Source: Methanolobus sp. (GTDB lineage Archaea; Halobacteriota; Methanosarcinia; Methanosarcinales; Methanosarcinaceae). Taken from it: DNA of 64,000 nucleotides. The DNA lies in the NCBI GenBank assembly GCA_033549165.1, contig JAWSUM010000002.1, forward strand, positions 16,211 to 80,210. The letters run 5' to 3'. The notes beneath the pieces were generated by a model. That model saw only the letters and a list, made by a program, of their open reading frames with translations. It had not been told where the DNA came from and made no database searches. Both the position numbers and the translations under genes were made by a program. Below, piece after piece: positions 1 to 64,000 of this stretch; the stretch's first letter is position 1, and each line of letters opens with the position of its first letter.

Positions 1-2
1 AG

Positions 3-590
3 AAACAAAAGGATGCCATGCACAAAATACTGGACAGCTGCGAGAAACTGCTGCACAGGATAGATTCACTTATATTCATGAGCATTGCAAGTTCAGGAAA
101 CATAGATTATTCCTTCACCCATTTAAGGGTCGAGGATGTCATCGACAGCACTATATCCGAATTAAGGCCGGAAATGGATAAGAAAGAGCAAACAATCGAA
201 AAGGATATGCAAAAAGGACTTCCTCTTGTTTATGGTGACAGGGCTTACCTGAAAGAAGTATTTGTCCAGGTACTGGACAATGCCAGCAAATTCTCACCAG
301 AGAAAAGTACCATACAAATCTCAGCATATGAGGGTTATAAAAGCCTGCATTTCAAGATCACAGACAAAGGAATTGGGATTTCGGAGAATGAGCTTGAGAA
401 CATCTTCGAAAGGTTTTACCAGGCAGACGGTTCAAAGACCCGGAAATACAATGGCAACGGCTTGGGATTATATGTAGCCAGGTCCATTATAACAGCTCAT
501 CATGGCAACATCTGGGTTGAAAGCATAGAAAGAGCAGGTACAACTGTACACATCAGACTTCCGGAACCAGACATCTGTAAACTGGAGTAA
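3..590 (+). CDS. Sensor histidine kinase, C-terminal HATPase_c domain (5'-truncated by window edge)
   Basis: N box (VLDNASKF), G1 (DKGIGI), F box (IFERFYQ), G2 (GNGLGL). The frame is open back to the window start. Confidence 0.9.
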   Translation, partial: KQKDAMHKILDSCEKLLHRIDSLIFMSIASSGNIDYSFTHLRVEDVIDSTISELRPEMDKKEQTIEKDMQKGLPLVYGDRAYLKEVFVQVLDNASKFSPEKSTIQISAYEGYKSLHFKITDKGIGISENELENIFERFYQADGSKTRKYNGNGLGLYVARSIITAHHGNIWVESIERAGTTVHIRLPEPDICKLE

Positions 591-700
591 GTGAACTACC
601 CCGGCCTAAAGGCCGAGGCTTCCTACTTCATTCTCCTGACTTTTGCCAGTAAGTCCATAGGCTCTTCCCGCAGTTCCTGCGGTGTTTAAGTTATTCAATG
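591..700 (-). ncRNA. Predicted omegaRNA (reRNA) scaffold overlapping the tnpB 3' end; 5' boundary uncertain
   Basis: Hairpins CCGCAG-GAA-CTGCGG (682-668) and the RE hairpin (618-599) precede the TTCAC end. This matches the established position of TnpB guide scaffolds. Confidence 0.6.
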
Positions 701-1874
701 CAATTTTCTTGATGTTTATGGCGGCATTTTTGTCCCTATCGTGTAATGTTTTGCAGTCTGGACATTCCCATTCCCTTATATCAAGAGTAAGTTCCTTGTT
801 CTTGTATCCACAGACATTACATAACTTTGATGATGCTTCAAACCTGCCAATCTTCAGGATGTTTTTACCGAACCATTCTGCTTTGTAGGTTAACTTATTA
901 ACAAATCCAGACCAACCAACATCACTAATGCTTTGTGCTAAACAATGATTTTTTACCATTCCAGAAACATTTAGGTCTTCCACAGCAATGGCTTGACTTT
1001 CGCTAATTATTTTTGCTGATACCTTATGCTGGAAATCGTTTCTCTGGTTAGCTATCAACTGATGGTGTTTTGCTAATTTTGCAACTGCTTTTCTCCTGTT
1101 CTTTGAACCTTTCTGTTTTCTGGATACACTTCTCTGTAATTTAATAAGTTTCTTTAATGACCTTTTCAGGAACTTGGGATTCTCAATTTCTTCTCCTGTT
1201 GAAAGAACAACAAAGGACTTGATCCCGACATCAATTCCTACAGTTGTTTCCTCTGCAAAAGATTCAGGTTCTGGATAGGGTTCATGATCTTCGATCAGAA
1301 TACTTACATGATACCTTCCAGCTGATGTCCTGGAAACCGTTAATGTTTTGAGTACTTTGAATTCTTTGTTTAGTTTCTGGTCAAGGATGATTTCTCCGTT
1401 AACTTTCCTAGTTACAAGTTCATTCTCGATGAATTCCTTGCTCAGAAAATCCCTATGAAGAACTATTTTCATCCAGCCGATCTTCGGAAGGTAGATCTGT
1501 GAAGTTGTAAGGTTGATCTGGTAATTTAGAGGAACCTGAAACGAAAAATGGTTGCTTTTCTTATTTTTTCTGGTTGGATAATCTGCATTTCCTTCAAAGA
1601 AGTTCTTGAACCCGGTCAACAAATTTCGGTTGGCCTGTTGTAATGATTGAGAATTGATATCTTTCAACCATGGGAAATGTTCCTTGAGGGTTGTAAGGTT
1701 GTTATTAAGATCAACTTCGGTTAGACTTATCCCGAATTTATCATACATTAAGTTCTTGATGAATAATGATCGGTTGTAGACTAATCGAGTAGCACCAAAG
1801 TGTTGTTCTAACAAAGAGCATTGCTCATGGTTTGGATAGATTCGATATACATTTCCTTTTTTCATCAGGATCAC
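606..1874 (-). CDS. tnpB: RNA-guided endonuclease TnpB
   Basis: N-terminal YRIYP...QHFGATRLVYN, RuvC-I GIDVGI, RuvC-II AVEDL, Zn finger CNVC...CPDC, RuvC-III DRDKNAAINI. All three catalytic acidic residues are present. Confidence 0.95.
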   Translation of the reverse strand: MILMKKGNVYRIYPNHEQCSLLEQHFGATRLVYNRSLFIKNLMYDKFGISLTEVDLNNNLTTLKEHFPWLKDINSQSLQQANRNLLTGFKNFFEGNADYPTRKNKKSNHFSFQVPLNYQINLTTSQIYLPKIGWMKIVLHRDFLSKEFIENELVTRKVNGEIILDQKLNKEFKVLKTLTVSRTSAGRYHVSILIEDHEPYPEPESFAEETTVGIDVGIKSFVVLSTGEEIENPKFLKRSLKKLIKLQRSVSRKQKGSKNRRKAVAKLAKHHQLIANQRNDFQHKVSAKIISESQAIAVEDLNVSGMVKNHCLAQSISDVGWSGFVNKLTYKAEWFGKNILKIGRFEASSKLCNVCGYKNKELTLDIREWECPDCKTLHDRDKNAAINIKKIALNNLNTAGTAGRAYGLTGKSQENEVGSLGL

Positions 1875-2048
1875 ATGATTAAGAATTGTGATTAATAGAA
1901 TTTGCTATGTTTACATAAGATATATGTTTTTTTTGGGTGGGACGCAATTCATCCCCGTGTTCCATTTCGAAGAAATGGAACTCCCATTAAATCAAAGATT
2001 TAATGCGAGCCTGAAGGCCGGGGTCTTCTTGCTCTACTTCGATAAACT

Positions 2049-2065
2049 GGCCGGGAATCCCGGCC
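2049..2065. terminator. GC-rich hairpin, likely shared terminator of the converging kinase and hypothetical genes
   Basis: GGCCGGG-AAT-CCCGGCC perfect 7-bp stem just outside the IS left end. Confidence 0.5.
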
Positions 2066-2089
2066 GGCTAAAACTAAAGAACAATGGGA

Positions 2090-2683
2090 CTAGTTACAAC
2101 TGCACTCAAAATCAAAGCCGAGCAGGAATGAACCTGTGCCATGTATGTTCTGAAGTCCCAGCCTTTCCTTGATATATTCATCACTTGGCGGAGAAGGTGA
2201 AGCGAGTGTTGCATTGCAGACATCCGGAAGTTCTTCGACCTCGGAGCATGGCTTTGGAGGGAGAACTACAATAAGGGGATTCCTTTTTGCATCCATGCTT
2301 TTGAGGACACTGATATCATAGATGACAATGTTGCCTATGACAAGGTTGGTTTTGCAACCTTTGAACTCCTCGAGTTTGGCCTCATCATCTACATCCTCAC
2401 CAACCACACAACCCTCATGCATAAGGATAACATTTGGTCCGACTGGCCACTTGAAATCCATGTTGGTGGTGAATGCAAACATGACATCGTTGTTCAGGAC
2501 CTGTTTTACACCTTTGTTGTCACCTTTTCCAAGACCCATGAGAGTCATCTCATCAGCCTTCTTTTCGAGCTCCCTGATAATCTCGCGATCTTCTTCGGTC
2601 AGAATAAGGGTATCACCCACACCTTTCATATTTTTTATACAAGAACTTACCTGTTCAATTATATCTTCACGCTGCATGATCAA
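2090..2683 (-). CDS. Hypothetical protein (~195 aa)
   Basis: Long ORF with a normal soluble composition filling the gap. No motif recognised. Confidence 0.75.
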   Translation of the reverse strand: MIMQREDIIEQVSSCIKNMKGVGDTLILTEEDREIIRELEKKADEMTLMGLGKGDNKGVKQVLNNDVMFAFTTNMDFKWPVGPNVILMHEGCVVGEDVDDEAKLEEFKGCKTNLVIGNIVIYDISVLKSMDAKRNPLIVVLPPKPCSEVEELPDVCNATLASPSPPSDEYIKERLGLQNIHGTGSFLLGFDFECSCN

Positions 2684-2791
2684 CCCTCGTGCCTCAAATT
2701 GTTGACAAGATTTTAACGTTTTTCAGGATTATTATGTATCTGTATTTAAGTATGGCGGATGCCTCTGAAAATAACGGAATGTCATACATGG

Positions 2792-3673
2792 TCAGAGGAC
2801 CAGCCTCAGAAATCCTACCTTTGGTTCGTAGATATGACCCCTGGAAAGCAGGGACCTTACAGCCGAATCCACGGCTTCGGCAGAAATATCTTTGGAATTA
2901 GCTTCCATCACCATTGTAGAATATTCCACACCTCTGCCCTCATTCATTTCCTCTAAAAGTTGCAGTACCACAACTTCAGCATCGGACTGGAAACCTTCCT
3001 TTGAAGAGAGTCCTTTTCCAATCGACACCAGAGCGTTCCTGACATCCTCTTTTAGTTCTTTCAGATAAGCCAGGTCTGTGTGATAGTAATCCAATGCAAG
3101 GCAGATCCCCTCTTTTAAATAAGAAGGAACATCCCCCTTAGACAGGAATCCAACGATCTCAGTCTCATTCATGCCTGATGAAAGAACGTCCTCAAAGACA
3201 TCCAGACGGTCGAGTGTCAGCCTTGCGGTCTCGACTACCCAGCGATTACGGATGTCCTCGCTGGCATGGTTGATCTCTTCCGGGCGGATAGAGACAAAAA
3301 CAGAGCCATCCCCCGGTTCATATGAACGAACCTTTCCAACTAACGTCACATATGATGGGACTTCGATGGTTGACAGGAATACAGAAGCTTCCGGCTGATA
3401 GTTGCCGGAATAGACTGTGAACGTGCCGGTCGGGTCGGAGATGCGCGCTTTCCATAGTTCTTTCTCTCCGCCTTTCTGGCTACCTATGTCCTCTACCTCG
3501 GTCACAACACCTGCTATAAAAAGACGGTTTACTTTAGCACCTGCTTTCGTGACAAGGAAATTAGGTGAATGCAGATCCTGCTCAACCGAAACCTCAGCAC
3601 CGGGGCTGATCTGGAAACGGGAATCATTGAACTCCCGTGCAAATAACCTGTGAGCCATCTCTCTTTCAGCCAT
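2792..3673 (-). CDS. RPA-associated OB-fold protein
   Basis: RE.AHRLFAREF, NRLFIAGVVTE, RISDPTG.F.VY.G.YQPEA motifs. Start overlaps the rpa stop codon. Confidence 0.85.
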   Translation of the reverse strand: MAEREMAHRLFAREFNDSRFQISPGAEVSVEQDLHSPNFLVTKAGAKVNRLFIAGVVTEVEDIGSQKGGEKELWKARISDPTGTFTVYSGNYQPEASVFLSTIEVPSYVTLVGKVRSYEPGDGSVFVSIRPEEINHASEDIRNRWVVETARLTLDRLDVFEDVLSSGMNETEIVGFLSKGDVPSYLKEGICLALDYYHTDLAYLKELKEDVRNALVSIGKGLSSKEGFQSDAEVVVLQLLEEMNEGRGVEYSTMVMEANSKDISAEAVDSAVRSLLSRGHIYEPKVGFLRLVL

Positions 3674-4980
3674 CACTCATCACCTTCCCCATCCATCCTT
3701 TCGAGCAGTGATCCGATCTTTTCCTTAAGATCATAAGCGGGATACCATGCCGACTTTGCCACAAGAGTGACGCCGAACTCGTTCCGTGAGGAGTTACCCC
3801 TTACCGCAATATACTTTCCGGTAAGCTTATGCCTCATATCCTCGAACACCACATCCCGGGAGATGGAATCAAGGACCATCTTTTCGGCCTCATACATACT
3901 TTTTCCGTATATGGACTCCGATAATTCGCTGTTCAGCATAACATGCAAAGAACCGGTCCCGTCATCAAGTATCAATTTCATGCGCATGTCCGAGACGCAG
4001 TCCACCTGGCCGTGAGCCCGGCAATTTGCCTTTTGAGTAACCCTGTTACATACAGGGCATCGCTCGATCATTCCTGAGCCGGGCCTTACAGAGATGATAT
4101 CCCCCATGACCATTACATCGAACATGCCGTTCTTTTCCAGTATTCGGGCGATTGGCAATGGTTCAGGTGCTTTGCTCACAGAGTCCAGTGTGAAGGGAAG
4201 CTCATAGGGCTGTTCGATCGGCTCTATGACCGTACTCTCATTGAAATTGATTGACGGCACACCTCTGAAAACCCTGACAGCTGCACTTTCGAATCGGAGG
4301 AAACTGCCAATGTCGATGCCCTTGAATGATATCCACGAAGTGAACGGGAGTTTTCCAGTCTCGTCTGCTATAACACCCTCGACTATGGTCTGAATCTTGC
4401 CTTTCAAAGTGACATCCCTGTGATACATCTCAAGTATGACCACAACGGAACTTGCAAGCACATCAACAGAAGAGATGTCCTGAAGCTTCTTCGGACCGGA
4501 AAGAGATGATGTATCGATATCCTGCAAATAATCATCCGGAAGTTTCTCTACAATTGAACGTTTACCGAAATAAAGCTCCGTCCGGTTGTTCCACATCCTC
4601 ACGTATGCATTCCTGATCCTTACAACATTACCTGCCTTAAGTGACATATCATCCCAGCAGGTGAAGGAACAGATTCCCGTAGAATCACCGAAAGAGCCGG
4701 AGAAAATGATCCTGTGCTCATCCTTCACGACAACCTTTTTCTCTTCGATGCTTATGATACGCCCTGTGATCTCAAATCCGCTCATTCCTGCAACAAGGTC
4801 CTTTACATAGACAGCGGACGGGGACCTCAGCATGAACTTGTTGATAACGGTCTTCTTTGCTTCTTCCAGGGGAACCTTAAAACTCAGCAACTTTTCCAGT
4901 TCCGCCCTTATCTCTTCCTTATATTCATTCCCAAGCGCCCTGCTTAATTCCTCTACATGGGGCGCAGCTTTCTCATCCAT
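3673..4980 (-). CDS. rpa: Replication protein A (multiple OB folds + CxxC-x8-CxxH zinc finger)
   Basis: OB-fold repeats (GDSTG, IADETG, LDDGTG) and CPVCNRVTQKANCRAH. Confidence 0.9.
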   Translation of the reverse strand: MDEKAAPHVEELSRALGNEYKEEIRAELEKLLSFKVPLEEAKKTVINKFMLRSPSAVYVKDLVAGMSGFEITGRIISIEEKKVVVKDEHRIIFSGSFGDSTGICSFTCWDDMSLKAGNVVRIRNAYVRMWNNRTELYFGKRSIVEKLPDDYLQDIDTSSLSGPKKLQDISSVDVLASSVVVILEMYHRDVTLKGKIQTIVEGVIADETGKLPFTSWISFKGIDIGSFLRFESAAVRVFRGVPSINFNESTVIEPIEQPYELPFTLDSVSKAPEPLPIARILEKNGMFDVMVMGDIISVRPGSGMIERCPVCNRVTQKANCRAHGQVDCVSDMRMKLILDDGTGSLHVMLNSELSESIYGKSMYEAEKMVLDSISRDVVFEDMRHKLTGKYIAVRGNSSRNEFGVTLVAKSAWYPAYDLKEKIGSLLERMDGEGDE

Positions 4981-5176
4981 AGTGGCCTCCGTTTCAGAAA
5001 GAAGGTTAGTATTATTTAGAATATCAGGTCATCAGCAATAAACATAACCAGACGGTATGATCAGTCCAAAGCAATAAACCGGAAAGAAAAATATATCAAC
5101 AATCAGACAGCACTTGCTTTGGGGAGTGGTGTTTGAGACTGATATGCAGACACGATCTCCAAATGGAGGGAAATCA

Positions 5177-5611
5177 ATGCCAAAACTTGCAATTGTATAT
5201 TTAAGTACTCAGGGGCATACGAAAATGATGGCAGAGGCCATTGCAGAAGGAGCAACGGAACGCCATGTGGATGTAGACATAGACAATTTCTATGAGTGGG
5301 ATCCCAGGGAAGCAGCTGAATATGATGCCATAGCAGTTGGTTCTTCGACTTTCTATTATACGATGCTAGAACCTATCGCAAAGTTCATTGACAAACTTGT
5401 GGAAGCCGGAGTCGAAGGAAAGATAGGTGCAGCCTTTGGGTCCTATGGATGGAGCGGGGAAGCACCTGTGAAAATAGCTGAGAAACTGCGCAGCGGAGGG
5501 ATGGTGGTAATCGATCCGGTACTGAGGGTACTGCACGAACCTACGGAAAAGGACCTTCTTGAGTGCAACCGTCTGGGAAAGGACCTTGCAGAGAAGATGA
5601 AACACAAATGA
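5177..5611 (+). CDS. Flavodoxin (short FprA/NorV-like type)
   Basis: YLSTQGHTKMMA, VGSST, AFGSYGWSGEA FMN-binding loops. Start moved to the ATG after the GGAGGG SD. Confidence 0.9.
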   Translation: MPKLAIVYLSTQGHTKMMAEAIAEGATERHVDVDIDNFYEWDPREAAEYDAIAVGSSTFYYTMLEPIAKFIDKLVEAGVEGKIGAAFGSYGWSGEAPVKIAEKLRSGGMVVIDPVLRVLHEPTEKDLLECNRLGKDLAEKMKHK

Positions 5612-5815
5612 TTACCTTCGGGTGCCAGGGTCCCTGAAATCAGACATCGGAAAACCATCCTGCCTGATGCTCAATTGTATTTTGAATGAGTAAATATCTA
5701 TTAAATACAGATATTGAACATTAATACAGAATTAAGCAAATTTATATACCTTATTTACCAATTGACTTATATAGAATGCTCCATTAGAAGATGTAAGTTT
5801 CATAGAGGGATATTT

Positions 5816-6028
5816 ATGACAATAATACCATTTGCACCCATTGAAAGAGTAATAAGGAACGCTGGTGCTCAGAGAGTTAGTGAATCAGCTGCAGTAGAAC
5901 TCACAGAGATGCTTGAATCATATGGACTGGAGATCTCAAGAGAAGCGATCAAACTGGCAGAACATGCCGGAAGAAAAACCGTGAAATCAGAAGATATCAA
6001 ACTCGCAAAAGAGATGCTGGACAAATAA
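5816..6028 (+). CDS. Archaeal histone (70 aa)
   Basis: IPFAPIERVIRNAGAQRVS...AEHAGRKTVKSEDI histone fold. SD GAGGGA precedes the ATG at 5816. Confidence 0.95.
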   Translation: MTIIPFAPIERVIRNAGAQRVSESAAVELTEMLESYGLEISREAIKLAEHAGRKTVKSEDIKLAKEMLDK

Positions 6029-6093
6029 GTCCTCAGCTCTTGTTTGATATAGTTCTCTTTTTTATCATACTCTTTTAACGCTCAGACGTTGCC

Positions 6094-6606
6094 TTAGAAA
6101 AGGTCAATCAAACTGATACCTGTCACTGTGACAAGGCTGACAATCAGACCTGCTATCATAACGCCTACAAGTATTGCCGGAAAAGCATGCCTGAACTGTA
6201 TTCCGAAAACAAAGGCAGCGGCGCAACCGGTCCATGCACCCGTAACAGGCAGAGGAACAGCCACAAATAGCGTCAGTGCCATGGTGCCGTATTTTTCGAA
6301 TCTCTCTGTATGGTTTCGCCGGGTGCGGTCGAAGAGCCAGGAAAAGAACATATCGAATACCCTGAAGCGTCTCAGGTATGTCGAAACGGGATCAAGGAAA
6401 AGAAGCAAAGGAATCACAGGCAGCATATTTCCCAGCACTGCGAGGAAATACGCATACGATGGAGCCATTCCGTAATTAAGTATTGCAACAGGTATGGCAC
6501 CTCTTAGCTCGGCTATGGGAATTGCAGCTATTATGATGGTTGCCAGCCAGTCGGGAACAGAGCTCAATATATCGACAAGATGATCCGCCACAGACATGCG
6601 GTTCAC
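6094..6606 (-). CDS. COG2426 small multidrug-export-like membrane protein
   Basis: PIAELRGAIP and FVAVPLPVTGAWTG motifs, four hydrophobic segments. Confidence 0.8.
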   Translation of the reverse strand: MNRMSVADHLVDILSSVPDWLATIIIAAIPIAELRGAIPVAILNYGMAPSYAYFLAVLGNMLPVIPLLLFLDPVSTYLRRFRVFDMFFSWLFDRTRRNHTERFEKYGTMALTLFVAVPLPVTGAWTGCAAAFVFGIQFRHAFPAILVGVMIAGLIVSLVTVTGISLIDLF

Positions 6607-7559
6607 TCCGATCCTGACAGTGCGAAGTGAGCAAGCAGCGATTCAAGCTGGATGCGTTCGTTGGCGCCTTCGGTTAGCCTGAAATCAACCTCTGCTATGA
6701 TATCCACCAGTTCGACCATTTTTCTTTCAGGTATGTCTACGTCGAACATTGCCCTGTATATCTGGCCGACGACATCCTCACCTGAAAGGCCCTGCTCCAG
6801 CAGGAAACTGTCCAGGTGTTTTCTTGCCGCAGTGAAATTACCAGAAAGAGCTGTCTCGATGAGCTCACGGACCTGCTCCGGACGTGCTGTCGCCGTGATC
6901 TTATAGATGGCATCCTTATGAATGGTATCTGCGATCAATGCGGCAGCCTGGAGAGCATTGATGGCTTTTCTCATGTCGCCCTGGGCTACGTATTTGATAG
7001 CATCCACACCATCCTCGGCAATATCAAGCCCCTCATTCTCAGCCACAAAACGCACACGACCTGCAACCGCTTCGTCGGAAAGGGGACGGAACCTGTAGAC
7101 TGCACACCTTGACTGAATGGGTTCGATTATCTTGGATGAATAATTACATGAAAGAATGAAACGACAGTTATTGGTATAGCGCTCCATGGTACGCCTGAGG
7201 GCTGACTGTGCATCCGAGGTCAGCGCATCGGCCTCATCAAGGAAGATGATCTTGAAATCAGCACCGCCAATTGGGGATGTCTTCGCGAAGTTCTTGATCT
7301 TGGTCCTTACAATATCGATCCCACGCTCATCAGATGCATTGAGTTCCGTGAAATTCTCCCGCCATGATTCAGCAAAGAGCTCACGCGCAATGGATACGGC
7401 AGTAGCTGTCTTTCCCACGCCGGGAGGACCGGAGAACAGAAGATGAGGCAGATTCCTTGTTTTAATGTAGGATTTCAACCTTTCAACGGTCTCGCTCTGA
7501 CCGACCACATCATCAAGCTTAAAGGGCCTGTATTTCTCAATCCATATCTCTTCTTTAAT
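6603..7559 (-). CDS. rfcS: Replication factor C small subunit (start probably non-canonical ATT at 7559)
   Basis: WIEKYRP, Walker A GPPGVGKT, ELNASDERG, DEAD, SRC motifs. No intein. Confidence 0.95.
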   Translation of the reverse strand: MKEEIWIEKYRPFKLDDVVGQSETVERLKSYIKTRNLPHLLFSGPPGVGKTATAVSIARELFAESWRENFTELNASDERGIDIVRTKIKNFAKTSPIGGADFKIIFLDEADALTSDAQSALRRTMERYTNNCRFILSCNYSSKIIEPIQSRCAVYRFRPLSDEAVAGRVRFVAENEGLDIAEDGVDAIKYVAQGDMRKAINALQAAALIADTIHKDAIYKITATARPEQVRELIETALSGNFTAARKHLDSFLLEQGLSGEDVVGQIYRAMFDVDIPERKMVELVDIIAEVDFRLTEGANERIQLESLLAHFALSGSE

Positions 7560-7654
7560 TTCTACCCCTCCGGCTGGAAAAAATAGTATTTGGTGGCATA
7601 AATAGGTAAGCGTTATTTTTTAACCTTTCGTATGCAATAAAAATAAGATGTTAT

Positions 7655-7682
7655 GAGCCAGAAGCCCGCAGGCATCTGACTC
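7655..7682 (-). terminator. Hairpin after the last rnf operon gene
   Basis: GAGCCAGAAGCC-CGCA-GGCATCTGACTC stem with two mismatches, followed by a T-rich tract on the minus strand. Confidence 0.45.
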
Positions 7683-7691
7683 AAATTGCTT

Positions 7692-8024
7692 TTATTCGTA
7701 TATTAGTTTGTAGGCATAGTTGCCTATGATTGGTATCTTGAACTTCATACCCCTGAATGCAAGAAAAGCAAGCAGAAGTACAAGGAACATAGATGGGAAT
7801 CCCATGAAATCAGCTATGACCCACCCTACATAAGGTACCCAGGCCACAAGGAAGATGATCAGGGACAATGGCAGGAACACCATGATCGACTGCATTGCAT
7901 GGAACCTGACGAATTTGTTATCCGGTTCGATGAGCAAGATCAAAATGCCTGCTATCCAGATACCGACATAGCTCAAAGCTGCAACTATATTCTCATCCAA
8001 ACCCAGTTTTGTATCATAAGTCAT
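7692..8024 (-). CDS. DUF4870-like membrane protein at the end of the rnf operon (position of the rnfY/MA0665-type gene)
   Basis: GLDEN..AALSY, FVRFHAMQS motifs, three TM segments. Lies 4 bp after rnfB. Confidence 0.8.
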   Translation of the reverse strand: MTYDTKLGLDENIVAALSYVGIWIAGILILLIEPDNKFVRFHAMQSIMVFLPLSLIIFLVAWVPYVGWVIADFMGFPSMFLVLLLAFLAFRGMKFKIPIIGNYAYKLIYE

Positions 8025-8028
8025 GATA

Positions 8029-8829
8029 TCACCTTATCTCTATAGTGTTCTGCGGGCATTTCTCTACGCATATGCCACAAGCCGTACACTTGTCCTGGTC
8101 GATGACCGCAATGAAGTTGGTGACCTTGACAGCCTCTTCAGGACAGTTCTTCTCACATATCTTACACCCTATGCAGCCAACGGCACAGACTTCCTTGACA
8201 GCCTTTCCTTTATCCTGTGACATGCAGCGTACATGCACTTTTTCTGATTCCTTTGCAAAGACAAGGATATCGTTAGGACATGAGGCTATACAGAGGCCAC
8301 AACTGGTGCAAAGGTTCTTGTTCACATGTGGAAGACGGTCCTCACCGATGTAAATTGCATCGAAGGGACAGGCCCTCACACAGGTACCGCGACCCATACA
8401 GCCGAAATTACAGCCTTTCTCACCATCTGAGAGCATCATCACGGCCCTACAGTCCTCAAAGCCGACATACTCGAAACGGTCGACACAGTTGAAACCTCCG
8501 TGGCATCTGACGAATGGATATTTGGCCTCACCCTCGGCAACTTCCTGTCCGAGAATTCCACCGATCTCCTTTGCAACATCAAATCCTCCGACAGGGCAAC
8601 CGTTGATCGGAGCATCGTCATTTACCACACGCTCCGCAAAGTCAGCACATCCTGCAAAACCACATGCCCCACAGTTGGCACCTGGAAGGACACCGATGAT
8701 CTCTTCCACAAGAGGATTGGTTTCCACCTTGAATTTCTTGGATGCGACGATAAGCATTATACCGACAACAAGGCCGAGACCTCCCAGAATGGCCATTGAT
8801 TGTATAAGGAAACTGCTGAGCTCGGTCAT
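8029..8829 (-). CDS. rnfB: Rnf complex subunit B (polyferredoxin)
   Basis: N-terminal TM, LPGANCGACG, several CxxCxxCxxxCP clusters. Confidence 0.95.
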   Translation of the reverse strand: MTELSSFLIQSMAILGGLGLVVGIMLIVASKKFKVETNPLVEEIIGVLPGANCGACGFAGCADFAERVVNDDAPINGCPVGGFDVAKEIGGILGQEVAEGEAKYPFVRCHGGFNCVDRFEYVGFEDCRAVMMLSDGEKGCNFGCMGRGTCVRACPFDAIYIGEDRLPHVNKNLCTSCGLCIASCPNDILVFAKESEKVHVRCMSQDKGKAVKEVCAVGCIGCKICEKNCPEEAVKVTNFIAVIDQDKCTACGICVEKCPQNTIEIR

Positions 8830-9413
8830 ATCGGGATCACCCAGAAGTAATTAACAAAAGCCAGGGACAGCATCGTTGCTATAAAGAATGCCTGTGGAAG
8901 GCCTCTTATCGAGGAAGGGATATGGACGAATGTCGAGCGCTCTCTTATGGATGCCATCATCATCATGACAATAGTATATCCAATACCTGCAGAAATACCG
9001 AACACTACACTCTGTACAAGGTTATACTCGGAAAGTACATTGAGCAGTACCACACCAAGCACAGCACAGTTCGTTGTGATCAACGGGAGGTAAATACCGA
9101 GTGAACGGTAGAGCGCAGGGATGTTTTTCCTGACAACGAACTCGACCAATTGTACAAGTGCAGCAATGACCACGATGAAACTTATCAGGTCAAGGAATTC
9201 CATGCCTGTTGGCACCAGAATATAGGTATATATTATATATGATACCGTGGCAGCCATCGCCATTACGAATATGACTGCTCCGGACATTCCCGCAGCACTC
9301 TTGAAGTCCTTGGTAACTCCTACGAAAGAGCACAGTCCAAGGAACTGTATAAGCAGGAAGTTCTTAATGAAGACTCCTTCCATGAAAATTGCAAATAAAG
9401 CTTTTTCTACCAT
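8826..9413 (-). CDS. rnfA: Rnf complex subunit A
   Basis: NFLLIQFLGLCSF, YLPLITTNCAVLG motifs. Confidence 0.95.
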   Translation of the reverse strand: MVEKALFAIFMEGVFIKNFLLIQFLGLCSFVGVTKDFKSAAGMSGAVIFVMAMAATVSYIIYTYILVPTGMEFLDLISFIVVIAALVQLVEFVVRKNIPALYRSLGIYLPLITTNCAVLGVVLLNVLSEYNLVQSVVFGISAGIGYTIVMMMMASIRERSTFVHIPSSIRGLPQAFFIATMLSLAFVNYFWVIPI

Positions 9414-9414
9414 T

Positions 9415-10029
9415 TCAACCACCTTTTGCTCTCTTTCTAGCCCTCTGGTAATTCACGATGGCCATGAGAACCCCTATTGTCAGGAATGCACCAGGCGGCA
9501 GGATCATGGTGGTCACGTCAGGGTTTGCCGGAAGTGACATAAATGTGTAACCGAAGGTCACTATCTGTCCTGTTCCCAAGAGTTCCCTTATCCCGCCTAT
9601 GAGCATTAATACCAGCAGGAAACCTGTGGATATACCAAGCGCATCTATGAAAGAATAGAACACATTGTTCTTATTAGCGTATGCTTCAGCACGCCCTATA
9701 ATCACGCAGTTAACAACTATAAGAGGAATGAAAACACCCAGCGCCGCATACATGGGTGGGAAATAGGCTTCCATCAGCATATCCACAATCGATACGAATG
9801 TAGCTATGATTATGATGAATATTGGAAGCCTTACAGCCGCAGGAATCTGTTTCCTCAGTGCTGACACAAAGATGTTGGCAAACACGAGCACGAAAGCCGT
9901 ACCTGCTGACATACCAATAGCGTTCTCTACCGATGTGGTCACCGCCAGTGTAGGGCAGAGACCTAAAACAAGTCCGAAGATCGGATTGTCCCTTGTAATT
10001 CCACGAATATATTCACTTAACGGATCCAT
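9415..10029 (-). CDS. rnfE: Rnf complex subunit E
   Basis: NPIFGLVLGLCPTLAVT, FIPLIVVNC, ILPPGAF motifs. Confidence 0.95.
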   Translation of the reverse strand: MDPLSEYIRGITRDNPIFGLVLGLCPTLAVTTSVENAIGMSAGTAFVLVFANIFVSALRKQIPAAVRLPIFIIIIATFVSIVDMLMEAYFPPMYAALGVFIPLIVVNCVIIGRAEAYANKNNVFYSFIDALGISTGFLLVLMLIGGIRELLGTGQIVTFGYTFMSLPANPDVTTMILPPGAFLTIGVLMAIVNYQRARKRAKGG

Positions 10030-10037
10030 TATATCAC

Positions 10038-10604
10038 CTAAGCCTCTGCACCCTCTATTTCCTCTATCTTTGCATCCAGGGCATCAACAACCGCCTGTGA
10101 AGAGATTGTAGCACCGGTAAGAGCATCTATCGATCCACCTGAACGTGAAAGGGCAAGTTGGGATACGGGAACTCCCTGGAACTGACTTCTGAATTCCTGA
10201 GTGGTTATCCTTGCTCCCAGGCCCGGAGTCTCCTCATGGCTGAGAACATCCATTCCAAGTACATTATTAAAAGATGAATCAACTGCACCTGCAACTACGA
10301 TCTGACCTTGTGAACCTCTTTGCTCCTTAAAGAAAGCATAACCGATAATGTTACCTGAATCATCGACAGCACGATAATAGAGGATCTCCCTCTCACCTTC
10401 AGCATCCTCTGCTCCCTCAACCGGCTCAAAGTTCTGGGCGTTGGGCATAAGTTCGCCCAGGATCTGCTTTTGGGCGGCTATCATATTCTCTTCCAGTTGT
10501 GCACTTGTAGGGATATATGTGATCCCAAGGAGCAATGCGGCAAAAACCGATATGAGCACAAGTTTCCCTATGACAACGGCAATCTCTTTGTTAGATTCAG
10601 TCAT
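10038..10604 (-). CDS. rnfG: Rnf complex subunit G
   Basis: ETPGLG and the flavinylation motif DALTGATISS. N-terminal anchor. Confidence 0.95.
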   Translation of the reverse strand: MTESNKEIAVVIGKLVLISVFAALLLGITYIPTSAQLEENMIAAQKQILGELMPNAQNFEPVEGAEDAEGEREILYYRAVDDSGNIIGYAFFKEQRGSQGQIVVAGAVDSSFNNVLGMDVLSHEETPGLGARITTQEFRSQFQGVPVSQLALSRSGGSIDALTGATISSQAVVDALDAKIEEIEGAEA

Positions 10605-11613
10605 CTGATATCACCTCGAATTTCAATGCAGAGGGAACCTTTGCTATCATACGGTTGTAGGTACGTTCAAGGACTGACTCCTGGTTGAATGATGCAGGTA
10701 TGGTCCTGGCTTCAATGAATGCGGCTATACCATTAGCAAGGAAGATACCGTATAGGGTTCCGTCCACATAATTACCGAACAGTCCGTATATGGAAACAAG
10801 CAGGCCACATGTAACTCCATAGATCAGGCGACCCTTCTTCGTAACAGGGGTTGTTGGTGAATCTGTTGCCAGGAAGAGCATACCAAAAAGAACGACGCCT
10901 ACCAGTGCATATGACAGCTCTTCATTGAACTCCAGGAAAGTGAACATCGTAGCCAGATATATGAGAGGGTTCATTACGCCTTCCTGTACAAGGGTTATGA
11001 TCTCAGTGACAAAGGCTATGATCTGATTGAAGAAGAACACAGTAAGGAAGAACATCAGTGGTACTCTCCATTCAATGTACCTCCTATAGATCAGATAAAC
11101 CCCGGTTAAAAGCGCGATTGGTGATACGCCCACAAGCAGACCGGCACCAGTTTCAAGGAAAAGGTCTGAGAACTGTCCGATATGCGGAATGGATACAGGC
11201 GTCATAGGGCCTGACCAGGCACTCCTGATAAAGACCCATGCGACCAGCACAGGGTTGAATATGTAGGAGCCGCTGCCTCCGAAGGCATGCTTACCAATGG
11301 CTATGGCAAAGAAGGCGCCAACCACCGGTAGCCACAAAGGAGCTTCCGGCGGCATCAATAAAGCGAGCATAAGACCGATCATTGCAGCATGACCGTCCTT
11401 TGTTGTGATCTCCTGCTTGAATATCAGCTGTATGCCGTATTCTGTTATGACAGCCGCGATTACTGCTGCCAGTATTATCCCCAGGGCAGGTATTCCGAAG
11501 AAATATACCGATATAAGACTTACAGGCAACAAAGCCAGTATCTTACTCCAGTTTATCGAACTAAAAGTGATCTTTCCTTTTTTATGTGGTGGAGCTGAAA
11601 TCGTATAAGCCAT
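10597..11613 (-). CDS. rnfD: Rnf complex subunit D
   Basis: APPH, KHAFGG.G..IFNP, FLATD.PTTP motifs. Start set at the ATG after the GGAGGTGA SD. Confidence 0.92.
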   Translation of the reverse strand: MAYTISAPPHKKGKITFSSINWSKILALLPVSLISVYFFGIPALGIILAAVIAAVITEYGIQLIFKQEITTKDGHAAMIGLMLALLMPPEAPLWLPVVGAFFAIAIGKHAFGGSGSYIFNPVLVAWVFIRSAWSGPMTPVSIPHIGQFSDLFLETGAGLLVGVSPIALLTGVYLIYRRYIEWRVPLMFFLTVFFFNQIIAFVTEIITLVQEGVMNPLIYLATMFTFLEFNEELSYALVGVVLFGMLFLATDSPTTPVTKKGRLIYGVTCGLLVSIYGLFGNYVDGTLYGIFLANGIAAFIEARTIPASFNQESVLERTYNRMIAKVPSALKFEVISDD

Positions 11614-11614
11614 A

Positions 11615-12970
11615 TCACTCACCTCCGCAACAACCAACCTTAAGATTGGAGGAATGTTTAGGGGCAGCATCCTCGTAAGCTTGCTCTATTGCATTCTTTG
11701 CGTATCTGATAAGTTGCAGTATATGGATCTTTGATGGACACACGAAAGCACATCTGCCACACTCTATACAGTTCTCTATGTGCATCTGGCGGCATTCATC
11801 AAAGCGACCCTGGTCTGCAAGAACAGTAAGTCTGCTGGGCACAAGGGACACGGGGCACACGTCCACGCAGCGTGCACAGTGGATACATACAAGGGACTCA
11901 TCACGGATAACCTCTTCCCTGGTCAGAAGTGTTATCCTCGTCGTGCCCTTTGTCACAGGCACTTCATCAGTATACTGAGCAACACCTGTAATAACACCGT
12001 TTGCGACGATCTTCCCGATCTCTCCCTTAAAGTCGCAGGTTTCAATAATATCTTTAAAAGGCGTACCTATTCTAACAAGCATATATTCAGGACAGTCCAC
12101 ATTACCTTCAATGGTGATGACTGTTTCATAGTATGGTTTCCCTTCGTGCACTGCATCATATAAAGCTTTCGCTGATTTGATGCCACATACCGCAACACCT
12201 ACATCTGTAGGGTCACAACCTATCCCCACCTTGCGCCCTGTCACGTTATATGTAAAGAAATTAAGTATCTTTTTTCCATAGATACGTTCCTGGGAAGCTA
12301 CGATGATATTGGAATTCTGATCTCTGAAATAATGCCCGAGCCGACGCTTCCCCACGAGTGGCGCCACTTTCAGGACTTTTCCATTGGCTTCAACACCTTC
12401 GAATGCCTCAATGGATTCCTTATCATCCTTTCGGATTATTATCGCACCTTTCGATGCCCCTGCAGCCTTCATGAGAAGCTTGAGGGCATCTATCATCTGG
12501 GAAGCATATTCCCTGGGTGTCTTGTACTTACCACCGATCCATTCGGATGCAGTGGAATTGATAAGGACAAGATCTATACTTTTACCCTCGGGCTTGAGCA
12601 CCGTATGCGTTGGCGCACCATAATGTTCTACAATGCCGGCTTCCTGCATCAGAGTAATTAACTCTTCGGGGGAAGCGTTCTCTTTGGGGATGAATTCCAC
12701 GGTCTCCATGGAATCCGTAGGCTGTATGATCACACTCAGAACCTTGTTCCCGTTGGGGTGAGGCGCTTCTTCTATAGCCAGAACCTCCCCGCAGACACTT
12801 GAATGTACATCCGATGAGTAATAGGACGTTGATCTGCCGATCTTCTGCCCTATGAGTACCTGATCACCTTTCTTCACAAGGGGTTCGCAGATCGTACCCT
12901 GATGCTGTTTTAAGGGAATAGTAACTTTTTCCGGAATTTTCTTCAATCTTTTGCTTTCCACAACGATCAC
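11615..12970 (-). CDS. rnfC: Rnf complex subunit C
   Basis: PLKQHQG, HSSVCGEV, two [4Fe-4S] motifs CIHCARCVDVCP and CIECGRCAFVCP. Confidence 0.93.
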   Translation of the reverse strand: MIVVESKRLKKIPEKVTIPLKQHQGTICEPLVKKGDQVLIGQKIGRSTSYYSSDVHSSVCGEVLAIEEAPHPNGNKVLSVIIQPTDSMETVEFIPKENASPEELITLMQEAGIVEHYGAPTHTVLKPEGKSIDLVLINSTASEWIGGKYKTPREYASQMIDALKLLMKAAGASKGAIIIRKDDKESIEAFEGVEANGKVLKVAPLVGKRRLGHYFRDQNSNIIVASQERIYGKKILNFFTYNVTGRKVGIGCDPTDVGVAVCGIKSAKALYDAVHEGKPYYETVITIEGNVDCPEYMLVRIGTPFKDIIETCDFKGEIGKIVANGVITGVAQYTDEVPVTKGTTRITLLTREEVIRDESLVCIHCARCVDVCPVSLVPSRLTVLADQGRFDECRQMHIENCIECGRCAFVCPSKIHILQLIRYAKNAIEQAYEDAAPKHSSNLKVGCCGGE

Positions 12971-12971
12971 C

Positions 12972-14522
12972 TCAGAATGCCGGCTCCCTCTCGATCTCAG
13001 CGGGTGCCTGGCCAGGTATTGAAACCTCTATCTCCGTTCCTGAGAAATCGCCAGCACTTGCCGGATCGGCCTCATATCCCAGGAGTTTCCAGTTAATAGC
13101 CGGATCCTCTTCATGACAGTCTGAACAATCCTGGATCTCAGGTCCGAAGTGAACATTCTGCAATGTCTCCGAAGCTGATGCACCATGGCAATCATCACAA
13201 ACTAACGGATCTGCAAGTCCGACCTCTGAACCTGCGATATTGTGGCTTACGGGGAAGTACATCTCCACATGCCTGAGCACTGCACCCGGATAGTCAGGAA
13301 TGCCATCCGAGTTACCATCATAGGAACGGATCTCTTCAAGCGTGACCTCTCCGTCACCATTCTGATCTGCTTCCTGTACTATTGCTGGTGCTATCGGATT
13401 ACCTATAGAGGCACTGCCATTTGGATCTGCAGTCACTTCAGCATCTGTGCCCTCGTCCCACCATATACCGGTGATGATATTGAAAGGCTTCAGAGTTGCA
13501 TCATCACTCATGTTTGTCCTCACAGGCAGGCTGTCGTAGGGTATTCCTGCATACCACGAAATGGTCGGAGTGAACTCTGAATCATAGGTCACTTCTTCTC
13601 TGGTACCATTAGCCCAGCTAAAGAAATTGACAACAGGACCTCCTTCGATTCCAGCTCCAGGCAATGCTGGTATATGGCAGGTTTCACATTCGACAGCTGA
13701 AAGGTGACCGTCGACCAACGCACCATGAGATATACCGGCGTGGCAGCCTACTGCGTCACAGCTCTTCACTTCGACATCATGAGCAGTCTCCACAGATTCG
13801 GGAGCACCGGTTACCGCAGGGGAGCCTATCTGATGGTTCTCTGTCTCATGACATTCGACACAATTCAGATCTGCGTGCACATCGTAATGAGCATAGTTCT
13901 CGTCTGCCCAGGCTACACCTGTTTGCGAAACTTCATTGATATGACAGGTGCTTGCACACTGTTCAGCCCTTGGACCTGCATTTACTTCATCGTGGATCTC
14001 TGTAACCAAAGGAAGCGGGGTCAATATGTCAAGCATGTAGCTCATGACATACAGGGGTTCTTTCTGCGCTATGGAACGTGCTTCCCCGAGTGCGGCCTCT
14101 TCAGCCATGTCAAAGTTTCCCGAACCTATGGCTTCAGATCTTGCTTCATAATTATAGTGGCCGTTCTGCTCATGGCAGGCCATACAGTCAAGCTCGACGC
14201 CGTATTCCTCCATGTATCCGCCACCAGGCTGGACCTGACCATATGTCATAGCCCTGTCTTCACCCCGGATACTGTCAATATCTACACCGTAATCCATGAG
14301 AGATGTCCATTTATTAAGGTCCTGCTCTACATGGTACGATTCCGCGACCTCTGCATGCACATTGGGATGACAACCACCGCATGAACTGTCAGACCATTTC
14401 TGCTCGGTCATATAATGAACAGCAAGGGCATCGTTACCATTATAACCTGCAAAAGCATAAACGCCCGCCGCAGCGAACATAAAGATCAAGACCGCAATTA
14501 GAACTGTATTCAATTTATCCAT
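12972..14522 (-). CDS. mmcA: Multiheme cytochrome c MmcA (8 candidate heme motifs)
   Basis: N-terminal TM/signal; CGGCH, CMACH, CASTCH, CVECH, CDAVGCH, CETCH, CDDCH, CSDCH. Directly upstream of rnfC. Confidence 0.92.
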   Translation of the reverse strand: MDKLNTVLIAVLIFMFAAAGVYAFAGYNGNDALAVHYMTEQKWSDSSCGGCHPNVHAEVAESYHVEQDLNKWTSLMDYGVDIDSIRGEDRAMTYGQVQPGGGYMEEYGVELDCMACHEQNGHYNYEARSEAIGSGNFDMAEEAALGEARSIAQKEPLYVMSYMLDILTPLPLVTEIHDEVNAGPRAEQCASTCHINEVSQTGVAWADENYAHYDVHADLNCVECHETENHQIGSPAVTGAPESVETAHDVEVKSCDAVGCHAGISHGALVDGHLSAVECETCHIPALPGAGIEGGPVVNFFSWANGTREEVTYDSEFTPTISWYAGIPYDSLPVRTNMSDDATLKPFNIITGIWWDEGTDAEVTADPNGSASIGNPIAPAIVQEADQNGDGEVTLEEIRSYDGNSDGIPDYPGAVLRHVEMYFPVSHNIAGSEVGLADPLVCDDCHGASASETLQNVHFGPEIQDCSDCHEEDPAINWKLLGYEADPASAGDFSGTEIEVSIPGQAPAEIEREPAF

Positions 14523-14529
14523 AATTACC

Positions 14530-14943
14530 TCACTGTTCTTTCTTCTCCACCGCTTCTTCGAGCTGCTTGATAACTATGACAATATTGTTCCTCAGGCTCT
14601 GCTCGTTGAGTATTTTCATGTCATCTGAGACATATTTACTGATCTCGAACGACTTGCGGACGATCCTTATGTTAAAGTCGAAAACCCTGTCAAGAAGTCC
14701 TTTCTTCGGAGTGACGCCAAAAAAGTCCACATCCATGTGGTTACCAAGAACATTCGCCTTGAGTTCGATCTTATCAAGAGGCGAGTCAGGCTTGACATAA
14801 ATAATATGATGTTTTACAAAGCCGAAATGCTTCTCAATACCTCTCCAACCATACTCTTCCATTAACTGATGAAGGGCGACGACTAGGTACTTGTCCTTAT
14901 TTGAACTACCTCCCGTACCTGTTTTTATGCTGGGGTTGCTCAT
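14530..14943 (-). CDS. Hypothetical soluble protein leading the mmcA-rnf operon
   Basis: SD GAAGGAAGT upstream. The stop is 7 bp from the mmcA start. Confidence 0.75.
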   Translation of the reverse strand: MSNPSIKTGTGGSSNKDKYLVVALHQLMEEYGWRGIEKHFGFVKHHIIYVKPDSPLDKIELKANVLGNHMDVDFFGVTPKKGLLDRVFDFNIRIVRKSFEISKYVSDDMKILNEQSLRNNIVIVIKQLEEAVEKKEQ

Positions 14944-15047
14944 AATATTACTTCCTTCAAACAAATGATATAATGAAATAGACCGGAAGCGTTCTTCCTT
15001 CTACTGTACCGTCGTACATAAATATCAATTATCTCTTTTCATACAAC

Positions 15048-16088
15048 ATGATGTATAAAACTGTTGCCGTTGTCCTGATAGCGATTCTCACAGTATTATT
15101 AATGATAAATTACATGCCCGGGACAGAAGAAGACGAAGCGAGCACTGGACAAATTTATTCCATCACCAGAAGTATGATGGATACCACAGTAACAGTCAGT
15201 GTATTAAGCTCGAATGAAACCCAGGCACAGGCATCAATAGAAAAGGCCTTTGAAAGGATAGAGTACGTTGATAAGCTGATGAACAACTACGACAACAACA
15301 GTGAACTCAGTATACTGAACGAACAGGGACATATTAGTGACGCTAACCCTGACCTCGTATATGTTATCAACAGATCGGAGTATTATTCAGAGAACAGTCA
15401 GGGAGCATTCGATATCTCAATACTTCCGATACTCGATCTCTGGAAAAGTAAGTTCAGCCCAGGTGGCACTTACGAAGCCCCTACTCCTGAGGAGATCAAC
15501 GAAACACTTGAACTGGTGAACTATTCTGCCATACAGACAGAGAACAATAATATCACCATCGATGAAGGAATGATGATTACACTGGGAGGGGTTGCAAAGG
15601 GATATGCAGTCGACCTGGCAGTAGAATCACTAATTGTTGATGGGATCGAAGCAGGATTTGTCAATGCAGGAGGGGATGGGAGGTACATCGGACACAAAGA
15701 AGATGGTACTCCGTGGAAGATAGGTCTGCAGAATCCTGACAGAACAGGAGAAGCGGTCGTGGTGATGGACATTGAAGACATGGCAGTTGCAACAAGCGGG
15801 AATTACGAGCGCTATTTCAATGATGCCGCCAAAGTCTCGCATATATCCGATCCACGCACAGGATACCCGTCACAGAGCCTCATCAGCGTAACTGTTATCG
15901 CAAAAAGTGCGATGGATGCCGATGCCTTTGCCACAGCAGTGTTCGTTATGGGAGAGGAGGATGGCCTGCAGATGATAGAGAAACTTGACGGTGTCGAATG
16001 TCTTATAATTACATCAGACAAAAGAATTGTCCGCTCCAGTGGATTTGCAGCTTATGAAAGTACTTCAGATGATAGTGTACAGGAGTAG
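15048..16088 (+). CDS. apbE: FAD:protein FMN transferase (ApbE family)
   Basis: MMDTTV, GAFDISI.P, LGGVAKGYAVD, VNAGGD, VATSGNYERYF, HI.DPRTGYP, ADAFATA. Confidence 0.95.
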   Translation: MMYKTVAVVLIAILTVLLMINYMPGTEEDEASTGQIYSITRSMMDTTVTVSVLSSNETQAQASIEKAFERIEYVDKLMNNYDNNSELSILNEQGHISDANPDLVYVINRSEYYSENSQGAFDISILPILDLWKSKFSPGGTYEAPTPEEINETLELVNYSAIQTENNNITIDEGMMITLGGVAKGYAVDLAVESLIVDGIEAGFVNAGGDGRYIGHKEDGTPWKIGLQNPDRTGEAVVVMDIEDMAVATSGNYERYFNDAAKVSHISDPRTGYPSQSLISVTVIAKSAMDADAFATAVFVMGEEDGLQMIEKLDGVECLIITSDKRIVRSSGFAAYESTSDDSVQE

Positions 16089-16113
16089 TTACCAGAGGGA
16101 TGATCCTTATAGG

Positions 16114-16671
16114 TCATCCTAATTTTACTTCATGCAGTGTCTCGTAAACAGGCCCTTCCGGTGTAAGGGTACTCTTCTTAAGCCTGATCGCATCTACCTT
16201 CATCGGACCTACTTCAACATCCTTCAGCTCATCGAGCAGCTGCATGAAATCCTCTTTTTTCTTTTTGGGAAGATATTTCACTCTTGCAAGGGTGGCATGC
16301 GCGCTGAAAGAGTGAAGATCTTTAGCAAACTCGAAAGGTAACAGTGATTCCTCGATGGATCTATGTAGCTGTTCAAAATTACCCTCACAACCAAGCCAGA
16401 TGACTTTTGCAAAACGAGGTTTTGGGAAAACACCCAGTCCCTTGATCAATGTTTCGAACGGTTCGCATGATATGGAATCAAGCGCCTTTGATATGCTTTC
16501 AATCTTCTCTTCAGGAACCTCACCGAGGAATTTCATGGTAATGTGCACGATATCCGGATTCACGAATTTGAATTTGAAGTCACCAAATTTTGACTGGACA
16601 TCTGCTATTTTAGGGTGTAACTCCTCCGGCAAATCCACTGCTACAAAAACTCTCACCAAACAGATCACCAA
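16114..16671 (-). CDS. thpR: RNA 2',3'-cyclic phosphodiesterase (2'-5' RNA ligase family); start may be TTG 16659
   Basis: Two HxT motifs (HITMKF, HATLAR), RVFVAVD N-terminus. Confidence 0.9.
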   Translation of the reverse strand: MVICLVRVFVAVDLPEELHPKIADVQSKFGDFKFKFVNPDIVHITMKFLGEVPEEKIESISKALDSISCEPFETLIKGLGVFPKPRFAKVIWLGCEGNFEQLHRSIEESLLPFEFAKDLHSFSAHATLARVKYLPKKKKEDFMQLLDELKDVEVGPMKVDAIRLKKSTLTPEGPVYETLHEVKLG

Positions 16672-16782
16672 TTTATGATTTAATCTAGGAATTTAAATTG
16701 TTGACGCTACAAGCAAGTTTTTATTTATAATGAAGGATATTATAATTACTGCTTTGAACAATAGCAGGCAAGAGGGGACCTA

Positions 16783-17667
16783 ATGGATAATATCAAGACA
16801 ATTCTGAAAACTGCGATAAAACTTGCAGAAGATCTGGAGTCGACTGCTATTATAGTGTCCGGAGACATCAGTCTTGAGGGTGTCAAAACAGATATGCCTG
16901 TATTTTTTAGTTTGAGGAGAACAAAAAGCATAATTGACCACCTGGTAGCCACCAGCAAGTCCAAGGAAGAAAGGATCAAAGGATTTGCTGACAGGATAAC
17001 ACAACAAGCCACCGGAAAGATAGATCAGATCGAAGATATATCCGCTACCGAGTACATGTTGGGAGACCTGAAAGAAGGGCTTGTGGTTGGACTTATTGAA
17101 ACGACCGATTCCATTGCTATAATTGTTCATAATCTTGAAGAAAACCAGCTTGTGCAATCATTGAAAGCATGTGAGGAAAGAGTACCTTCCGAAGTGATGC
17201 GTACTGTGCTAAAAATTGCTTTTGACATATCGAGCACCGGACGCGAAGGGAAACCAATAGGTACTGCTTTTATCCTGGGAGATGCCGAAGAAGTGATGGC
17301 ACGTTCCCACCAGATAATTCTTAACCCGTACGTCGGCCACAGGGACGAAGACCGGGATGTGCTGAACAAAAAGAACTGGGAATCCGTAAAAGAGTTCGCG
17401 CAGCTTGACGGGGTATTCATAGTATCCGAAGAAGGAAAAATGGAAGCTGCAGGACGATATCTGGATATTGATGCCAGAGATATCAGACTCGATAAAGGGC
17501 TTGGTGGCCGACATGTGTCAGCTGCTGCCATTACAAGGGATACTGTAGCCATAGCAATAACTGTTTCTGAATCCGGCGGGCTTATTCATGTGTATATGGA
17601 CGGAAAGGAGCTCATGTCCATAGAGTCCACGGAAAGGGCAATGTGCTGCAATCCTGTTAGAGAGTAA
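16783..17667 (+). CDS. dacZ: Diadenylate cyclase, DacZ type (N-terminal regulatory domain + DAC domain)
   Basis: GREGKPIGT.F, EFAQLDG, GLGGRH..A, VSESGG motifs. Confidence 0.88.
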   Translation: MDNIKTILKTAIKLAEDLESTAIIVSGDISLEGVKTDMPVFFSLRRTKSIIDHLVATSKSKEERIKGFADRITQQATGKIDQIEDISATEYMLGDLKEGLVVGLIETTDSIAIIVHNLEENQLVQSLKACEERVPSEVMRTVLKIAFDISSTGREGKPIGTAFILGDAEEVMARSHQIILNPYVGHRDEDRDVLNKKNWESVKEFAQLDGVFIVSEEGKMEAAGRYLDIDARDIRLDKGLGGRHVSAAAITRDTVAIAITVSESGGLIHVYMDGKELMSIESTERAMCCNPVRE

Positions 17668-17697
17668 CGGTAAATTAAAAAAGAAAGAAAGATTGTG

Positions 17698-17712
17698 CCG
17701 GCATAATGCCGG
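17698..17712. terminator. Hairpin between converging dacZ and channel genes
   Basis: CCGGCAT-A-ATGCCGG, flanked by an A-rich tract on the left and a T-rich tract on the right. Confidence 0.5.
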
Positions 17713-17738
17713 ACTTTTTAACTAAAAATCATCCTGCT

Positions 17739-18299
17739 TTAGTAGGGGATCTTTATCTTACCAACTTCATCCATGATCAGTGCAATTGCTGTGTAGAGTG
17801 AAGCAAGGCCCAACAGTAGGGTAATTACTCCTGCGATCGTACCCGGTATGAGTGCAATGCTAAAGAATGTAAGGTCCAGCAATATGAAGGTAAGTATTAT
17901 TGCCTTTACACCGATCTTCAAGGTCACTATTGTCAACAGGGTTGCTATAATACCCCAGATAATAAGGTACCAGAAACCTGCACCAGCGCTCATTGGATCC
18001 ATCACACCTCCGAATATGCCTACTGTTGTGCCTATCTGGATAAATGCCCAGGAGAACCAGAACAGGGCAAATGCACCGAATGCAGATGCGCCAAAGGTGT
18101 CACCTTTTTTCCAGAGTTCCAGACTGGCAAACAACTGAGCGAAACCACCCAAGAAAATTGCCGTTGAGATTACCATAGTAGCGTCGCCGAACAGCCCCAA
18201 GATCATCATTCCGAGGAATGTTGCTGCAAATCCAAGACCAAAGAAGCCCAATGGTGCCGGGCTTGCGGTCGTATCTTTAATTACTACTTCTCCATCCAT
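17739..18299 (-). CDS. GPR1/FUN34/SatP-family acetate/carboxylate channel
   Basis: ASPAPLGFFG, GGFAQL, GDTFG.SAF motifs, six TM helices. Confidence 0.88.
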   Translation of the reverse strand: MDGEVVIKDTTASPAPLGFFGLGFAATFLGMMILGLFGDATMVISTAIFLGGFAQLFASLELWKKGDTFGASAFGAFALFWFSWAFIQIGTTVGIFGGVMDPMSAGAGFWYLIIWGIIATLLTIVTLKIGVKAIILTFILLDLTFFSIALIPGTIAGVITLLLGLASLYTAIALIMDEVGKIKIPY

Positions 18300-18437
18300 A
18301 GTTAATCACTTCCCTAACATAGGTTTTTGATAATTATAAACTAATTTGAATATTTTTTATTAGTCATTATAATTGACACTTAGGCTTTCAAAATTCAATA
18401 GCCTGAACAAATTCATGATTAAAACTTTTTCAATGTA

Positions 18438-18464
18438 CTATACAGGTTTCACCAATGCTACCAT
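18438..18464 (-). other. Candidate upstream micro-ORF MVALVKPV-amber in the channel gene leader
   Basis: Perfect SD AGGAGGTGA (18476-18468), 3 nt before the ATG at 18464. TATA-like ATATATA about 25 nt further upstream. Confidence 0.4.
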
Positions 18465-18888
18465 TTTCACCTCCTGATAAGGACTTTGATAAAGATGTAT
18501 ATATCATTTTTGATTATTAAGAAACATGAAACGCAGATTTGAAGTTTTATTTAGAATATAAGGATAGAATAAGTGTTTAATATGCACTTAAAGTGCTTAA
18601 AAAGCTTTTTTTGTATAAAAAACCAATAATGAAAGGTTTTAACAAATAAATATTATTGATATATTAATATAAAATATAAATTCCGTCTTTTAACGGCATT
18701 TGTGAATGATTCACGCACAACCATTCCGAAATGTTTATTAAGTAGGATGAGTTCATAAAGAACCTTATAAAAACATCCCAAAGAATTAAATACAATAAAA
18801 AGAAAAAAGTTGTTTTCTTTGGACCGGACCTAAAACAACAACTCCTACAGGGCTGATATATAGAGTTACACCGGATGTTTTAGGATTC

Positions 18889-19929
18889 TTATATCCTGAA
18901 CCTTAAAAGCGCTGCAATACCACCAAGTGATAGTAACTTATGACCCGGTTCGAATATTGTGCTGAAGATCACTATATTCCCCCGGGAATGTTCAACCGAC
19001 TGCAGAAAATCATCAATGGTCCCTTTTTCCCTTTCCGTACGAAGGAATTCATCTGCCACGAGCAGGGTTTCGATCGATCCGAAATCCTGGGCAGACTTTA
19101 CTTCATCGATCCCATATGCAGCTTTTCCATCCATTGAGATCTCCTTGAGCAGCTCATCCATCAGCCTGGATTCCCTGGCGATCCGTGACTCCTCCATGAT
19201 CCTGTCAACGGCTCCTCTTCTCAATACTTCCTGGAAACCAGACATGCCTACGGATGCTGTGTCTTCGACTATCGCCCTTGAAGCCAGTTCCGGCTCTTTT
19301 GCAGTCAGATACTTCAGGAAATCCTCCTTGGTGAACCCCGGGCCCGCTACGACTATAGCCTCCGAACCTGAAGCAGCATTAACAAGCTGGTCCGATATCT
19401 CGTGGAAGAATACCTCCCTGAGAGTACCTTCACCTTTTCCGGAAGACTGGGTAATATGCGAATACACCTCTATACCGTAATGGCGCACAAAACCGATGTC
19501 CGCATCCCCTTCTTCAATGGCGGCGATCACAACCTTCGGACGCTTTGAAGAAGCCTCAGCCTCATCGATACGTTCGATCTGATCCTTCTTCCAGGTCTTG
19601 ATTATGGCGACATTGGTACCATCCTCGATATTGAGAGTATGGTAGGAACCTGTATCCATCCCCTGCTCGATGACACCATGTATCCTCAACCGGTTGGAGA
19701 ACCTGTGAAATTCCAGATCCTCTACCCGTATTCCAAGCCGAACATTCTTTTTCTCCACCTTTTCTGGTCTCAGTTTATCCGTTGCTGTGTCGGCCTTTCT
19801 CTTTGTCAGGGCGAAGACAAGGTCACCTTTCTCTATAATATACTTGAGATGCCACAGGTCATCCAGGGTCTCAGGCGTGATGGCTATCTCACCTTCTCTC
19901 CCTTTCAGACTTCTCTTTGTAACGCGCAT
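18889..19929 (-). CDS. pelA: Pelota (aDom34) ribosome rescue factor
   Basis: PETLDDLWHL, FHRFSNRLRIHGVI, VAGPGF.K, L..LGGIAALLRF. Confidence 0.95.
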   Translation of the reverse strand: MRVTKRSLKGREGEIAITPETLDDLWHLKYIIEKGDLVFALTKRKADTATDKLRPEKVEKKNVRLGIRVEDLEFHRFSNRLRIHGVIEQGMDTGSYHTLNIEDGTNVAIIKTWKKDQIERIDEAEASSKRPKVVIAAIEEGDADIGFVRHYGIEVYSHITQSSGKGEGTLREVFFHEISDQLVNAASGSEAIVVAGPGFTKEDFLKYLTAKEPELASRAIVEDTASVGMSGFQEVLRRGAVDRIMEESRIARESRLMDELLKEISMDGKAAYGIDEVKSAQDFGSIETLLVADEFLRTEREKGTIDDFLQSVEHSRGNIVIFSTIFEPGHKLLSLGGIAALLRFRI

Positions 19930-19984
19930 GGAACTACCTGCAAATAACTGGAATCAAACTAATCTATACTATATCGGACCGGAC

Positions 19985-20011
19985 TGCCAGGCCTGTCTCC
20001 CAGACCTGGCA
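19985..20011 (-). terminator. Hairpin between rqcH and pelota
   Basis: TGCCAGGCCTG-TCTCC-CAGACCTGGCA, 11-bp stem with one mismatch. Confidence 0.4.
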
Positions 20012-20012
20012 A

Positions 20013-22004
20013 TCATACCTTTATATCAGACTCACCCGGCGGAATCACCATTGCGATCTTGTCAGGGGAAGCTATCTGTTTGACGAAGTTGACCTCTTTC
20101 AACTTATCCACATATATTTTGTATATCTTTTTCGCTATATCGTTCTGGTTGAACTTTCCAGGAACGATCTCGACCACATGCTTGCCATGCTCCCTGACCG
20201 CGGACAGAGGACCACCTATCACCCTCGTCTCGGCACCCAGTTCCAGGGCCACAGCCGCACCGACCTGCACATCACGGTAATAGTTGCGTTCCCCGCGTAT
20301 AGCAAAAGAACCTTTTTTCAGGTATTCGCCGGATTCAGGGGTCTTCGAGACCTGTTCAGGTCTGATCCAGTAACAGTCCCCGCTGAACTGTCCCGACTTC
20401 CAGACGCTTGAATAGGATACTACGAACTCCGCAGCCTCCCGGAGCACCTCTTCGGACACCTCCCGGCCCTGGGTCTTGATAATGGTCATAGGTGCGCCCG
20501 GCGCCTGGGTATGGAAGACGACATCGTTCTTTTCCATGTACTTCTTCACAAGATCCTCATTTGTCTCGGCATCCCTTCCACCGACCACAAGGAAATCGTC
20601 TGATGAGAGGAACCACCTGAAACGGTCATACCAGTGCTTCTTAAGACGGGCCTTCTGTTTCTCAGAACTTTTCTTTTCCCTTTTCTGCATGGCCAGCTTT
20701 GTATCCTCTATGGCCTTGAGGGCTCCATCCTTCTTCTTGTTCAGTTTCTTGGCCTTATCATAGTAGTACTGGGCATTCTGAGGGATAGTCAGACGCAGGT
20801 CGATGGTGGCATTGGTACCCTCGAGGTCGAGCACGATCTTCCCTGATGCCGAATCAATGCTGACTATGCGCTTTGCAGCAGGCAAGGTGTCCTTTGCATT
20901 CTTCACTATCTTCTTGATCTCATCCCAGGTATAGCCTTTTTCCCGGGCCTTATCAAGTACTCCGACCACTTCTTCGATATCAACGTAATGAGCGTAGATC
21001 TTTTCGGCCACCTGAACATATTTTTCAGCATCCTTTCCGAAATTATCTATGGCTTCCTCTTGTTTCCTCAAACGCCTCTCAAAGACATCGACCTTCTCTT
21101 TCTTAACGGATTCTACTACTCCCTTGACTTCTTCAGCTGCCTTTTTGCCAAAGAACTCATCAAGAGCCTTGTTGAAAGACGGGAACGTTTCTTTTTCCAT
21201 TTCGGAATAAATACCAAGCTCAAAGGGAGCAACATCGAAAGGTTTGATCTCACCATTTATATCTTTCTTTACGACATAAGGACTCAATTCCCCATTCATG
21301 AGAGGGGTGAACAGGCTTTTCAAAGATCCTGCAAGCGCAGAGATACCATCGTCACCCAGTTCCTTTGCAGGCGTTTTCTTGTCAACGCCTGACCTGAGGC
21401 ACACTTCTTCAGCCAGGACACCTCCAAGGTTGAACCGGTTAGCGATGGTCCTTACAACATCGGATTCTGACAGCGAAAATGCGTCATTTATATCCTGCAC
21501 TCCCGCATCAACCGGGCTTATCTGGGCCTCAGGATACTGGTAGACTTCACCACTGCGTATCCTTCTTCCCCTGAAGGTCACCGGCCTCATGGGTAAAATA
21601 ATCTTCCTTTCCGCATCCAGCAGGACTATGTTGCCGGGAGAGAACAACTCTGCAACCAGTATGGTATCGATTCCGCCACGTACCAGGCCTATCTCGATTA
21701 TCCTGTCAAAATCATACTGTTTGATGTAAGTGATACGTCCGCCCATAATGTGCTTTCTCAGCAGCATAGGGAAGGACTGGGGTAGCTTGGGACTCTGGCG
21801 AATATGTTCACTCAGATGTGCACGTTTACCAGCCTCGATAATAAGGTTGTCCCTGCCCTTATCGTAAACAAAAATATTGATACGCAGCTCATCTGCTGCC
21901 GGCTGGTATATTTTGCCGATCTTCGCATCTATGATAGAATTCTCACCTGAGCTGAGTTCAAGAACCAGCGCAGCCACATCGGCACTCGTCATTTCCTTCT
22001 TCAT
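20013..22004 (-). CDS. rqcH: Rqc2/RqcH (NFACT) ribosome quality-control protein
   Basis: FPMLLRKH, FDRI, ELF..GN NFACT-N motifs; coiled coil; WYDRFRWF.SSD..LV.GGRDA..NE NFACT-R domain. Confidence 0.93.
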   Translation of the reverse strand: MKKEMTSADVAALVLELSSGENSIIDAKIGKIYQPAADELRINIFVYDKGRDNLIIEAGKRAHLSEHIRQSPKLPQSFPMLLRKHIMGGRITYIKQYDFDRIIEIGLVRGGIDTILVAELFSPGNIVLLDAERKIILPMRPVTFRGRRIRSGEVYQYPEAQISPVDAGVQDINDAFSLSESDVVRTIANRFNLGGVLAEEVCLRSGVDKKTPAKELGDDGISALAGSLKSLFTPLMNGELSPYVVKKDINGEIKPFDVAPFELGIYSEMEKETFPSFNKALDEFFGKKAAEEVKGVVESVKKEKVDVFERRLRKQEEAIDNFGKDAEKYVQVAEKIYAHYVDIEEVVGVLDKAREKGYTWDEIKKIVKNAKDTLPAAKRIVSIDSASGKIVLDLEGTNATIDLRLTIPQNAQYYYDKAKKLNKKKDGALKAIEDTKLAMQKREKKSSEKQKARLKKHWYDRFRWFLSSDDFLVVGGRDAETNEDLVKKYMEKNDVVFHTQAPGAPMTIIKTQGREVSEEVLREAAEFVVSYSSVWKSGQFSGDCYWIRPEQVSKTPESGEYLKKGSFAIRGERNYYRDVQVGAAVALELGAETRVIGGPLSAVREHGKHVVEIVPGKFNQNDIAKKIYKIYVDKLKEVNFVKQIASPDKIAMVIPPGESDIKV

Positions 22005-22102
22005 GCCGTGAGTATAACGTAAATGGAGACTATAAGTTTTATGTCGAATAAAAGCAATTAGGACTACGCACCCAGAGTCTGACAGCCGGAGAACATGCAC
22101 TT

Positions 22103-23332
22103 ATGAATGAGAGAACACGATCCTTTCTTGTATCGAAATTCCAGGAATACTATTCACAGGCGGAGCTGAAGCTGCCGCCGGAGTTCACATCAAGGGAATG
22201 GGGATTCCTGGAGTTCACTACCGGCGATACTTTCATGCGCAGGCACAAGGAATTCGGGTCAACCGGCGAGCTGAACGATTACCTCAGAGGGATCGGCCCC
22301 GCCCATGCCTACTATTCCGTAGCTTACTACGAATATCCCGGAGCCCCGAAGATGAAGGAGAAGAACTGGCTCAGGGCGGACCTGATTTTCGATATAGACT
22401 CCGACCACCTGCCCGGAAAGATCAACTCATATGGCGATATGCTGGAAAAAGGAAAAAGAGAGACATTGAAACTGCTTGATTTCCTTATAGGCGACTTCGG
22501 CTTTAATGAGGACGATGTGCATGCCGTGTTCTCAGGCGGAAGAGGATACCACTTCCATATAAGCGACCCTTCCGTCCTCACGCTGGAAAGCCCTGAGAGG
22601 CGTGAGATCGTGGATTATATCAGCGGTAAGCTCAGTCCGGAGATGCACTATACTAAAGAATGGATGATCGGGGAATATGGTAGCGGCACGGACACGTTCA
22701 AGGGAAAGACAGCGGTGCCCTACAAATACATATTAAAGAACTATGATACCGGTTGGGGTAAAAGGATTGCACACTATATAGTACAGTACCTGATAGCTGA
22801 ATCCATAAAGGATGACAAAGACATGTTCCGGGAACTAAGAGAACTTAAAGGGTTCGGCAAAAGCACTTCAAAAAGGTTCCAGGAGCTTAAGAAGATATCA
22901 AATAAACCGGAGATACTGAAGAATATAGTAGACCACGGAAGACTGGATTTCGGCCACATCGATGATTTCCAGGATGTTGTCAGCCTGCTGATAAAACAGG
23001 CTGTTGAAAAATCAAAAGTGAATTTCGGCAGTACCCAGGTCGACGAACCCGTCACCGCAGACATCAAGCGCCTTATCCGCCTGCCGGGCTCCCTTCACGG
23101 CAAATCAGGGATGAAGGTTACCGCACTGAGGATTGATGAGCTTGAAAACTTCGAACCGTTGAACGATGCAGTTGTCTTCGGAGAAAAATCGGTAAAGATA
23201 AAAGTTATAAAACCATTTGCAGTTCAGATGAAGGGAAAGGACTTTGTACTTGATGAAGGCATTCAGGAAGTCCCTGAATACGCCGCCGTCTACTTTATGT
23301 GCAGAGGTGCAGCAGAGTATGGATCGCACTGA
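22103..23332 (+). CDS. priS: DNA primase small subunit
   Basis: REWGF, ADLIFDIDSDH, FSGGRGYH, VDEPVT.DIKRLIRLPGSLHG. Confidence 0.96.
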   Translation: MNERTRSFLVSKFQEYYSQAELKLPPEFTSREWGFLEFTTGDTFMRRHKEFGSTGELNDYLRGIGPAHAYYSVAYYEYPGAPKMKEKNWLRADLIFDIDSDHLPGKINSYGDMLEKGKRETLKLLDFLIGDFGFNEDDVHAVFSGGRGYHFHISDPSVLTLESPERREIVDYISGKLSPEMHYTKEWMIGEYGSGTDTFKGKTAVPYKYILKNYDTGWGKRIAHYIVQYLIAESIKDDKDMFRELRELKGFGKSTSKRFQELKKISNKPEILKNIVDHGRLDFGHIDDFQDVVSLLIKQAVEKSKVNFGSTQVDEPVTADIKRLIRLPGSLHGKSGMKVTALRIDELENFEPLNDAVVFGEKSVKIKVIKPFAVQMKGKDFVLDEGIQEVPEYAAVYFMCRGAAEYGSH

Positions 23333-24029
23333 ACTTAAGAATACACTCCGCGAAGAAAGCAGTTCTTCGATAAAGGCAATCTACCCGGACTTCTTCCGGG
23401 AAGTTGCGGACTACATAAAGGAGCTTGAGGAAGAGATCGAAAAGATCGATAACCCAAGATCAGTGGAATCGAAGATGCTGGAGGACGAGTTGCAGAGTGC
23501 TATGACCGATGTTGAAGTGATATTCATAAGACGGCTGAAAAAAACAATCGTCAGCGCTACAACAACTGCTTTTTCCAACCGGTCATCACAGGACATCAAC
23601 AAGCTCCTCCCCGAGGAAAGAAGAGTATACGATGCCGTCCTGTCAACAATAAATACTGCCCGCCAGGAACTACTAGAACCCATACTTGACCCGCAGGCCG
23701 TCAGCAGATTCAAAAAGAGCAGGGAGCAAAGTTCTGCAGCAGGGAAAACCGCAGATAGAAAAGAAATGGGCAAGGCCCTTGAGAAGGGTCGTACAGCAAT
23801 GAATGTTGCGGCAGAAACTGTAGAGGATGGCCGGGAAAAAGAGGCAATAGGCAAAAGTAATATAAATGAAGAATTCGTTGTTGTGCGAATACTAGAGAAC
23901 CTGCCTACTTTCAAGGCTATGGATAATCGCAATTACACATTACGTGCGGAAGACGTTGTCGTTTTACCTGCCCTGAACGCAAAAGGACTTGTCAAACGCA
24001 ACGTGGCACAGATGATCACTACTAATTGA
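23319..24029 (+). CDS. GINS-family protein (Gins51/15 type)
   Basis: Helical A domain (PDFFREV..YI, RRLKK, LLPEE) plus C-terminal beta domain (VRIL...P.F...D.R.Y.L..EDVVVLP). Typical position after priS. Confidence 0.85.
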   Translation: MDRTELKNTLREESSSSIKAIYPDFFREVADYIKELEEEIEKIDNPRSVESKMLEDELQSAMTDVEVIFIRRLKKTIVSATTTAFSNRSSQDINKLLPEERRVYDAVLSTINTARQELLEPILDPQAVSRFKKSREQSSAAGKTADRKEMGKALEKGRTAMNVAAETVEDGREKEAIGKSNINEEFVVVRILENLPTFKAMDNRNYTLRAEDVVVLPALNAKGLVKRNVAQMITTN

Positions 24030-24055
24030 CCTAAAACTTATTCAAGGTGTAGATA

Positions 24056-24334
24056 ATGAAGATTCCAAAGAGATTCAGAACATATTGCCCCTCATGCAAG
24101 AAGCACACGGAAGTCGTTGCTGAAAGAGTGAAGAAGGGAAAAGCATCGTCATTAACACATATCGCAAGACAGAAGAAACGCCAGACAGGAATCGGTAACA
24201 GCGGAAAATTCTCAAAGGTGCCTGGTGGAGACAAACCCACCAAGAGAGTTTGGCTGAGGTACAAGTGCACAGAGTGCAACAAGTCCCACCAGAGACCCTG
24301 TTTCAGAGCAAAGAAGTTCGAATTCGCGGAGTGA
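24056..24334 (+). CDS. rpl44e: 50S ribosomal protein L44e
   Basis: [18 protein letters not shown]...KPTKR..L...C..C. Confidence 0.97.
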
Positions 24335-24339
24335 TATAA

Positions 24340-24516
<177 letters not shown>

Positions 24517-24527
24517 AGTGATTCATA

Positions 24528-25325
24528 ATGGATGGAAACAATTGGCCTGAAAGCGGAGATTTCGTTGTCTGTACCGTAAAGGATGTAACCGACTTCGGTG
24601 CATACACGACACTCGAAGAATATGATGGAAAGGAAGGGTTCATTCATATCTCCGAGATCAAGGCCGGATGGGTCAAATATGTCAGGGACCACGTAAGAGA
24701 AGGACAGAAGATCGTCTGTAAAGTTCTCAATGTGGACTCATCAAGACGACATATCGACCTGTCACTTAAGGATGTCAACGAGCATCAAAAGCGTGCTAAG
24801 ATCCAGGAATGGAAGAACGAGCAGAAAGCTTCCAAATGGCTTCAGTTCGTTGCAGAGGAAACCGGTACCGACAGTGAAGAAATGCAGAAGACCAGCCAGA
24901 AACTGGTAGAGCATTTCGGCAGCATGTATGCAGCTTTCGAAGAAGCTGCAATGATCGGTGTCAATGCCTTCAACGACATAAAACTGAAGAAGAAACTGGC
25001 TAACAGCATCGCCCAGATAGCTCAGAACAACATCAAATTGCCCTTTGTGGATATCGCAGGTTATGTCGACCTTACATGCACCCTTCCTGACGGAATTGAA
25101 GTAATAAAGACTGCACTTGAAGCAGCCAATGACGTCAGGGAAGATGAGGTACGTATCGACATAAGTTACACTGGCGCACCCAGATACAGAATAAAGGTTA
25201 TCGCTCCGGATTATAAGAAAGCGGAAGCCGTGTTGAAGAAGTCTGCAGGTATTGCCATTGACACCATTGAGGAACTTGGTGGAAAAGGTGAGTTCCACAG
25301 ACATAATGATGCTGTAAAGGCGTGA
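24528..25325 (+). CDS. eif2a: Translation initiation factor 2 alpha subunit
   Basis: S1 domain (GAY..LEEY..KEGFIHISEI..GW), GAPRYRI. Confidence 0.96.
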   Translation: MDGNNWPESGDFVVCTVKDVTDFGAYTTLEEYDGKEGFIHISEIKAGWVKYVRDHVREGQKIVCKVLNVDSSRRHIDLSLKDVNEHQKRAKIQEWKNEQKASKWLQFVAEETGTDSEEMQKTSQKLVEHFGSMYAAFEEAAMIGVNAFNDIKLKKKLANSIAQIAQNNIKLPFVDIAGYVDLTCTLPDGIEVIKTALEAANDVREDEVRIDISYTGAPRYRIKVIAPDYKKAEAVLKKSAGIAIDTIEELGGKGEFHRHNDAVKA

Positions 25326-25332
25326 TGTATTT

Positions 25333-25491
25333 TTGGGGTTGAATATCTACAGGTGTAAGAACTGCGGTAGATACACACTTGAAGAGAAATGCCCGGTGTG
25401 TGGCTCCCTGACAGTGGACCCGCGGCCGGCAAAATACTCCCCGAAAGACCCGTACGGGAAGTATCGCAGATTGGCCTTAAAGGAAGAATGA
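25333..25491 (+). CDS. nop10: Nop10 H/ACA RNP protein (52 aa, TTG start, not in the ORF track)
   Basis: Hand translation: ..IYRCKNCGRYTLEEKCPVCG...RPAKYSPKDPYGKYRR. Confidence 0.93.
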   Translation: MGLNIYRCKNCGRYTLEEKCPVCGSLTVDPRPAKYSPKDPYGKYRRLALKEE

Positions 25492-25493
25492 TC

Positions 25494-26267
25494 ATGAAGG
25501 GGACAAAAGTAATTCGATTGAAAGAGGAAGTTGAACTTAACAAAGCTGTTTTTCTTGTAGGGCTTCCAGGTGTGGGACATGTCGGTAAACTTGTTGCAGA
25601 ACACCTAATCGAAGAACTTGATGCCGAGAAGATCATCGAGATATACTCACAGCATTTCCCCCCACAGGTCCTTGTTGATGAGAACAGCGAGATCCACATG
25701 GTCAACAACGAAATCTACGTCTGCTCCACTGGCAAGTCAGATATCCTGATACTTGTGGGCGACCACCAGAGTTCTACCGGAGAAGGACATTACGAACTCT
25801 GTGACCTGTACCTGGACATTGCAGAGGAGTTCGGCATAGAGCGAATTTATACGCTGGGAGGTTTCCCAACCGGACAGCTTACTTATTCTGATGAAGTGCT
25901 CGGGGCTATTAATAACCCGGAGCTTTCAGATGAGCTTAAGGAAGTTGGCGTCGTTTTCAAAGAGAACGAACCCGGTGGAGGAATTGTTGGTGCTTCCGGC
26001 CTGATACTGGGTTTGAGCAAGTTCAGGAACATTGATGCTGCATGTCTGATGGGGCTTACATCAGGATATCTGGTAGACCCGAAAAGTGCACAGTCACTGT
26101 TGAAAGTGATATGCAGGATATTCGAGATCGAGATAGATGAAGGTCCTCTTGAGGAACGTGCAAAGGAAATGGAGAAGATCGTTGCCAGACTCAAAGAGGT
26201 AGAGCAGCAGCAACAGGGAATACCGGAAGCCAATATCAGGGACGAGGATCTGAGATACATAGGCTGA
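25494..26267 (+). CDS. PAC2-family proteasome assembly chaperone
   Basis: GLPGVGHVGKL, GDHQS, TLGG, GIVGASGL, GYLVDPKSA. Confidence 0.9.
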   Translation: MKGTKVIRLKEEVELNKAVFLVGLPGVGHVGKLVAEHLIEELDAEKIIEIYSQHFPPQVLVDENSEIHMVNNEIYVCSTGKSDILILVGDHQSSTGEGHYELCDLYLDIAEEFGIERIYTLGGFPTGQLTYSDEVLGAINNPELSDELKEVGVVFKENEPGGGIVGASGLILGLSKFRNIDAACLMGLTSGYLVDPKSAQSLLKVICRIFEIEIDEGPLEERAKEMEKIVARLKEVEQQQQGIPEANIRDEDLRYIG

Positions 26268-26280
26268 AGGTGTCCGATGA

Positions 26281-27498
26281 ATGAAAATCAACGCTGATCT
26301 GCACATACATTCAAAATACTCAATGGCATGTTCCGGGAAAATGGACCTGCCGACAATAGCTGAAGAAGCATCAAAGAAGGGCATTGACCTGGTCGCCACA
26401 GGTGACTGCATTCATCCTCAATGGATGAAGGAGATCATGGACAATGCAGTCGATGATGAGAACATCATCATCGGAAATACTAATTTTTCGATCACTACTG
26501 AGATAGAGGACAGGAACCGTGTACACCACCTCCTGATATTGCCATCGATATCAAAAGCACAGGAACTGGCTGAGACCATGTCCAGACACGGGAACCTCGC
26601 AACAGACGGCCGCCCCACAGTACGTCTGGACGGTGCTGAGATTGCAGAGATAGCAAGGGATGTTGAAGCACTTATAGGCCCCTGCCATGCTTTCACGCCA
26701 TGGACGGCAATGTATGCGTATCATGACTCCCTCAGAAGCTGTTATGGGGATATGACGGATTACGTTTCTTTTCTTGAGCTGGGACTGAGCGCAGACAGTG
26801 ATTACGCTGACCGCATAAGTGAGCTTCATAGACTGACATTCCTCACGAATTCCGATGCACATTCGCCCTATTCCAACAAACTTGCACGGGAGTTCAACCA
26901 GATGGAAGTCCCTGACATCTCATTCGAAGGTGTGAAAAAAGCGATACTAAGGGAAAATGACTACGGGGTCACACTGAATATCGGATTCTACCCGCAGGAA
27001 GGTAAATACAACGAATCGGCCTGTATCAAATGTTTCACTCACTACTCACTGGAAGAGAGCATTGGACTTAACTGGAAATGCAGAGTGTGCGGCGGACGTA
27101 TTAAAAAAGGAGTGGTTGACAGGGTGAACGAACTGGCAGACCTTAACGAACCACAGCACCCGGACCACAGGCCACCATACCTGCACCTGATGCCACTCTC
27201 GGAGATAATAATGACGGCACTCGGACATGCAAGCATCAACACCAAAGGGGTGCAAGATGCATGGGACGGTCTTCTGGGAAGATTCGGGGATGAACTGAAC
27301 GTACTTCTCCATGCAGATCCTGAAAGTATGGATTTTGTAGACAAAAGGATCGTTGACGCCATAATAGCCTTCAGGGAAAGGGAGGTCATTCTCCATCCCG
27401 GAGGTGGAGGAAAATATGGCTGGATAGAGATGCCCGAGGAAAAGAAAGAAGAAAACATGGATAACAGGAAAGGCCAGAGTTCACTTTTTGATTTCTAA
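26281..27498 (+). CDS. Endonuclease Q family (TIGR00375) PHP protein
   Basis: DLHIHSKYS, TGDCIHP, HAFTPW, NSDAHS, Zn motif CIKC..CRVCG, PGGGG.YG. C-terminal PIP-box-like QSSLFDF. Confidence 0.85.
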   Translation: MKINADLHIHSKYSMACSGKMDLPTIAEEASKKGIDLVATGDCIHPQWMKEIMDNAVDDENIIIGNTNFSITTEIEDRNRVHHLLILPSISKAQELAETMSRHGNLATDGRPTVRLDGAEIAEIARDVEALIGPCHAFTPWTAMYAYHDSLRSCYGDMTDYVSFLELGLSADSDYADRISELHRLTFLTNSDAHSPYSNKLAREFNQMEVPDISFEGVKKAILRENDYGVTLNIGFYPQEGKYNESACIKCFTHYSLEESIGLNWKCRVCGGRIKKGVVDRVNELADLNEPQHPDHRPPYLHLMPLSEIIMTALGHASINTKGVQDAWDGLLGRFGDELNVLLHADPESMDFVDKRIVDAIIAFREREVILHPGGGGKYGWIEMPEEKKEENMDNRKGQSSLFDF

Positions 27499-27542
27499 TC
27501 TCGATACCTATATAATACATAAAAACTATGAAAGGCAGCAGT

Positions 27543-27658
27543 GCCGAGGTGGCAGAGCGGACTAATCCGATGGTAGGACTACCACGGAGTCTAAACGCGA
27601 CCGGCTCGAGACCGGTTTCTCCGGGAGGAGTGCTTGGGTTCGAATCCCAACCTCGGCG
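27543..27658 (+). tRNA. tRNA-Ser(CGA) with an ~28-30 nt intron in the D-arm region
   Basis: Acceptor stem GCCGAGG/CCTCGGC; anticodon arm ACCGG-CTCGAGA-CCGGT; long variable arm CTCC/GGAG; T arm TTGGG-TTCGAAT-CCCAA; extra hairpin at 27564-27594. Confidence 0.93.
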
Positions 27659-27876
27659 TAAACTCCTTCGAAAAATTGATTTTTTGGAAATCCCCATCCA
27701 TGCAGATATCCTTATCAAAAAAAGTGTATAGTTAATAACGCAATTAGAAACGTTATGAGGAACATGATTGAGAATATCATGACCACAGCAGGATATTTTT
27801 TTCGTACCTAAAATCTTTATGACAAAGTTATAAATACTTTAAATTCTACAAATTATGTGCGAACAAAAGTTTTGAG

Positions 27877-29487
27877 ATGTCCATGAAACCTCAATGCTCA
27901 TGCTTCAATCGTAAAAAGAATATCTCTATTTTACGGACAAGCAAGTTACTTAAGAGGGAGGTCGCCCCCCCTACCACCGAACGGGGAATAAAGAAAAGGG
28001 AGTCGGAACAAATTATAGAATTTTATGAAGAAAGACTTGAGACTTTAAACGATGTGCTCTTTGCGGTGGACAACAACGGGATATTCACATATCTTAATTC
28101 TGCCATTGAGAATTTGACCGGGTACAAGAAAGAAGAGGTTCTTGGAAAGTCTTTTACCGAGTATGTTCATCCGGAAGATCTTCCTGTTCTCCTGAGAGAG
28201 ATAGAGCGGACAATCAAAGGTGTAAAAGAACCTTACATGTTCCGCATCATCAAAAAATCGGGAGATATCAGCTATGTGCATACCTCATCCCGCCCCATCA
28301 TAAAAAATTCCCGGATAGTTGGAATAAACGGATTGATGGTAGACATAAAAAAACTCAAGGAGGTGGAATCAAACCTCAGGGAAGAGAGAGACCTGGCCCA
28401 GAAATACCTTGACGTTGTGGCCGTCGTCATACTTGCCATTGACGGGGAAGGTCATATTACCCTCATTAACAGGAAAGGCTGTGAGATGCTCGGATACCGG
28501 GAAGACGAGGTAATCTCAAAGAACTGGTTCGATCTTTACTCTCCTGAATATTCCAGGGAAAAGGAAAAGGAAAATTACAGAAATGTCATGGAAAAGAAAC
28601 TGACTCTGCCTGAACACTATGAATCATCCATCCAGATGGCAAACAAAGAAATAAGAACTTTCGAATGGCACAACATTTTGCTAAAGGATGAAAACGGCAA
28701 CATAAAAGGGCTCCTGACCTCCGGGAAAGATATAACTGAAAGGAAAAAAGCCGAAAAAACACTTATTATGGCTAAACTGATAGCGGAGAATGCACACCGG
28801 ACAAAAAGAGAGTTCATATCCACCATAAGTCATGAGTTGAGGACACCGCTCAATCACATCATAGGTTATTCGCAAATTCTGCATGAAGACAATTCAGGAG
28901 CACTGGGTACCGAACAGAAGAAGTATGCAGGCGTGATAACAGAAAGCGGAAACCTGCTACTCAAAATGGTAAACTCGATGATAGACCTCTGTGAGATAGA
29001 GAACGGGACACTCGAGATCCGGGAAAAGGAGTTCTCACTTTCTGCAATGGTAAACGAGATCGAGAGCTTTATGATGCCAATAGCTAAAAAGAAAAATATA
29101 AGCCTGAGCTTCGACATCAATACCAGCATGAGGGAGATATGTTCTGACGAGGAAAAATTCAGGACGATTCTTTACAATCTTACCCACAACGCCATCAAAT
29201 TCACGCCTTCTGGTGGAAATGTAAATGTGAAGGCATATTCCCTTGACAGGAAGTTCTTGAGGGTATCAGTTACAGATGATGGGATAGGGATCCCCAGGAA
29301 AGAGCGGAGTAAACTGTTCAAACCATTCTGCCAGGTGGATTCATCCCTCAACCGAAAATTCAATGGGACCGGCCTGGGACTTTCACTCGCAAAGGAGCTG
29401 GTGGGAATGCTGGGCGGTACGATTCAAGTTGAAAGTGAACCCGGAAAAGGTAGCACTTTCAGTTTCACTGTCCCTGTTCGGTCTTAG
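27877..29487 (+). CDS. Cytoplasmic PAS-PAS sensor histidine kinase
   Basis: Two PAS domains (YVHPED, NWFD), H box SHELRTPLN, N/G1/F/G2 boxes. Confidence 0.92.
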   Translation: MSMKPQCSCFNRKKNISILRTSKLLKREVAPPTTERGIKKRESEQIIEFYEERLETLNDVLFAVDNNGIFTYLNSAIENLTGYKKEEVLGKSFTEYVHPEDLPVLLREIERTIKGVKEPYMFRIIKKSGDISYVHTSSRPIIKNSRIVGINGLMVDIKKLKEVESNLREERDLAQKYLDVVAVVILAIDGEGHITLINRKGCEMLGYREDEVISKNWFDLYSPEYSREKEKENYRNVMEKKLTLPEHYESSIQMANKEIRTFEWHNILLKDENGNIKGLLTSGKDITERKKAEKTLIMAKLIAENAHRTKREFISTISHELRTPLNHIIGYSQILHEDNSGALGTEQKKYAGVITESGNLLLKMVNSMIDLCEIENGTLEIREKEFSLSAMVNEIESFMMPIAKKKNISLSFDINTSMREICSDEEKFRTILYNLTHNAIKFTPSGGNVNVKAYSLDRKFLRVSVTDDGIGIPRKERSKLFKPFCQVDSSLNRKFNGTGLGLSLAKELVGMLGGTIQVESEPGKGSTFSFTVPVRS

Positions 29488-29503
29488 TTTGGAGGGCCCG
29501 CAT

Positions 29504-29815
29504 TCACTTGAACTTAACTGCAGTACCATACGCCAGCAGTTCCGCTGCACCCGTCATGGTCTGGGATGTAGTGAACCTTACGTTAACAACCGCATCGGCA
29601 TTCATTTTATTCGCTTCTTCGATCATTCGGGAAAGAGCTTCCTTCCGGGCCTGGGTCAGCATGTCAGAGTAGCCTTTAAGCTCACCGCCGACAATGTTCT
29701 TCAGACCTGCAGCAATATCACTTCCGATATGCTTTGCACGAACGGTGTTTCCGAAAACTACCCCAAGGATCTCAAGCTCCTTTCCCTCTATATTGTTTGT
29801 TGTCGTTACTAACAT
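29504..29815 (-). CDS. YbjQ/UPF0145 family protein
   Basis: TTTNNIEG, GVVFG, KNIVGGE..GY, GANAV-like DAVVNVRF, AYGTAV. Confidence 0.9.
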   Translation of the reverse strand: MLVTTTNNIEGKELEILGVVFGNTVRAKHIGSDIAAGLKNIVGGELKGYSDMLTQARKEALSRMIEEANKMNADAVVNVRFTTSQTMTGAAELLAYGTAVKFK

Positions 29816-29867
29816 GTAATGCCTCCTGAGTCATTGTACATATTTACGAAATTGCTTTCTTTGATCA

Positions 29868-31625
29868 TTATTTATTCTTTGGTAAGGTGAAGGTGAATGT
29901 ACTTCCTTTGCCAGGCTCACTTTCCACCTTTATGGAACCACCCATGCCCTCAACTATGCCTTTGGTAATTGCCAGTCCGAGACCGCATCCACCCACTTTG
30001 CGCGTGGAGGTACTGTCTATCTGATAGAACTTGTCGAATACGTGCTCCAGGTTCTCAGGATCCATACCAATACCATTATCTTTGACACTTATCCCTACAT
30101 CCTGAGCCATTTCCTGTGCCGAGACAGTGATCTTGCCGCCCTTTTGAGTGAACTTGACAGCATTGTTCAACAGATTGACAAATATCTGGATAAGCTTGTC
30201 CTTATCTACATAGACCCCTGGGAGGGTATCCGGTATATCCACTTCGATCTCAATGCCTTTATCCTCCGAAAGCCTGCGGACGTTCTCAAGGGAATGCTCC
30301 AGAGCCTCGTGCAGGTCAACACTTTCCATATCGAACTTCATCCGGTTGGATTCGATCCTGGATATGTCCAGAAGATCATCCACCATCCTGGCCTGCCTGT
30401 CAATATTTCGGTTTATAAGAGCAAGCAACTGTTTCCTGGTATCGGCATTACATTTTTCCTCCAGCAGGAACTCACTGGATGTCTTCATTGCCGTAAGGGG
30501 AGTTTTCAACTCATGGGAAACCATGGACAGGAATTCCGTTTTCAGCCTGTCGAGCTCTTTGAGTTTCAGGTTTGCAGATATCAGGGATTCATTTGATCGC
30601 TGTAGTTCATGGGTCTTTTTCTCCACTTCCTTTTCAAGGCTTTTGTTCCAGTTAAGAAGTATGAAATAGACCTGCGAACTCAAGAACAATATGAACAGCA
30701 CGGAAAGACCGGCTACAGTGAATAGCTTTACGTAAACAGAAACAATGATCTTGTCAACCTCGTTCCCAGGGCTTGAAAGGCCCAGAGACCAATGTTTATT
30801 ATACCATGTTACCGGAGAATATGAGACCAGGACATCCTGCCTGTGTCCGTTTGAACTTGTATTGGTATATTTACCATTGCCTTCCAGACCATTTATCTGG
30901 GCCTCGACAATATCCAGACGCTCGACCTCATAGCCACTTATATAATCAAAATAACTTGCGCCTTTATCATACATGCCTGACTGGTCATAGATAATCTCGC
31001 CTTTGCTGTTAAGGAGATAGACCGAGTTAGAGCCGTTGGAAGTTGTATCGAACTGGCGGATGATATTGTCATCCGAAACAATACCAAATATCGTACCCCT
31101 GAATTCTCCACCTTCAAAGACCGGGACCCAGACAAAGGATCCATAGATGCCTTCAAGTGTCATCGCAGGTTCGGAGATATAAACCTCACCTGTCTTCTTT
31201 ACATTCTCAAAGGCCCATTCATTATTGTTCTCATAAAGGTTGTAACCATAAGGCACGCTCTCTGAAGGATATCCCGATACCACGGTACCGTTGGCATCGA
31301 TGAATTCCAGTACGTGATATATCTCGGCCGCCTTGTATATCGTCTCGAAATCCGAAACAAAAAGATCTTCAGGAACTCCCTGTTCGTTTCTGGCCATTAC
31401 CTCTAGAAGCAACACCCTTTCATTAAGTAATTCCTCAAGGGATGAGGAGATATATTGCGTGAGTATCAGTTGTTGATTCTGGTATTGGTCCTCTACGATA
31501 GATCTTACCTCTTCGTTGGCCCTCATCCATAAGAAAACTATGGAGCTGACCAGAAGTAGTACTATCACTGCAAAGATTATAAGGTTCCATCTACTTTTGT
31601 TCCATCTACTTTTTTGATTCAGCAT
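29868..31625 (-). CDS. Membrane-bound Cache-domain sensor histidine kinase
   Basis: Two TM helices around an extracytoplasmic Cache-like region, H box SHELKTPLT, complete HATPase boxes. Confidence 0.92.
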   Translation of the reverse strand: MLNQKSRWNKSRWNLIIFAVIVLLLVSSIVFLWMRANEEVRSIVEDQYQNQQLILTQYISSSLEELLNERVLLLEVMARNEQGVPEDLFVSDFETIYKAAEIYHVLEFIDANGTVVSGYPSESVPYGYNLYENNNEWAFENVKKTGEVYISEPAMTLEGIYGSFVWVPVFEGGEFRGTIFGIVSDDNIIRQFDTTSNGSNSVYLLNSKGEIIYDQSGMYDKGASYFDYISGYEVERLDIVEAQINGLEGNGKYTNTSSNGHRQDVLVSYSPVTWYNKHWSLGLSSPGNEVDKIIVSVYVKLFTVAGLSVLFILFLSSQVYFILLNWNKSLEKEVEKKTHELQRSNESLISANLKLKELDRLKTEFLSMVSHELKTPLTAMKTSSEFLLEEKCNADTRKQLLALINRNIDRQARMVDDLLDISRIESNRMKFDMESVDLHEALEHSLENVRRLSEDKGIEIEVDIPDTLPGVYVDKDKLIQIFVNLLNNAVKFTQKGGKITVSAQEMAQDVGISVKDNGIGMDPENLEHVFDKFYQIDSTSTRKVGGCGLGLAITKGIVEGMGGSIKVESEPGKGSTFTFTLPKNK

Positions 31626-31662
31626 ATGACACAGTAAATGATGGTTCGTCAGAAAGGAGCGT

Positions 31663-32175
31663 TCAGAAATTGCTTCTTCTGAGTACCGTCTTAATACGGG
31701 CTTTCAACTCCTTCAGGTTGAAGGGTTTTGTCACATAGTCATCAGCACCGAGTTCGAGTCCCTCTACCTTGTCATCTGTCTCCCCTTTTGCAGTTAACAT
31801 GATGACAGGAATATGGTCAGTGGAAGGATCCGATTTTAAGCGTCTGCAAACTTCGAATCCATCCATCCCCGGCATCATGATGTCAAGGAGAATAACGTCG
31901 GGATTCTCGGTTCTGGCTTTTTCGATCCCTTCAAAACCATCCAGAGCAACTATCACATTATAGCCTTCTGCTTCAAGCGCTACCTTCAGTGCGGTCAGAG
32001 CATCTATCTCCTCATCGACTATAAGCAACTTCTCACGGGTATCGGCAAGGAAATCTATCCTCTGCTGAACAAGGTTTTCTTCCAGCTCAAGTGAACTGGC
32101 AATTTCCGCAGTCGTTATGCCGGGATTCCCTTCCATTAGTGCAAGGATCTTGGGGTCAATGTTTTCCGCATCCAT
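31663..32175 (-). CDS. Response regulator with N-terminal HTH and C-terminal receiver domain
   Basis: IDPKILALMEGNPGITTAEIASSL (AsnC-like HTH), then LLIVDEE, ILLDIMMP, MLTAK, DYVTKPF. Confidence 0.88.
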   Translation of the reverse strand: MDAENIDPKILALMEGNPGITTAEIASSLELEENLVQQRIDFLADTREKLLIVDEEIDALTALKVALEAEGYNVIVALDGFEGIEKARTENPDVILLDIMMPGMDGFEVCRRLKSDPSTDHIPVIMLTAKGETDDKVEGLELGADDYVTKPFNLKELKARIKTVLRRSNF

Positions 32176-32328
32176 GATTCATACTACCTGGAACTATCAA
32201 TATTAAATACCCTGATGATGTTATTAAAACCTTTCCAAATATCAAAGAGCTTGTATTTTGATTAGACCGACTGTACGAATAAAAGAAAACCTTATAATCC
32301 ATAACCGAATATCTTAGATAAGATTAAA

Positions 32329-32613
32329 ATGGATGCACTGGAAGAGATTTTTGGAAAGACCGCCCAGATGACCGTTCTGAAAAACCTGATCCTACACCAG
32401 AACGAGTCAACATATCTATCGGGAATTGCAGAGGAAACAGGCCTTTCACATTCCAGTGTGGCAAGGGTAATCTCCCCTCTTATAAAAAGTGGTATCGTTA
32501 TCGAAAAGCCCCTTGGTAAACAGATACGCACATTCCGGCTCAATCTTGATAATAAAAAAACACAGTTGATACTGGATTTTTATAACAGGCTCAATGAGAC
32601 TGAGAACAGTTGA
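32329..32613 (+). CDS. Small winged-HTH transcriptional regulator
   Basis: YLSGIAEETGLSHSSVARVISPL..SGIV, followed by wing strands. Confidence 0.8.
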   Translation: MDALEEIFGKTAQMTVLKNLILHQNESTYLSGIAEETGLSHSSVARVISPLIKSGIVIEKPLGKQIRTFRLNLDNKKTQLILDFYNRLNETENS

Positions 32614-32638
32614 TCATCACAGTTCTGAGAAATCAAAA

Positions 32639-33298
32639 TCAGATATCTTTTTCTGAAGTCTCTCTATCCTTGACATGTGAGCTTCCCAGCATCAGCACTG
32701 CAAAATACCCGGCAAGTCTTGCGAGCAGGTTCATCAGGTGCAGCGATATGAGCCCCACCGGAATCCCCAGGACAAAGATAACCAGAGACCCATGCAGAGA
32801 ATGCACATAGAATGTACCGAAAGACAAAGACATCGGGCCTAACCGGTACAGTACCGGGGACAGGAGCATGCTCATTGTAAGTGATATAAGGACTACAGTA
32901 ACGATAAGTGACATGATCCCTATGGGGAACTTCAGGAACAAATAAAGTAGCGATTTCCATGTTACAGGGTTCTTAAGCCTTGTAATTCCCTTGCCGACAA
33001 GATCAGCATCCGGATCCGGCCCACGGGACATTGGTGGTATATCCACACCCAGGAACCATATCGCGATCTGACGCTCAAAGGATGCTATTTCCCACCAGGC
33101 AAGGAAGATCAGTACCAATATGGGAATTCCCACCCAGATGGTCATCAGGCTGAATCCAAGTGACAGGCCACTCACCAGGAACACGAAGTAAGCGGTCCCA
33201 AGAGGGAATGTGAACAGGAGATACAGGATGTTCAGATAGGTCTGCTTCCTGAAAGCAACATTCACAAAATCAACTAATGCATTTTTCTGTTCGACCAT
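32639..33298 (-). CDS. Stand-alone membrane 'putative sensor' domain protein
   Basis: YLLFTFPLG..YF, WVGIPIL, ERQ.A, W..LLYLFLKFPIG pattern typical of the Sensor/DUF membrane domain. No kinase part. Confidence 0.7.
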   Translation of the reverse strand: MVEQKNALVDFVNVAFRKQTYLNILYLLFTFPLGTAYFVFLVSGLSLGFSLMTIWVGIPILVLIFLAWWEIASFERQIAIWFLGVDIPPMSRGPDPDADLVGKGITRLKNPVTWKSLLYLFLKFPIGIMSLIVTVVLISLTMSMLLSPVLYRLGPMSLSFGTFYVHSLHGSLVIFVLGIPVGLISLHLMNLLARLAGYFAVLMLGSSHVKDRETSEKDI

Positions 33299-33393
33299 GC
33301 GTCTTCTCCCTGTACACAAATATGATCAGCGTTCGATATACAAGTTTTAATAAATGGATCACTCTGCAGGCATCGGCAGAGTAAAGCAGCCTT

Positions 33394-33630
33394 TCATCTT
33401 CCATACTCCTGGATTCTTTTTGGCCTTCTGACGAGGAAATAGAGCAAAGCCCCAAGAAGATGAGTAAAGAGTATTATGATAACCCATATCAGCTTATCGT
33501 TACCCTCCGAGGGTTCTTTCATTGCACAATCCAGGAGCATCCATACCCAGAAAACGGTCCCTATTATGCCTACCCCGAAAATGATGAAGACCATCAAAAA
33601 GGGAATTCCGATAAATAATGCATCTAACAT
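33394..33630 (-). CDS. Small PLDc_N-domain membrane protein
   Basis: W.WML.DC......DKLIW.IIILFTHLLGALLYFLV.R pattern. Confidence 0.8.
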   Translation of the reverse strand: MLDALFIGIPFLMVFIIFGVGIIGTVFWVWMLLDCAMKEPSEGNDKLIWVIIILFTHLLGALLYFLVRRPKRIQEYGR

Positions 33631-33656
33631 TTTGCCTCCTTAGTTCACTCATCATT

Positions 33657-34871
33657 TCATTCATGTCTCAGTGCATCCACAGGGTTCATCTTTGCAGCCT
33701 TGTTGGCAGGATATACACCTGCAAGCAATCCCACGATGACCGATACGAGCATCCCTACAAGGATAAGGTCCAGCGGGAAGATATATGGCAGTCCCATGGC
33801 ACTATCTGCCATATAGGCCCCGAGAACGCCAAGACCCGTACCCAATATGCCGCCTATGAGGCCCACGACCATGGACTCCACAATAAATAGGGAGAGTACC
33901 TCATGGTTCTTATAACCCAGGGACTTCATTATCCCTATCTCATTGGTCCTTTCCGTGACCGTGACCAGCATTATGTTCATTATACCGATAGAACCCACAA
34001 TAAGCGATATCAATGCAACCGAAGTCAGCAGGGCACCAAGGGCAGCAGATAACTGGTCGACCTCTTCCAGGATTTCTGCCTGATTCATGAGGGAATATGG
34101 TTTTGCATCCTCGTTATCGATATCCCTGAAAGGAACACCCAGGTCCCTTGCAAGCCGCTTGTCAAGCTCGTCGGTTACATCATTTATGGATTCCATACTC
34201 GTTGCCGCTGCAAAGAAGCCCCAGTAGTAATCTTCCCCCATGATCTCATTCATGGTTGATATGGGGATGAATATCCTTACATCGGATTCTATGCCACTCT
34301 GGACGAAGGAAGTCTCCGGACTTTTAACAATACCTTTGACCTTGAACTTCTGGGTCACGACCTCGCCGTCTGCCCTTGTGAAAGTCAGTTCAATGGTATT
34401 CTTCTCAGATATTTTTTTGTCGAACTTCTCATATGCTACGTCATGTCCCAGAACAGCCATGTACTTGTCATTGTCATCCAGGAAAGTCCCGGATTCCATC
34501 TCTATGTTTGCAACTTTCTCGTAATCCTGGGAAACACCCTGAACCTGTATCTGCCGGGTTGTGGAAATAAACTTAGCTTCGGCAACTTCCTGACTTAAAG
34601 GAGAGACGCCAATTATTCCGGGAGTGTTCTTTATCACTTCCATTTCACTATCGTGGAAGAGATTGGATGTTTTACCCTCGACGATAATGAAATTATTACC
34701 CACCGAGCCTATTTCTTCTGTGAAGAACTCATTGAAACTGGCTCCGAGTGAGACATTGGCAATTACCGCTGCTACACCAATGACAATACCCAGTGTGGTG
34801 AGTGCCGATCTCATCTTAGAGCTTCCGATACTTCCCAGTGCCATCCTGACTGAATGTGTGAGGCTGAGCAT
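33657..34871 (-). CDS. MacB/FtsX-type ABC permease
   Basis: RSALTTLGIVIGVAAV, SLIVGSIGIMNIMLVTVTERTNEIG, GVYPA.KAAKMNPVDALR. Confidence 0.93.
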   Translation of the reverse strand: MLSLTHSVRMALGSIGSSKMRSALTTLGIVIGVAAVIANVSLGASFNEFFTEEIGSVGNNFIIVEGKTSNLFHDSEMEVIKNTPGIIGVSPLSQEVAEAKFISTTRQIQVQGVSQDYEKVANIEMESGTFLDDNDKYMAVLGHDVAYEKFDKKISEKNTIELTFTRADGEVVTQKFKVKGIVKSPETSFVQSGIESDVRIFIPISTMNEIMGEDYYWGFFAAATSMESINDVTDELDKRLARDLGVPFRDIDNEDAKPYSLMNQAEILEEVDQLSAALGALLTSVALISLIVGSIGIMNIMLVTVTERTNEIGIMKSLGYKNHEVLSLFIVESMVVGLIGGILGTGLGVLGAYMADSAMGLPYIFPLDLILVGMLVSVIVGLLAGVYPANKAAKMNPVDALRHE

Positions 34872-34894
34872 AGTGGACCCTCCTTAACGTTCAC

Positions 34895-36139
34895 TCAGTT
34901 GTTCTGCTTCCTGCGTCTGTAAAGTACTACAGCCGGGAGACCCAGCAGAACGACGATTGCTAAAACCGCTGCTGCAGTTCCGTTGTTTCCCTCGTCCTCT
35001 GTGACCAGTTCTATTTCACGGCTACCTACCCCGGTCACATGTTCATTGATACCGTTCCTGTATTCGACCTCGATCGTCACGGGATAAGATGTCTTCTCAG
35101 CATCACCGCTAGCTTTGATCTCTATGGTGAACAGCTCGTCAGGGTCCATGGAGCCGATGTAGTATTCCTCAGGAGAGAAATCAAGTTCTTCCGAATATAA
35201 CCTGACACTGACTGAGTTGAGGGTGTTCGGGTGCATGTTAGCCACATCGAACTCGAAGGTCCCTTCACCGTTAGTAAGCACCAGTAGTTTTGAAGGTATG
35301 ACCTTCACTGCTGAGGAATCAACAGTTATGGGAATTCTCCAGTTGCTGTTATACTCGTGGGAATTGCCTACCATGGAAAGTTCCAGATAGTAAGTACCAT
35401 CCTCTATCTCATCACTGATCTCTACGTTGTAGCTCAGGGATATGGAGTCACCGGGACCTATCACACCGGAACCTTCGTATGTGTCACTGCTAACTTCGAT
35501 ACCATCCGAGCCCTTCAGCACCGCAGACTGGACCCTGGCATTGGTATCATAGTCCACGCCGCCTATAGTGACTGAGCTGGTGGTCGCAGTATTGACAAGT
35601 GTGAAACTTACAGTGCCCTTATCCCCCGGCATGAAAACTTCAGGGTCACTTGATATGGACTCCAGGTGTATGGTCCCTTTGCTGTCAAAGGAAGCAGAAC
35701 CGACTTTCAGGTCAAAGGTCTTCTTGAACCAGGTATCACCTGCATCTGTCTGGTAATAGATATCTATGCTGCCTGTACCGACCCTTGCATTCTTGTCCAC
35801 GAACAAACGATATTCCTTTACCGCTGCATCTTCGGGAGAAAGGATGCCAATCTGTTTAACAGCATTTTTCTCCGAGTCAAGAGAGAAAGGATACTCCGGC
35901 TCGAGCCTGACAGAAACTGCATTCGCACGGCCATAACCTATGTTCTCGATCTTGACCGTGACATCCACATATTCACCGATCTCCGCGGGGTAGGGGTCGT
36001 ACTCTATGACGTCCACCTTGAGGTTTGCAGCCGAGGCCGCAGATACAGGTGTCATGAATGCAGTGAACATCAATCCGATACAAAAAAGTGAACCTAAAAT
36101 TTTCCTGATGGAATCGTTAATTTCAACCATATCAACCAC
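34895..36139 (-). CDS. COG1361 S-layer-domain surface protein (signal peptide + C-terminal anchor); start may be 36130
   Basis: Signal peptide ending VSA, YDPYPAEIGEY, Ig-like beta repeats, C-terminal TM + RRRK. Confidence 0.85.
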   Translation of the reverse strand: MVDMVEINDSIRKILGSLFCIGLMFTAFMTPVSAASAANLKVDVIEYDPYPAEIGEYVDVTVKIENIGYGRANAVSVRLEPEYPFSLDSEKNAVKQIGILSPEDAAVKEYRLFVDKNARVGTGSIDIYYQTDAGDTWFKKTFDLKVGSASFDSKGTIHLESISSDPEVFMPGDKGTVSFTLVNTATTSSVTIGGVDYDTNARVQSAVLKGSDGIEVSSDTYEGSGVIGPGDSISLSYNVEISDEIEDGTYYLELSMVGNSHEYNSNWRIPITVDSSAVKVIPSKLLVLTNGEGTFEFDVANMHPNTLNSVSVRLYSEELDFSPEEYYIGSMDPDELFTIEIKASGDAEKTSYPVTIEVEYRNGINEHVTGVGSREIELVTEDEGNNGTAAAVLAIVVLLGLPAVVLYRRRKQNN

Positions 36140-36140
36140 T

Positions 36141-36854
36141 TCAGTTATTCTCGATTATTCCGTCTTTTATCAGCACGACCCTGTCCACATACTTTTTCAT
36201 CTCATGATCGTGGGTAATCATTACAATAGTACGACCTCTTCCATGGAGCTCTGAGAAGATCCCCATGATCTCTTCACTGGTCTTTGAATCCAGGTTACCG
36301 GTGGGCTCATCTGCAAGGATGAGGGAGGGGTCGTTTATGAGTGACCGGGCTATTGCAACTCTCTGTCGCTGTCCCCCGGACAGTTCGGTTGGCTTGTGAT
36401 GCAGCCGGTCATCAAGACCTACCAATGCCAGCAGGTCCCTTGCCCTTTGGGCTGCATCCATATCCTTCTTTGAATTGGAATAGGTGGGGAGCAGCACATT
36501 CTCATAGGCGCTTAAACGTGGTATCAGATTGAAGTTCTGGAAAACAAAGCCAATCTCAAAACCACGGAGTTCCGCAAGTTCATTATCAGATATGGCTGCT
36601 GTGTCTTTCCCCATTAACCGGACGTGGCCGCTTGTCGGCCTGTCAAGGCAGCCTATCATGTTCATCAGTGTGCTCTTACCTGAACCTGAAGGACCCATTA
36701 TCGCAACGAATTCACCTTTTTTCACATTGAGATCTATCCCGTGAAGAATAGGGACTTCCATATCCCCAAGACGATAACTCTTCTTCAGATCATGTATCGC
36801 AATAACGTCCAACTGGACATCTGAAACCGAACTATTCGAACTGCTGCCAACCAT
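36141..36854 (-). CDS. ABC ATPase (MacB/LolD type)
   Basis: GPSGSGKST, LSGGQRQR, ILADEPTGNLD, ITHD. Confidence 0.95.
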   Translation of the reverse strand: MVGSSSNSSVSDVQLDVIAIHDLKKSYRLGDMEVPILHGIDLNVKKGEFVAIMGPSGSGKSTLMNMIGCLDRPTSGHVRLMGKDTAAISDNELAELRGFEIGFVFQNFNLIPRLSAYENVLLPTYSNSKKDMDAAQRARDLLALVGLDDRLHHKPTELSGGQRQRVAIARSLINDPSLILADEPTGNLDSKTSEEIMGIFSELHGRGRTIVMITHDHEMKKYVDRVVLIKDGIIENN

Positions 36855-36996
36855 AAATATACCTCTAGTGCTTTCATCTAACATATCGTCGTAAAACTTG
36901 ACTATTTATCGACAAGTTAGACTATATGCTTCGAGTACTTAAACCTTTTTACAAATCGACCAGTTAGCCTAAAAAAAGATACAACTGGAGGGAACA

Positions 36997-38211
36997 TCAT
37001 TCATGCCTGAGAGCTTCCACCGGGTCCAGACTGGAAGCCCTGCTGGCAGGATAAACACCTGCAATAAGACCTACGACAAATGATATGGCAAAACCAAGGA
37101 GGATCAGGTATGCAGGAAATACCCTGGGAATGTCGAGATATGTCTCGACCACGAAAGAGCCTAGCATCCCCAGAAGAGTACCGAGGATACCGCCTATTAT
37201 ACCAACAATTACGGATTCCAGCATGAACAGTGTCAGTATATCAGATCTGGTGAAACCCAGTGCCTTGAAAAGGCCTATCTCCTTTGTCCTTTCAGTGACC
37301 GTTACCAGCATGATGTTCATGATACCAATGGAGCCGACTACCAGGGCTACCAGCGCTATTACTGTGATCAATATAGTAAGTGAATCGGCGAGAGTATTCA
37401 GTTGATCCAGGATGTCGGCCTGATTGAAGATGCGGTACGGTTTTGCATCGGGGTTCTCCAGATCACGTACCGAAACCCCCAGATTGCGGGCAAGCCTTCT
37501 GTCAACTTCATCAGAAACCTCCCTTACGGATTCGGCTGACGCGGTCTTGGCGGAAAAACCACTGTAATCCTCCACACCCAGGATCTCATTCATCGTATCT
37601 ATCGGTATATAGATGCTTACATCCCGGTCCGGACCACCCTGTACGAAGGTGTTATCCTGGCCTTCCAGTATCCCCTTGACCCTGAACTTTTGTGTGACGG
37701 TGGTCCCGTCATTCCTGCGGAAGGTGATATCAATATAGTTCTTAATGAAAACAGGCTGATCGAACTTCTCCCCGGCAACCTCATTTCCGAGTACCGCTAC
37801 ATACCGGTCCTTATCAGTGAGAAAGTTACCTTCCTCTAAGACCAGATTGGATATGTCCTGGGCATCCGCCCCCACGCCCTGGACATCTATCTGCCGTGTA
37901 GACGAAAGATAGGTTACAGCCGCCGTTTGCTGGTTGAATGCCGACGCTCCCACAATACCAGGAGTGTTTTTTATGACATCAAGCTGATCGTCGTAGAAAA
38001 TGTTGACATCCTGACTGTAGATTATTATGAAATCTGAACCAAGAGAACCGAGTTCATCGGTAAAGTACTGGTTGAAGCTGGTTCCGAGCGAGACATTTGC
38101 AACCACTGCAGCCACACCTATGATTATTCCAAGAGTTGTCAGTGTCGACCGTAGTTTCGCACTCCTGATGCTCCCGATAGCAATACCTATTGCCTGCCTG
38201 ATGCCTATCAT
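36997..38211 (-). CDS. MacB/FtsX-type ABC permease
   Basis: Same motif set as the 33657 permease. Confidence 0.93.
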   Translation of the reverse strand: MIGIRQAIGIAIGSIRSAKLRSTLTTLGIIIGVAAVVANVSLGTSFNQYFTDELGSLGSDFIIIYSQDVNIFYDDQLDVIKNTPGIVGASAFNQQTAAVTYLSSTRQIDVQGVGADAQDISNLVLEEGNFLTDKDRYVAVLGNEVAGEKFDQPVFIKNYIDITFRRNDGTTVTQKFRVKGILEGQDNTFVQGGPDRDVSIYIPIDTMNEILGVEDYSGFSAKTASAESVREVSDEVDRRLARNLGVSVRDLENPDAKPYRIFNQADILDQLNTLADSLTILITVIALVALVVGSIGIMNIMLVTVTERTKEIGLFKALGFTRSDILTLFMLESVIVGIIGGILGTLLGMLGSFVVETYLDIPRVFPAYLILLGFAISFVVGLIAGVYPASRASSLDPVEALRHE

Positions 38212-38219
38212 ACTCTACC

Positions 38220-39434
38220 TTATTCTTTTCTCAATGCTTCAACCGGGTCCATATTTGCCGCCTTGTTGGCAGGATAGACACCTGCGATCAGCCCAACAGC
38301 GACGGCCACTACAAATCCGAGGATAATTTGTTCGACCGGGAAGATGTTAGGCAGATCCAGATAGCTATTAACAACAAGGGCTGCCGCTATACCCATTGCA
38401 GTTCCAAGTACGCCACCTATCAGACCAACTATCATAGACTCGATAATGAACAACGCCAGGACGTCGTTCTTAGTGTAACCCAGAGCCTTGAGCAGGCCTA
38501 TCTCCTTTGTCCTTTCCGCAACCGTGACCAGCATTATGTTCATTATACCAATGGAACCGACTATAAGCGAGATCAATGCAACCGATGTCAGAAGAGCTGT
38601 AAGTGCAGTAGAGAGCTGGTTCGTCTGATCAAGGATCTCAATCTGGTCAAAGACGGTATATGGTTTTGCATCGGGATTATCAAGATCTCTTGCAGAAACT
38701 CCGAGACTGCGCGCCAGACGTTCATCTATCTCGGTTCTGGTTGAATTGATAGCCTCAAAACTCTCGACCTTTATGAAAAAACCGCCATAATAATCCACAC
38801 CAAGGATCTCGTTCATCGTGTCGATAGGAATGAATGTACGTATCTCCGGTTCCACACCTGTCTGAGCAAAAGTAGTGTTGGGATTCTGCACTATGCCCTT
38901 GACTATGAACTTCCGGGTAACGACCCCTCCGTCCTCACGCCGGAAGGTTATCTCTATGGGATTATTCACCGATATCTTCCTCCCGAACTTATCGTAGGCT
39001 ACTTCCGAACCAAGTACCGCCATATATCTGTCGGTCTCTTCAAGGAAAGTACCTGCTTCCATTTTGAAGTTAGCGACCTCATCATAATCCGAATTCACTC
39101 CCTGGATGTCTATCTGCCGGGAAGTAGAGAGATACGTCACCTTTGCCATTTGCTGGTTTATAGGCGATACACCGGCAACTTCCGGAGTATTCTGTATAAG
39201 TTCAAGCTGTCTCCCGGAGAATACATTGTTATTCTGACTGTAAATGACAATGAAATTGGAGCCGACAGCCCCTATCTCATCATTGAAGAACTGGTTGAAA
39301 CTGGCTCCGAGAGATACGTTGGCAATCACTGCTGCAACCCCGATGATGATTCCAAGGGTAGTAAGGCTGGACCTGAGCTTTGAGCTGCCGATGCTTCCCA
39401 GAGATATACTGAGAGATTGCTTCAGGCTTAACAT
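38220..39434 (-). CDS. MacB/FtsX-type ABC permease
   Basis: Same motif set. Lies 8 bp upstream of the next permease. Confidence 0.93.
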   Translation of the reverse strand: MLSLKQSLSISLGSIGSSKLRSSLTTLGIIIGVAAVIANVSLGASFNQFFNDEIGAVGSNFIVIYSQNNNVFSGRQLELIQNTPEVAGVSPINQQMAKVTYLSTSRQIDIQGVNSDYDEVANFKMEAGTFLEETDRYMAVLGSEVAYDKFGRKISVNNPIEITFRREDGGVVTRKFIVKGIVQNPNTTFAQTGVEPEIRTFIPIDTMNEILGVDYYGGFFIKVESFEAINSTRTEIDERLARSLGVSARDLDNPDAKPYTVFDQIEILDQTNQLSTALTALLTSVALISLIVGSIGIMNIMLVTVAERTKEIGLLKALGYTKNDVLALFIIESMIVGLIGGVLGTAMGIAAALVVNSYLDLPNIFPVEQIILGFVVAVAVGLIAGVYPANKAANMDPVEALRKE

Positions 39435-39446
39435 TAAGTCAGCACC

Positions 39447-40688
39447 TTATTGTTTCCCCTTCCTGCGCCTATACCACATATATCCCACAACAGCTATTCC
39501 CAGCAGTACAACAATGCCAGCGACAATACCGAAAGTATTGCTCTCTTTAACCACAGTATTTCTTAGTTCGTGAACATCAGCTATTTCAGAATGGCTGTTC
39601 TGGCCGTTCCTGTAATTGGCAATTACGGTCATCTCTGTGGAATAATCAGTTGTTGCATTGCTTGCATTTGCGGTGAACTGTATTGTAAAGAGCTCGTCCG
39701 GGTCCATTGCACCTATGAAGTACGAAGTCGGGGAAAAATCCACGCCATCTGCCTGAGGTCGTATGCTAACGGATGAGAGCATATTGGGATGGGTGTTCGC
39801 CACATCGAATTCAAGGGTACCTCCACCATTTGTAATAGTTAGCTGTTGTGAGGGTATTACTGTGACTGCGGATGAATCAACCGTAATAGGGATTCGCCAG
39901 TTATTGTTATAGGCATGGGAGCTGCCTACAGTGGAAAAATCCAGATAGTAGGTCCCATCTTCCACTTCATCGCCGACCATTATGTTATAGGTCAGGTTCA
40001 GGGACTCGCCCGGCCCTATGACCCCGTTGCCGTAATAGGTATCAGTGGTCACGTCTATGCCATCTGCCCCCTCTAAGGATGCGGACTGTACCCGGGCGTT
40101 AGTGTCAAATTCCTCTCCATTGACCGTTACTGAATTACTGGTTGCGATGTTTGCTAATGTGATCTTTATAGTTCCACGGTTTCCGGGCATAAAGACCTCA
40201 GGTTCTAAAATAGGACTGCCCTGGAGCTGCACATTGCCTTTGCTATCAAAGGTTGTCGATCCGACGGTTATGTCGAACTCTTTCTTGTACCATGTCCCTT
40301 CTGTGTCTTCACGATACCATACCTCTATGGTATCTACCCCGTTTTTCGCATTGTCATCAACAAAAAGGCGATACTCTTCCACCGCTGCATTATCCGGTGT
40401 CAGTATTCCTATGTCCTTGACGGCATTGCCCGGGGAATCGAGGGAAAAAGGATAGTCAGGCACCATCATGACCTGAACGTCCTCAGCCTTTGCATAACCG
40501 AGATTCTCTATCTTGACCCACACGGTCACATACTCCCCTATCTGAGCAGGCACTGGCTCGTAACGCAATACAGATACCTGCAGGTCAGCCCCTTCTGCAG
40601 CAATGGCAGGCCCACATAATAAGAAAAGAATGGCTGCAAAGTAAACCACATATTTGCAGATCGTTCCTGGGTTTGATGAACTCAGCAT
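39447..40688 (-). CDS. COG1361 S-layer-domain surface protein
   Basis: Signal peptide ending AIA, YEPVPAQIGEY, clear paralog of 34895. C-terminal TM + RRRK. Confidence 0.85.
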   Translation of the reverse strand: MLSSSNPGTICKYVVYFAAILFLLCGPAIAAEGADLQVSVLRYEPVPAQIGEYVTVWVKIENLGYAKAEDVQVMMVPDYPFSLDSPGNAVKDIGILTPDNAAVEEYRLFVDDNAKNGVDTIEVWYREDTEGTWYKKEFDITVGSTTFDSKGNVQLQGSPILEPEVFMPGNRGTIKITLANIATSNSVTVNGEEFDTNARVQSASLEGADGIDVTTDTYYGNGVIGPGESLNLTYNIMVGDEVEDGTYYLDFSTVGSSHAYNNNWRIPITVDSSAVTVIPSQQLTITNGGGTLEFDVANTHPNMLSSVSIRPQADGVDFSPTSYFIGAMDPDELFTIQFTANASNATTDYSTEMTVIANYRNGQNSHSEIADVHELRNTVVKESNTFGIVAGIVVLLGIAVVGYMWYRRRKGKQ

Positions 40689-40698
40689 ATTTCCTCCT

Positions 40699-41403
40699 TC
40701 ATTCCGCACCGATCACTCCGTCTCTGAGGTGAACCACCCGGTCCGCATATCCCGTCAGCTCAGAATCGTGGGTGATCATGATTATTGTCCTTCCTTTTTT
40801 ATGCAGGTCGGTGAAAATGTTCATTATCTCATTGCCGGTCTTTGAATCAAGATTTCCTGTTGGCTCGTCAGCAAGGATTAGAGACGGGTCATTTATGAGC
40901 GACCGGGCTATTGCAACTCTCTGCTGCTGCCCTCCCGATAACTCAGTGGGCTTATAGCTGATGCGATCCTGCAGCCCTACCAGTTCGATGAGTTCCTTTG
41001 CCCTTTTACTGCCATCGATACCTTCCTTTTTGTTTGCATAGGTCGGCAGTTCAACATTCTGGAGAGCACTCAACCGGGGAACCAGATTAAATGTCTGAAA
41101 AACAAAACCGATCTCAAGACCACGCAACCTTGCGAGTTCTACTTCTGAAAGACTGTTAACATCCTTTCCCATCACAATGACCCGGCCGTGTGTAGGCCTG
41201 TCCAGACAACCGATCATGTTCATCAATGTACTTTTGCCTGAACCCGACGGGCCCATTATCGCAACGAACTCCCCTTTTTTCACAGACATATCTATGCTTT
41301 TCAGGATAGGGACTTCCATGTCACCTACCTGATAACTCTTGCAGAGATCTTTGAGTTCGATTACGGGTTCTCCTCTCTCTAAACTGTCGCGTGCTTCATC
41401 CAT
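40699..41403 (-). CDS. ABC ATPase (MacB/LolD type)
   Basis: Walker A/B, LSGGQQQR, H-loop. Close paralog of 36141. Confidence 0.95.
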   Translation of the reverse strand: MDEARDSLERGEPVIELKDLCKSYQVGDMEVPILKSIDMSVKKGEFVAIMGPSGSGKSTLMNMIGCLDRPTHGRVIVMGKDVNSLSEVELARLRGLEIGFVFQTFNLVPRLSALQNVELPTYANKKEGIDGSKRAKELIELVGLQDRISYKPTELSGGQQQRVAIARSLINDPSLILADEPTGNLDSKTGNEIMNIFTDLHKKGRTIIMITHDSELTGYADRVVHLRDGVIGAE

Positions 41404-41608
41404 GTTTAGCCCCTGACCAAAGGATGCAGACTAGAATCACTCCTGGAATTTGCTCATTTTCCAATAAAAGAAGAGATGGTTGAAATTATAAATACTTTAT
41501 TTGATTGAAGTTCACATAAAAAAATGTAGCCTGATGCAAAGGTATAAATATATTGGTTGTGAAAGGTTTGGCTATAAATCGACGAGTCTGAATATAGAAA
41601 CATAATAA

Positions 41609-42244
41609 TTGGAAGTGTCAGGAATGCTTGAAGTACTTACAGACCCGAATGGGTTTTTCAAAAGAAAAAGTAATGAAGATATTGAATTCAAAACACCACT
41701 TATGATCATTGCCATTCTAGCGATCGTAGGGGCCATTAGTGCTTTTGTAGTGACACAGGGCGTAATGGAAGTACTGCCAGAGGAAGCTGCTGCCTTTGCA
41801 GCGATCGGAGCAGCTTTCGGGGCAATTGCAGCCTTTATCATGACATTTATCATGTGGATTATATATACTGCAATTTTTTACCTGATCTCCATGATATTCC
41901 ATGGAGAAGGGAACTTTAAAAGAGTACTTGAATTCGTATCCTACGGATACATACCCACCATAGTAAGCTCCATAATCGGTACATATTTTACGAGCAGGAT
42001 CTATTCCAACATTGATTGGTCGATGGACCCGGAACTTCTTCAGGAAGCACTGTTATCTGATACTTCCCTGCAGATATCCGGAATCATAGGGATACTGTTT
42101 TTACTATGGAGTGCCAACATATGGATATTCGCACTGGTACATTCCAGGAACCTGTCGGTGAAAGACGCATCCATCACCGTGGGAGTACCGATCCTGCTCT
42201 ACATACTTTATACATTATACCAATTGAGATTATTCGGTGCATGA
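41609..42244 (+). CDS. Yip1-family membrane protein
   Basis: LTDPNGFF N-terminus, G.G.F..V....SYG.IP, five TM helices. Confidence 0.85.
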   Translation: MEVSGMLEVLTDPNGFFKRKSNEDIEFKTPLMIIAILAIVGAISAFVVTQGVMEVLPEEAAAFAAIGAAFGAIAAFIMTFIMWIIYTAIFYLISMIFHGEGNFKRVLEFVSYGYIPTIVSSIIGTYFTSRIYSNIDWSMDPELLQEALLSDTSLQISGIIGILFLLWSANIWIFALVHSRNLSVKDASITVGVPILLYILYTLYQLRLFGA

Positions 42245-43455
42245 ATTTGAAAACTACCTTAAAAACAATCATGGCAGCCTGCCTTATCCTGGCTGCCTGT
42301 TCCTCTTTTGCTCTTGCAGATACCGGGATCAGACCGACGGTCACAATAAGTTATACAATGGAACCTGAAGTGCTTATGCCCGGTGATACCGGAACTATAA
42401 CAATAACAATGCAAAAAAATGCATATATTGCCAATGCAGCAGTTGAGGGGAATGAGGTTATTGAAATACTTGGAGAAAGCTATACGGATGTAGGTCTTGT
42501 GGGACCTGGAGACGCGCTTGAGCTTACGTTCAACATTAAGGCCAAAGATGATGCACCGAATGGAGTTCATTTCCTTGACCTAGAAATTGCCGGTGGGAGT
42601 ACTGCGTATGACTTCAACTCCAGGATACCCGTAAAGGTCGATGACAGGGATCTCAAGCTTATTATATCAAACCTCCCGTCGACCCTGATGAACGAAGTAT
42701 CTTCCGTAAGCGTTGAAGTGGTGAACAGGCGAGCGAATGAAGTAACAAATGTCATCGTAAGTCCTGAGGGGGATGGGATGGTATTCAGCCCTTCCGAGAT
42801 ATTCATTGGCGCTATCCCGGCAGGGAATAAGTCCACAGCGACCTTTACCCTGAATACGATGAACTCCCAGATTCAGACAGGTAATGTTTCCTTCTCGGTG
42901 TCCTACTTCAACGGGGACAATTTCCACAATTCAGGAAAGGTAACAAGAGAAGTGGATATCATAGACCAGCATTCCCTTATTTTCACATCGATCGAGATGG
43001 AGAAGAGCGGAAATAAGTATACGTTCTCAGGAGACCTCAACAACTTTGGGACCACCGATGCAAAGAATGTCATCGTTTCTATCCCAAGATCAGACTCCAT
43101 TGTACCGGTCCAGCCATACGCGAAATACTTTATCGGAACGCTTGAGGCGGATGATTTCAGCAGTTTTGAACTTTCGGCACAGGTATTGTCCGGTGATGTT
43201 TCAAGTATTCCGGTATTGATAGAGTTCAGGGACCCCAATAATGCCTATATTTCCATGCAGGAGAGTATCGATGTGGACGGACAAGTCTCATTCGCAGGAA
43301 GCAGTGATGAGGAAAGTGGAACTCCTTTTGCACTCTGGGCAGTTGCCGGGATAGTTGCTGTTTCAATCGTGGGAGTTATAGGATATTCATGGAAGAAGCG
43401 CAGGGACGAGGCAAAAGCCGGACAAGAGGAAGATACTGAACTCTCCGAAAACTGA
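42241..43455 (+). CDS. COG1361 S-layer-domain surface protein
   Basis: The ATG overlaps the Yip1 stop (ATGA). Signal peptide, PEVLMPGD, FIGTLEADDFSSFEL, C-terminal TM + KKRR. Confidence 0.85.
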   Translation: MNLKTTLKTIMAACLILAACSSFALADTGIRPTVTISYTMEPEVLMPGDTGTITITMQKNAYIANAAVEGNEVIEILGESYTDVGLVGPGDALELTFNIKAKDDAPNGVHFLDLEIAGGSTAYDFNSRIPVKVDDRDLKLIISNLPSTLMNEVSSVSVEVVNRRANEVTNVIVSPEGDGMVFSPSEIFIGAIPAGNKSTATFTLNTMNSQIQTGNVSFSVSYFNGDNFHNSGKVTREVDIIDQHSLIFTSIEMEKSGNKYTFSGDLNNFGTTDAKNVIVSIPRSDSIVPVQPYAKYFIGTLEADDFSSFELSAQVLSGDVSSIPVLIEFRDPNNAYISMQESIDVDGQVSFAGSSDEESGTPFALWAVAGIVAVSIVGVIGYSWKKRRDEAKAGQEEDTELSEN

Positions 43456-43470
43456 TACGTCGGTGCTGAC

Positions 43471-44157
43471 ATGGCAAAACCCATCGTAGAACTCAGAGAT
43501 GTGACAAAGATCTACACCCTTGGAAAGAACAAGATATTTGCCCTGAACAAGGTAAACATATCCATCGAGAAGGGTGACTTTGTCACGATAATGGGCTCCT
43601 CAGGCTCCGGGAAGAGCACGCTTCTCAATATGGTCGGATGCCTTGACCTTCCCACAAGCGGGAAGGTGATGATCAATGGTACCGACATCTCCAGACTTGA
43701 TGATGACGGACTGACATCCATCAGAAGGAACAACATCGGTTTCATTTTTCAGCAATTCAACCTCATCCAGACTCTTACGGCCCTTGAGAACGTGGAAATG
43801 CCTATGATATTCAATGGCGCATCCCCTGAGAAACGCAGGAACAAGGCATTGGAACTTTTTAAAAAGGCACAGCTTCCGGCAGAGTATGACCAGCATAAGC
43901 CAAACGAAATGTCAGGAGGACAGCAGCAGAGGGTCGCCATTGCAAGGGCACTGGCAAATGATCCGCCCATACTGCTTGCCGATGAGCCCACAGGAAACCT
44001 TGATTCAAAGACAGGGCACAGTGTGATGGAACTGCTGCAGGAGCTGAACATGGCAGGAACTACTGTCATCGTGGTCACACACGACCCAAAGCTGGAAGAG
44101 TTCTCAAATACAACCATAAGACTGCAGGACGGGGTGGTATGTGATGAGAATTGCTGA
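43471..44157 (+). CDS. ABC ATPase (MacB/LolD type)
   Basis: GSSGSGKST, MSGGQQQR, LADEPTGNLD, VTHD. Confidence 0.95.
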   Translation: MAKPIVELRDVTKIYTLGKNKIFALNKVNISIEKGDFVTIMGSSGSGKSTLLNMVGCLDLPTSGKVMINGTDISRLDDDGLTSIRRNNIGFIFQQFNLIQTLTALENVEMPMIFNGASPEKRRNKALELFKKAQLPAEYDQHKPNEMSGGQQQRVAIARALANDPPILLADEPTGNLDSKTGHSVMELLQELNMAGTTVIVVTHDPKLEEFSNTTIRLQDGVVCDENC

Positions 44158-45307
44158 TCCCCTGAAGAACAATATGTATGCCGAGCTTGCCAAAAGGAAC
44201 CTCAAAAGGCAATCCATCAGAACGATACTGGCAGCCATAGGTATAATCATAGGTGTCATCGCCATATCCTCCATGGGAATACTGGGCAACACCATGAAAC
44301 TGTCTGTTACGGATTCTTTTGCCGACATCGGTGACAAGCTCATGGTATACCCTGCACCCGGAGAAGATTCCATCACCGATAAACAGATAGATCAGATCCT
44401 AAAGGTAGCCGGGATCGATAAGATAATCCCGCTCAGGTCAAGTGGCGAGAGGGTGGAGTACAAGAATGAGGATACCTTTGCTTCGATCTATGATATTGAA
44501 GAGGATGGGCTTGCCAGCCTTGCAGAACTGGAGGAAGGAAGGTACTTCAAACCAGGCTCAACGGACTGCGTGGTCGGTTCGACCGTAGCAGAGAACCTGG
44601 ACATTACCGTGGGCAGCAAGATAGTCATAGACGATTCGAAGCTGAGGGTAGTAGGCATCCTGAAGGAAAGGGGACTCGGCTTCGACATTGATACGGATAG
44701 CGGAATATTCACTTCATCGGAAATGTATGATAAACTCTACCCGGATGAAGAAGAAGGATATGGCTCTGCAATAATAACTGTCGACGACATCGATGAGCTT
44801 GATAGGGTTCAGGAAGATATCGAAGACAGGATCAATAAGAAAGATGATCTCATCATGATCTTTGCCACCAATATGATCTCCGAAAGTATCGATGGTGTCT
44901 TTGATGCGATATCCCTTTTCCTTATGGGCATCGGCTCGATATCCCTTCTGGTGGCAGGTGTAAGCATACTCAACGTTATGCTCATGTCCACCATGGAGCG
45001 CACAAAGGAGATAGGAGTGATGAAGGCAGTGGGAGCATCCAGAAGAGACATACTCAAGATGTTCCTGCTGGAAGCACTCTTCCTGGGAGTTGCAGCAAGC
45101 CTTATCGGCGGCTTATTGACCCTTGGAGGCAGCTATATGGTCATCTCTTTCATTATGGATGATGCTGCATACCTGCTGAAGTTCTCTAACATTGTATATA
45201 TTATGGAAGGAGTGTTCTTCGGGATTGGTACAAGCCTGCTCGGCGGCATGTATCCCGCATGGAAGGCTTCACGGATGAAACCACTGGATGCTCTAAGGCA
45301 TGAATGA
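44144..45307 (+). CDS. MacB/FtsX-type ABC permease
   Basis: RTILAAIGIIIGV.AI, SLLVAGVSILNVMLMS.MERTKEIG, YPAWKAS.MKPLDALR. Confidence 0.93.
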   Translation: MRIADPLKNNMYAELAKRNLKRQSIRTILAAIGIIIGVIAISSMGILGNTMKLSVTDSFADIGDKLMVYPAPGEDSITDKQIDQILKVAGIDKIIPLRSSGERVEYKNEDTFASIYDIEEDGLASLAELEEGRYFKPGSTDCVVGSTVAENLDITVGSKIVIDDSKLRVVGILKERGLGFDIDTDSGIFTSSEMYDKLYPDEEEGYGSAIITVDDIDELDRVQEDIEDRINKKDDLIMIFATNMISESIDGVFDAISLFLMGIGSISLLVAGVSILNVMLMSTMERTKEIGVMKAVGASRRDILKMFLLEALFLGVAASLIGGLLTLGGSYMVISFIMDDAAYLLKFSNIVYIMEGVFFGIGTSLLGGMYPAWKASRMKPLDALRHE

Positions 45308-45497
45308 GAATAAGAAGGATTTACTTCCAGGTTCACTTTCTGGAGGTTTCCTGCTTTTTCAATTTCTCCTCTTTATTGTAGGATAGATACCTGATCTTTA
45401 TCATTTAGCATGATTTGCGCTAAGTACTCCCCCTGAAGATGCATTGATATAAATACTATCACTGAATAAATTTGATTTAAATCACGGGAGCCTCAAA

Positions 45498-46622
45498 ATG
45501 CTTAGACTGCTGAAAATGCGATCCACATTTGTTTTACTTACCTGCTTCTTATTGATATTTGTGTTCACCGGCAACGCACTTGCACAGGAATGTCCTGAGG
45601 ATACCGGAGTAGGTGTTACCGATTTCTATTCAGACATCGAGAGTGGTGATCTGACGGTATACTCAGCAACCGGAATGGAAGGAATGGAAGTTGAGCTATC
45701 ACTGGAACACGAAGGTGATATGCTTGATGAGAAGACACTCAATATTAGAAGAGTAGCTCCCGGCTCAAATACTGTCAAGGTCTTCGAATGGGACACGGAC
45801 AGCAAAGATGATGGCAGATATACGGTAGAAGTCCGCATAATGAAGGATGATTGCCTGCTGTATACAAACAGTTACTCATTCGTGCATGGCAGACAGGTCA
45901 TTCCGAGGGTAAAGATAGATGACCTCATAGCCAACTCAGAAGGTTTCAGCCTGATGATAACCCCGGTACAGCCTGTTCTCGTTGATGCAACATACATGCT
46001 TGTGGACGGCTCCGACGTGATATATATGGACGAACAGGAAAGGATTGCCCTGAACACAATGCCACTTGAACTGAGTGAACAGTGGAACACATTGCTGACA
46101 AATGGCAAGGAATACAAAGGGCGAGTGAAAATAAGAATGTACACGCCACCCGATACTATTGCGACTATGCAGGAATTCACGGCAAAGGATGATGTTTTTA
46201 TAAGCGATACCTATCAGGATGAGATCGGTGCGAGTGCAACCATTGACGGCAGGTCACAGGTACCCTTCAAAGGTGCTGTGAGATTCACGGTTCTGAATGA
46301 CGATGACGGTGAGGATATTGTTGAGACAGTCATCCAGAATTCCCCGATACTCCTTAGCGGGGATGATGAGACCGTGGAAGCCATCTGGGAAGAAAGACTT
46401 CCCGAGGGCATATACAAGCTTATCATCGAAGTGATCGGTAACGACGGGGACATACTGGACGTTAGGGAAACCATTATTGAAGCCGAAGCTCCCCGCAACG
46501 TGACAAACACTACTAATGAAACCGAAAGTCCGACTAACCAGAGTCCCGGATTCATGGGGATACATTCCATCATAGTCCTTGTTGCAGCTATTTTCCTAAT
46601 CCGGCTGAAGAAAAAGTGGTAG
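45498..46622 (+). CDS. Secreted surface protein with PGF-CTERM-like sorting signal
   Basis: Signal peptide ending ALA; Thr/Asn-rich linker with four N-glycosylation sequons; SPGF + TM + KKK C-terminus. Confidence 0.75.
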   Translation: MLRLLKMRSTFVLLTCFLLIFVFTGNALAQECPEDTGVGVTDFYSDIESGDLTVYSATGMEGMEVELSLEHEGDMLDEKTLNIRRVAPGSNTVKVFEWDTDSKDDGRYTVEVRIMKDDCLLYTNSYSFVHGRQVIPRVKIDDLIANSEGFSLMITPVQPVLVDATYMLVDGSDVIYMDEQERIALNTMPLELSEQWNTLLTNGKEYKGRVKIRMYTPPDTIATMQEFTAKDDVFISDTYQDEIGASATIDGRSQVPFKGAVRFTVLNDDDGEDIVETVIQNSPILLSGDDETVEAIWEERLPEGIYKLIIEVIGNDGDILDVRETIIEAEAPRNVTNTTNETESPTNQSPGFMGIHSIIVLVAAIFLIRLKKKW

Positions 46623-46630
46623 GTGCACGG

Positions 46631-47803
46631 ATGCGTTACGAGCTGTTCATCGCGATCCGCCATATAGTAGCACGAAAACGCCAGACGATACTTTCAGTTG
46701 CGGCTATCGGGATAGCCGTCATGATCCTCCTGGTCTCACAGGCATTCATGGTCGGTTTCACTCAGGAACTGTATGACAAGACCGTAGCCAATCTGCCGCA
46801 TGTGGTAGTATCACCCCAGGAAGGGGACGATTATATCCACCTTTACCAGAACATTATCACCAAGATCAATGGCATCGATGGGGTCGTTGCATCATCCCCG
46901 TACCTTGTGGGGGAAGCGTCCTTCAATTTCAGGGATAACACTAAGAACGCGGCGCTCAAGGGAGTTGTTCCCCCAGAAGAAGATGCGGTTGCCCACATTC
47001 AACAGGATGTGATCATGGGCAGCTTTGAAGAACTTGCCTATTCCACAAATACTATCATGATAGGGGACGACCTTGCGGATGAGCTGGAACTTGAGTTAGG
47101 GGATTCGGTGGAAGTATCTTTCCCGAATGCAAATACGCTTTCCCTGAAAGTCATAGCGATCTTTGACACCGGAACTCCGGCAGATGAAAGCCTGACATAT
47201 ACATCCCTTGAGACCTCCCAGAGATTCTTTGACACGGGCAATGTCATCAACGGCATATCCCTGAGGCTGGAGGATTTCAATCAGGACCAGCAGGTGGCAT
47301 CCATTATACAGGCAGAAGGTTACGATGCAAGCGGCTGGACCGAGAACAACCCCGAGATATTGAGGACCCTGGCAATAGAGAGAACATCCAATAACGTTAC
47401 ATTGGGCTTTATCCTGCTGATCGCATCTTTCGGAGTGGTGAGTACGCTCAACATGGTAGTGATGGGAAAGATAAGGGAGATAGGCATCCTCATGGCAATG
47501 GGCGCCAACAGGTCCAATATCAGAATGATCTTTCTGATGGAAAGCGGCCTGTTAGGACTTGCAGGTGCTGTACTTGGCACAGTTGCAGGTATCATTATCG
47601 CACTTGCCATAGGCAACTATGAAGTTCCCCAGGGAGCATATGAAGGGACATTAGAGGGTATTTCGTTCATACCTGTCATAATAAGACCCCTGGACGTCCT
47701 CATCATAATAACTGCCGTTTTCCTGCTGAACCTGATAGCAGGGATCTACCCCGCCCAGCGTGCAGCCAGTTTTGACCCTGTGACGGCGATATCCGCGAAG
47801 TGA
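46631..47803 (+). CDS. LolC/E-like ABC permease
   Basis: YELFIAIRHI..RK, PHVVV, KIREIGILMAMGA, IYPAQRAA. Confidence 0.9.
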   Translation: MRYELFIAIRHIVARKRQTILSVAAIGIAVMILLVSQAFMVGFTQELYDKTVANLPHVVVSPQEGDDYIHLYQNIITKINGIDGVVASSPYLVGEASFNFRDNTKNAALKGVVPPEEDAVAHIQQDVIMGSFEELAYSTNTIMIGDDLADELELELGDSVEVSFPNANTLSLKVIAIFDTGTPADESLTYTSLETSQRFFDTGNVINGISLRLEDFNQDQQVASIIQAEGYDASGWTENNPEILRTLAIERTSNNVTLGFILLIASFGVVSTLNMVVMGKIREIGILMAMGANRSNIRMIFLMESGLLGLAGAVLGTVAGIIIALAIGNYEVPQGAYEGTLEGISFIPVIIRPLDVLIIITAVFLLNLIAGIYPAQRAASFDPVTAISAK

Positions 47804-47828
47804 AACTGGACTGAATTCAACTACGGCA

Positions 47829-48254
47829 TCATTCGAGGACGTAGATTGAGCATGATGCAGGGAAATCGATTCCCTCGAACCTGCACCTCGACACCTTCCC
47901 CTTGAAAACCAGATACAGGAAGAACTTGAACAGTGCATACACACGGAAATAGAAGGAGAACAGGCCGACGGGAAAGTGACCGGAAATGTAGACGATATGC
48001 TTGTCATCCCGCATGCCGTCGTCGACGAATCTCACGACACCGTCAAAATACGCTCTTTCAAGAACCGTGCCCTGCCGCATACGCGGACCTATAACCACTA
48101 CGTCCTTTTCCATTCCATCCTCGCTTAAGCTCTTATCAACGAAGCCATAATTGAAAAGCGCGGGAATCGGAGAGATGAACTCTGTTTTGAATTGTGATCC
48201 TACCTTGCGGTATTTAAGGAAACTGTACTTCGGAGTCTCTATCACAATCCTCAT
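47829..48254 (-). CDS. Short, divergent family I inorganic pyrophosphatase-like protein
   Basis: IVIETPK.S..KY, NYGF, DG...DVVV, D....D.K motifs. About 141 aa from the ATG at 48254. Confidence 0.7.
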   Translation of the reverse strand: MRIVIETPKYSFLKYRKVGSQFKTEFISPIPALFNYGFVDKSLSEDGMEKDVVVIGPRMRQGTVLERAYFDGVVRFVDDGMRDDKHIVYISGHFPVGLFSFYFRVYALFKFFLYLVFKGKVSRCRFEGIDFPASCSIYVLE

Positions 48255-48471
48255 GAAAGCAATATTGGTAAATCTAATACAAAAAAGATAGTATAGGAGG
48301 TGCGAACGGGAAAGAAGGGTTGAATGCACAGGTTGGTGACATTGGTTTGTGTGGAGAGGTACTAGAAAAACCCGTTCGCAATTGTACAAACGACATTATG
48401 AGATAAAAACCTTTCGCCTTTATACGAACAATATGCCCGGAAGAAAAAGCAAGTGCAATAATAAGAATTTA

Positions 48472-49641
48472 TCATTCACTCTCAATGGCTTCAACCGGAT
48501 CCAGCCGGGCGGCACGCCTTGCAGGATAGACGGCTGCGACTATGTTGATCAGGAAAGAGAAGATGATCGCATAGACAAAATTAACCGGATCCAGCTTGAG
48601 AGGAAGTGTGGTCAGGCCGTAATAAGTCTCACTCGGTATGTCTATCGGGTAAGCTAAAAGCAAAACTGTGCCCACATATCCAAAAGCACACCCTAATAAA
48701 ACACCCATGGTTCCCAGGATCAATGATTCCAGCAGGAAGATCCTTGTTATGTGGCCCCTGGATGTCCCCATGGCCATCAGCATACCTATCTCCTTTTTCT
48801 TGTCCATTACAACGGTAATAAGGGTGTTCGCAACCCCGAAACCTGCGATTGCATAGATCAGTGCGTAAAACACCCATACGATCGCCACCTGGGTGTTGAG
48901 TAATTCGAGTATCTGGCTGTTAGCCTCGATCCAGCTCACCGCATCGAGACCTGTATCGGATTCCAGGGACTGTGCAATATTGTCTGCCTGGTAAGGGTCC
49001 CGCACCCTTACATTCATGCTGCTGGCAACCCCGCTTTCGCCAAAAAAGTCCTGAACAGTATCAAAACGTGCATAAGCAATACTTTCGTCAGCAGGTGTGC
49101 CACTGTCAAATATTCCCACCACCCGGAAAGACCTGGGCTCGGTTGTCGGGATGACTGCGTCCACGCTGTCCCCTACAACGACATCAAGATCTTCTGCAAG
49201 ATTGTCACCGATCACAATTCCATTATTCGTTCGTGAGATTTCGAACAAGTCACCGGAAACGAGATCATCTTCAATGTTCACTACAGCATTCTCAGTCGCA
49301 GGATCTATGCCCAGGAGATCCACACCTTCGGCATTGTCTTTATACTGCAACGCAGCCTGTCCTGAAAAAACGGTAGATACCGCTATGACATCTTCTGTGT
49401 TTCGGATCTGTTCAGAATAATAATCGGAAAAATGAATGAATTCCTGATCATCTTCCTGGGGAGTTATCACGATATGAGGCGAATTCTCCACAGTAGTGGC
49501 TATCAGCTCATCCGTAAATCCGGTCATCAGGGACATCATGACAACAATGACACCTATAGCCAGAGCTACCGCAAAAACGGCAAAGAATGTGAGTCTTTTA
49601 CGTGCACTGATGTGTCTTAGGGCGATCTGAAGTTCGTACAT
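48472..49641 (-). CDS. LolC/E-like ABC permease
   Basis: YELQIALRHI..RK, PHIVI, KKKEIGMLMAMG, YPARRAARLDP. Paralog of 46631. Confidence 0.9.
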   Translation of the reverse strand: MYELQIALRHISARKRLTFFAVFAVALAIGVIVVMMSLMTGFTDELIATTVENSPHIVITPQEDDQEFIHFSDYYSEQIRNTEDVIAVSTVFSGQAALQYKDNAEGVDLLGIDPATENAVVNIEDDLVSGDLFEISRTNNGIVIGDNLAEDLDVVVGDSVDAVIPTTEPRSFRVVGIFDSGTPADESIAYARFDTVQDFFGESGVASSMNVRVRDPYQADNIAQSLESDTGLDAVSWIEANSQILELLNTQVAIVWVFYALIYAIAGFGVANTLITVVMDKKKEIGMLMAMGTSRGHITRIFLLESLILGTMGVLLGCAFGYVGTVLLLAYPIDIPSETYYGLTTLPLKLDPVNFVYAIIFSFLINIVAAVYPARRAARLDPVEAIESE

Positions 49642-49724
49642 CTATCTGTTCCGGGGTTTGTTACTGATAGTTGGTATGTATACTTATAATATGTTTTGTA
49701 TGTACGGAAAGTAAAGCAAGAACA

Positions 49725-50351
49725 TCAACTGCTCGAAAGGGCGAGCTCCAGTCCGATAACAGAGAATATGCCTGCCTTTGCACGATTGACATACCTGCCA
49801 ATCCCCGGCCTCTCCATTATCCTGATACCGATATATCCTGCAAATACTGATATAAGGAAGAATACTGCCAGTGCCTGTATAAGAAAAACAATTCCCAGAA
49901 ATAGCATCTGCGAAGAGACACTTTCCGCTTCCAGGTTCACGAACTGAGGCAGGAATGCAAGGAAGAAAAGGGAAACTTTTGGATTCAACAGGTTCATGAA
50001 TATGCCACGCCTGTAAAGAAGCGAGAGGTTGCGCTCCTCTGGAGCATTGGAAGATATAAGTTCTTCACCTTCCTTCAGGGCCCTGAAGGCAAGATAGAGC
50101 AAATACACAGCACCCGCATATTTCAGAATACTGAAAGCCAGGGCTGACCTGTAAAGAATGGCAGAGACACCCAGTGCTGCAGCGGTGGTATGGAACAGCA
50201 GCCCGGTGCACAGACCTGATGCCGTTGCAATACCGGCCATCTTTCCCCGGGATATGCTCTGGGTAAGTACAAAAATAATATCCGGGCCCGGTAACAGGGT
50301 AAGGGCAACGGATGCGGCAACGAAATATACCAGTTGTGTAGGTTCTATCAT
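49725..50351 (-). CDS. LysE/RhtB-family exporter
   Basis: PGPD, LKYAGAVYLLYL, NLLNPK..LFFLAFLPQF. Confidence 0.92.
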   Translation of the reverse strand: MIEPTQLVYFVAASVALTLLPGPDIIFVLTQSISRGKMAGIATASGLCTGLLFHTTAAALGVSAILYRSALAFSILKYAGAVYLLYLAFRALKEGEELISSNAPEERNLSLLYRRGIFMNLLNPKVSLFFLAFLPQFVNLEAESVSSQMLFLGIVFLIQALAVFFLISVFAGYIGIRIMERPGIGRYVNRAKAGIFSVIGLELALSSS

Positions 50352-50558
50352 AGGATCACCATTTTTTGCATGTCCGGTTTACGTTTTCATGTATATGGAC
50401 AAAAATGATATAAATAAACCTTCCATTTAAGGAAATTAAAATCAGAAGACGAATACCCAATCAATGTTTCGTCCAACATCAATGGAGCATCTTACCTCTT
50501 GAATACTAATGGAGTTCATTATAACGGAAACTGTTCTTCCTTAGCAGGAGTGATCCTT

Positions 50559-51815
50559 ATCAAAGTAAAAATACCCTATGAAAAAGAGTACGTCGACCTG
50601 AATATAGAAATACCTCACGAGGTCATCAAACCTAACGAGGTCAAAACTGAACCTGAATCCGAAGTAATCTCCCACGCCCTGGAAAATCCTGTAGAGGTGG
50701 AATCCCTGAAGGAATTCATACTTAAGAGTGACAGGATACTAATACTTGTCAATGACGCCACCAGGCCAACACCCACAGCGAGAGTTCTTCTGGAGATAAG
50801 GGACATCCTGAGAAACCATAAAGATGTGAGATTCCTGATAGCTACAGGTGCACACAGGGGACCTACCGAGGAAGAATTCCGATACATCTTCGGGGAAGTT
50901 TATGATGAGTTCAGGGACAGGATATTCGTACATGATGCCCGCAGGGACAAGGATATGGAATATCTTGGCATCTCAAACAACGGAACAGAGATGTATCTCA
51001 ATAAGATGGTGAACGAATATAAGAACATCATCGTCATTGGAAGTGTGGAACCTCACTATTTTGCAGGCTATACCGGTGGAAGAAAGGCATTCCTGCCGGG
51101 AGTGGCATCATATAAGACAATCGAGATGAACCACAAGCATGCACTCTCTGATGCTGCACAGCCTCTGGCCATCAAGGATAACCCGGTTGCGGAGGACATG
51201 GATGATGCCATGAAGGTGCTGAAAGACCTGAAAGTTTTCTCCATACAGACCGTCCTGACAGCTGACCATGGACTGTATGCCATGATCGCAGGCGACCTTT
51301 TCAAGTCATTTGAGATAGCAGTTGAGAAAGCTAACGAAGTATTCGGTGCCAGGTGCAAGAGAAAAGGCAATATCGTCCTTACAGCAGCCCCTTATCCCAT
51401 GGACATAGACCTGTACCAGTCCCAAAAAGCGCTTGAGAACGGCAAGCTGGCACTGGAAGATGGAGGAGTCATCATCCTTGTATCCAAATGCAGGGACGGC
51501 GTGGGCGATGATACCTTCCTGAACCTGTTATGTTCTGCAAACACATGTGAGGATGTGATGGACAGGATCGAGGAAGGCTACAAACTGGGTTATCACAAAG
51601 CTGCCAAGATGGCACAGATAGGCATCTATGCTGAAATGTGGGCGGTTTCGGACCTTGATGACGACATCCTGAGAATGGCTAAACTGCAACCATGCAAGGA
51701 TATACAGGATACCTTTGATAAGGCAGTTGCAAAAATAAAGAATCAGGGAAAGGAACCCTATGCAGTGATACTGCCACAGGGTAGCCTGACTGTTCCGCTT
51801 CTGGAACAAAAATAA
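50559..51815 (+). CDS. LarA-family nickel-pincer-dependent racemase/epimerase homolog (start uncertain, 50499-50559)
   Basis: NDATRPTP, ATGAHR, EPHYFAGYTGGRK, NH, DLYQ..K motifs. Confidence 0.88.
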   Translation: MKVKIPYEKEYVDLNIEIPHEVIKPNEVKTEPESEVISHALENPVEVESLKEFILKSDRILILVNDATRPTPTARVLLEIRDILRNHKDVRFLIATGAHRGPTEEEFRYIFGEVYDEFRDRIFVHDARRDKDMEYLGISNNGTEMYLNKMVNEYKNIIVIGSVEPHYFAGYTGGRKAFLPGVASYKTIEMNHKHALSDAAQPLAIKDNPVAEDMDDAMKVLKDLKVFSIQTVLTADHGLYAMIAGDLFKSFEIAVEKANEVFGARCKRKGNIVLTAAPYPMDIDLYQSQKALENGKLALEDGGVIILVSKCRDGVGDDTFLNLLCSANTCEDVMDRIEEGYKLGYHKAAKMAQIGIYAEMWAVSDLDDDILRMAKLQPCKDIQDTFDKAVAKIKNQGKEPYAVILPQGSLTVPLLEQK

Positions 51816-51835
51816 AAATAAAAACTAAAAAAAGA

Positions 51836-53110
51836 TCAGAGCTGCATATAACGCGCAACTTCTCCGAGATCTTCCTCGATCCTGAGAAGCTGGTTGTACT
51901 TTGCAGTTCTTTCACTTCTTGCCGGTGCTCCGGTCTTGATCAGATCGGCAGCAATGGCTACGGATATATCAGCGATGGTCGTGTCTTCTGTTTCTGCAGA
52001 GCGATGGCTGACAACCACACTGTAACCGTTACGCGTTGCCATGTGTGCTGCATCCAGGGCTTCGGAGATGGAGCCTATCTGGTTGACCTTGAGCAGAAGA
52101 GCATTGCCCGCACACATCTCTATGCCTTTTGCAAGGCGTGCAACATTGGTCACGAAAAGGTCATCACCGACGATGATGGTATCCCATGCCTCTGCTGTGA
52201 GGGCTGCGAAGTCCTCGAAGGATTCCTCATGGAACGGGTCTTCAATGAGCACTATAGGGTATGTCTCAATGAGGTCGAGGTAATAATCAACAAGTTCAGC
52301 CGGTTGAAGCATTTTTCCGTCTATGGAATAGTTCTGGCCGTCAAAGAACTCCGATGCTGCAGCATCAAGACCAAGACTTATCTCGGATTCCGTATATCCT
52401 GCCTCTTCAATTGCCTTGATGAGAGAATCAAGGGCGTCATGCGTCATTTCAAGTGGAGGGGCATAGCCGCCTTCATAGCCCACATTCGTAGCCGATGCAC
52501 CGTACTTGGATTCCAGTACCTTGGCAAGTGCATGATAGGTCTCAGTACCCATACGCAGGGCCTCGGCAAATGAATCAGCACCCTTTGGCTGTATCATAAA
52601 CTCCTGGATGGACAGGTCGTTACCTGCATGTTTACCACCGTTGAGCACATTCATCGTCGGAACAGGGAGTGTATAAGAGTTAACACCACCGAGATACCTG
52701 TACAGCGGCACATTAAGGGAATCAGCTGCAGCTTTTGCAACTGCCATCGAGACTCCAAGGATTGCATTGGCACCAAGTTCCATCTTGTTGTCCGTGCCGT
52801 CAAGGGCAAGCATCAGGCCATCGATCTCACGCTGGTTCCTGACATCCATGCCCAGCAATTCGCTCTCGATGGTCGTGGTTACGTTATCAACTGCATCAAG
52901 TACGCCCTTTCCACCGTAACGGTCTTCCTTGTCGCGCAACTCAAGAGCTTCATTGCTTCCTGTGGATGCACCGGAAGGGACGCTTGCTCTGCCAAAGCCA
53001 CCTGGTGTATAAATATCCACTTCTACTGTCGGATTACCTCTTGAATCCAAAATCTCTCTTGCACGAATCTTTTGAATTTTATATTTAGTATCTTCGCTGA
53101 TATACGCCAT
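51836..53110 (-). CDS. eno: Enolase
   Basis: EILDSRGNPTVEV, PSGASTG, LLLKVNQIG, SHRS.ETED, IKTGA.ARSER..KYNQL. Confidence 0.97.
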   Translation of the reverse strand: MAYISEDTKYKIQKIRAREILDSRGNPTVEVDIYTPGGFGRASVPSGASTGSNEALELRDKEDRYGGKGVLDAVDNVTTTIESELLGMDVRNQREIDGLMLALDGTDNKMELGANAILGVSMAVAKAAADSLNVPLYRYLGGVNSYTLPVPTMNVLNGGKHAGNDLSIQEFMIQPKGADSFAEALRMGTETYHALAKVLESKYGASATNVGYEGGYAPPLEMTHDALDSLIKAIEEAGYTESEISLGLDAAASEFFDGQNYSIDGKMLQPAELVDYYLDLIETYPIVLIEDPFHEESFEDFAALTAEAWDTIIVGDDLFVTNVARLAKGIEMCAGNALLLKVNQIGSISEALDAAHMATRNGYSVVVSHRSAETEDTTIADISVAIAADLIKTGAPARSERTAKYNQLLRIEEDLGEVARYMQL

Positions 53111-53252
53111 CCTTATCCACCTTTCATTTATACACCTACTTTGCAATTACTGTATATATTGTTACCGTTCACAACGGAAGAGGGTACATGGATAACATAT
53201 GCCATTTATATTCACACAAATTATATAAACTCAAAAGTATTATAGTAACTAA

Positions 53253-53636
53253 ATGAAAACTGTGGGATTTAATCTTTTAGACGGCAAAGGATACGAAATT
53301 GTAGAATTACTACAGGGACTGCATGTACCCAGAACAGAATCCATATGTATAGCCTGCCTGGTCTGCGGAGAGGAATTGACATCCCAGGACATTGAAAGAG
53401 CATCGGGACTCAGGCAGCCGGAAGTCAGTATTGCTATGCGTCCGCTCAGGGACAGGAAATGGATCGAGGAGCGTAATGAGAAAAAGAACAGTGATAAAGG
53501 CAGGCCACTGAAATATTACAAACTCGTAGTGCCTTTTGACCACATAGTTGAGATCTTTGAAACTGAAGTTCTTAAAAAGAACAGAGAGATAGAGGAAGCA
53601 CTGGAACAACTGAAGGAGTTAAGTTCTGGCAGTTGA
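53253..53636 (+). CDS. Winged-HTH transcriptional regulator (archaeal ArsR/TrmB-like)
   Basis: SQDIERASGLRQPEVSIAMR, GRP.KYY.L. Confidence 0.8.
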   Translation: MKTVGFNLLDGKGYEIVELLQGLHVPRTESICIACLVCGEELTSQDIERASGLRQPEVSIAMRPLRDRKWIEERNEKKNSDKGRPLKYYKLVVPFDHIVEIFETEVLKKNREIEEALEQLKELSSGS

Positions 53637-53640
53637 GCAA

Positions 53641-54084
53641 CTAGATACTTCCAAAAGTTATCGGTGCAAAACCCCTGGTTTCATCAAACGATCTGCTGGC
53701 GGAAATTCCTGTAATTTCCATAATGAAGACCTCGACCACCATGAATATCTCACTTTTACCTCGCAGACAGCCTACTACAGGAGCCATGCCCCTGCCTGCT
53801 GCGGAGTGAAGGTGTATCTTTGGCTTATCCTCTTCTAAAAAGATATCACCGACACCTATTATCTCGTGTACCTCATTCAGATTTACCCATTTGGTCTCCG
53901 GGGGCACCTTGCTCTCCTTCGGGCCGACAACGAGATTAACTTCTCTGACAGCTCCAAGCAACACGAACAATGCAGACTTTATATCTTCTTTCTGTGCGAG
54001 GTTCTCCAGTTCGTAAAGCAGGTCATCCCCGTGATCCATCCTCACAGTAAAGATTCTTCCTATCGATCCTTTTGCATATTCCAT
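53641..54084 (-). CDS. PPC/DUF296 domain protein
   Basis: RMDHGDDL, LGAV, HEI.GVG, HLH..., E.FI.E motifs. Confidence 0.85.
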   Translation of the reverse strand: MEYAKGSIGRIFTVRMDHGDDLLYELENLAQKEDIKSALFVLLGAVREVNLVVGPKESKVPPETKWVNLNEVHEIIGVGDIFLEEDKPKIHLHSAAGRGMAPVVGCLRGKSEIFMVVEVFIMEITGISASRSFDETRGFAPITFGSI

Positions 54085-54088
54085 GGAT

Positions 54089-54799
54089 TCACCATCGGTC
54101 GTAATTATTATCTTCGAATATCTTGCCGTCCACAAGTCTGATTATGCGGTCTGTTTTCCTGGCCATTTTTTCATCATGGGTTACGAGTATGAAGGTCTGG
54201 CCTTTATCGCGGTTGAGTTTTCTGAGCAACTCATATATCATATCACTTGATTTCGTATCCAGGTTACCGGTGGGTTCATCACCTATAACAATACCCGGAT
54301 TGTTTGCAAGCGCCCTGGCAACGGCAACTCTCTGCGCCTGTCCTCCGGATAGCTGATTGGGACGGTGGTCTATTCTGTCACCAAGACCTACATCATCGAG
54401 AAGACCCGATGCTACCTTCTGTGCATCCTTTTTGTTCTTCCCTGAGATCAAAAGGGGCATCATTACATTCTCCAGTGCGGAAAAGTCAGGCAAAAGATGA
54501 TGATACTGGAAAACAAAACCCAGTATCTCGTTGCGCGCCCTGGAACGTTCCTTTTCCGACATTTCCGTAATAACACGACCATCTATTGTGATCTTGCCAG
54601 TCGTTGGTGTGTCAAGTATGCCTATCATATGCAAAAGAGTGCTTTTCCCGGAGCCAGAAGGTCCTATGATCGACAGGAACTCACCCCTTTTTATATCAAG
54701 GTCTATGCCATCCAGTGCACGTACTTCCACACCGTCCGAATAGACCTTCGAAAGGTCCCTTATCTCAATGATATTTGATTCGCCGTTCATGATAAACAC
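54089..54799 (-). CDS. LolD-like ABC ATPase
   Basis: GPSGSGKSTLLH, GFVFQYHHLLPDFSALENVMMPLLI, LSGGQAQR, DEPTGNLD. Confidence 0.93.
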   Translation of the reverse strand: MFIMNGESNIIEIRDLSKVYSDGVEVRALDGIDLDIKRGEFLSIIGPSGSGKSTLLHMIGILDTPTTGKITIDGRVITEMSEKERSRARNEILGFVFQYHHLLPDFSALENVMMPLLISGKNKKDAQKVASGLLDDVGLGDRIDHRPNQLSGGQAQRVAVARALANNPGIVIGDEPTGNLDTKSSDMIYELLRKLNRDKGQTFILVTHDEKMARKTDRIIRLVDGKIFEDNNYDRW

Positions 54800-55013
54800 A
54801 GAGAATTTGTAACACTAGATTTGAATTTACACTATTTCAATGTATGTGATTTTTTTGGATATGATGTTATTCACGGGAATTTCCGGATAATAAAATTATC
54901 TGTGAACTCATGGTTCACAAGAGTTTTTCCAGGTTGTTGATATTACTCCCATATTTTTCATTTATTAAAATAAGTGGGAAACCATTAAATACGTCACTTT
55001 TAAAATCCTTTGC

Positions 55014-55586
55014 ATGGAATCTTTCACGGATGCAAGACCTTTTGTCTCCGACAAAAAGTATGAAACAAAACGTCAAAAGGCATTATCACAGTTAAAAGAA
55101 GAACTCGAAAAAGGCTCGGTTGATCCGCCGATTATCGAATTACTGAAGGAGTTCGCAAAAATTCCCCACTGTTTCACTCTTCAGGGTTGCTACGGACATT
55201 TCGTTCACGATAAAGAGACAAATCCGCATAATGTCAAACCACTGAGCAAGTATTCCGGGGAACCTGGCAAAGTTCGTTATCGCATCGCATATATGGCATT
55301 ATGTATTCAGGATAATGATAACGGAAAGCAATTGTTTCGGGATCTGCGGGATCTTACGAAAATGGATGGCGGATTCATTCAATTCGGGAGTGCTGACTGG
55401 TTCTGGGAAAGACATGTCAACTCATACGCTGTGCAGGTGGAGCCGGAAAGAAGTAAAAACACTGACAGCGTCCGGATTGATTATGACGAAGCACTGTACA
55501 TAGAAAAACTGAAAAGTCGCTTTTTTGTTGCGTTGCTTGAAATCGCCCAAAAACATCAGAATCTGGCAGATCAGTCCGATCGCTAA
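55014..55586 (+). CDS. Hypothetical protein with TYW3/Taw3-like N-terminal motif
   Basis: KGSVDPPII.LL....IPHCFTLQGCYGH resembles TYW3 KGSVD.PI..LL......Y.TTSSCSGR. Confidence 0.6.
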   Translation: MESFTDARPFVSDKKYETKRQKALSQLKEELEKGSVDPPIIELLKEFAKIPHCFTLQGCYGHFVHDKETNPHNVKPLSKYSGEPGKVRYRIAYMALCIQDNDNGKQLFRDLRDLTKMDGGFIQFGSADWFWERHVNSYAVQVEPERSKNTDSVRIDYDEALYIEKLKSRFFVALLEIAQKHQNLADQSDR

Positions 55587-55638
55587 CTCTTTGCAATCAA
55601 GAAAAAGAACAGCAGCTATAACAAAAAAGAAAAAAAGA

Positions 55639-56745
55639 TCAGTAAGAAGGATCCATGCCATCTATCTGTGAGAATGCACGGTCAACTTCCTTATCGTTGG
55701 CTACACGTTCCTTTTTCTGTCTTTCATAGTTTATAGCGTCCACAGCTATGGAATAAAGGTTCTCGAGTTCAGATGCCGATTCGAGCGTAAGCACAGTGAG
55801 CACCTGGGGAAGCTCTTCGTTCCGTATGATAATACCCTTGAAAACATGGCCGACAGAGCTGGATAATTTTTCAACTTCTGATGAGATATCATCGATGCTC
55901 AGGTATTTCCTGTCACCTTTGATGATTACCATGGACCTGCTTGCTTCCTCGTACACGTCTGTTGAGAACAGCAGACCGGCAGGAGACAGAGCCTGTCGAA
56001 TGGCACTTCTGATAGGCATTTCTGAATCAGCTTCAAAGAAACCGATTGTTGCCAGTCCTGCACCGCCACTCATGACAGTCTTGAAGTCACCAAGGTCAGT
56101 GACCATCATCATTTCACTGTCAAGGGCATCCAGCAGGAACAGAAGACGCCTTGCGATCATGTCATTAATGCCATTGTAGGCAGATTCGACATTCCCCCCC
56201 ATCTGTTTGAGGAACTGGTTGTCAGCAAGGATGATACCATCCGAACCGCTCTCACGTATATCCCTCAGACAGAAAGCGGCATTCTGCAGGTAAAGAGTCC
56301 CTTCTTCCCTGAAGGGCAGGACTACCAGGGCATAAACAGGGAAATCGAACTTCTGTTTGAGCTCCTTCACAAGCATAGGGGTAAAGGATGAACCGGTACC
56401 TCCTGATGCGGAAGTCAGTACGAAGGCAACATCAAAATGACCCCTTTCCTCTATTTGCTTCATGATGTGGGCCTTGTTATCCTCAAAGACATGCTTGCCT
56501 ACATTTCTGTTGGCCCCTACGCCATGCAGGTGAGGGATATGGATCCTGTCCTTCGCCTTTGTGAATTTCAGTTCCTTGAGGTCGTTTATAGCAGTGTTTA
56601 TGGCAATGGTCTGGACATTGCTTTTGTATTTTTGTTGGGAGTAGAACTTGGCAAACCTTCCCTTATTACCAAAAGCCTCCCTGTTGATGGCATCAAGTAT
56701 ACGGTTCCCGCACTGCCCGTTTCCAACGATGAGTATATTGAGCAA
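55639..56745 (-). CDS. CetZ-like tubulin/FtsZ-superfamily GTPase
   Basis: IVGNGQCGNRI, AINTA..DL, GVGAN...G, SGGTGSS, LPF..EG, DN motifs. Confidence 0.88.
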   Translation of the reverse strand: MLNILIVGNGQCGNRILDAINREAFGNKGRFAKFYSQQKYKSNVQTIAINTAINDLKELKFTKAKDRIHIPHLHGVGANRNVGKHVFEDNKAHIMKQIEERGHFDVAFVLTSASGGTGSSFTPMLVKELKQKFDFPVYALVVLPFREEGTLYLQNAAFCLRDIRESGSDGIILADNQFLKQMGGNVESAYNGINDMIARRLLFLLDALDSEMMMVTDLGDFKTVMSGGAGLATIGFFEADSEMPIRSAIRQALSPAGLLFSTDVYEEASRSMVIIKGDRKYLSIDDISSEVEKLSSSVGHVFKGIIIRNEELPQVLTVLTLESASELENLYSIAVDAINYERQKKERVANDKEVDRAFSQIDGMDPSY

Positions 56746-56822
56746 CTGAGTCCTCCTAGTCTAATTTAAATATCATAAATATTATACAATATAAACCTAT
56801 TCTTTTGCTGTTACAGGACCTA

Positions 56823-58088
56823 TCAGAACTTATATTGTTTATGCCTGTGGTATACCCAAAACGCTATGCCCCCGATTATGAGCAAAGGGATCAAGTAAAT
56901 ATGGATCGGCTGTTCGAAAAGGTAGTCGTATTTCCCTTTTGTGACGTAAATAGTATTTGTCACAAGAGAGGAACTGACCTCCTGCATATCCGAATCCACT
57001 CCATTGTTATACAGATAAGAGTTTTCTGCTGAGAGTGTGTAGGTTCCTTCTTCAGCGGCCTTTAGATTGAAACGGATCTCTTTTTCCTGTTGCACACCAA
57101 AGGACTCAAGATATATCGTGGGAACACCCGAAATAATCCCTATGTTCGAATCACCATTTGCATACTTAAGACCATCGGGAACGATTATTCCGATCGTGAC
57201 CGCACTTGCTGGAGCATTTCCGGTATTCCTGATCCTTACAATACCCTGAAGATCCTTGTTCCTGTCAATGGTATACCTGTCAAGTTCCATTGTGACATCA
57301 AGACTGGCATTCTTTGTCGCGGATGAGCCGGTGACTGTAACCGTGGGCTTGTTTGAAGAAGCCTGAGGCATATCCTCCCCTATATTATTAGAGTAGATCG
57401 CAGTAGTTGGTTCAAAGGTAAATGTACCGGCTTCAGTTGATTTCAATACATATGTATAGACAAGCCGGGTTTCGCCCTCTTCCAGTGACATCTGGCCAGA
57501 GGGGGATATGAATGTTTGGTCCAGGATGAACTTCGCAGGGATATTGTCGGAAAGAATGACCTTTGTCGCTTTATCATCACCGGTGTTCTTCACAGAAACC
57601 TTAACAGTTATAGTCTCACCTGCAGCTATACTTGCTGGCTCGACCGTCTTGGTGATCTCAAGTTCAGGCGTTCCGGAAAACTCTGCTTCGCCGTGGCCTC
57701 CATCAACGACACCAAGTGTCTTGCTATTAATGAAATCATCATCTGTGACGGTGATCAATAATTTTGCCTTGGGTATAACTCCCGAGTATACGGAGAGGAC
57801 AGTTATCTTTACGTCCTCACCTTCCACCTCGAACTCGTACGAACTATCCACCGTTATCAGTTTATCGTACTTGGGATCCTTGGCATCTCCTTCATAAATC
57901 TGGATGATCGCAGAATCCTGGTTATAGAATACTTCGGCCACATCGATAACGTAATTGTTTATCTGGTAACCGTCACCCTCTGTAATCGTATCATTGTACA
58001 GTACTTTACCGGAGGCACCACCTGCAGATACTAATATAAAAAACAGAAGCAGTGATGCAAGCATGAATGTTTTCCTAAAATGAACCAT
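56823..58088 (-). CDS. Secreted, C-terminally anchored surface protein with DUF11/BatD-like Ig repeats
   Basis: Signal peptide; two V.V.N.G...A..V...D/I..P repeats; C-terminal TM + basic tail. Confidence 0.75.
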   Translation of the reverse strand: MVHFRKTFMLASLLLFFILVSAGGASGKVLYNDTITEGDGYQINNYVIDVAEVFYNQDSAIIQIYEGDAKDPKYDKLITVDSSYEFEVEGEDVKITVLSVYSGVIPKAKLLITVTDDDFINSKTLGVVDGGHGEAEFSGTPELEITKTVEPASIAAGETITVKVSVKNTGDDKATKVILSDNIPAKFILDQTFISPSGQMSLEEGETRLVYTYVLKSTEAGTFTFEPTTAIYSNNIGEDMPQASSNKPTVTVTGSSATKNASLDVTMELDRYTIDRNKDLQGIVRIRNTGNAPASAVTIGIIVPDGLKYANGDSNIGIISGVPTIYLESFGVQQEKEIRFNLKAAEEGTYTLSAENSYLYNNGVDSDMQEVSSSLVTNTIYVTKGKYDYLFEQPIHIYLIPLLIIGGIAFWVYHRHKQYKF

Positions 58089-58208
58089 ATTCCCTCAGGT
58101 TAATAGAATATTTCTGACCGTGATTTGCATAGTGTGATAAATATGTGGAGTTTAATATAAACCTTATGATTATGAGAACATTAACATTTACCACATATTG
58201 CCCCTGTT

Positions 58209-59033
58209 TTAAGAAAGGAATTCAAGGCTTATGTCCACCCAGCGAGACTGATGGATGATGGAACCCATGGATATAACGTGAACACCGGTCCTGGCATATT
58301 CTTCAAGGTTCTCAAGACCTATGCCTCCGGAAACCTCAATTATCACATGTTCATGAACATCTGCCTTCCTGAAAGCAGCCATTGTATCAATTACAGTGGC
58401 AGGATCCATGTTGTCAAGCATGATGATGTCTGCACCAAGTCTTGCAGCCAGCAATGCGTCTTCGGTGGATTCGACCTCAACTTCTATCTTCTGGGTAAAA
58501 CTTGCCTTTTTTCTTGCTGATACGATCGCAGATTCAATACCCATCATCTTAACGTGGTTGTCTTTTATCATGACGGCATCTGATAGGTTAAAACGGTGAG
58601 GGTCACCACCTCCTGCAATGACTGCCATCTTTTCATGTTCACGCAGTCCGGGAGTTGTCTTCCTTGTACATGCGACCTTTGCATCCGAAAAGTTCCTGAC
58701 GATGTTCACACATCTTCGGGTAAGTGTTGCAATGCCACACAGGTGACCCAGGAAATTCAGCACCACACGTTCAGCCCGGAGTATGGAGACGGAACTGCCC
58801 TGGAGAGAAAAGATCACATCTCCTTTTCTGACAGAATCTCCTTGCAGGTGTTCATTTTTGGCATATATTCCAAGATAATTGAAAAAGGACTTTGCAACAT
58901 CAAGCCCTGCAAGGGTGCAGTCCTCTTTCGTGAAAATGACAGCATGAACTTCCCTGTCGGGAACCAGAGTACAGGAGACATCGTTGTATCCGAGATCCTC
59001 CTGAAGATAATGTTCGATTTCAGATGTCAGCAT
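58209..59033 (-). CDS. nadC: Quinolinate phosphoribosyltransferase
   Basis: TRKTTPGLR, HRFNLSDAVMIKDNH, EVEV, IMLDN, SGGI. Confidence 0.96.
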   Translation of the reverse strand: MLTSEIEHYLQEDLGYNDVSCTLVPDREVHAVIFTKEDCTLAGLDVAKSFFNYLGIYAKNEHLQGDSVRKGDVIFSLQGSSVSILRAERVVLNFLGHLCGIATLTRRCVNIVRNFSDAKVACTRKTTPGLREHEKMAVIAGGGDPHRFNLSDAVMIKDNHVKMMGIESAIVSARKKASFTQKIEVEVESTEDALLAARLGADIIMLDNMDPATVIDTMAAFRKADVHEHVIIEVSGGIGLENLEEYARTGVHVISMGSIIHQSRWVDISLEFLS

Positions 59034-59162
59034 CCTTTCACCGCGCAGTAATTACCTTCAAGAGATTTATATGCTTTTAGTGTATTAAGGAAAACCTACT
59101 TAACCAATCAATATAAGCAGTAATGAAAATGACAATCGATCGTTCAATTCCGGGAGAACAGA

Positions 59163-59978
59163 ATGCTTAGGATAGGAGTAATTGGCTGCGGAACCATTGG
59201 AGCAGGCATATGCAAGGCCATAGATGACGGGACTATCAAGGCAGAACTTGTTGCTATCTACGACAGGCATGTAGAAGATGCCGAGAAGCTGAAAAGCTCA
59301 CTGAAGAGCTGTACACCTGAGACATTGGAAATAATGGACATGACCAAAAAGATAGACCTCCTTGTGGAGTGCGCCTCACAGGAAGCGGTCTATGAAGTGA
59401 TACCCGCTGCCCTTCTCGCACATTGCGATGTTATGATTATGAGTGTAGGTGCCTTCGCAGACGAAAAACTGCGTCAGACAATAGAGAACCTGGCAAGAGA
59501 TAATAACTGCAAGGTCTATCTGCCATCGGGAGCCATTGTAGGTCTTGACGGACTCAAGTCGGCATCTGTTGAAAAGATATATTCTGTGACACTTACAACA
59601 CAAAAACCTCCGAGAGGACTCGCTGGTGCACCCTTTGTTATCAGGAACAAGATAGAACTTGACAAGATCACCAGCAAGACCGTGCTGTTCGAAGGACCCG
59701 CAAGTGAAGCTGTCCGGGCTTTCCCGGCCAACGTGAACGTAGCAGCAACCCTAAGCCTTGCAGGTCTCGGTTTTGAGAAGACAAAGGTAAGGATAGTTGC
59801 AAACCCGGCGCTGACGCGGAACATTCATGAAATAACAGTGGAAGGTGCCTTTGGAGAATTCACCACAAGGGTCGAGAACATACCCTCTCCCAGAAATCCC
59901 AGAAGCAGCTACCTCGCACAACTGTCTGCAATTGCAACTCTCAGGAAGATATCGAATCCATTCCAGATAGGAACTTAA
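59163..59978 (+). CDS. nadX: Aspartate dehydrogenase
   Basis: GCGTIG, VECAS, SVGAF, PSGAI.GLD, FPANVNVAA, NIHEI, NP..S.LA. Confidence 0.94.
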   Translation: MLRIGVIGCGTIGAGICKAIDDGTIKAELVAIYDRHVEDAEKLKSSLKSCTPETLEIMDMTKKIDLLVECASQEAVYEVIPAALLAHCDVMIMSVGAFADEKLRQTIENLARDNNCKVYLPSGAIVGLDGLKSASVEKIYSVTLTTQKPPRGLAGAPFVIRNKIELDKITSKTVLFEGPASEAVRAFPANVNVAATLSLAGLGFEKTKVRIVANPALTRNIHEITVEGAFGEFTTRVENIPSPRNPRSSYLAQLSAIATLRKISNPFQIGT

Positions 59979-60070
59979 AATAACAGGGTGTTCGATCGTT
60001 CGGCAGACACAGCGGACATCAAACGAGACAATACAAGCTGCTTTCGGAATAGATTGTTTATGGTGATCTG

Positions 60071-60991
60071 ATGCAGGACATACATATTACTATTGATAAG
60101 ATCAAAGAGCTCAGGACCAGGAAAAACGCCGTGATCCTGGCTCACAACTATGAAAGAGGCGAAATACAGGACATAGCTGATTTTACCGGCGATTCCCTCG
60201 GACTCAGCCAGCAGGCTGTACAACAGGATGCGGATGTCATAGTGTTCTGCGGGGTTCATTTCATGGCAGAGAGCGCAGCCATACTGAGCCCTGAAAAGAC
60301 CGTGCTGCTACCCGAGATCCATGCAGGCTGCCCCATGGCATCCATGGTGACTGCGGAGGCATTGCGGACTGAGAAGAAAAAATACCCTGATGCAGCTGTT
60401 GTCTGTTACGTGAACTCCACTGCAGAGGTAAAAGCCGAGAGTGATATTTGCTGCACTTCGGCAAATGCCGTTGAAGTTGTCAACTCACTTGAAGAGGAAG
60501 AGGTACTTTTCGTACCGGACAAGAACCTTGCCGACTATGTGGCTCGGAACAGCACGAAAAAGATAATTCCCTGGGAAGGATATTGCCCGACCCACAACCA
60601 GATACTTGTCAGCGATATCATATATGCTAAGCAAGCACACCCTGATGCTGAAGTTCTTGCACACCCCGAGTGCCGCAGGGATGTCATCGAGATATCCGAC
60701 AGGGTGTTCAGCACCACTGGAATGCTGAACTACGCCAGGAAGTCCATAAACAAGGAATTCATCATTGCCACAGAGAAAGGCATACTTCACAGGCTGAAGA
60801 AAGACAATCCTGATAAGATATTCCACTATGCATCGGAGTTCGCAGTCTGCCCAGAGATGAAGGCCATTGACCTTGATGCCCTGCTGCTTTCAATTGAGAA
60901 GACGCAACATGTCATCACAGTCCCAGAGGATGTGAGGGTGAAAGCAAAACTTGCACTTGACAGGATGCTTGCGGTAAAAAGAAGCAGGTAG
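60071..60991 (+). CDS. nadA: Quinolinate synthase
   Basis: [48 protein letters not shown]. Confidence 0.96.
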
Positions 60992-61004
60992 GCCCGTAGA
61001 AATC

Positions 61005-61856
61005 ATGAATGCACACCTTAAGTTGATACGGTCCGGAAACTGCGCAATGGCTGCAATAGCCGCAACCATCGGCGTGTTCATTGCCTACAACATCCTGATA
61101 TCCAACAGTCCCGGAAGTATTCCTGTTCCCCTGTACGAATCACTGCTGGTATTCCTGACAGTATTCCTTGTTACCGGCGCAGGGAATGCCATCAATGACT
61201 ATTTCGATGTGGATATCGACCGGGTCAACAAACCAGGGAGACCGATACCTTCCGGCAAGATCAGCATGTCCAATGCCCTTTATTTTTCACTTGCACTGTT
61301 TGCATTCGGAACGCTTTTTGCATTCTTGATCAATCCCGTATGTGGCATTATTGCACTTGCCAATTCCCTGCTCCTGATATACTACGCAAGGACGCTCAAA
61401 CGCACAGCATTTCTCGGGAACCTGGCCGTGGGATACCTTACAGGATCCGCATTCCTTTTCGGAGGAGCTGTATTCTTCGAGAGTGGCGGACTTCAAAGCG
61501 TATTCGTGCTCTTCCTGCTTGCCACACTGGCAACTGTTGCCAGGGAGATCGTTAAAGATATCGAGGATATAGAAGGCGACATGAAGGACGGAGCACGTAC
61601 ACTCCCCATAGTCATCGGACCGAAAAGGGCTGCTTACCTTGCTTCCCTGATAGGATTAATTGCCGTACTGGCAAGTCCTCTGCCCTATTTTCAATCCCTG
61701 ATGAGCATCAGATATCTACTTATTGTAGCTGTTGCAGACCTGCTGTTTGCTATCGCACTCTATGAGATCCTGGGAAAAGATGATCCGGGAAAGTCGTCCC
61801 GTATGTTCAAGTTTGCAATGGTCTTTGCCCTGATATCGTTCATTGCAGGTGCCTGA
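61005..61856 (+). CDS. Digeranylgeranylglyceryl phosphate synthase (UbiA family)
   Basis: [34 protein letters not shown] motifs, multiple TMs. Confidence 0.9.
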
Positions 61857-63071
61857 TCAGTAGAGAGATATCATACCTCTGGCAAGTTCCATAGTGAATT
61901 CTGTGATGTTCTCCAGCTCACTGTCGATCTCTTCAGTGACCTCATCCTTTACGGACTCCACAGTACCCTTTTTCATCAGTATCTGTGCTGCAGCCACCTT
62001 AGGCTGATCGATGGGAACACCGATGTCGCTAAGGAGCCATACATATGCTTCCTCCACATCAGGCACGTTTGTATATATCCTGTCAGCTATGCGGTGCGAT
62101 AGAGCGTTGTATATCTTTCCCACATGACTCACCGGATTCTTCCCGGCAGCAGCCTCACTGCTTACGGGACGGTTCAGCGGGATTATTCCATTGACCCTGT
62201 TTCCACGACCCACCTGCCCGCAGTCTGCATCTTCGGCCGATGTACCGGTCACAGTTGTATATATACCACCCATCCCACGCCCTGGCATGTCAAGGTTGTT
62301 GAAGGAGAATGTCGTGTCCATCGAAACCCCTTTCTGCTCTACATAATCTGAAAAGAAATTCTCGATCGCATCCATTATATCGTTCTTCACGCGGAAATAA
62401 TGTTCCTCAGATTCCAGGAAACGGTCAACTATCGGCATGGCCACTGTCATGTCGAGGTCACTGCCCTTCCTTACACCCATGACCTTTACATCCTCACCGG
62501 ATTCAGGATATTGCTCCTTGAAAGCCGGGGAATTCAGGTAATTTTCAGTATCCAGTACCATTCTCTCAGTGAAAGACAATGGGGCGTATCCCACTGCAGC
62601 AGATGTATCATTGGCACCCAGGATCTCTCCTTCCCTCCTGAATATGTCAGTCAGCTCGGCAGAACCCGGTTTCAGTTCCACCTGGTAATCCACGAATTCT
62701 GGCTCAACGAAACGCAGGTTCTCATCGAACCATCTGGTTGCAGTATCGATGGCCATGCTACATACGTCAATGTCCTTTCCTTCTGCCGAGAATGTGGCAC
62801 GGTCACCGATAACCATACGCATAGGCTGTGTGACCATCCCCCCGCCGAAGATACCGGTCACCTCACCTGCCACAAGCAGGCATTTGTCGATGTTATGATG
62901 CAATATGGCACCGAACTCCTGAAGATATTCTTCACAAAGCCTTACTGATATACTGTCCATCACTGCATCGCAAATAGTGTCAGGATGTCCCATTCCTTTT
63001 CTTTCAACGATCTCAAGCGTCTGTGCTGCTGCACAGGATGCCCTGAATTCTTCTACTGTTATATTTCTCAA
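61857..63071 (-). CDS. mat: Archaeal methionine adenosyltransferase
   Basis: EIVERKG.GHPD, HHN.DK, ANDTS..VG, GEDVKVM, GRGNR.NG.I, AGKNP..HVGKIYN. Confidence 0.95.
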   Translation of the reverse strand: MRNITVEEFRASCAAAQTLEIVERKGMGHPDTICDAVMDSISVRLCEEYLQEFGAILHHNIDKCLLVAGEVTGIFGGGMVTQPMRMVIGDRATFSAEGKDIDVCSMAIDTATRWFDENLRFVEPEFVDYQVELKPGSAELTDIFRREGEILGANDTSAAVGYAPLSFTERMVLDTENYLNSPAFKEQYPESGEDVKVMGVRKGSDLDMTVAMPIVDRFLESEEHYFRVKNDIMDAIENFFSDYVEQKGVSMDTTFSFNNLDMPGRGMGGIYTTVTGTSAEDADCGQVGRGNRVNGIIPLNRPVSSEAAAGKNPVSHVGKIYNALSHRIADRIYTNVPDVEEAYVWLLSDIGVPIDQPKVAAAQILMKKGTVESVKDEVTEEIDSELENITEFTMELARGMISLY

Positions 63072-63142
63072 AGATATACCCCCATATACCCATGTGCCTT
63101 CTTTGTTTGATATAGTAATATGCTATTATGACTTAAGAATGT

Positions 63143-63853
63143 TTAAACTTCCGTGTCCTCTGTAGAAAGGATGTTTGCTTCAGATGCATGTTCCAGATAT
63201 TCCTGAAGTATCATGGGGAAAGTACTCGCAGGAACGAAACGTACCCCAAGTTCTTCAGCCCATTTCTGTATACCAAAATCACTTGCAACTACCGCAGCAT
63301 CCAGTTCCTTTGCAAGTATGAGCACATCAATATCAGGAGCGCTGTCAAGTATCCCATAGCGCATGGCTGAACGGTACTTGTTCCTGAATTTGCCGATATA
63401 CCCACCAATGACCCTTCTTTCAATATCCGCATTGATATCCTTCTTGTCATCAGCCTTGGTAGTTATGAACAGGCAATCAGTGGAAGAATCCCATATTGTC
63501 TCTTCTGCGATGGTCATTCCCTTATTGATACGCTCCCTCATATAGGAAACATACTCATGGAAGACCTTGGAAGGAATCTGTACATTATACCTGTCAGGAG
63601 CTTTTTTCACAAGCCAGGTGTCTATCTTTGCAATAACATCCTGGTCACATACATTGTTCTGTGCAAATTCCCGCAGCTCATTGTACACTGAAGGGAAAGG
63701 AACATAACAACTGATCCCCAACTGCAGCCGCGCGGAGGCTATCAGCTCAAGGATCTTGCGCATTCCATCACACATGCTTTCAATGCCCATTTTCTCTCTG
63801 GCATGCAGGTCGGTCAATGCGGTGGTATCCAGAATGAAACGCTGTCTTAACAT
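63143..63853 (-). CDS. HARP / 'RNA ligase partner' PIN-domain protein (RNA-free RNase P homolog)
   Basis: [41 protein letters not shown]. Confidence 0.88.
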
Positions 63854-64000
63854 GCAACTCTCCTCAACCTGTAACAGGCTACTGTAAGAAATATTCTGTC
63901 ATTGCCTGCCATTTATAGATTAATGTGTACGCAGGAGTTAAGTATTTTTGCTAGTTTTTGAAAGGCACCTGTAAAAACTTTGAATAAATATATATATACT

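Follow-up and report, generated by a model that had tools for sequence, protein, structure and literature searches.

Bacterial exporters of the MacB and RND types are well understood and require adaptor proteins. Archaea possess many exporters of these types but no recognisable adaptor, and how they work at the archaeal envelope is, to our knowledge, unstudied. A gene cluster in a Methanolobus genome raises the question of what might take the adaptor's place. The analysis of this cluster and of its relatives suggests an answer: the COG1361 protein encoded next to the exporter genes is, with a probability of roughly 0.6, an accessory subunit dedicated to archaeal exporters, with a role like that of an adaptor.

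The window, a 64,000-nucleotide stretch of contig JAWSUM010000002.1, contains three complete MacB/FtsX-type ABC modules (A, B and C) and a fourth gene pair (D), which together span 33394-47803; each of the four encodes a secreted, C-terminally anchored protein. Intergenic gaps within the modules range from -17 to +26 nt. All genes of the three modules that the original prediction had described are present at the positions it gave, as judged from open reading frames and Pfam matches, and the signal segment and the C-terminal transmembrane (TM) helix with basic tail that it ascribed to the COG1361 proteins are seen in every one. The cluster does not end at 45307, where it had been closed, but runs to 47803 and includes the module D pair, which had been missed. 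The sensor/regulator/kinase block at 29868-33319 had likewise been overlooked. The features are as follows:

29868..31625, minus strand: histidine kinase, dCache + HisKA + HATPase_c (Pfam)
31663..32175, minus strand: response regulator, HTH_24 + receiver domain (Pfam)
32639..33319, minus strand: multi-pass membrane protein of the 'Putative sensor' family PF13796 (Pfam 3.4e-31, hydropathy)
33394..33630, minus strand: small PLDc_N protein with two hydrophobic/TM segments, final module B gene, starting 26 nt past the module B permease (PF13396 8e-12)
33657..34871, minus strand: module B permease, MacB_PCD + FtsX (Pfam 7.7e-28 and 1e-24)
34895..36130, minus strand: module B COG1361 protein (translation; CARDB 28 bits)
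36141..36884 or 36854, minus strand: module B ABC ATPase (ABC_tran 5e-36)
36885..36996, minus strand: spacer between modules A and B (sequence, read by eye)
36997..38211, minus strand: module A permease 1, MacB_PCD + FtsX (Pfam)
38220..39434, minus strand: module A permease 2, MacB_PCD + FtsX (Pfam, PDB sequence matches)
39447..40688, minus strand: module A COG1361 protein (sequence comparison with the module B protein)
40699..41403, minus strand: module A ABC ATPase (ABC_tran 3.8e-34)
41404..41608, no strand: divergent intergenic region of modules A and C (TATA-like boxes, read by eye)
41609..42244, plus strand: four-TM protein of the Yip1 family, opening module C (Pfam Yip1 7e-25, 88 bits)
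42241..43455, plus strand: module C COG1361-like protein (phmmer to the module A and B proteins)
43471..44157, plus strand: module C ABC ATPase (Pfam, catalytic motifs)
44141..45307, plus strand: module C permease, MacB_PCD + FtsX (Pfam)
45498..46622, plus strand: module D anchored protein (translation, AlphaFold, Foldseek)
46616..47803, plus strand: module D LolCE-like permease (Pfam, TIGR02212 233 bits)

For the module B ATPase, the start at 36854 is more likely than that at 36884. By eye, the spacer between modules A and B holds a T7 run just past the stop codon of the permease, together with an AT-rich element that resembles a promoter, and the module D pair has a TATA-like box of its own.

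By ATPase motifs and permease architecture, modules A-C can be classed as MacB-type (type VII) ABC systems. Walker A, the signature motif (LSGGQ or MSGGQ), Walker B with its glutamate and the H-loop were found in all three ATPases, with ABC_tran E-values of about 1e-34 to 5e-36. The module B ATPase has LolD and MacB as its top NCBIfam models with nearly equal scores (TIGR02211: 242 bits, below the cut-off of 307.75), and the best PDB sequence matches of the module A ATPase are 5xu1_A (Spr0694) and MJ0796, MacB also being related. All five permeases of the cluster exceed the Pfam cut-offs for MacB_PCD and FtsX. Their TM helices are arranged 1+3, and the loop that lies outside the membrane measures ~240 residues; the four hydrophobic segments were recovered by a simple scan in four of them, the final segment of the module C permease being missed. 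MacB, below its cut-off, is the nearest NCBIfam model for the module B permease, and module A permease 2 matches the MacB chains 5nik, 5gko and 5lil as well as the Streptococcus pneumoniae permease Spr0695 (5xu1_M).

The partner proteins are of a different kind. The module B COG1361 protein starts with a signal peptide, continues through three Ig-like beta-sandwich domains and closes with a C-terminal TM helix and an RRRK tail, and its CARDB match (28 bits, cut-off 22.7) is above threshold; its AlphaFold model (pLDDT 81.8) places three tandem Ig-like beta-sandwiches on the C-terminal helix, and Foldseek matches it to tandem Ig-like folds. The module A protein, ~55% identical to it and of the same build, is sub-threshold in Pfam and the module C protein is unmatched there, yet both are homologous by phmmer (1e-28 to 1e-34 for module C against A and B). 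Compared with the other two, the module C protein is devoid of the N-terminal domain, has an additional C-terminal domain and closes with a TM helix and KKRR; RRRK or KKRR follows the C-terminal helix in all three. The family comprises 2107 clusters (50% identity) at E<=1e-10.

Neither hairpin nor lipoyl nor barrel domains occur in the predicted fold of the module B protein, which is not a homologue of the membrane-fusion proteins (MFPs). A search with HlyD_D23 yielded one marginal match in 28 genomes and none that was convincing; there was none in this genome, nor in the controls M. jannaschii, H. volcanii and M. acetivorans, all of which have FtsX permeases. Thus neither the HlyD_D23 search nor the predicted fold revealed the MFP partner that a pump of the MacAB/YknXYZ/Spr0693-95 type requires.

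How regularly the COG1361 protein accompanies exporters was assessed within this genome and across the phylum. In this genome, all five COG1361 homologues of a first pass belong to ATPase/COG1361/permease units whose genes overlap by 4 nt or are at most ~25 nt apart; a wider second-pass profile also retrieved COG1361-like proteins of more distant kinship elsewhere, of which the nearest lie beside other exporters. Eight of the nine FtsX-type permeases of the genome have an adjoining gene for a beta-rich partner with a C-terminal TM anchor. One of these partner genes was seen only as a 202-aa open reading frame without signal segment.

The census took in 27 genomes, representing 25 families of the phylum, and 81 COG1361-like loci, of which 33 adjoin a MacB-type (FtsX) permease and 29 an MMPL/RND exporter, so that 62 lie beside one of the two exporter classes and 19 beside neither. 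The linkage exceeds chance: 31 of the 81 loci are within 3.5 kb of an FtsX gene, as compared with ~1% for random genes. In most census genomes the top COG1361 match adjoins an FtsX permease. With S for the COG1361 protein, A for the ATPase and P for the permease, three fixed co-directional orders recur (A-S-P, (Yip1)-S-A-P and S-P-A), frequently with ATGA overlaps. COG1361-like proteins are also directly beside 26 of 43 MMPL genes and at 18 or more of the 20 MMPL loci fetched, a wider rule that had escaped the first reading of the sequence; beside an ABC-2 exporter, the family was seen at one locus here and at one mixed locus in another genome. The linkage was lost repeatedly, some permease clades having the ATPase only or a different secreted partner, and fusions of a COG1361 protein with a permease were looked for and not found.

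The trees tell a similar story. Mantel tests gave co-divergence of S with P (r=0.53) and of S with A (r=0.59; p<0.0005), and COG1361-linked permeases cluster on the permease tree (18 label changes versus 26.5 when shuffled, 0 of 200 shuffles being as low). The proposal of a dedicated partnership between COG1361 proteins and MacB-type ABC modules thus came out strongly positive in the neighbourhood census, and the co-phylogeny check agreed, with the COG1361, permease and ATPase trees and distances co-varying. What counts against too strong a reading is that the correlation of S with P is weaker than that of permease with ATPase (0.53 against 0.83), and that any operon inherited as a unit yields such a correlation.

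The NCBI name of the module B orthologues, 'COG1361 S-layer family protein', and the 19 loci adjoining neither exporter class would fit ordinary surface or S-layer-associated proteins that lie near transporter genes by accident. This is contradicted by the 62 of 81 loci beside two exporter classes, against roughly 1% by chance, and by a gene order that is fixed, overlaps included, across 25 families. Moreover, the model genus of the family, Methanosarcina, builds its S-layer from DUF1608 proteins, the major ones being MA0829, Mbar_A1758 and MM1976 (PMC3361143), and a Pfam scan gave no DUF1608 match in the four anchored proteins of the window. Reports place COG1361 genes in Thermoplasma and Ferroplasma as well, organisms in which an S-layer has not been seen. 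A lack of any functional link is therefore very improbable, and the coupling of the ABC modules to the S-layer that had been proposed is unsupported. The protein so labelled is probably a pump accessory and the label a misnomer, since the pairing persists in many archaea that have no bacterial adaptor protein.

A functional link could also mean that the anchored Ig-like protein is the client: the ABC machine or MMPL exporter would extract, place, mature or turn over this surface protein in the manner of LolCDE. A relationship of the permeases to LolC/E does exist and is clearest for module D (TIGR02212 233 bits, cut-off 362), where the permease gene shares 7 nt with the gene before it and no ATPase gene of its own adjoins it. 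The module D protein has a signal peptide, three FnIII/Ig-like beta-sandwich domains (pLDDT 73.6; Foldseek matches to tandem FnIII) and a PGF motif, TM helix and basic tail that recur in two homologues and resemble PGF-CTERM; the genome encodes archaeosortase A (ArtA, TIGR04125; 268 bits, C30:10853-11635), and the protein is therefore probably lipid-anchored, by an anchor type that Lol-type machines handle, although the NCBIfam sorting-domain model did not match it. It shows no detectable homology to COG1361 (hhalign probability 5%) but has the same build, and its homologues adjoin permeases in another genus. The COG1361 proteins of modules A, B and C, however, have a plain TM anchor and no sorting motif, and only one of the ~16 PGF-CTERM proteins of the genome adjoins a permease. 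A private pump for each client would be wasteful at 5-8 paralogous copies per genome, and the family accompanies both MacB-type and MMPL exporters, which differ in mechanism, as well as ABC-2 exporters in two loci. The client role is hence unlikely.

Alternatively, the Ig-like protein might act at the surface as a receptor, decoy or sensor that binds something from outside, be it a peptide, a virus or a neighbouring cell, and its tie to the pump might be no more than co-regulation or a signal sent to it. Repeats of the Ig-like and CARDB types commonly serve for binding, and COG1361 sequences diverge far faster than those of the pump proteins. Moreover, the genes for the PF13796 sensor protein, the response regulator and the dCache histidine kinase adjoin module B, and this block is syntenic with the module B orthologue, in the same order, in nine of 12 Methanosarcinaceae genomes. 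For related loci, a membrane-associated defence system with variable membrane components was proposed by Makarova et al. On the other hand, the COG1361 gene lies between the ATPase and permease genes with stop/start overlaps in many lineages, which suggests stoichiometric co-production, and length and domain number are well conserved (~400 aa, end-to-end matches), unlike those of hypervariable recognition proteins. We regard this role as quite unlikely.

The preferred reading, a dedicated accessory subunit, could operate in the following manner. Each of modules A-C would form a type VII (MacB-like) ABC mechanotransducer from an ATPase dimer and a permease dimer, the latter a homodimer in modules B and C and, by analogy with LolC/LolE, probably a heterodimer of permeases 1 and 2 in module A. 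Each permease contributes an extracytoplasmic domain of ~240 residues. As third subunit, the COG1361 protein may contact the permease, with its single C-terminal helix beside the permease helices and its three Ig-like domains beside or above the ectodomain, substituting with an unrelated fold for the MFP of bacterial MacB pumps. It may aid pump assembly, and receive, guide or hold material that ATP-driven movement of the ectodomain expels from the outer membrane leaflet or from the space beneath the cell wall. The Yip1 protein of module C may modulate assembly, as YknW does in Bacillus. Control of module B probably falls to the three genes next to it, the histidine kinase being a candidate regulator. 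The probable role is to expel or clear membrane-active compounds, be they peptides, lipophilic toxins or products that the cell itself exports, and the multiple paralogous modules may serve different substrates. Two points weigh against an adaptor: Ig-like repeats are generic surface-protein modules, and MFPs and MmpS are anchored N-terminally as opposed to the C-terminal anchor of the COG1361 proteins. A broader version, in which COG1361-type proteins are the general archaeal counterpart of periplasmic adaptors, obligatory for MacB-type, MMPL/RND and possibly ABC-2 exporters, and the 'S-layer family' label is wrong, is held tentatively, at somewhat less than even odds.

If correct, the accessory role would define an archaeal solution to the adaptor problem and amend a widespread annotation (~2100 clusters in the family; the S-layer label stands on thousands of database entries); it could also explain the resistance of methanogens and ANME archaea to membrane-active compounds, or their export of envelope components. 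A fixed non-homologous partner is a concrete subunit for deletion, tagging, co-purification and imaging, and the window is a good entry point, with three gene-order variants adjacent to each other and a candidate regulator.

Among known systems, the closest relatives of the pump proteins are in MacAB(-TolC) and S. pneumoniae Spr0693-0694-0695 (5xu1, 5nik, 5lil): ATPases and permeases are clearly related (5xu1_A 1.4e-74; 5nik 2.7e-39), and the permease topology with a large ectodomain is shared. In Methanolobus, however, ATPase and permease are separate genes, there is no outer-membrane duct and no MacA/Spr0693-type adaptor in the genome, and the partner protein is non-homologous. LolCDE is approached most closely by the module D permease, which is nearest to the LolC/E models, but every score, for this permease as for the module B ATPase, stays under its equivalog threshold; moreover, an outer membrane is absent from the host, and the partner protein is of the anchored beta-sandwich kind. 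For the COG1361 family, as distinct from the ABC modules of the window, MmpS-MmpL offers an analogy: MmpS5 is a single-pass adaptor co-encoded with a mycobacterial RND exporter and needed for its assembly and function (PMC12122801), and the archaeal single-pass anchored proteins lie directly beside MMPL genes. MmpS is small with an N-terminal anchor, whereas the archaeal proteins are multi-domain, of 350-1070 aa, with a C-terminal anchor.

The original prediction knew of no experimental description of such loci in methanogens, and a literature search found no experimental work on the COG1361-exporter neighbourhood; the neighbourhood as such had been noted in passing by comparative genomics. 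Makarova et al. (2014, 2015) reported Yip1, SalXY-type ABC and 'S-layer proteins' together in Archaeoglobi, Methanococci and Thermococci (PMC4158269, PMC5898192), as possible membrane-remodelling or defence parts in work centred on other families, with no census or experiment and without identifying the COG1361 protein as a constant companion of the pump.

The comparison drawn at the outset was with YknWXYZ of Bacillus subtilis. This four-component MacB-type pump, of B. subtilis and B. amyloliquefaciens, protects against the SDP toxin (PMC4887032, PMC5985334), and these papers agree with the description given then. The cassette Yip1-COG1361-ATPase-permease, with a Yip1 'WSANIWIF' subfamily adjoining S-A-P, occurs in at least 60 of 80 loci of Methanosarcinales, Methanomicrobiales and ANME lineages, and divergent relatives of the module C protein are found in Yip1-CARDB-ABC_tran-MacB_PCD/FtsX cassettes. 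Like YknWXYZ, module C begins with a Yip1-family gene and keeps the same order. In both, MacB-type ATPase and permease come from separate genes, slot 2 holds an extracytoplasmic accessory anchored by a single pass, and the host has one membrane. The order claimed for module C thus holds, with these differences: the Yip1 protein, above the Pfam Yip1 cut-off, reaches 44 bits against a YknW_fam cut-off of 110 and by this measure appears to be a superfamily member rather than a YknW equivalog; slot 2 holds an N-terminally anchored MFP in Bacillus and C-terminally anchored Ig-like sandwiches in module C; and modules A and B have no Yip1. A role of these modules in peptide defence, suggested by this likeness, is a guess. 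Because the COG1361 fold is not MFP-like, the parallel with YknWXYZ is best regarded as an analogy of gene order and of slot rather than as homology.

The genes that the original prediction had named are all present in the window at the places it gave, as established by ORF listing and Pfam scans, and the closest protein matches of the window are without exception from Methanolobus. They form three MacB-type ABC modules, A, B and C, as follows.

Genes of modules A, B and C (window coordinates, strand, product; ORF and Pfam evidence throughout, ORF listing for the COG1361-like protein of module C)
36141-36854/36884, minus, module B ATPase
34895-36130, minus, module B COG1361 protein
33657-34871, minus, module B permease (MacB_PCD and FtsX)
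33394-33630, minus, module B small membrane protein (PLDc_N)
40699-41403, minus, module A ATPase
39447-40688, minus, module A COG1361 protein
38220-39434 and 36997-38211, minus, the two module A permeases
41609-42244, plus (divergent from module A), module C Yip1 protein
42241-43455, plus, module C COG1361-like protein
43471-44157, plus, module C ATPase
44141-45307, plus, module C permease

Spacing within the modules ranges from a 17-nt overlap to a 26-nt gap. Walker A, signature, Walker B-Glu and H-loop are intact in all three ATPases, and a loop of ~240 residues separates one N-terminal from three C-terminal hydrophobic segments in the permeases (the final segment of the module C permease was not picked up by a simple scan). 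The three COG1361 proteins start with a signal-like segment and carry RRRK or KKRR after a C-terminal helix. By eye, a T7 run and an AT-rich element can be read between modules A and B, and TATA-like boxes in the divergent region common to modules A and C. Module B is directly flanked by a PF13796 “Sensor” membrane protein, a response regulator and a dCache histidine kinase (Pfam), which had been missed before; all seven same-genus genomes and two further genera share the order module B, Sensor, kinase.

Five COG1361 homologues were found in the genome by first-pass phmmer, each within an ATPase-COG1361-permease unit; the two units outside the window (C28:20032-23346 and C1:26086-29488) have 4-nt overlaps. 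A second pass with a wider profile adds COG1361-like proteins that are more distant; other exporters adjoin the nearest among them. Eight of the nine FtsX-type permeases in the genome adjoin a beta-rich partner gene with a C-terminal anchor (one of the eight partners is known only as a 202-aa ORF without a signal segment). The predicted neighbourhood linkage was borne out when a COG1361 profile and Pfam FtsX were run on 27 genomes representing 25 families of the phylum Halobacteriota: an FtsX domain lies within 3.5 kb of 31 of 81 merged COG1361-like loci, as against a chance expectation of ~1%, which rules out chance adjacency of COG1361 and exporter genes. A permease adjoins the top-scoring COG1361 locus in most of these genomes, and a local iterated profile detected a diverged partner also beside several “unlinked” permeases. 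The 32 linked loci that were fetched fall into three fixed co-directional orders, with frequent ATGA overlaps: (i) ATPase-COG1361-permease, in some cases with a second permease, (ii) COG1361-ATPase-permease, with or without a preceding Yip1 gene, and (iii) COG1361-permease-ATPase. All three occur together in the Methanolobus genome.

Several of the compared loci depart from these orders. An apparent COG1361-permease fusion (L012:5956-8541 of genome G065; an open frame of 877 aa) was actually two genes in the same frame, separated by an in-frame TAG and two codons, where read-through would yield a fused protein. At L036 and L040, from two families, the place of the COG1361 protein behind a permease-ATPase pair is taken by two secreted proteins, one of 320-330 aa and one of 554-594 aa that has CARDB-like repeats; these may be a second partner family. 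The sole family without a COG1361 match (L034 and L035 of genome G005) has its permeases only as fused doubles of 967-988 aa, with an ATPase beside each.

A second exporter class shows the same association. On contig C7 of the Methanolobus genome, two genes for COG1361-like anchored proteins come after an MMPL/RND exporter (C7:3393-5759), spaced by a 4-nt overlap and a 2-nt gap. Among the 27 genomes, an MMPL gene adjoins 29 further COG1361-like loci of the 81, and 62 of the 81 lie beside one of the two classes, MacB-type or MMPL; a COG1361-like gene adjoins 26 of the 43 MMPL genes, and of the 20 loci fetched, 18 or more show tight co-directional pairs. In bacteria, single-pass adaptor proteins serve these same two classes of pump, RND/MMPL and MacB-type (MmpS5: PMC12122801). 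Linkage to MMPL too strengthens the reading of the COG1361 protein as an accessory subunit, and weakens its “S-layer” label. The proposed coupling of the modules to the S-layer had to be rejected: the S-layer of Methanosarcina, the family's model genus, consists of DUF1608 proteins (PMC3361143), and COG1361 genes are reported from Thermoplasma and Ferroplasma, in which no S-layer has been seen (PMC10354927).

Further arrangements were noted around these exporters. The C7 locus (C7:292-5759, outside the window) continues after its two COG1361-like proteins with a TrmB-like regulator. An ABC-2 exporter (ATPase and ABC2_membrane permease; C64:2927-5834) precedes a COG1361-like secreted protein without a clear C-terminal anchor, and at L009, in a compared genome, ABC-2 genes lie directly upstream of a COG1361-ATPase-permease module.

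The predicted structure of the module B COG1361 protein (pLDDT 81.8) comprises three beta-sandwiches (residues 37-144, 154-270 and 275-376) and a helix (386-409). Foldseek matched it only to tandem Ig-like proteins, namely hydin-type ASH repeats, integrin leg domains and alpha-2-macroglobulin MG domains; a sequence search against the PDB returned noise only. The family is large and uniform: at 50% identity, it comprises 4007 clusters at E<=1e-3 and 483 at E<=1e-30, most of them ~400-460 aa long and matching end to end. A single marginal match to the HlyD_D23 adaptor model was obtained in 28 genomes; there was none in the Methanolobus genome or in three control archaea with FtsX permeases (M. 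jannaschii, H. volcanii and M. acetivorans).

In our preferred reading, to which we assign a probability of about 0.6, the pump includes the COG1361 protein as a third, dedicated subunit whose role resembles that of an adaptor. The C-terminal helix of this protein would run alongside those of the permease, and the Ig domains would flank or overlie the permease ectodomain, which moves with ATP hydrolysis; we infer this contact, as we do the substrate and the regulation of the modules. Pairwise distances across 39 modules are correlated for COG1361 and permease, whose co-phylogeny had been proposed as a check (r=0.53), and likewise for COG1361 and ATPase (r=0.59) and for permease and ATPase (r=0.83; p<0.0005 in each case). 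On a tree of 76 permeases, COG1361 linkage clusters, with 18 label changes versus 26.5 after shuffling (none of 200 shuffles gave so few); several starred clades are wholly linked, and there are several losses. Clustered linkage and correlated distances thus show modules that are inherited and diversify as units, which does not by itself prove physical contact. The fast divergence of the COG1361 protein would also fit an anchored Ig-like receptor or decoy, a role that interleaved, overlapping genes fit poorly and that we consider unlikely.

The main rival to the subunit reading casts the anchored protein as a client of the pump and bears most on a further module, D, which the original prediction missed. 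It begins 190 nt past module C, after a spacer with an oligo-T run and a TATAAATA box, and consists of two genes with a 7-nt overlap:

45498-46622, plus, secreted anchored protein of 374 aa (translation)
46616-47803, plus, LolCE-like permease (Pfam and NCBIfam)

The anchored protein has no Pfam family match and no detectable relationship to COG1361; as the hhalign probability is only 5%, it is treated as analogous, not homologous. Structure prediction and fold comparison give a C-terminal helix bearing three FnIII/Ig-like sandwiches, and homologues adjoin permeases in another genus. A PGF-CTERM-like end (PGF, TM helix, basic tail), also seen in two homologues, together with archaeosortase A encoded in the genome (C30:10853-11635) and the LolCE-like permease, gives the client reading its greatest weight. 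However, just one of the ~16 PGF-tailed proteins in the genome adjoins a permease, and we regard this rival as unlikely. The same combination raises the question of whether a Lol-like machine handles a lipid-anchored archaeal protein.

Elsewhere in the window, an orphan LolCE-like permease (48472-49641), a paralogue of that of module D, and an orphan LolD-like ATPase (54089-54799) lie apart among unrelated neighbours (pyrophosphatase-like, LysE, LarA, enolase). A CetZ-like tubulin gene (55639-56745, minus) lies directly downstream of a DUF11/CARDB surface protein (56823-58088, minus).

Loci with Yip1, a SalXY-type ABC transporter and an “S-layer protein” have been mentioned in passing by Makarova et al. 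(PMC4158269, PMC5898192), who guessed at membrane remodelling or defence. The neighbourhood itself is thus already on record. The suggestion that an experimental description is lacking for methanogens agrees with the literature on COG1361, CARDB, MMPL, FtsX and type VII ABC transporters in archaea, in which no experimental work was found; nor was any paper found that names a COG1361 protein as a pump partner. Reach past the phylum is supported by the same two papers; two word-based protein searches returned mostly the same Methanosarcinaceae proteins and reached no named organisms of other phyla.

The known system closest to module C is YknWXYZ, of which the original prediction gave an accurate account (PMC4887032, PMC5985334). 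A “WSANIWIF” motif marks the subfamily of the window Yip1 protein, for which a scan of one genome per species yielded 174 loci. COG1361, ATPase and permease genes follow directly downstream on the same strand in at least 60 of the best 80 of these, most of the remainder being cut contigs. The loci derive from Methanosarcinales, Methanomicrobiales, ANME-1, ANME-2 and ANME-3; with a Yip1 alignment as query, this census is biased towards Yip1-linked cassettes. Three divergent relatives of the module C protein all lie in Yip1-CARDB-ABC_tran-MacB_PCD/FtsX cassettes (independent gene calls, precomputed Pfam), and the four-gene order is thus real and conserved. One Yip1-COG1361 pair (L064, G088:C1:1280000-1291000) lacks same-strand ABC genes, with an ATPase nearby on the opposite strand. 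The census left these archaeal lineages only once, with an archaeal-type cassette on a contig assigned to a “Desulfobacteria bacterium” MAG (L134; Yip1 44% identical to that of the window), which is probably mis-binned, or else a transfer.

The likeness to YknWXYZ thus stands for gene order and fails for family membership. The Yip1 protein in the W slot scores under the YknW equivalog cut-off, and whereas the YknWXYZ family is defined by its adaptor, the second-slot protein here is tandem Ig-like in the module B model instead. On this predicted fold and the near-absence of HlyD_D23, membership in the MFP-dependent pump family is rejected. While the system may function in the manner of YknWXYZ, it does not belong to the family; what is described here is a MacB-type pump with a putative, non-homologous accessory protein.
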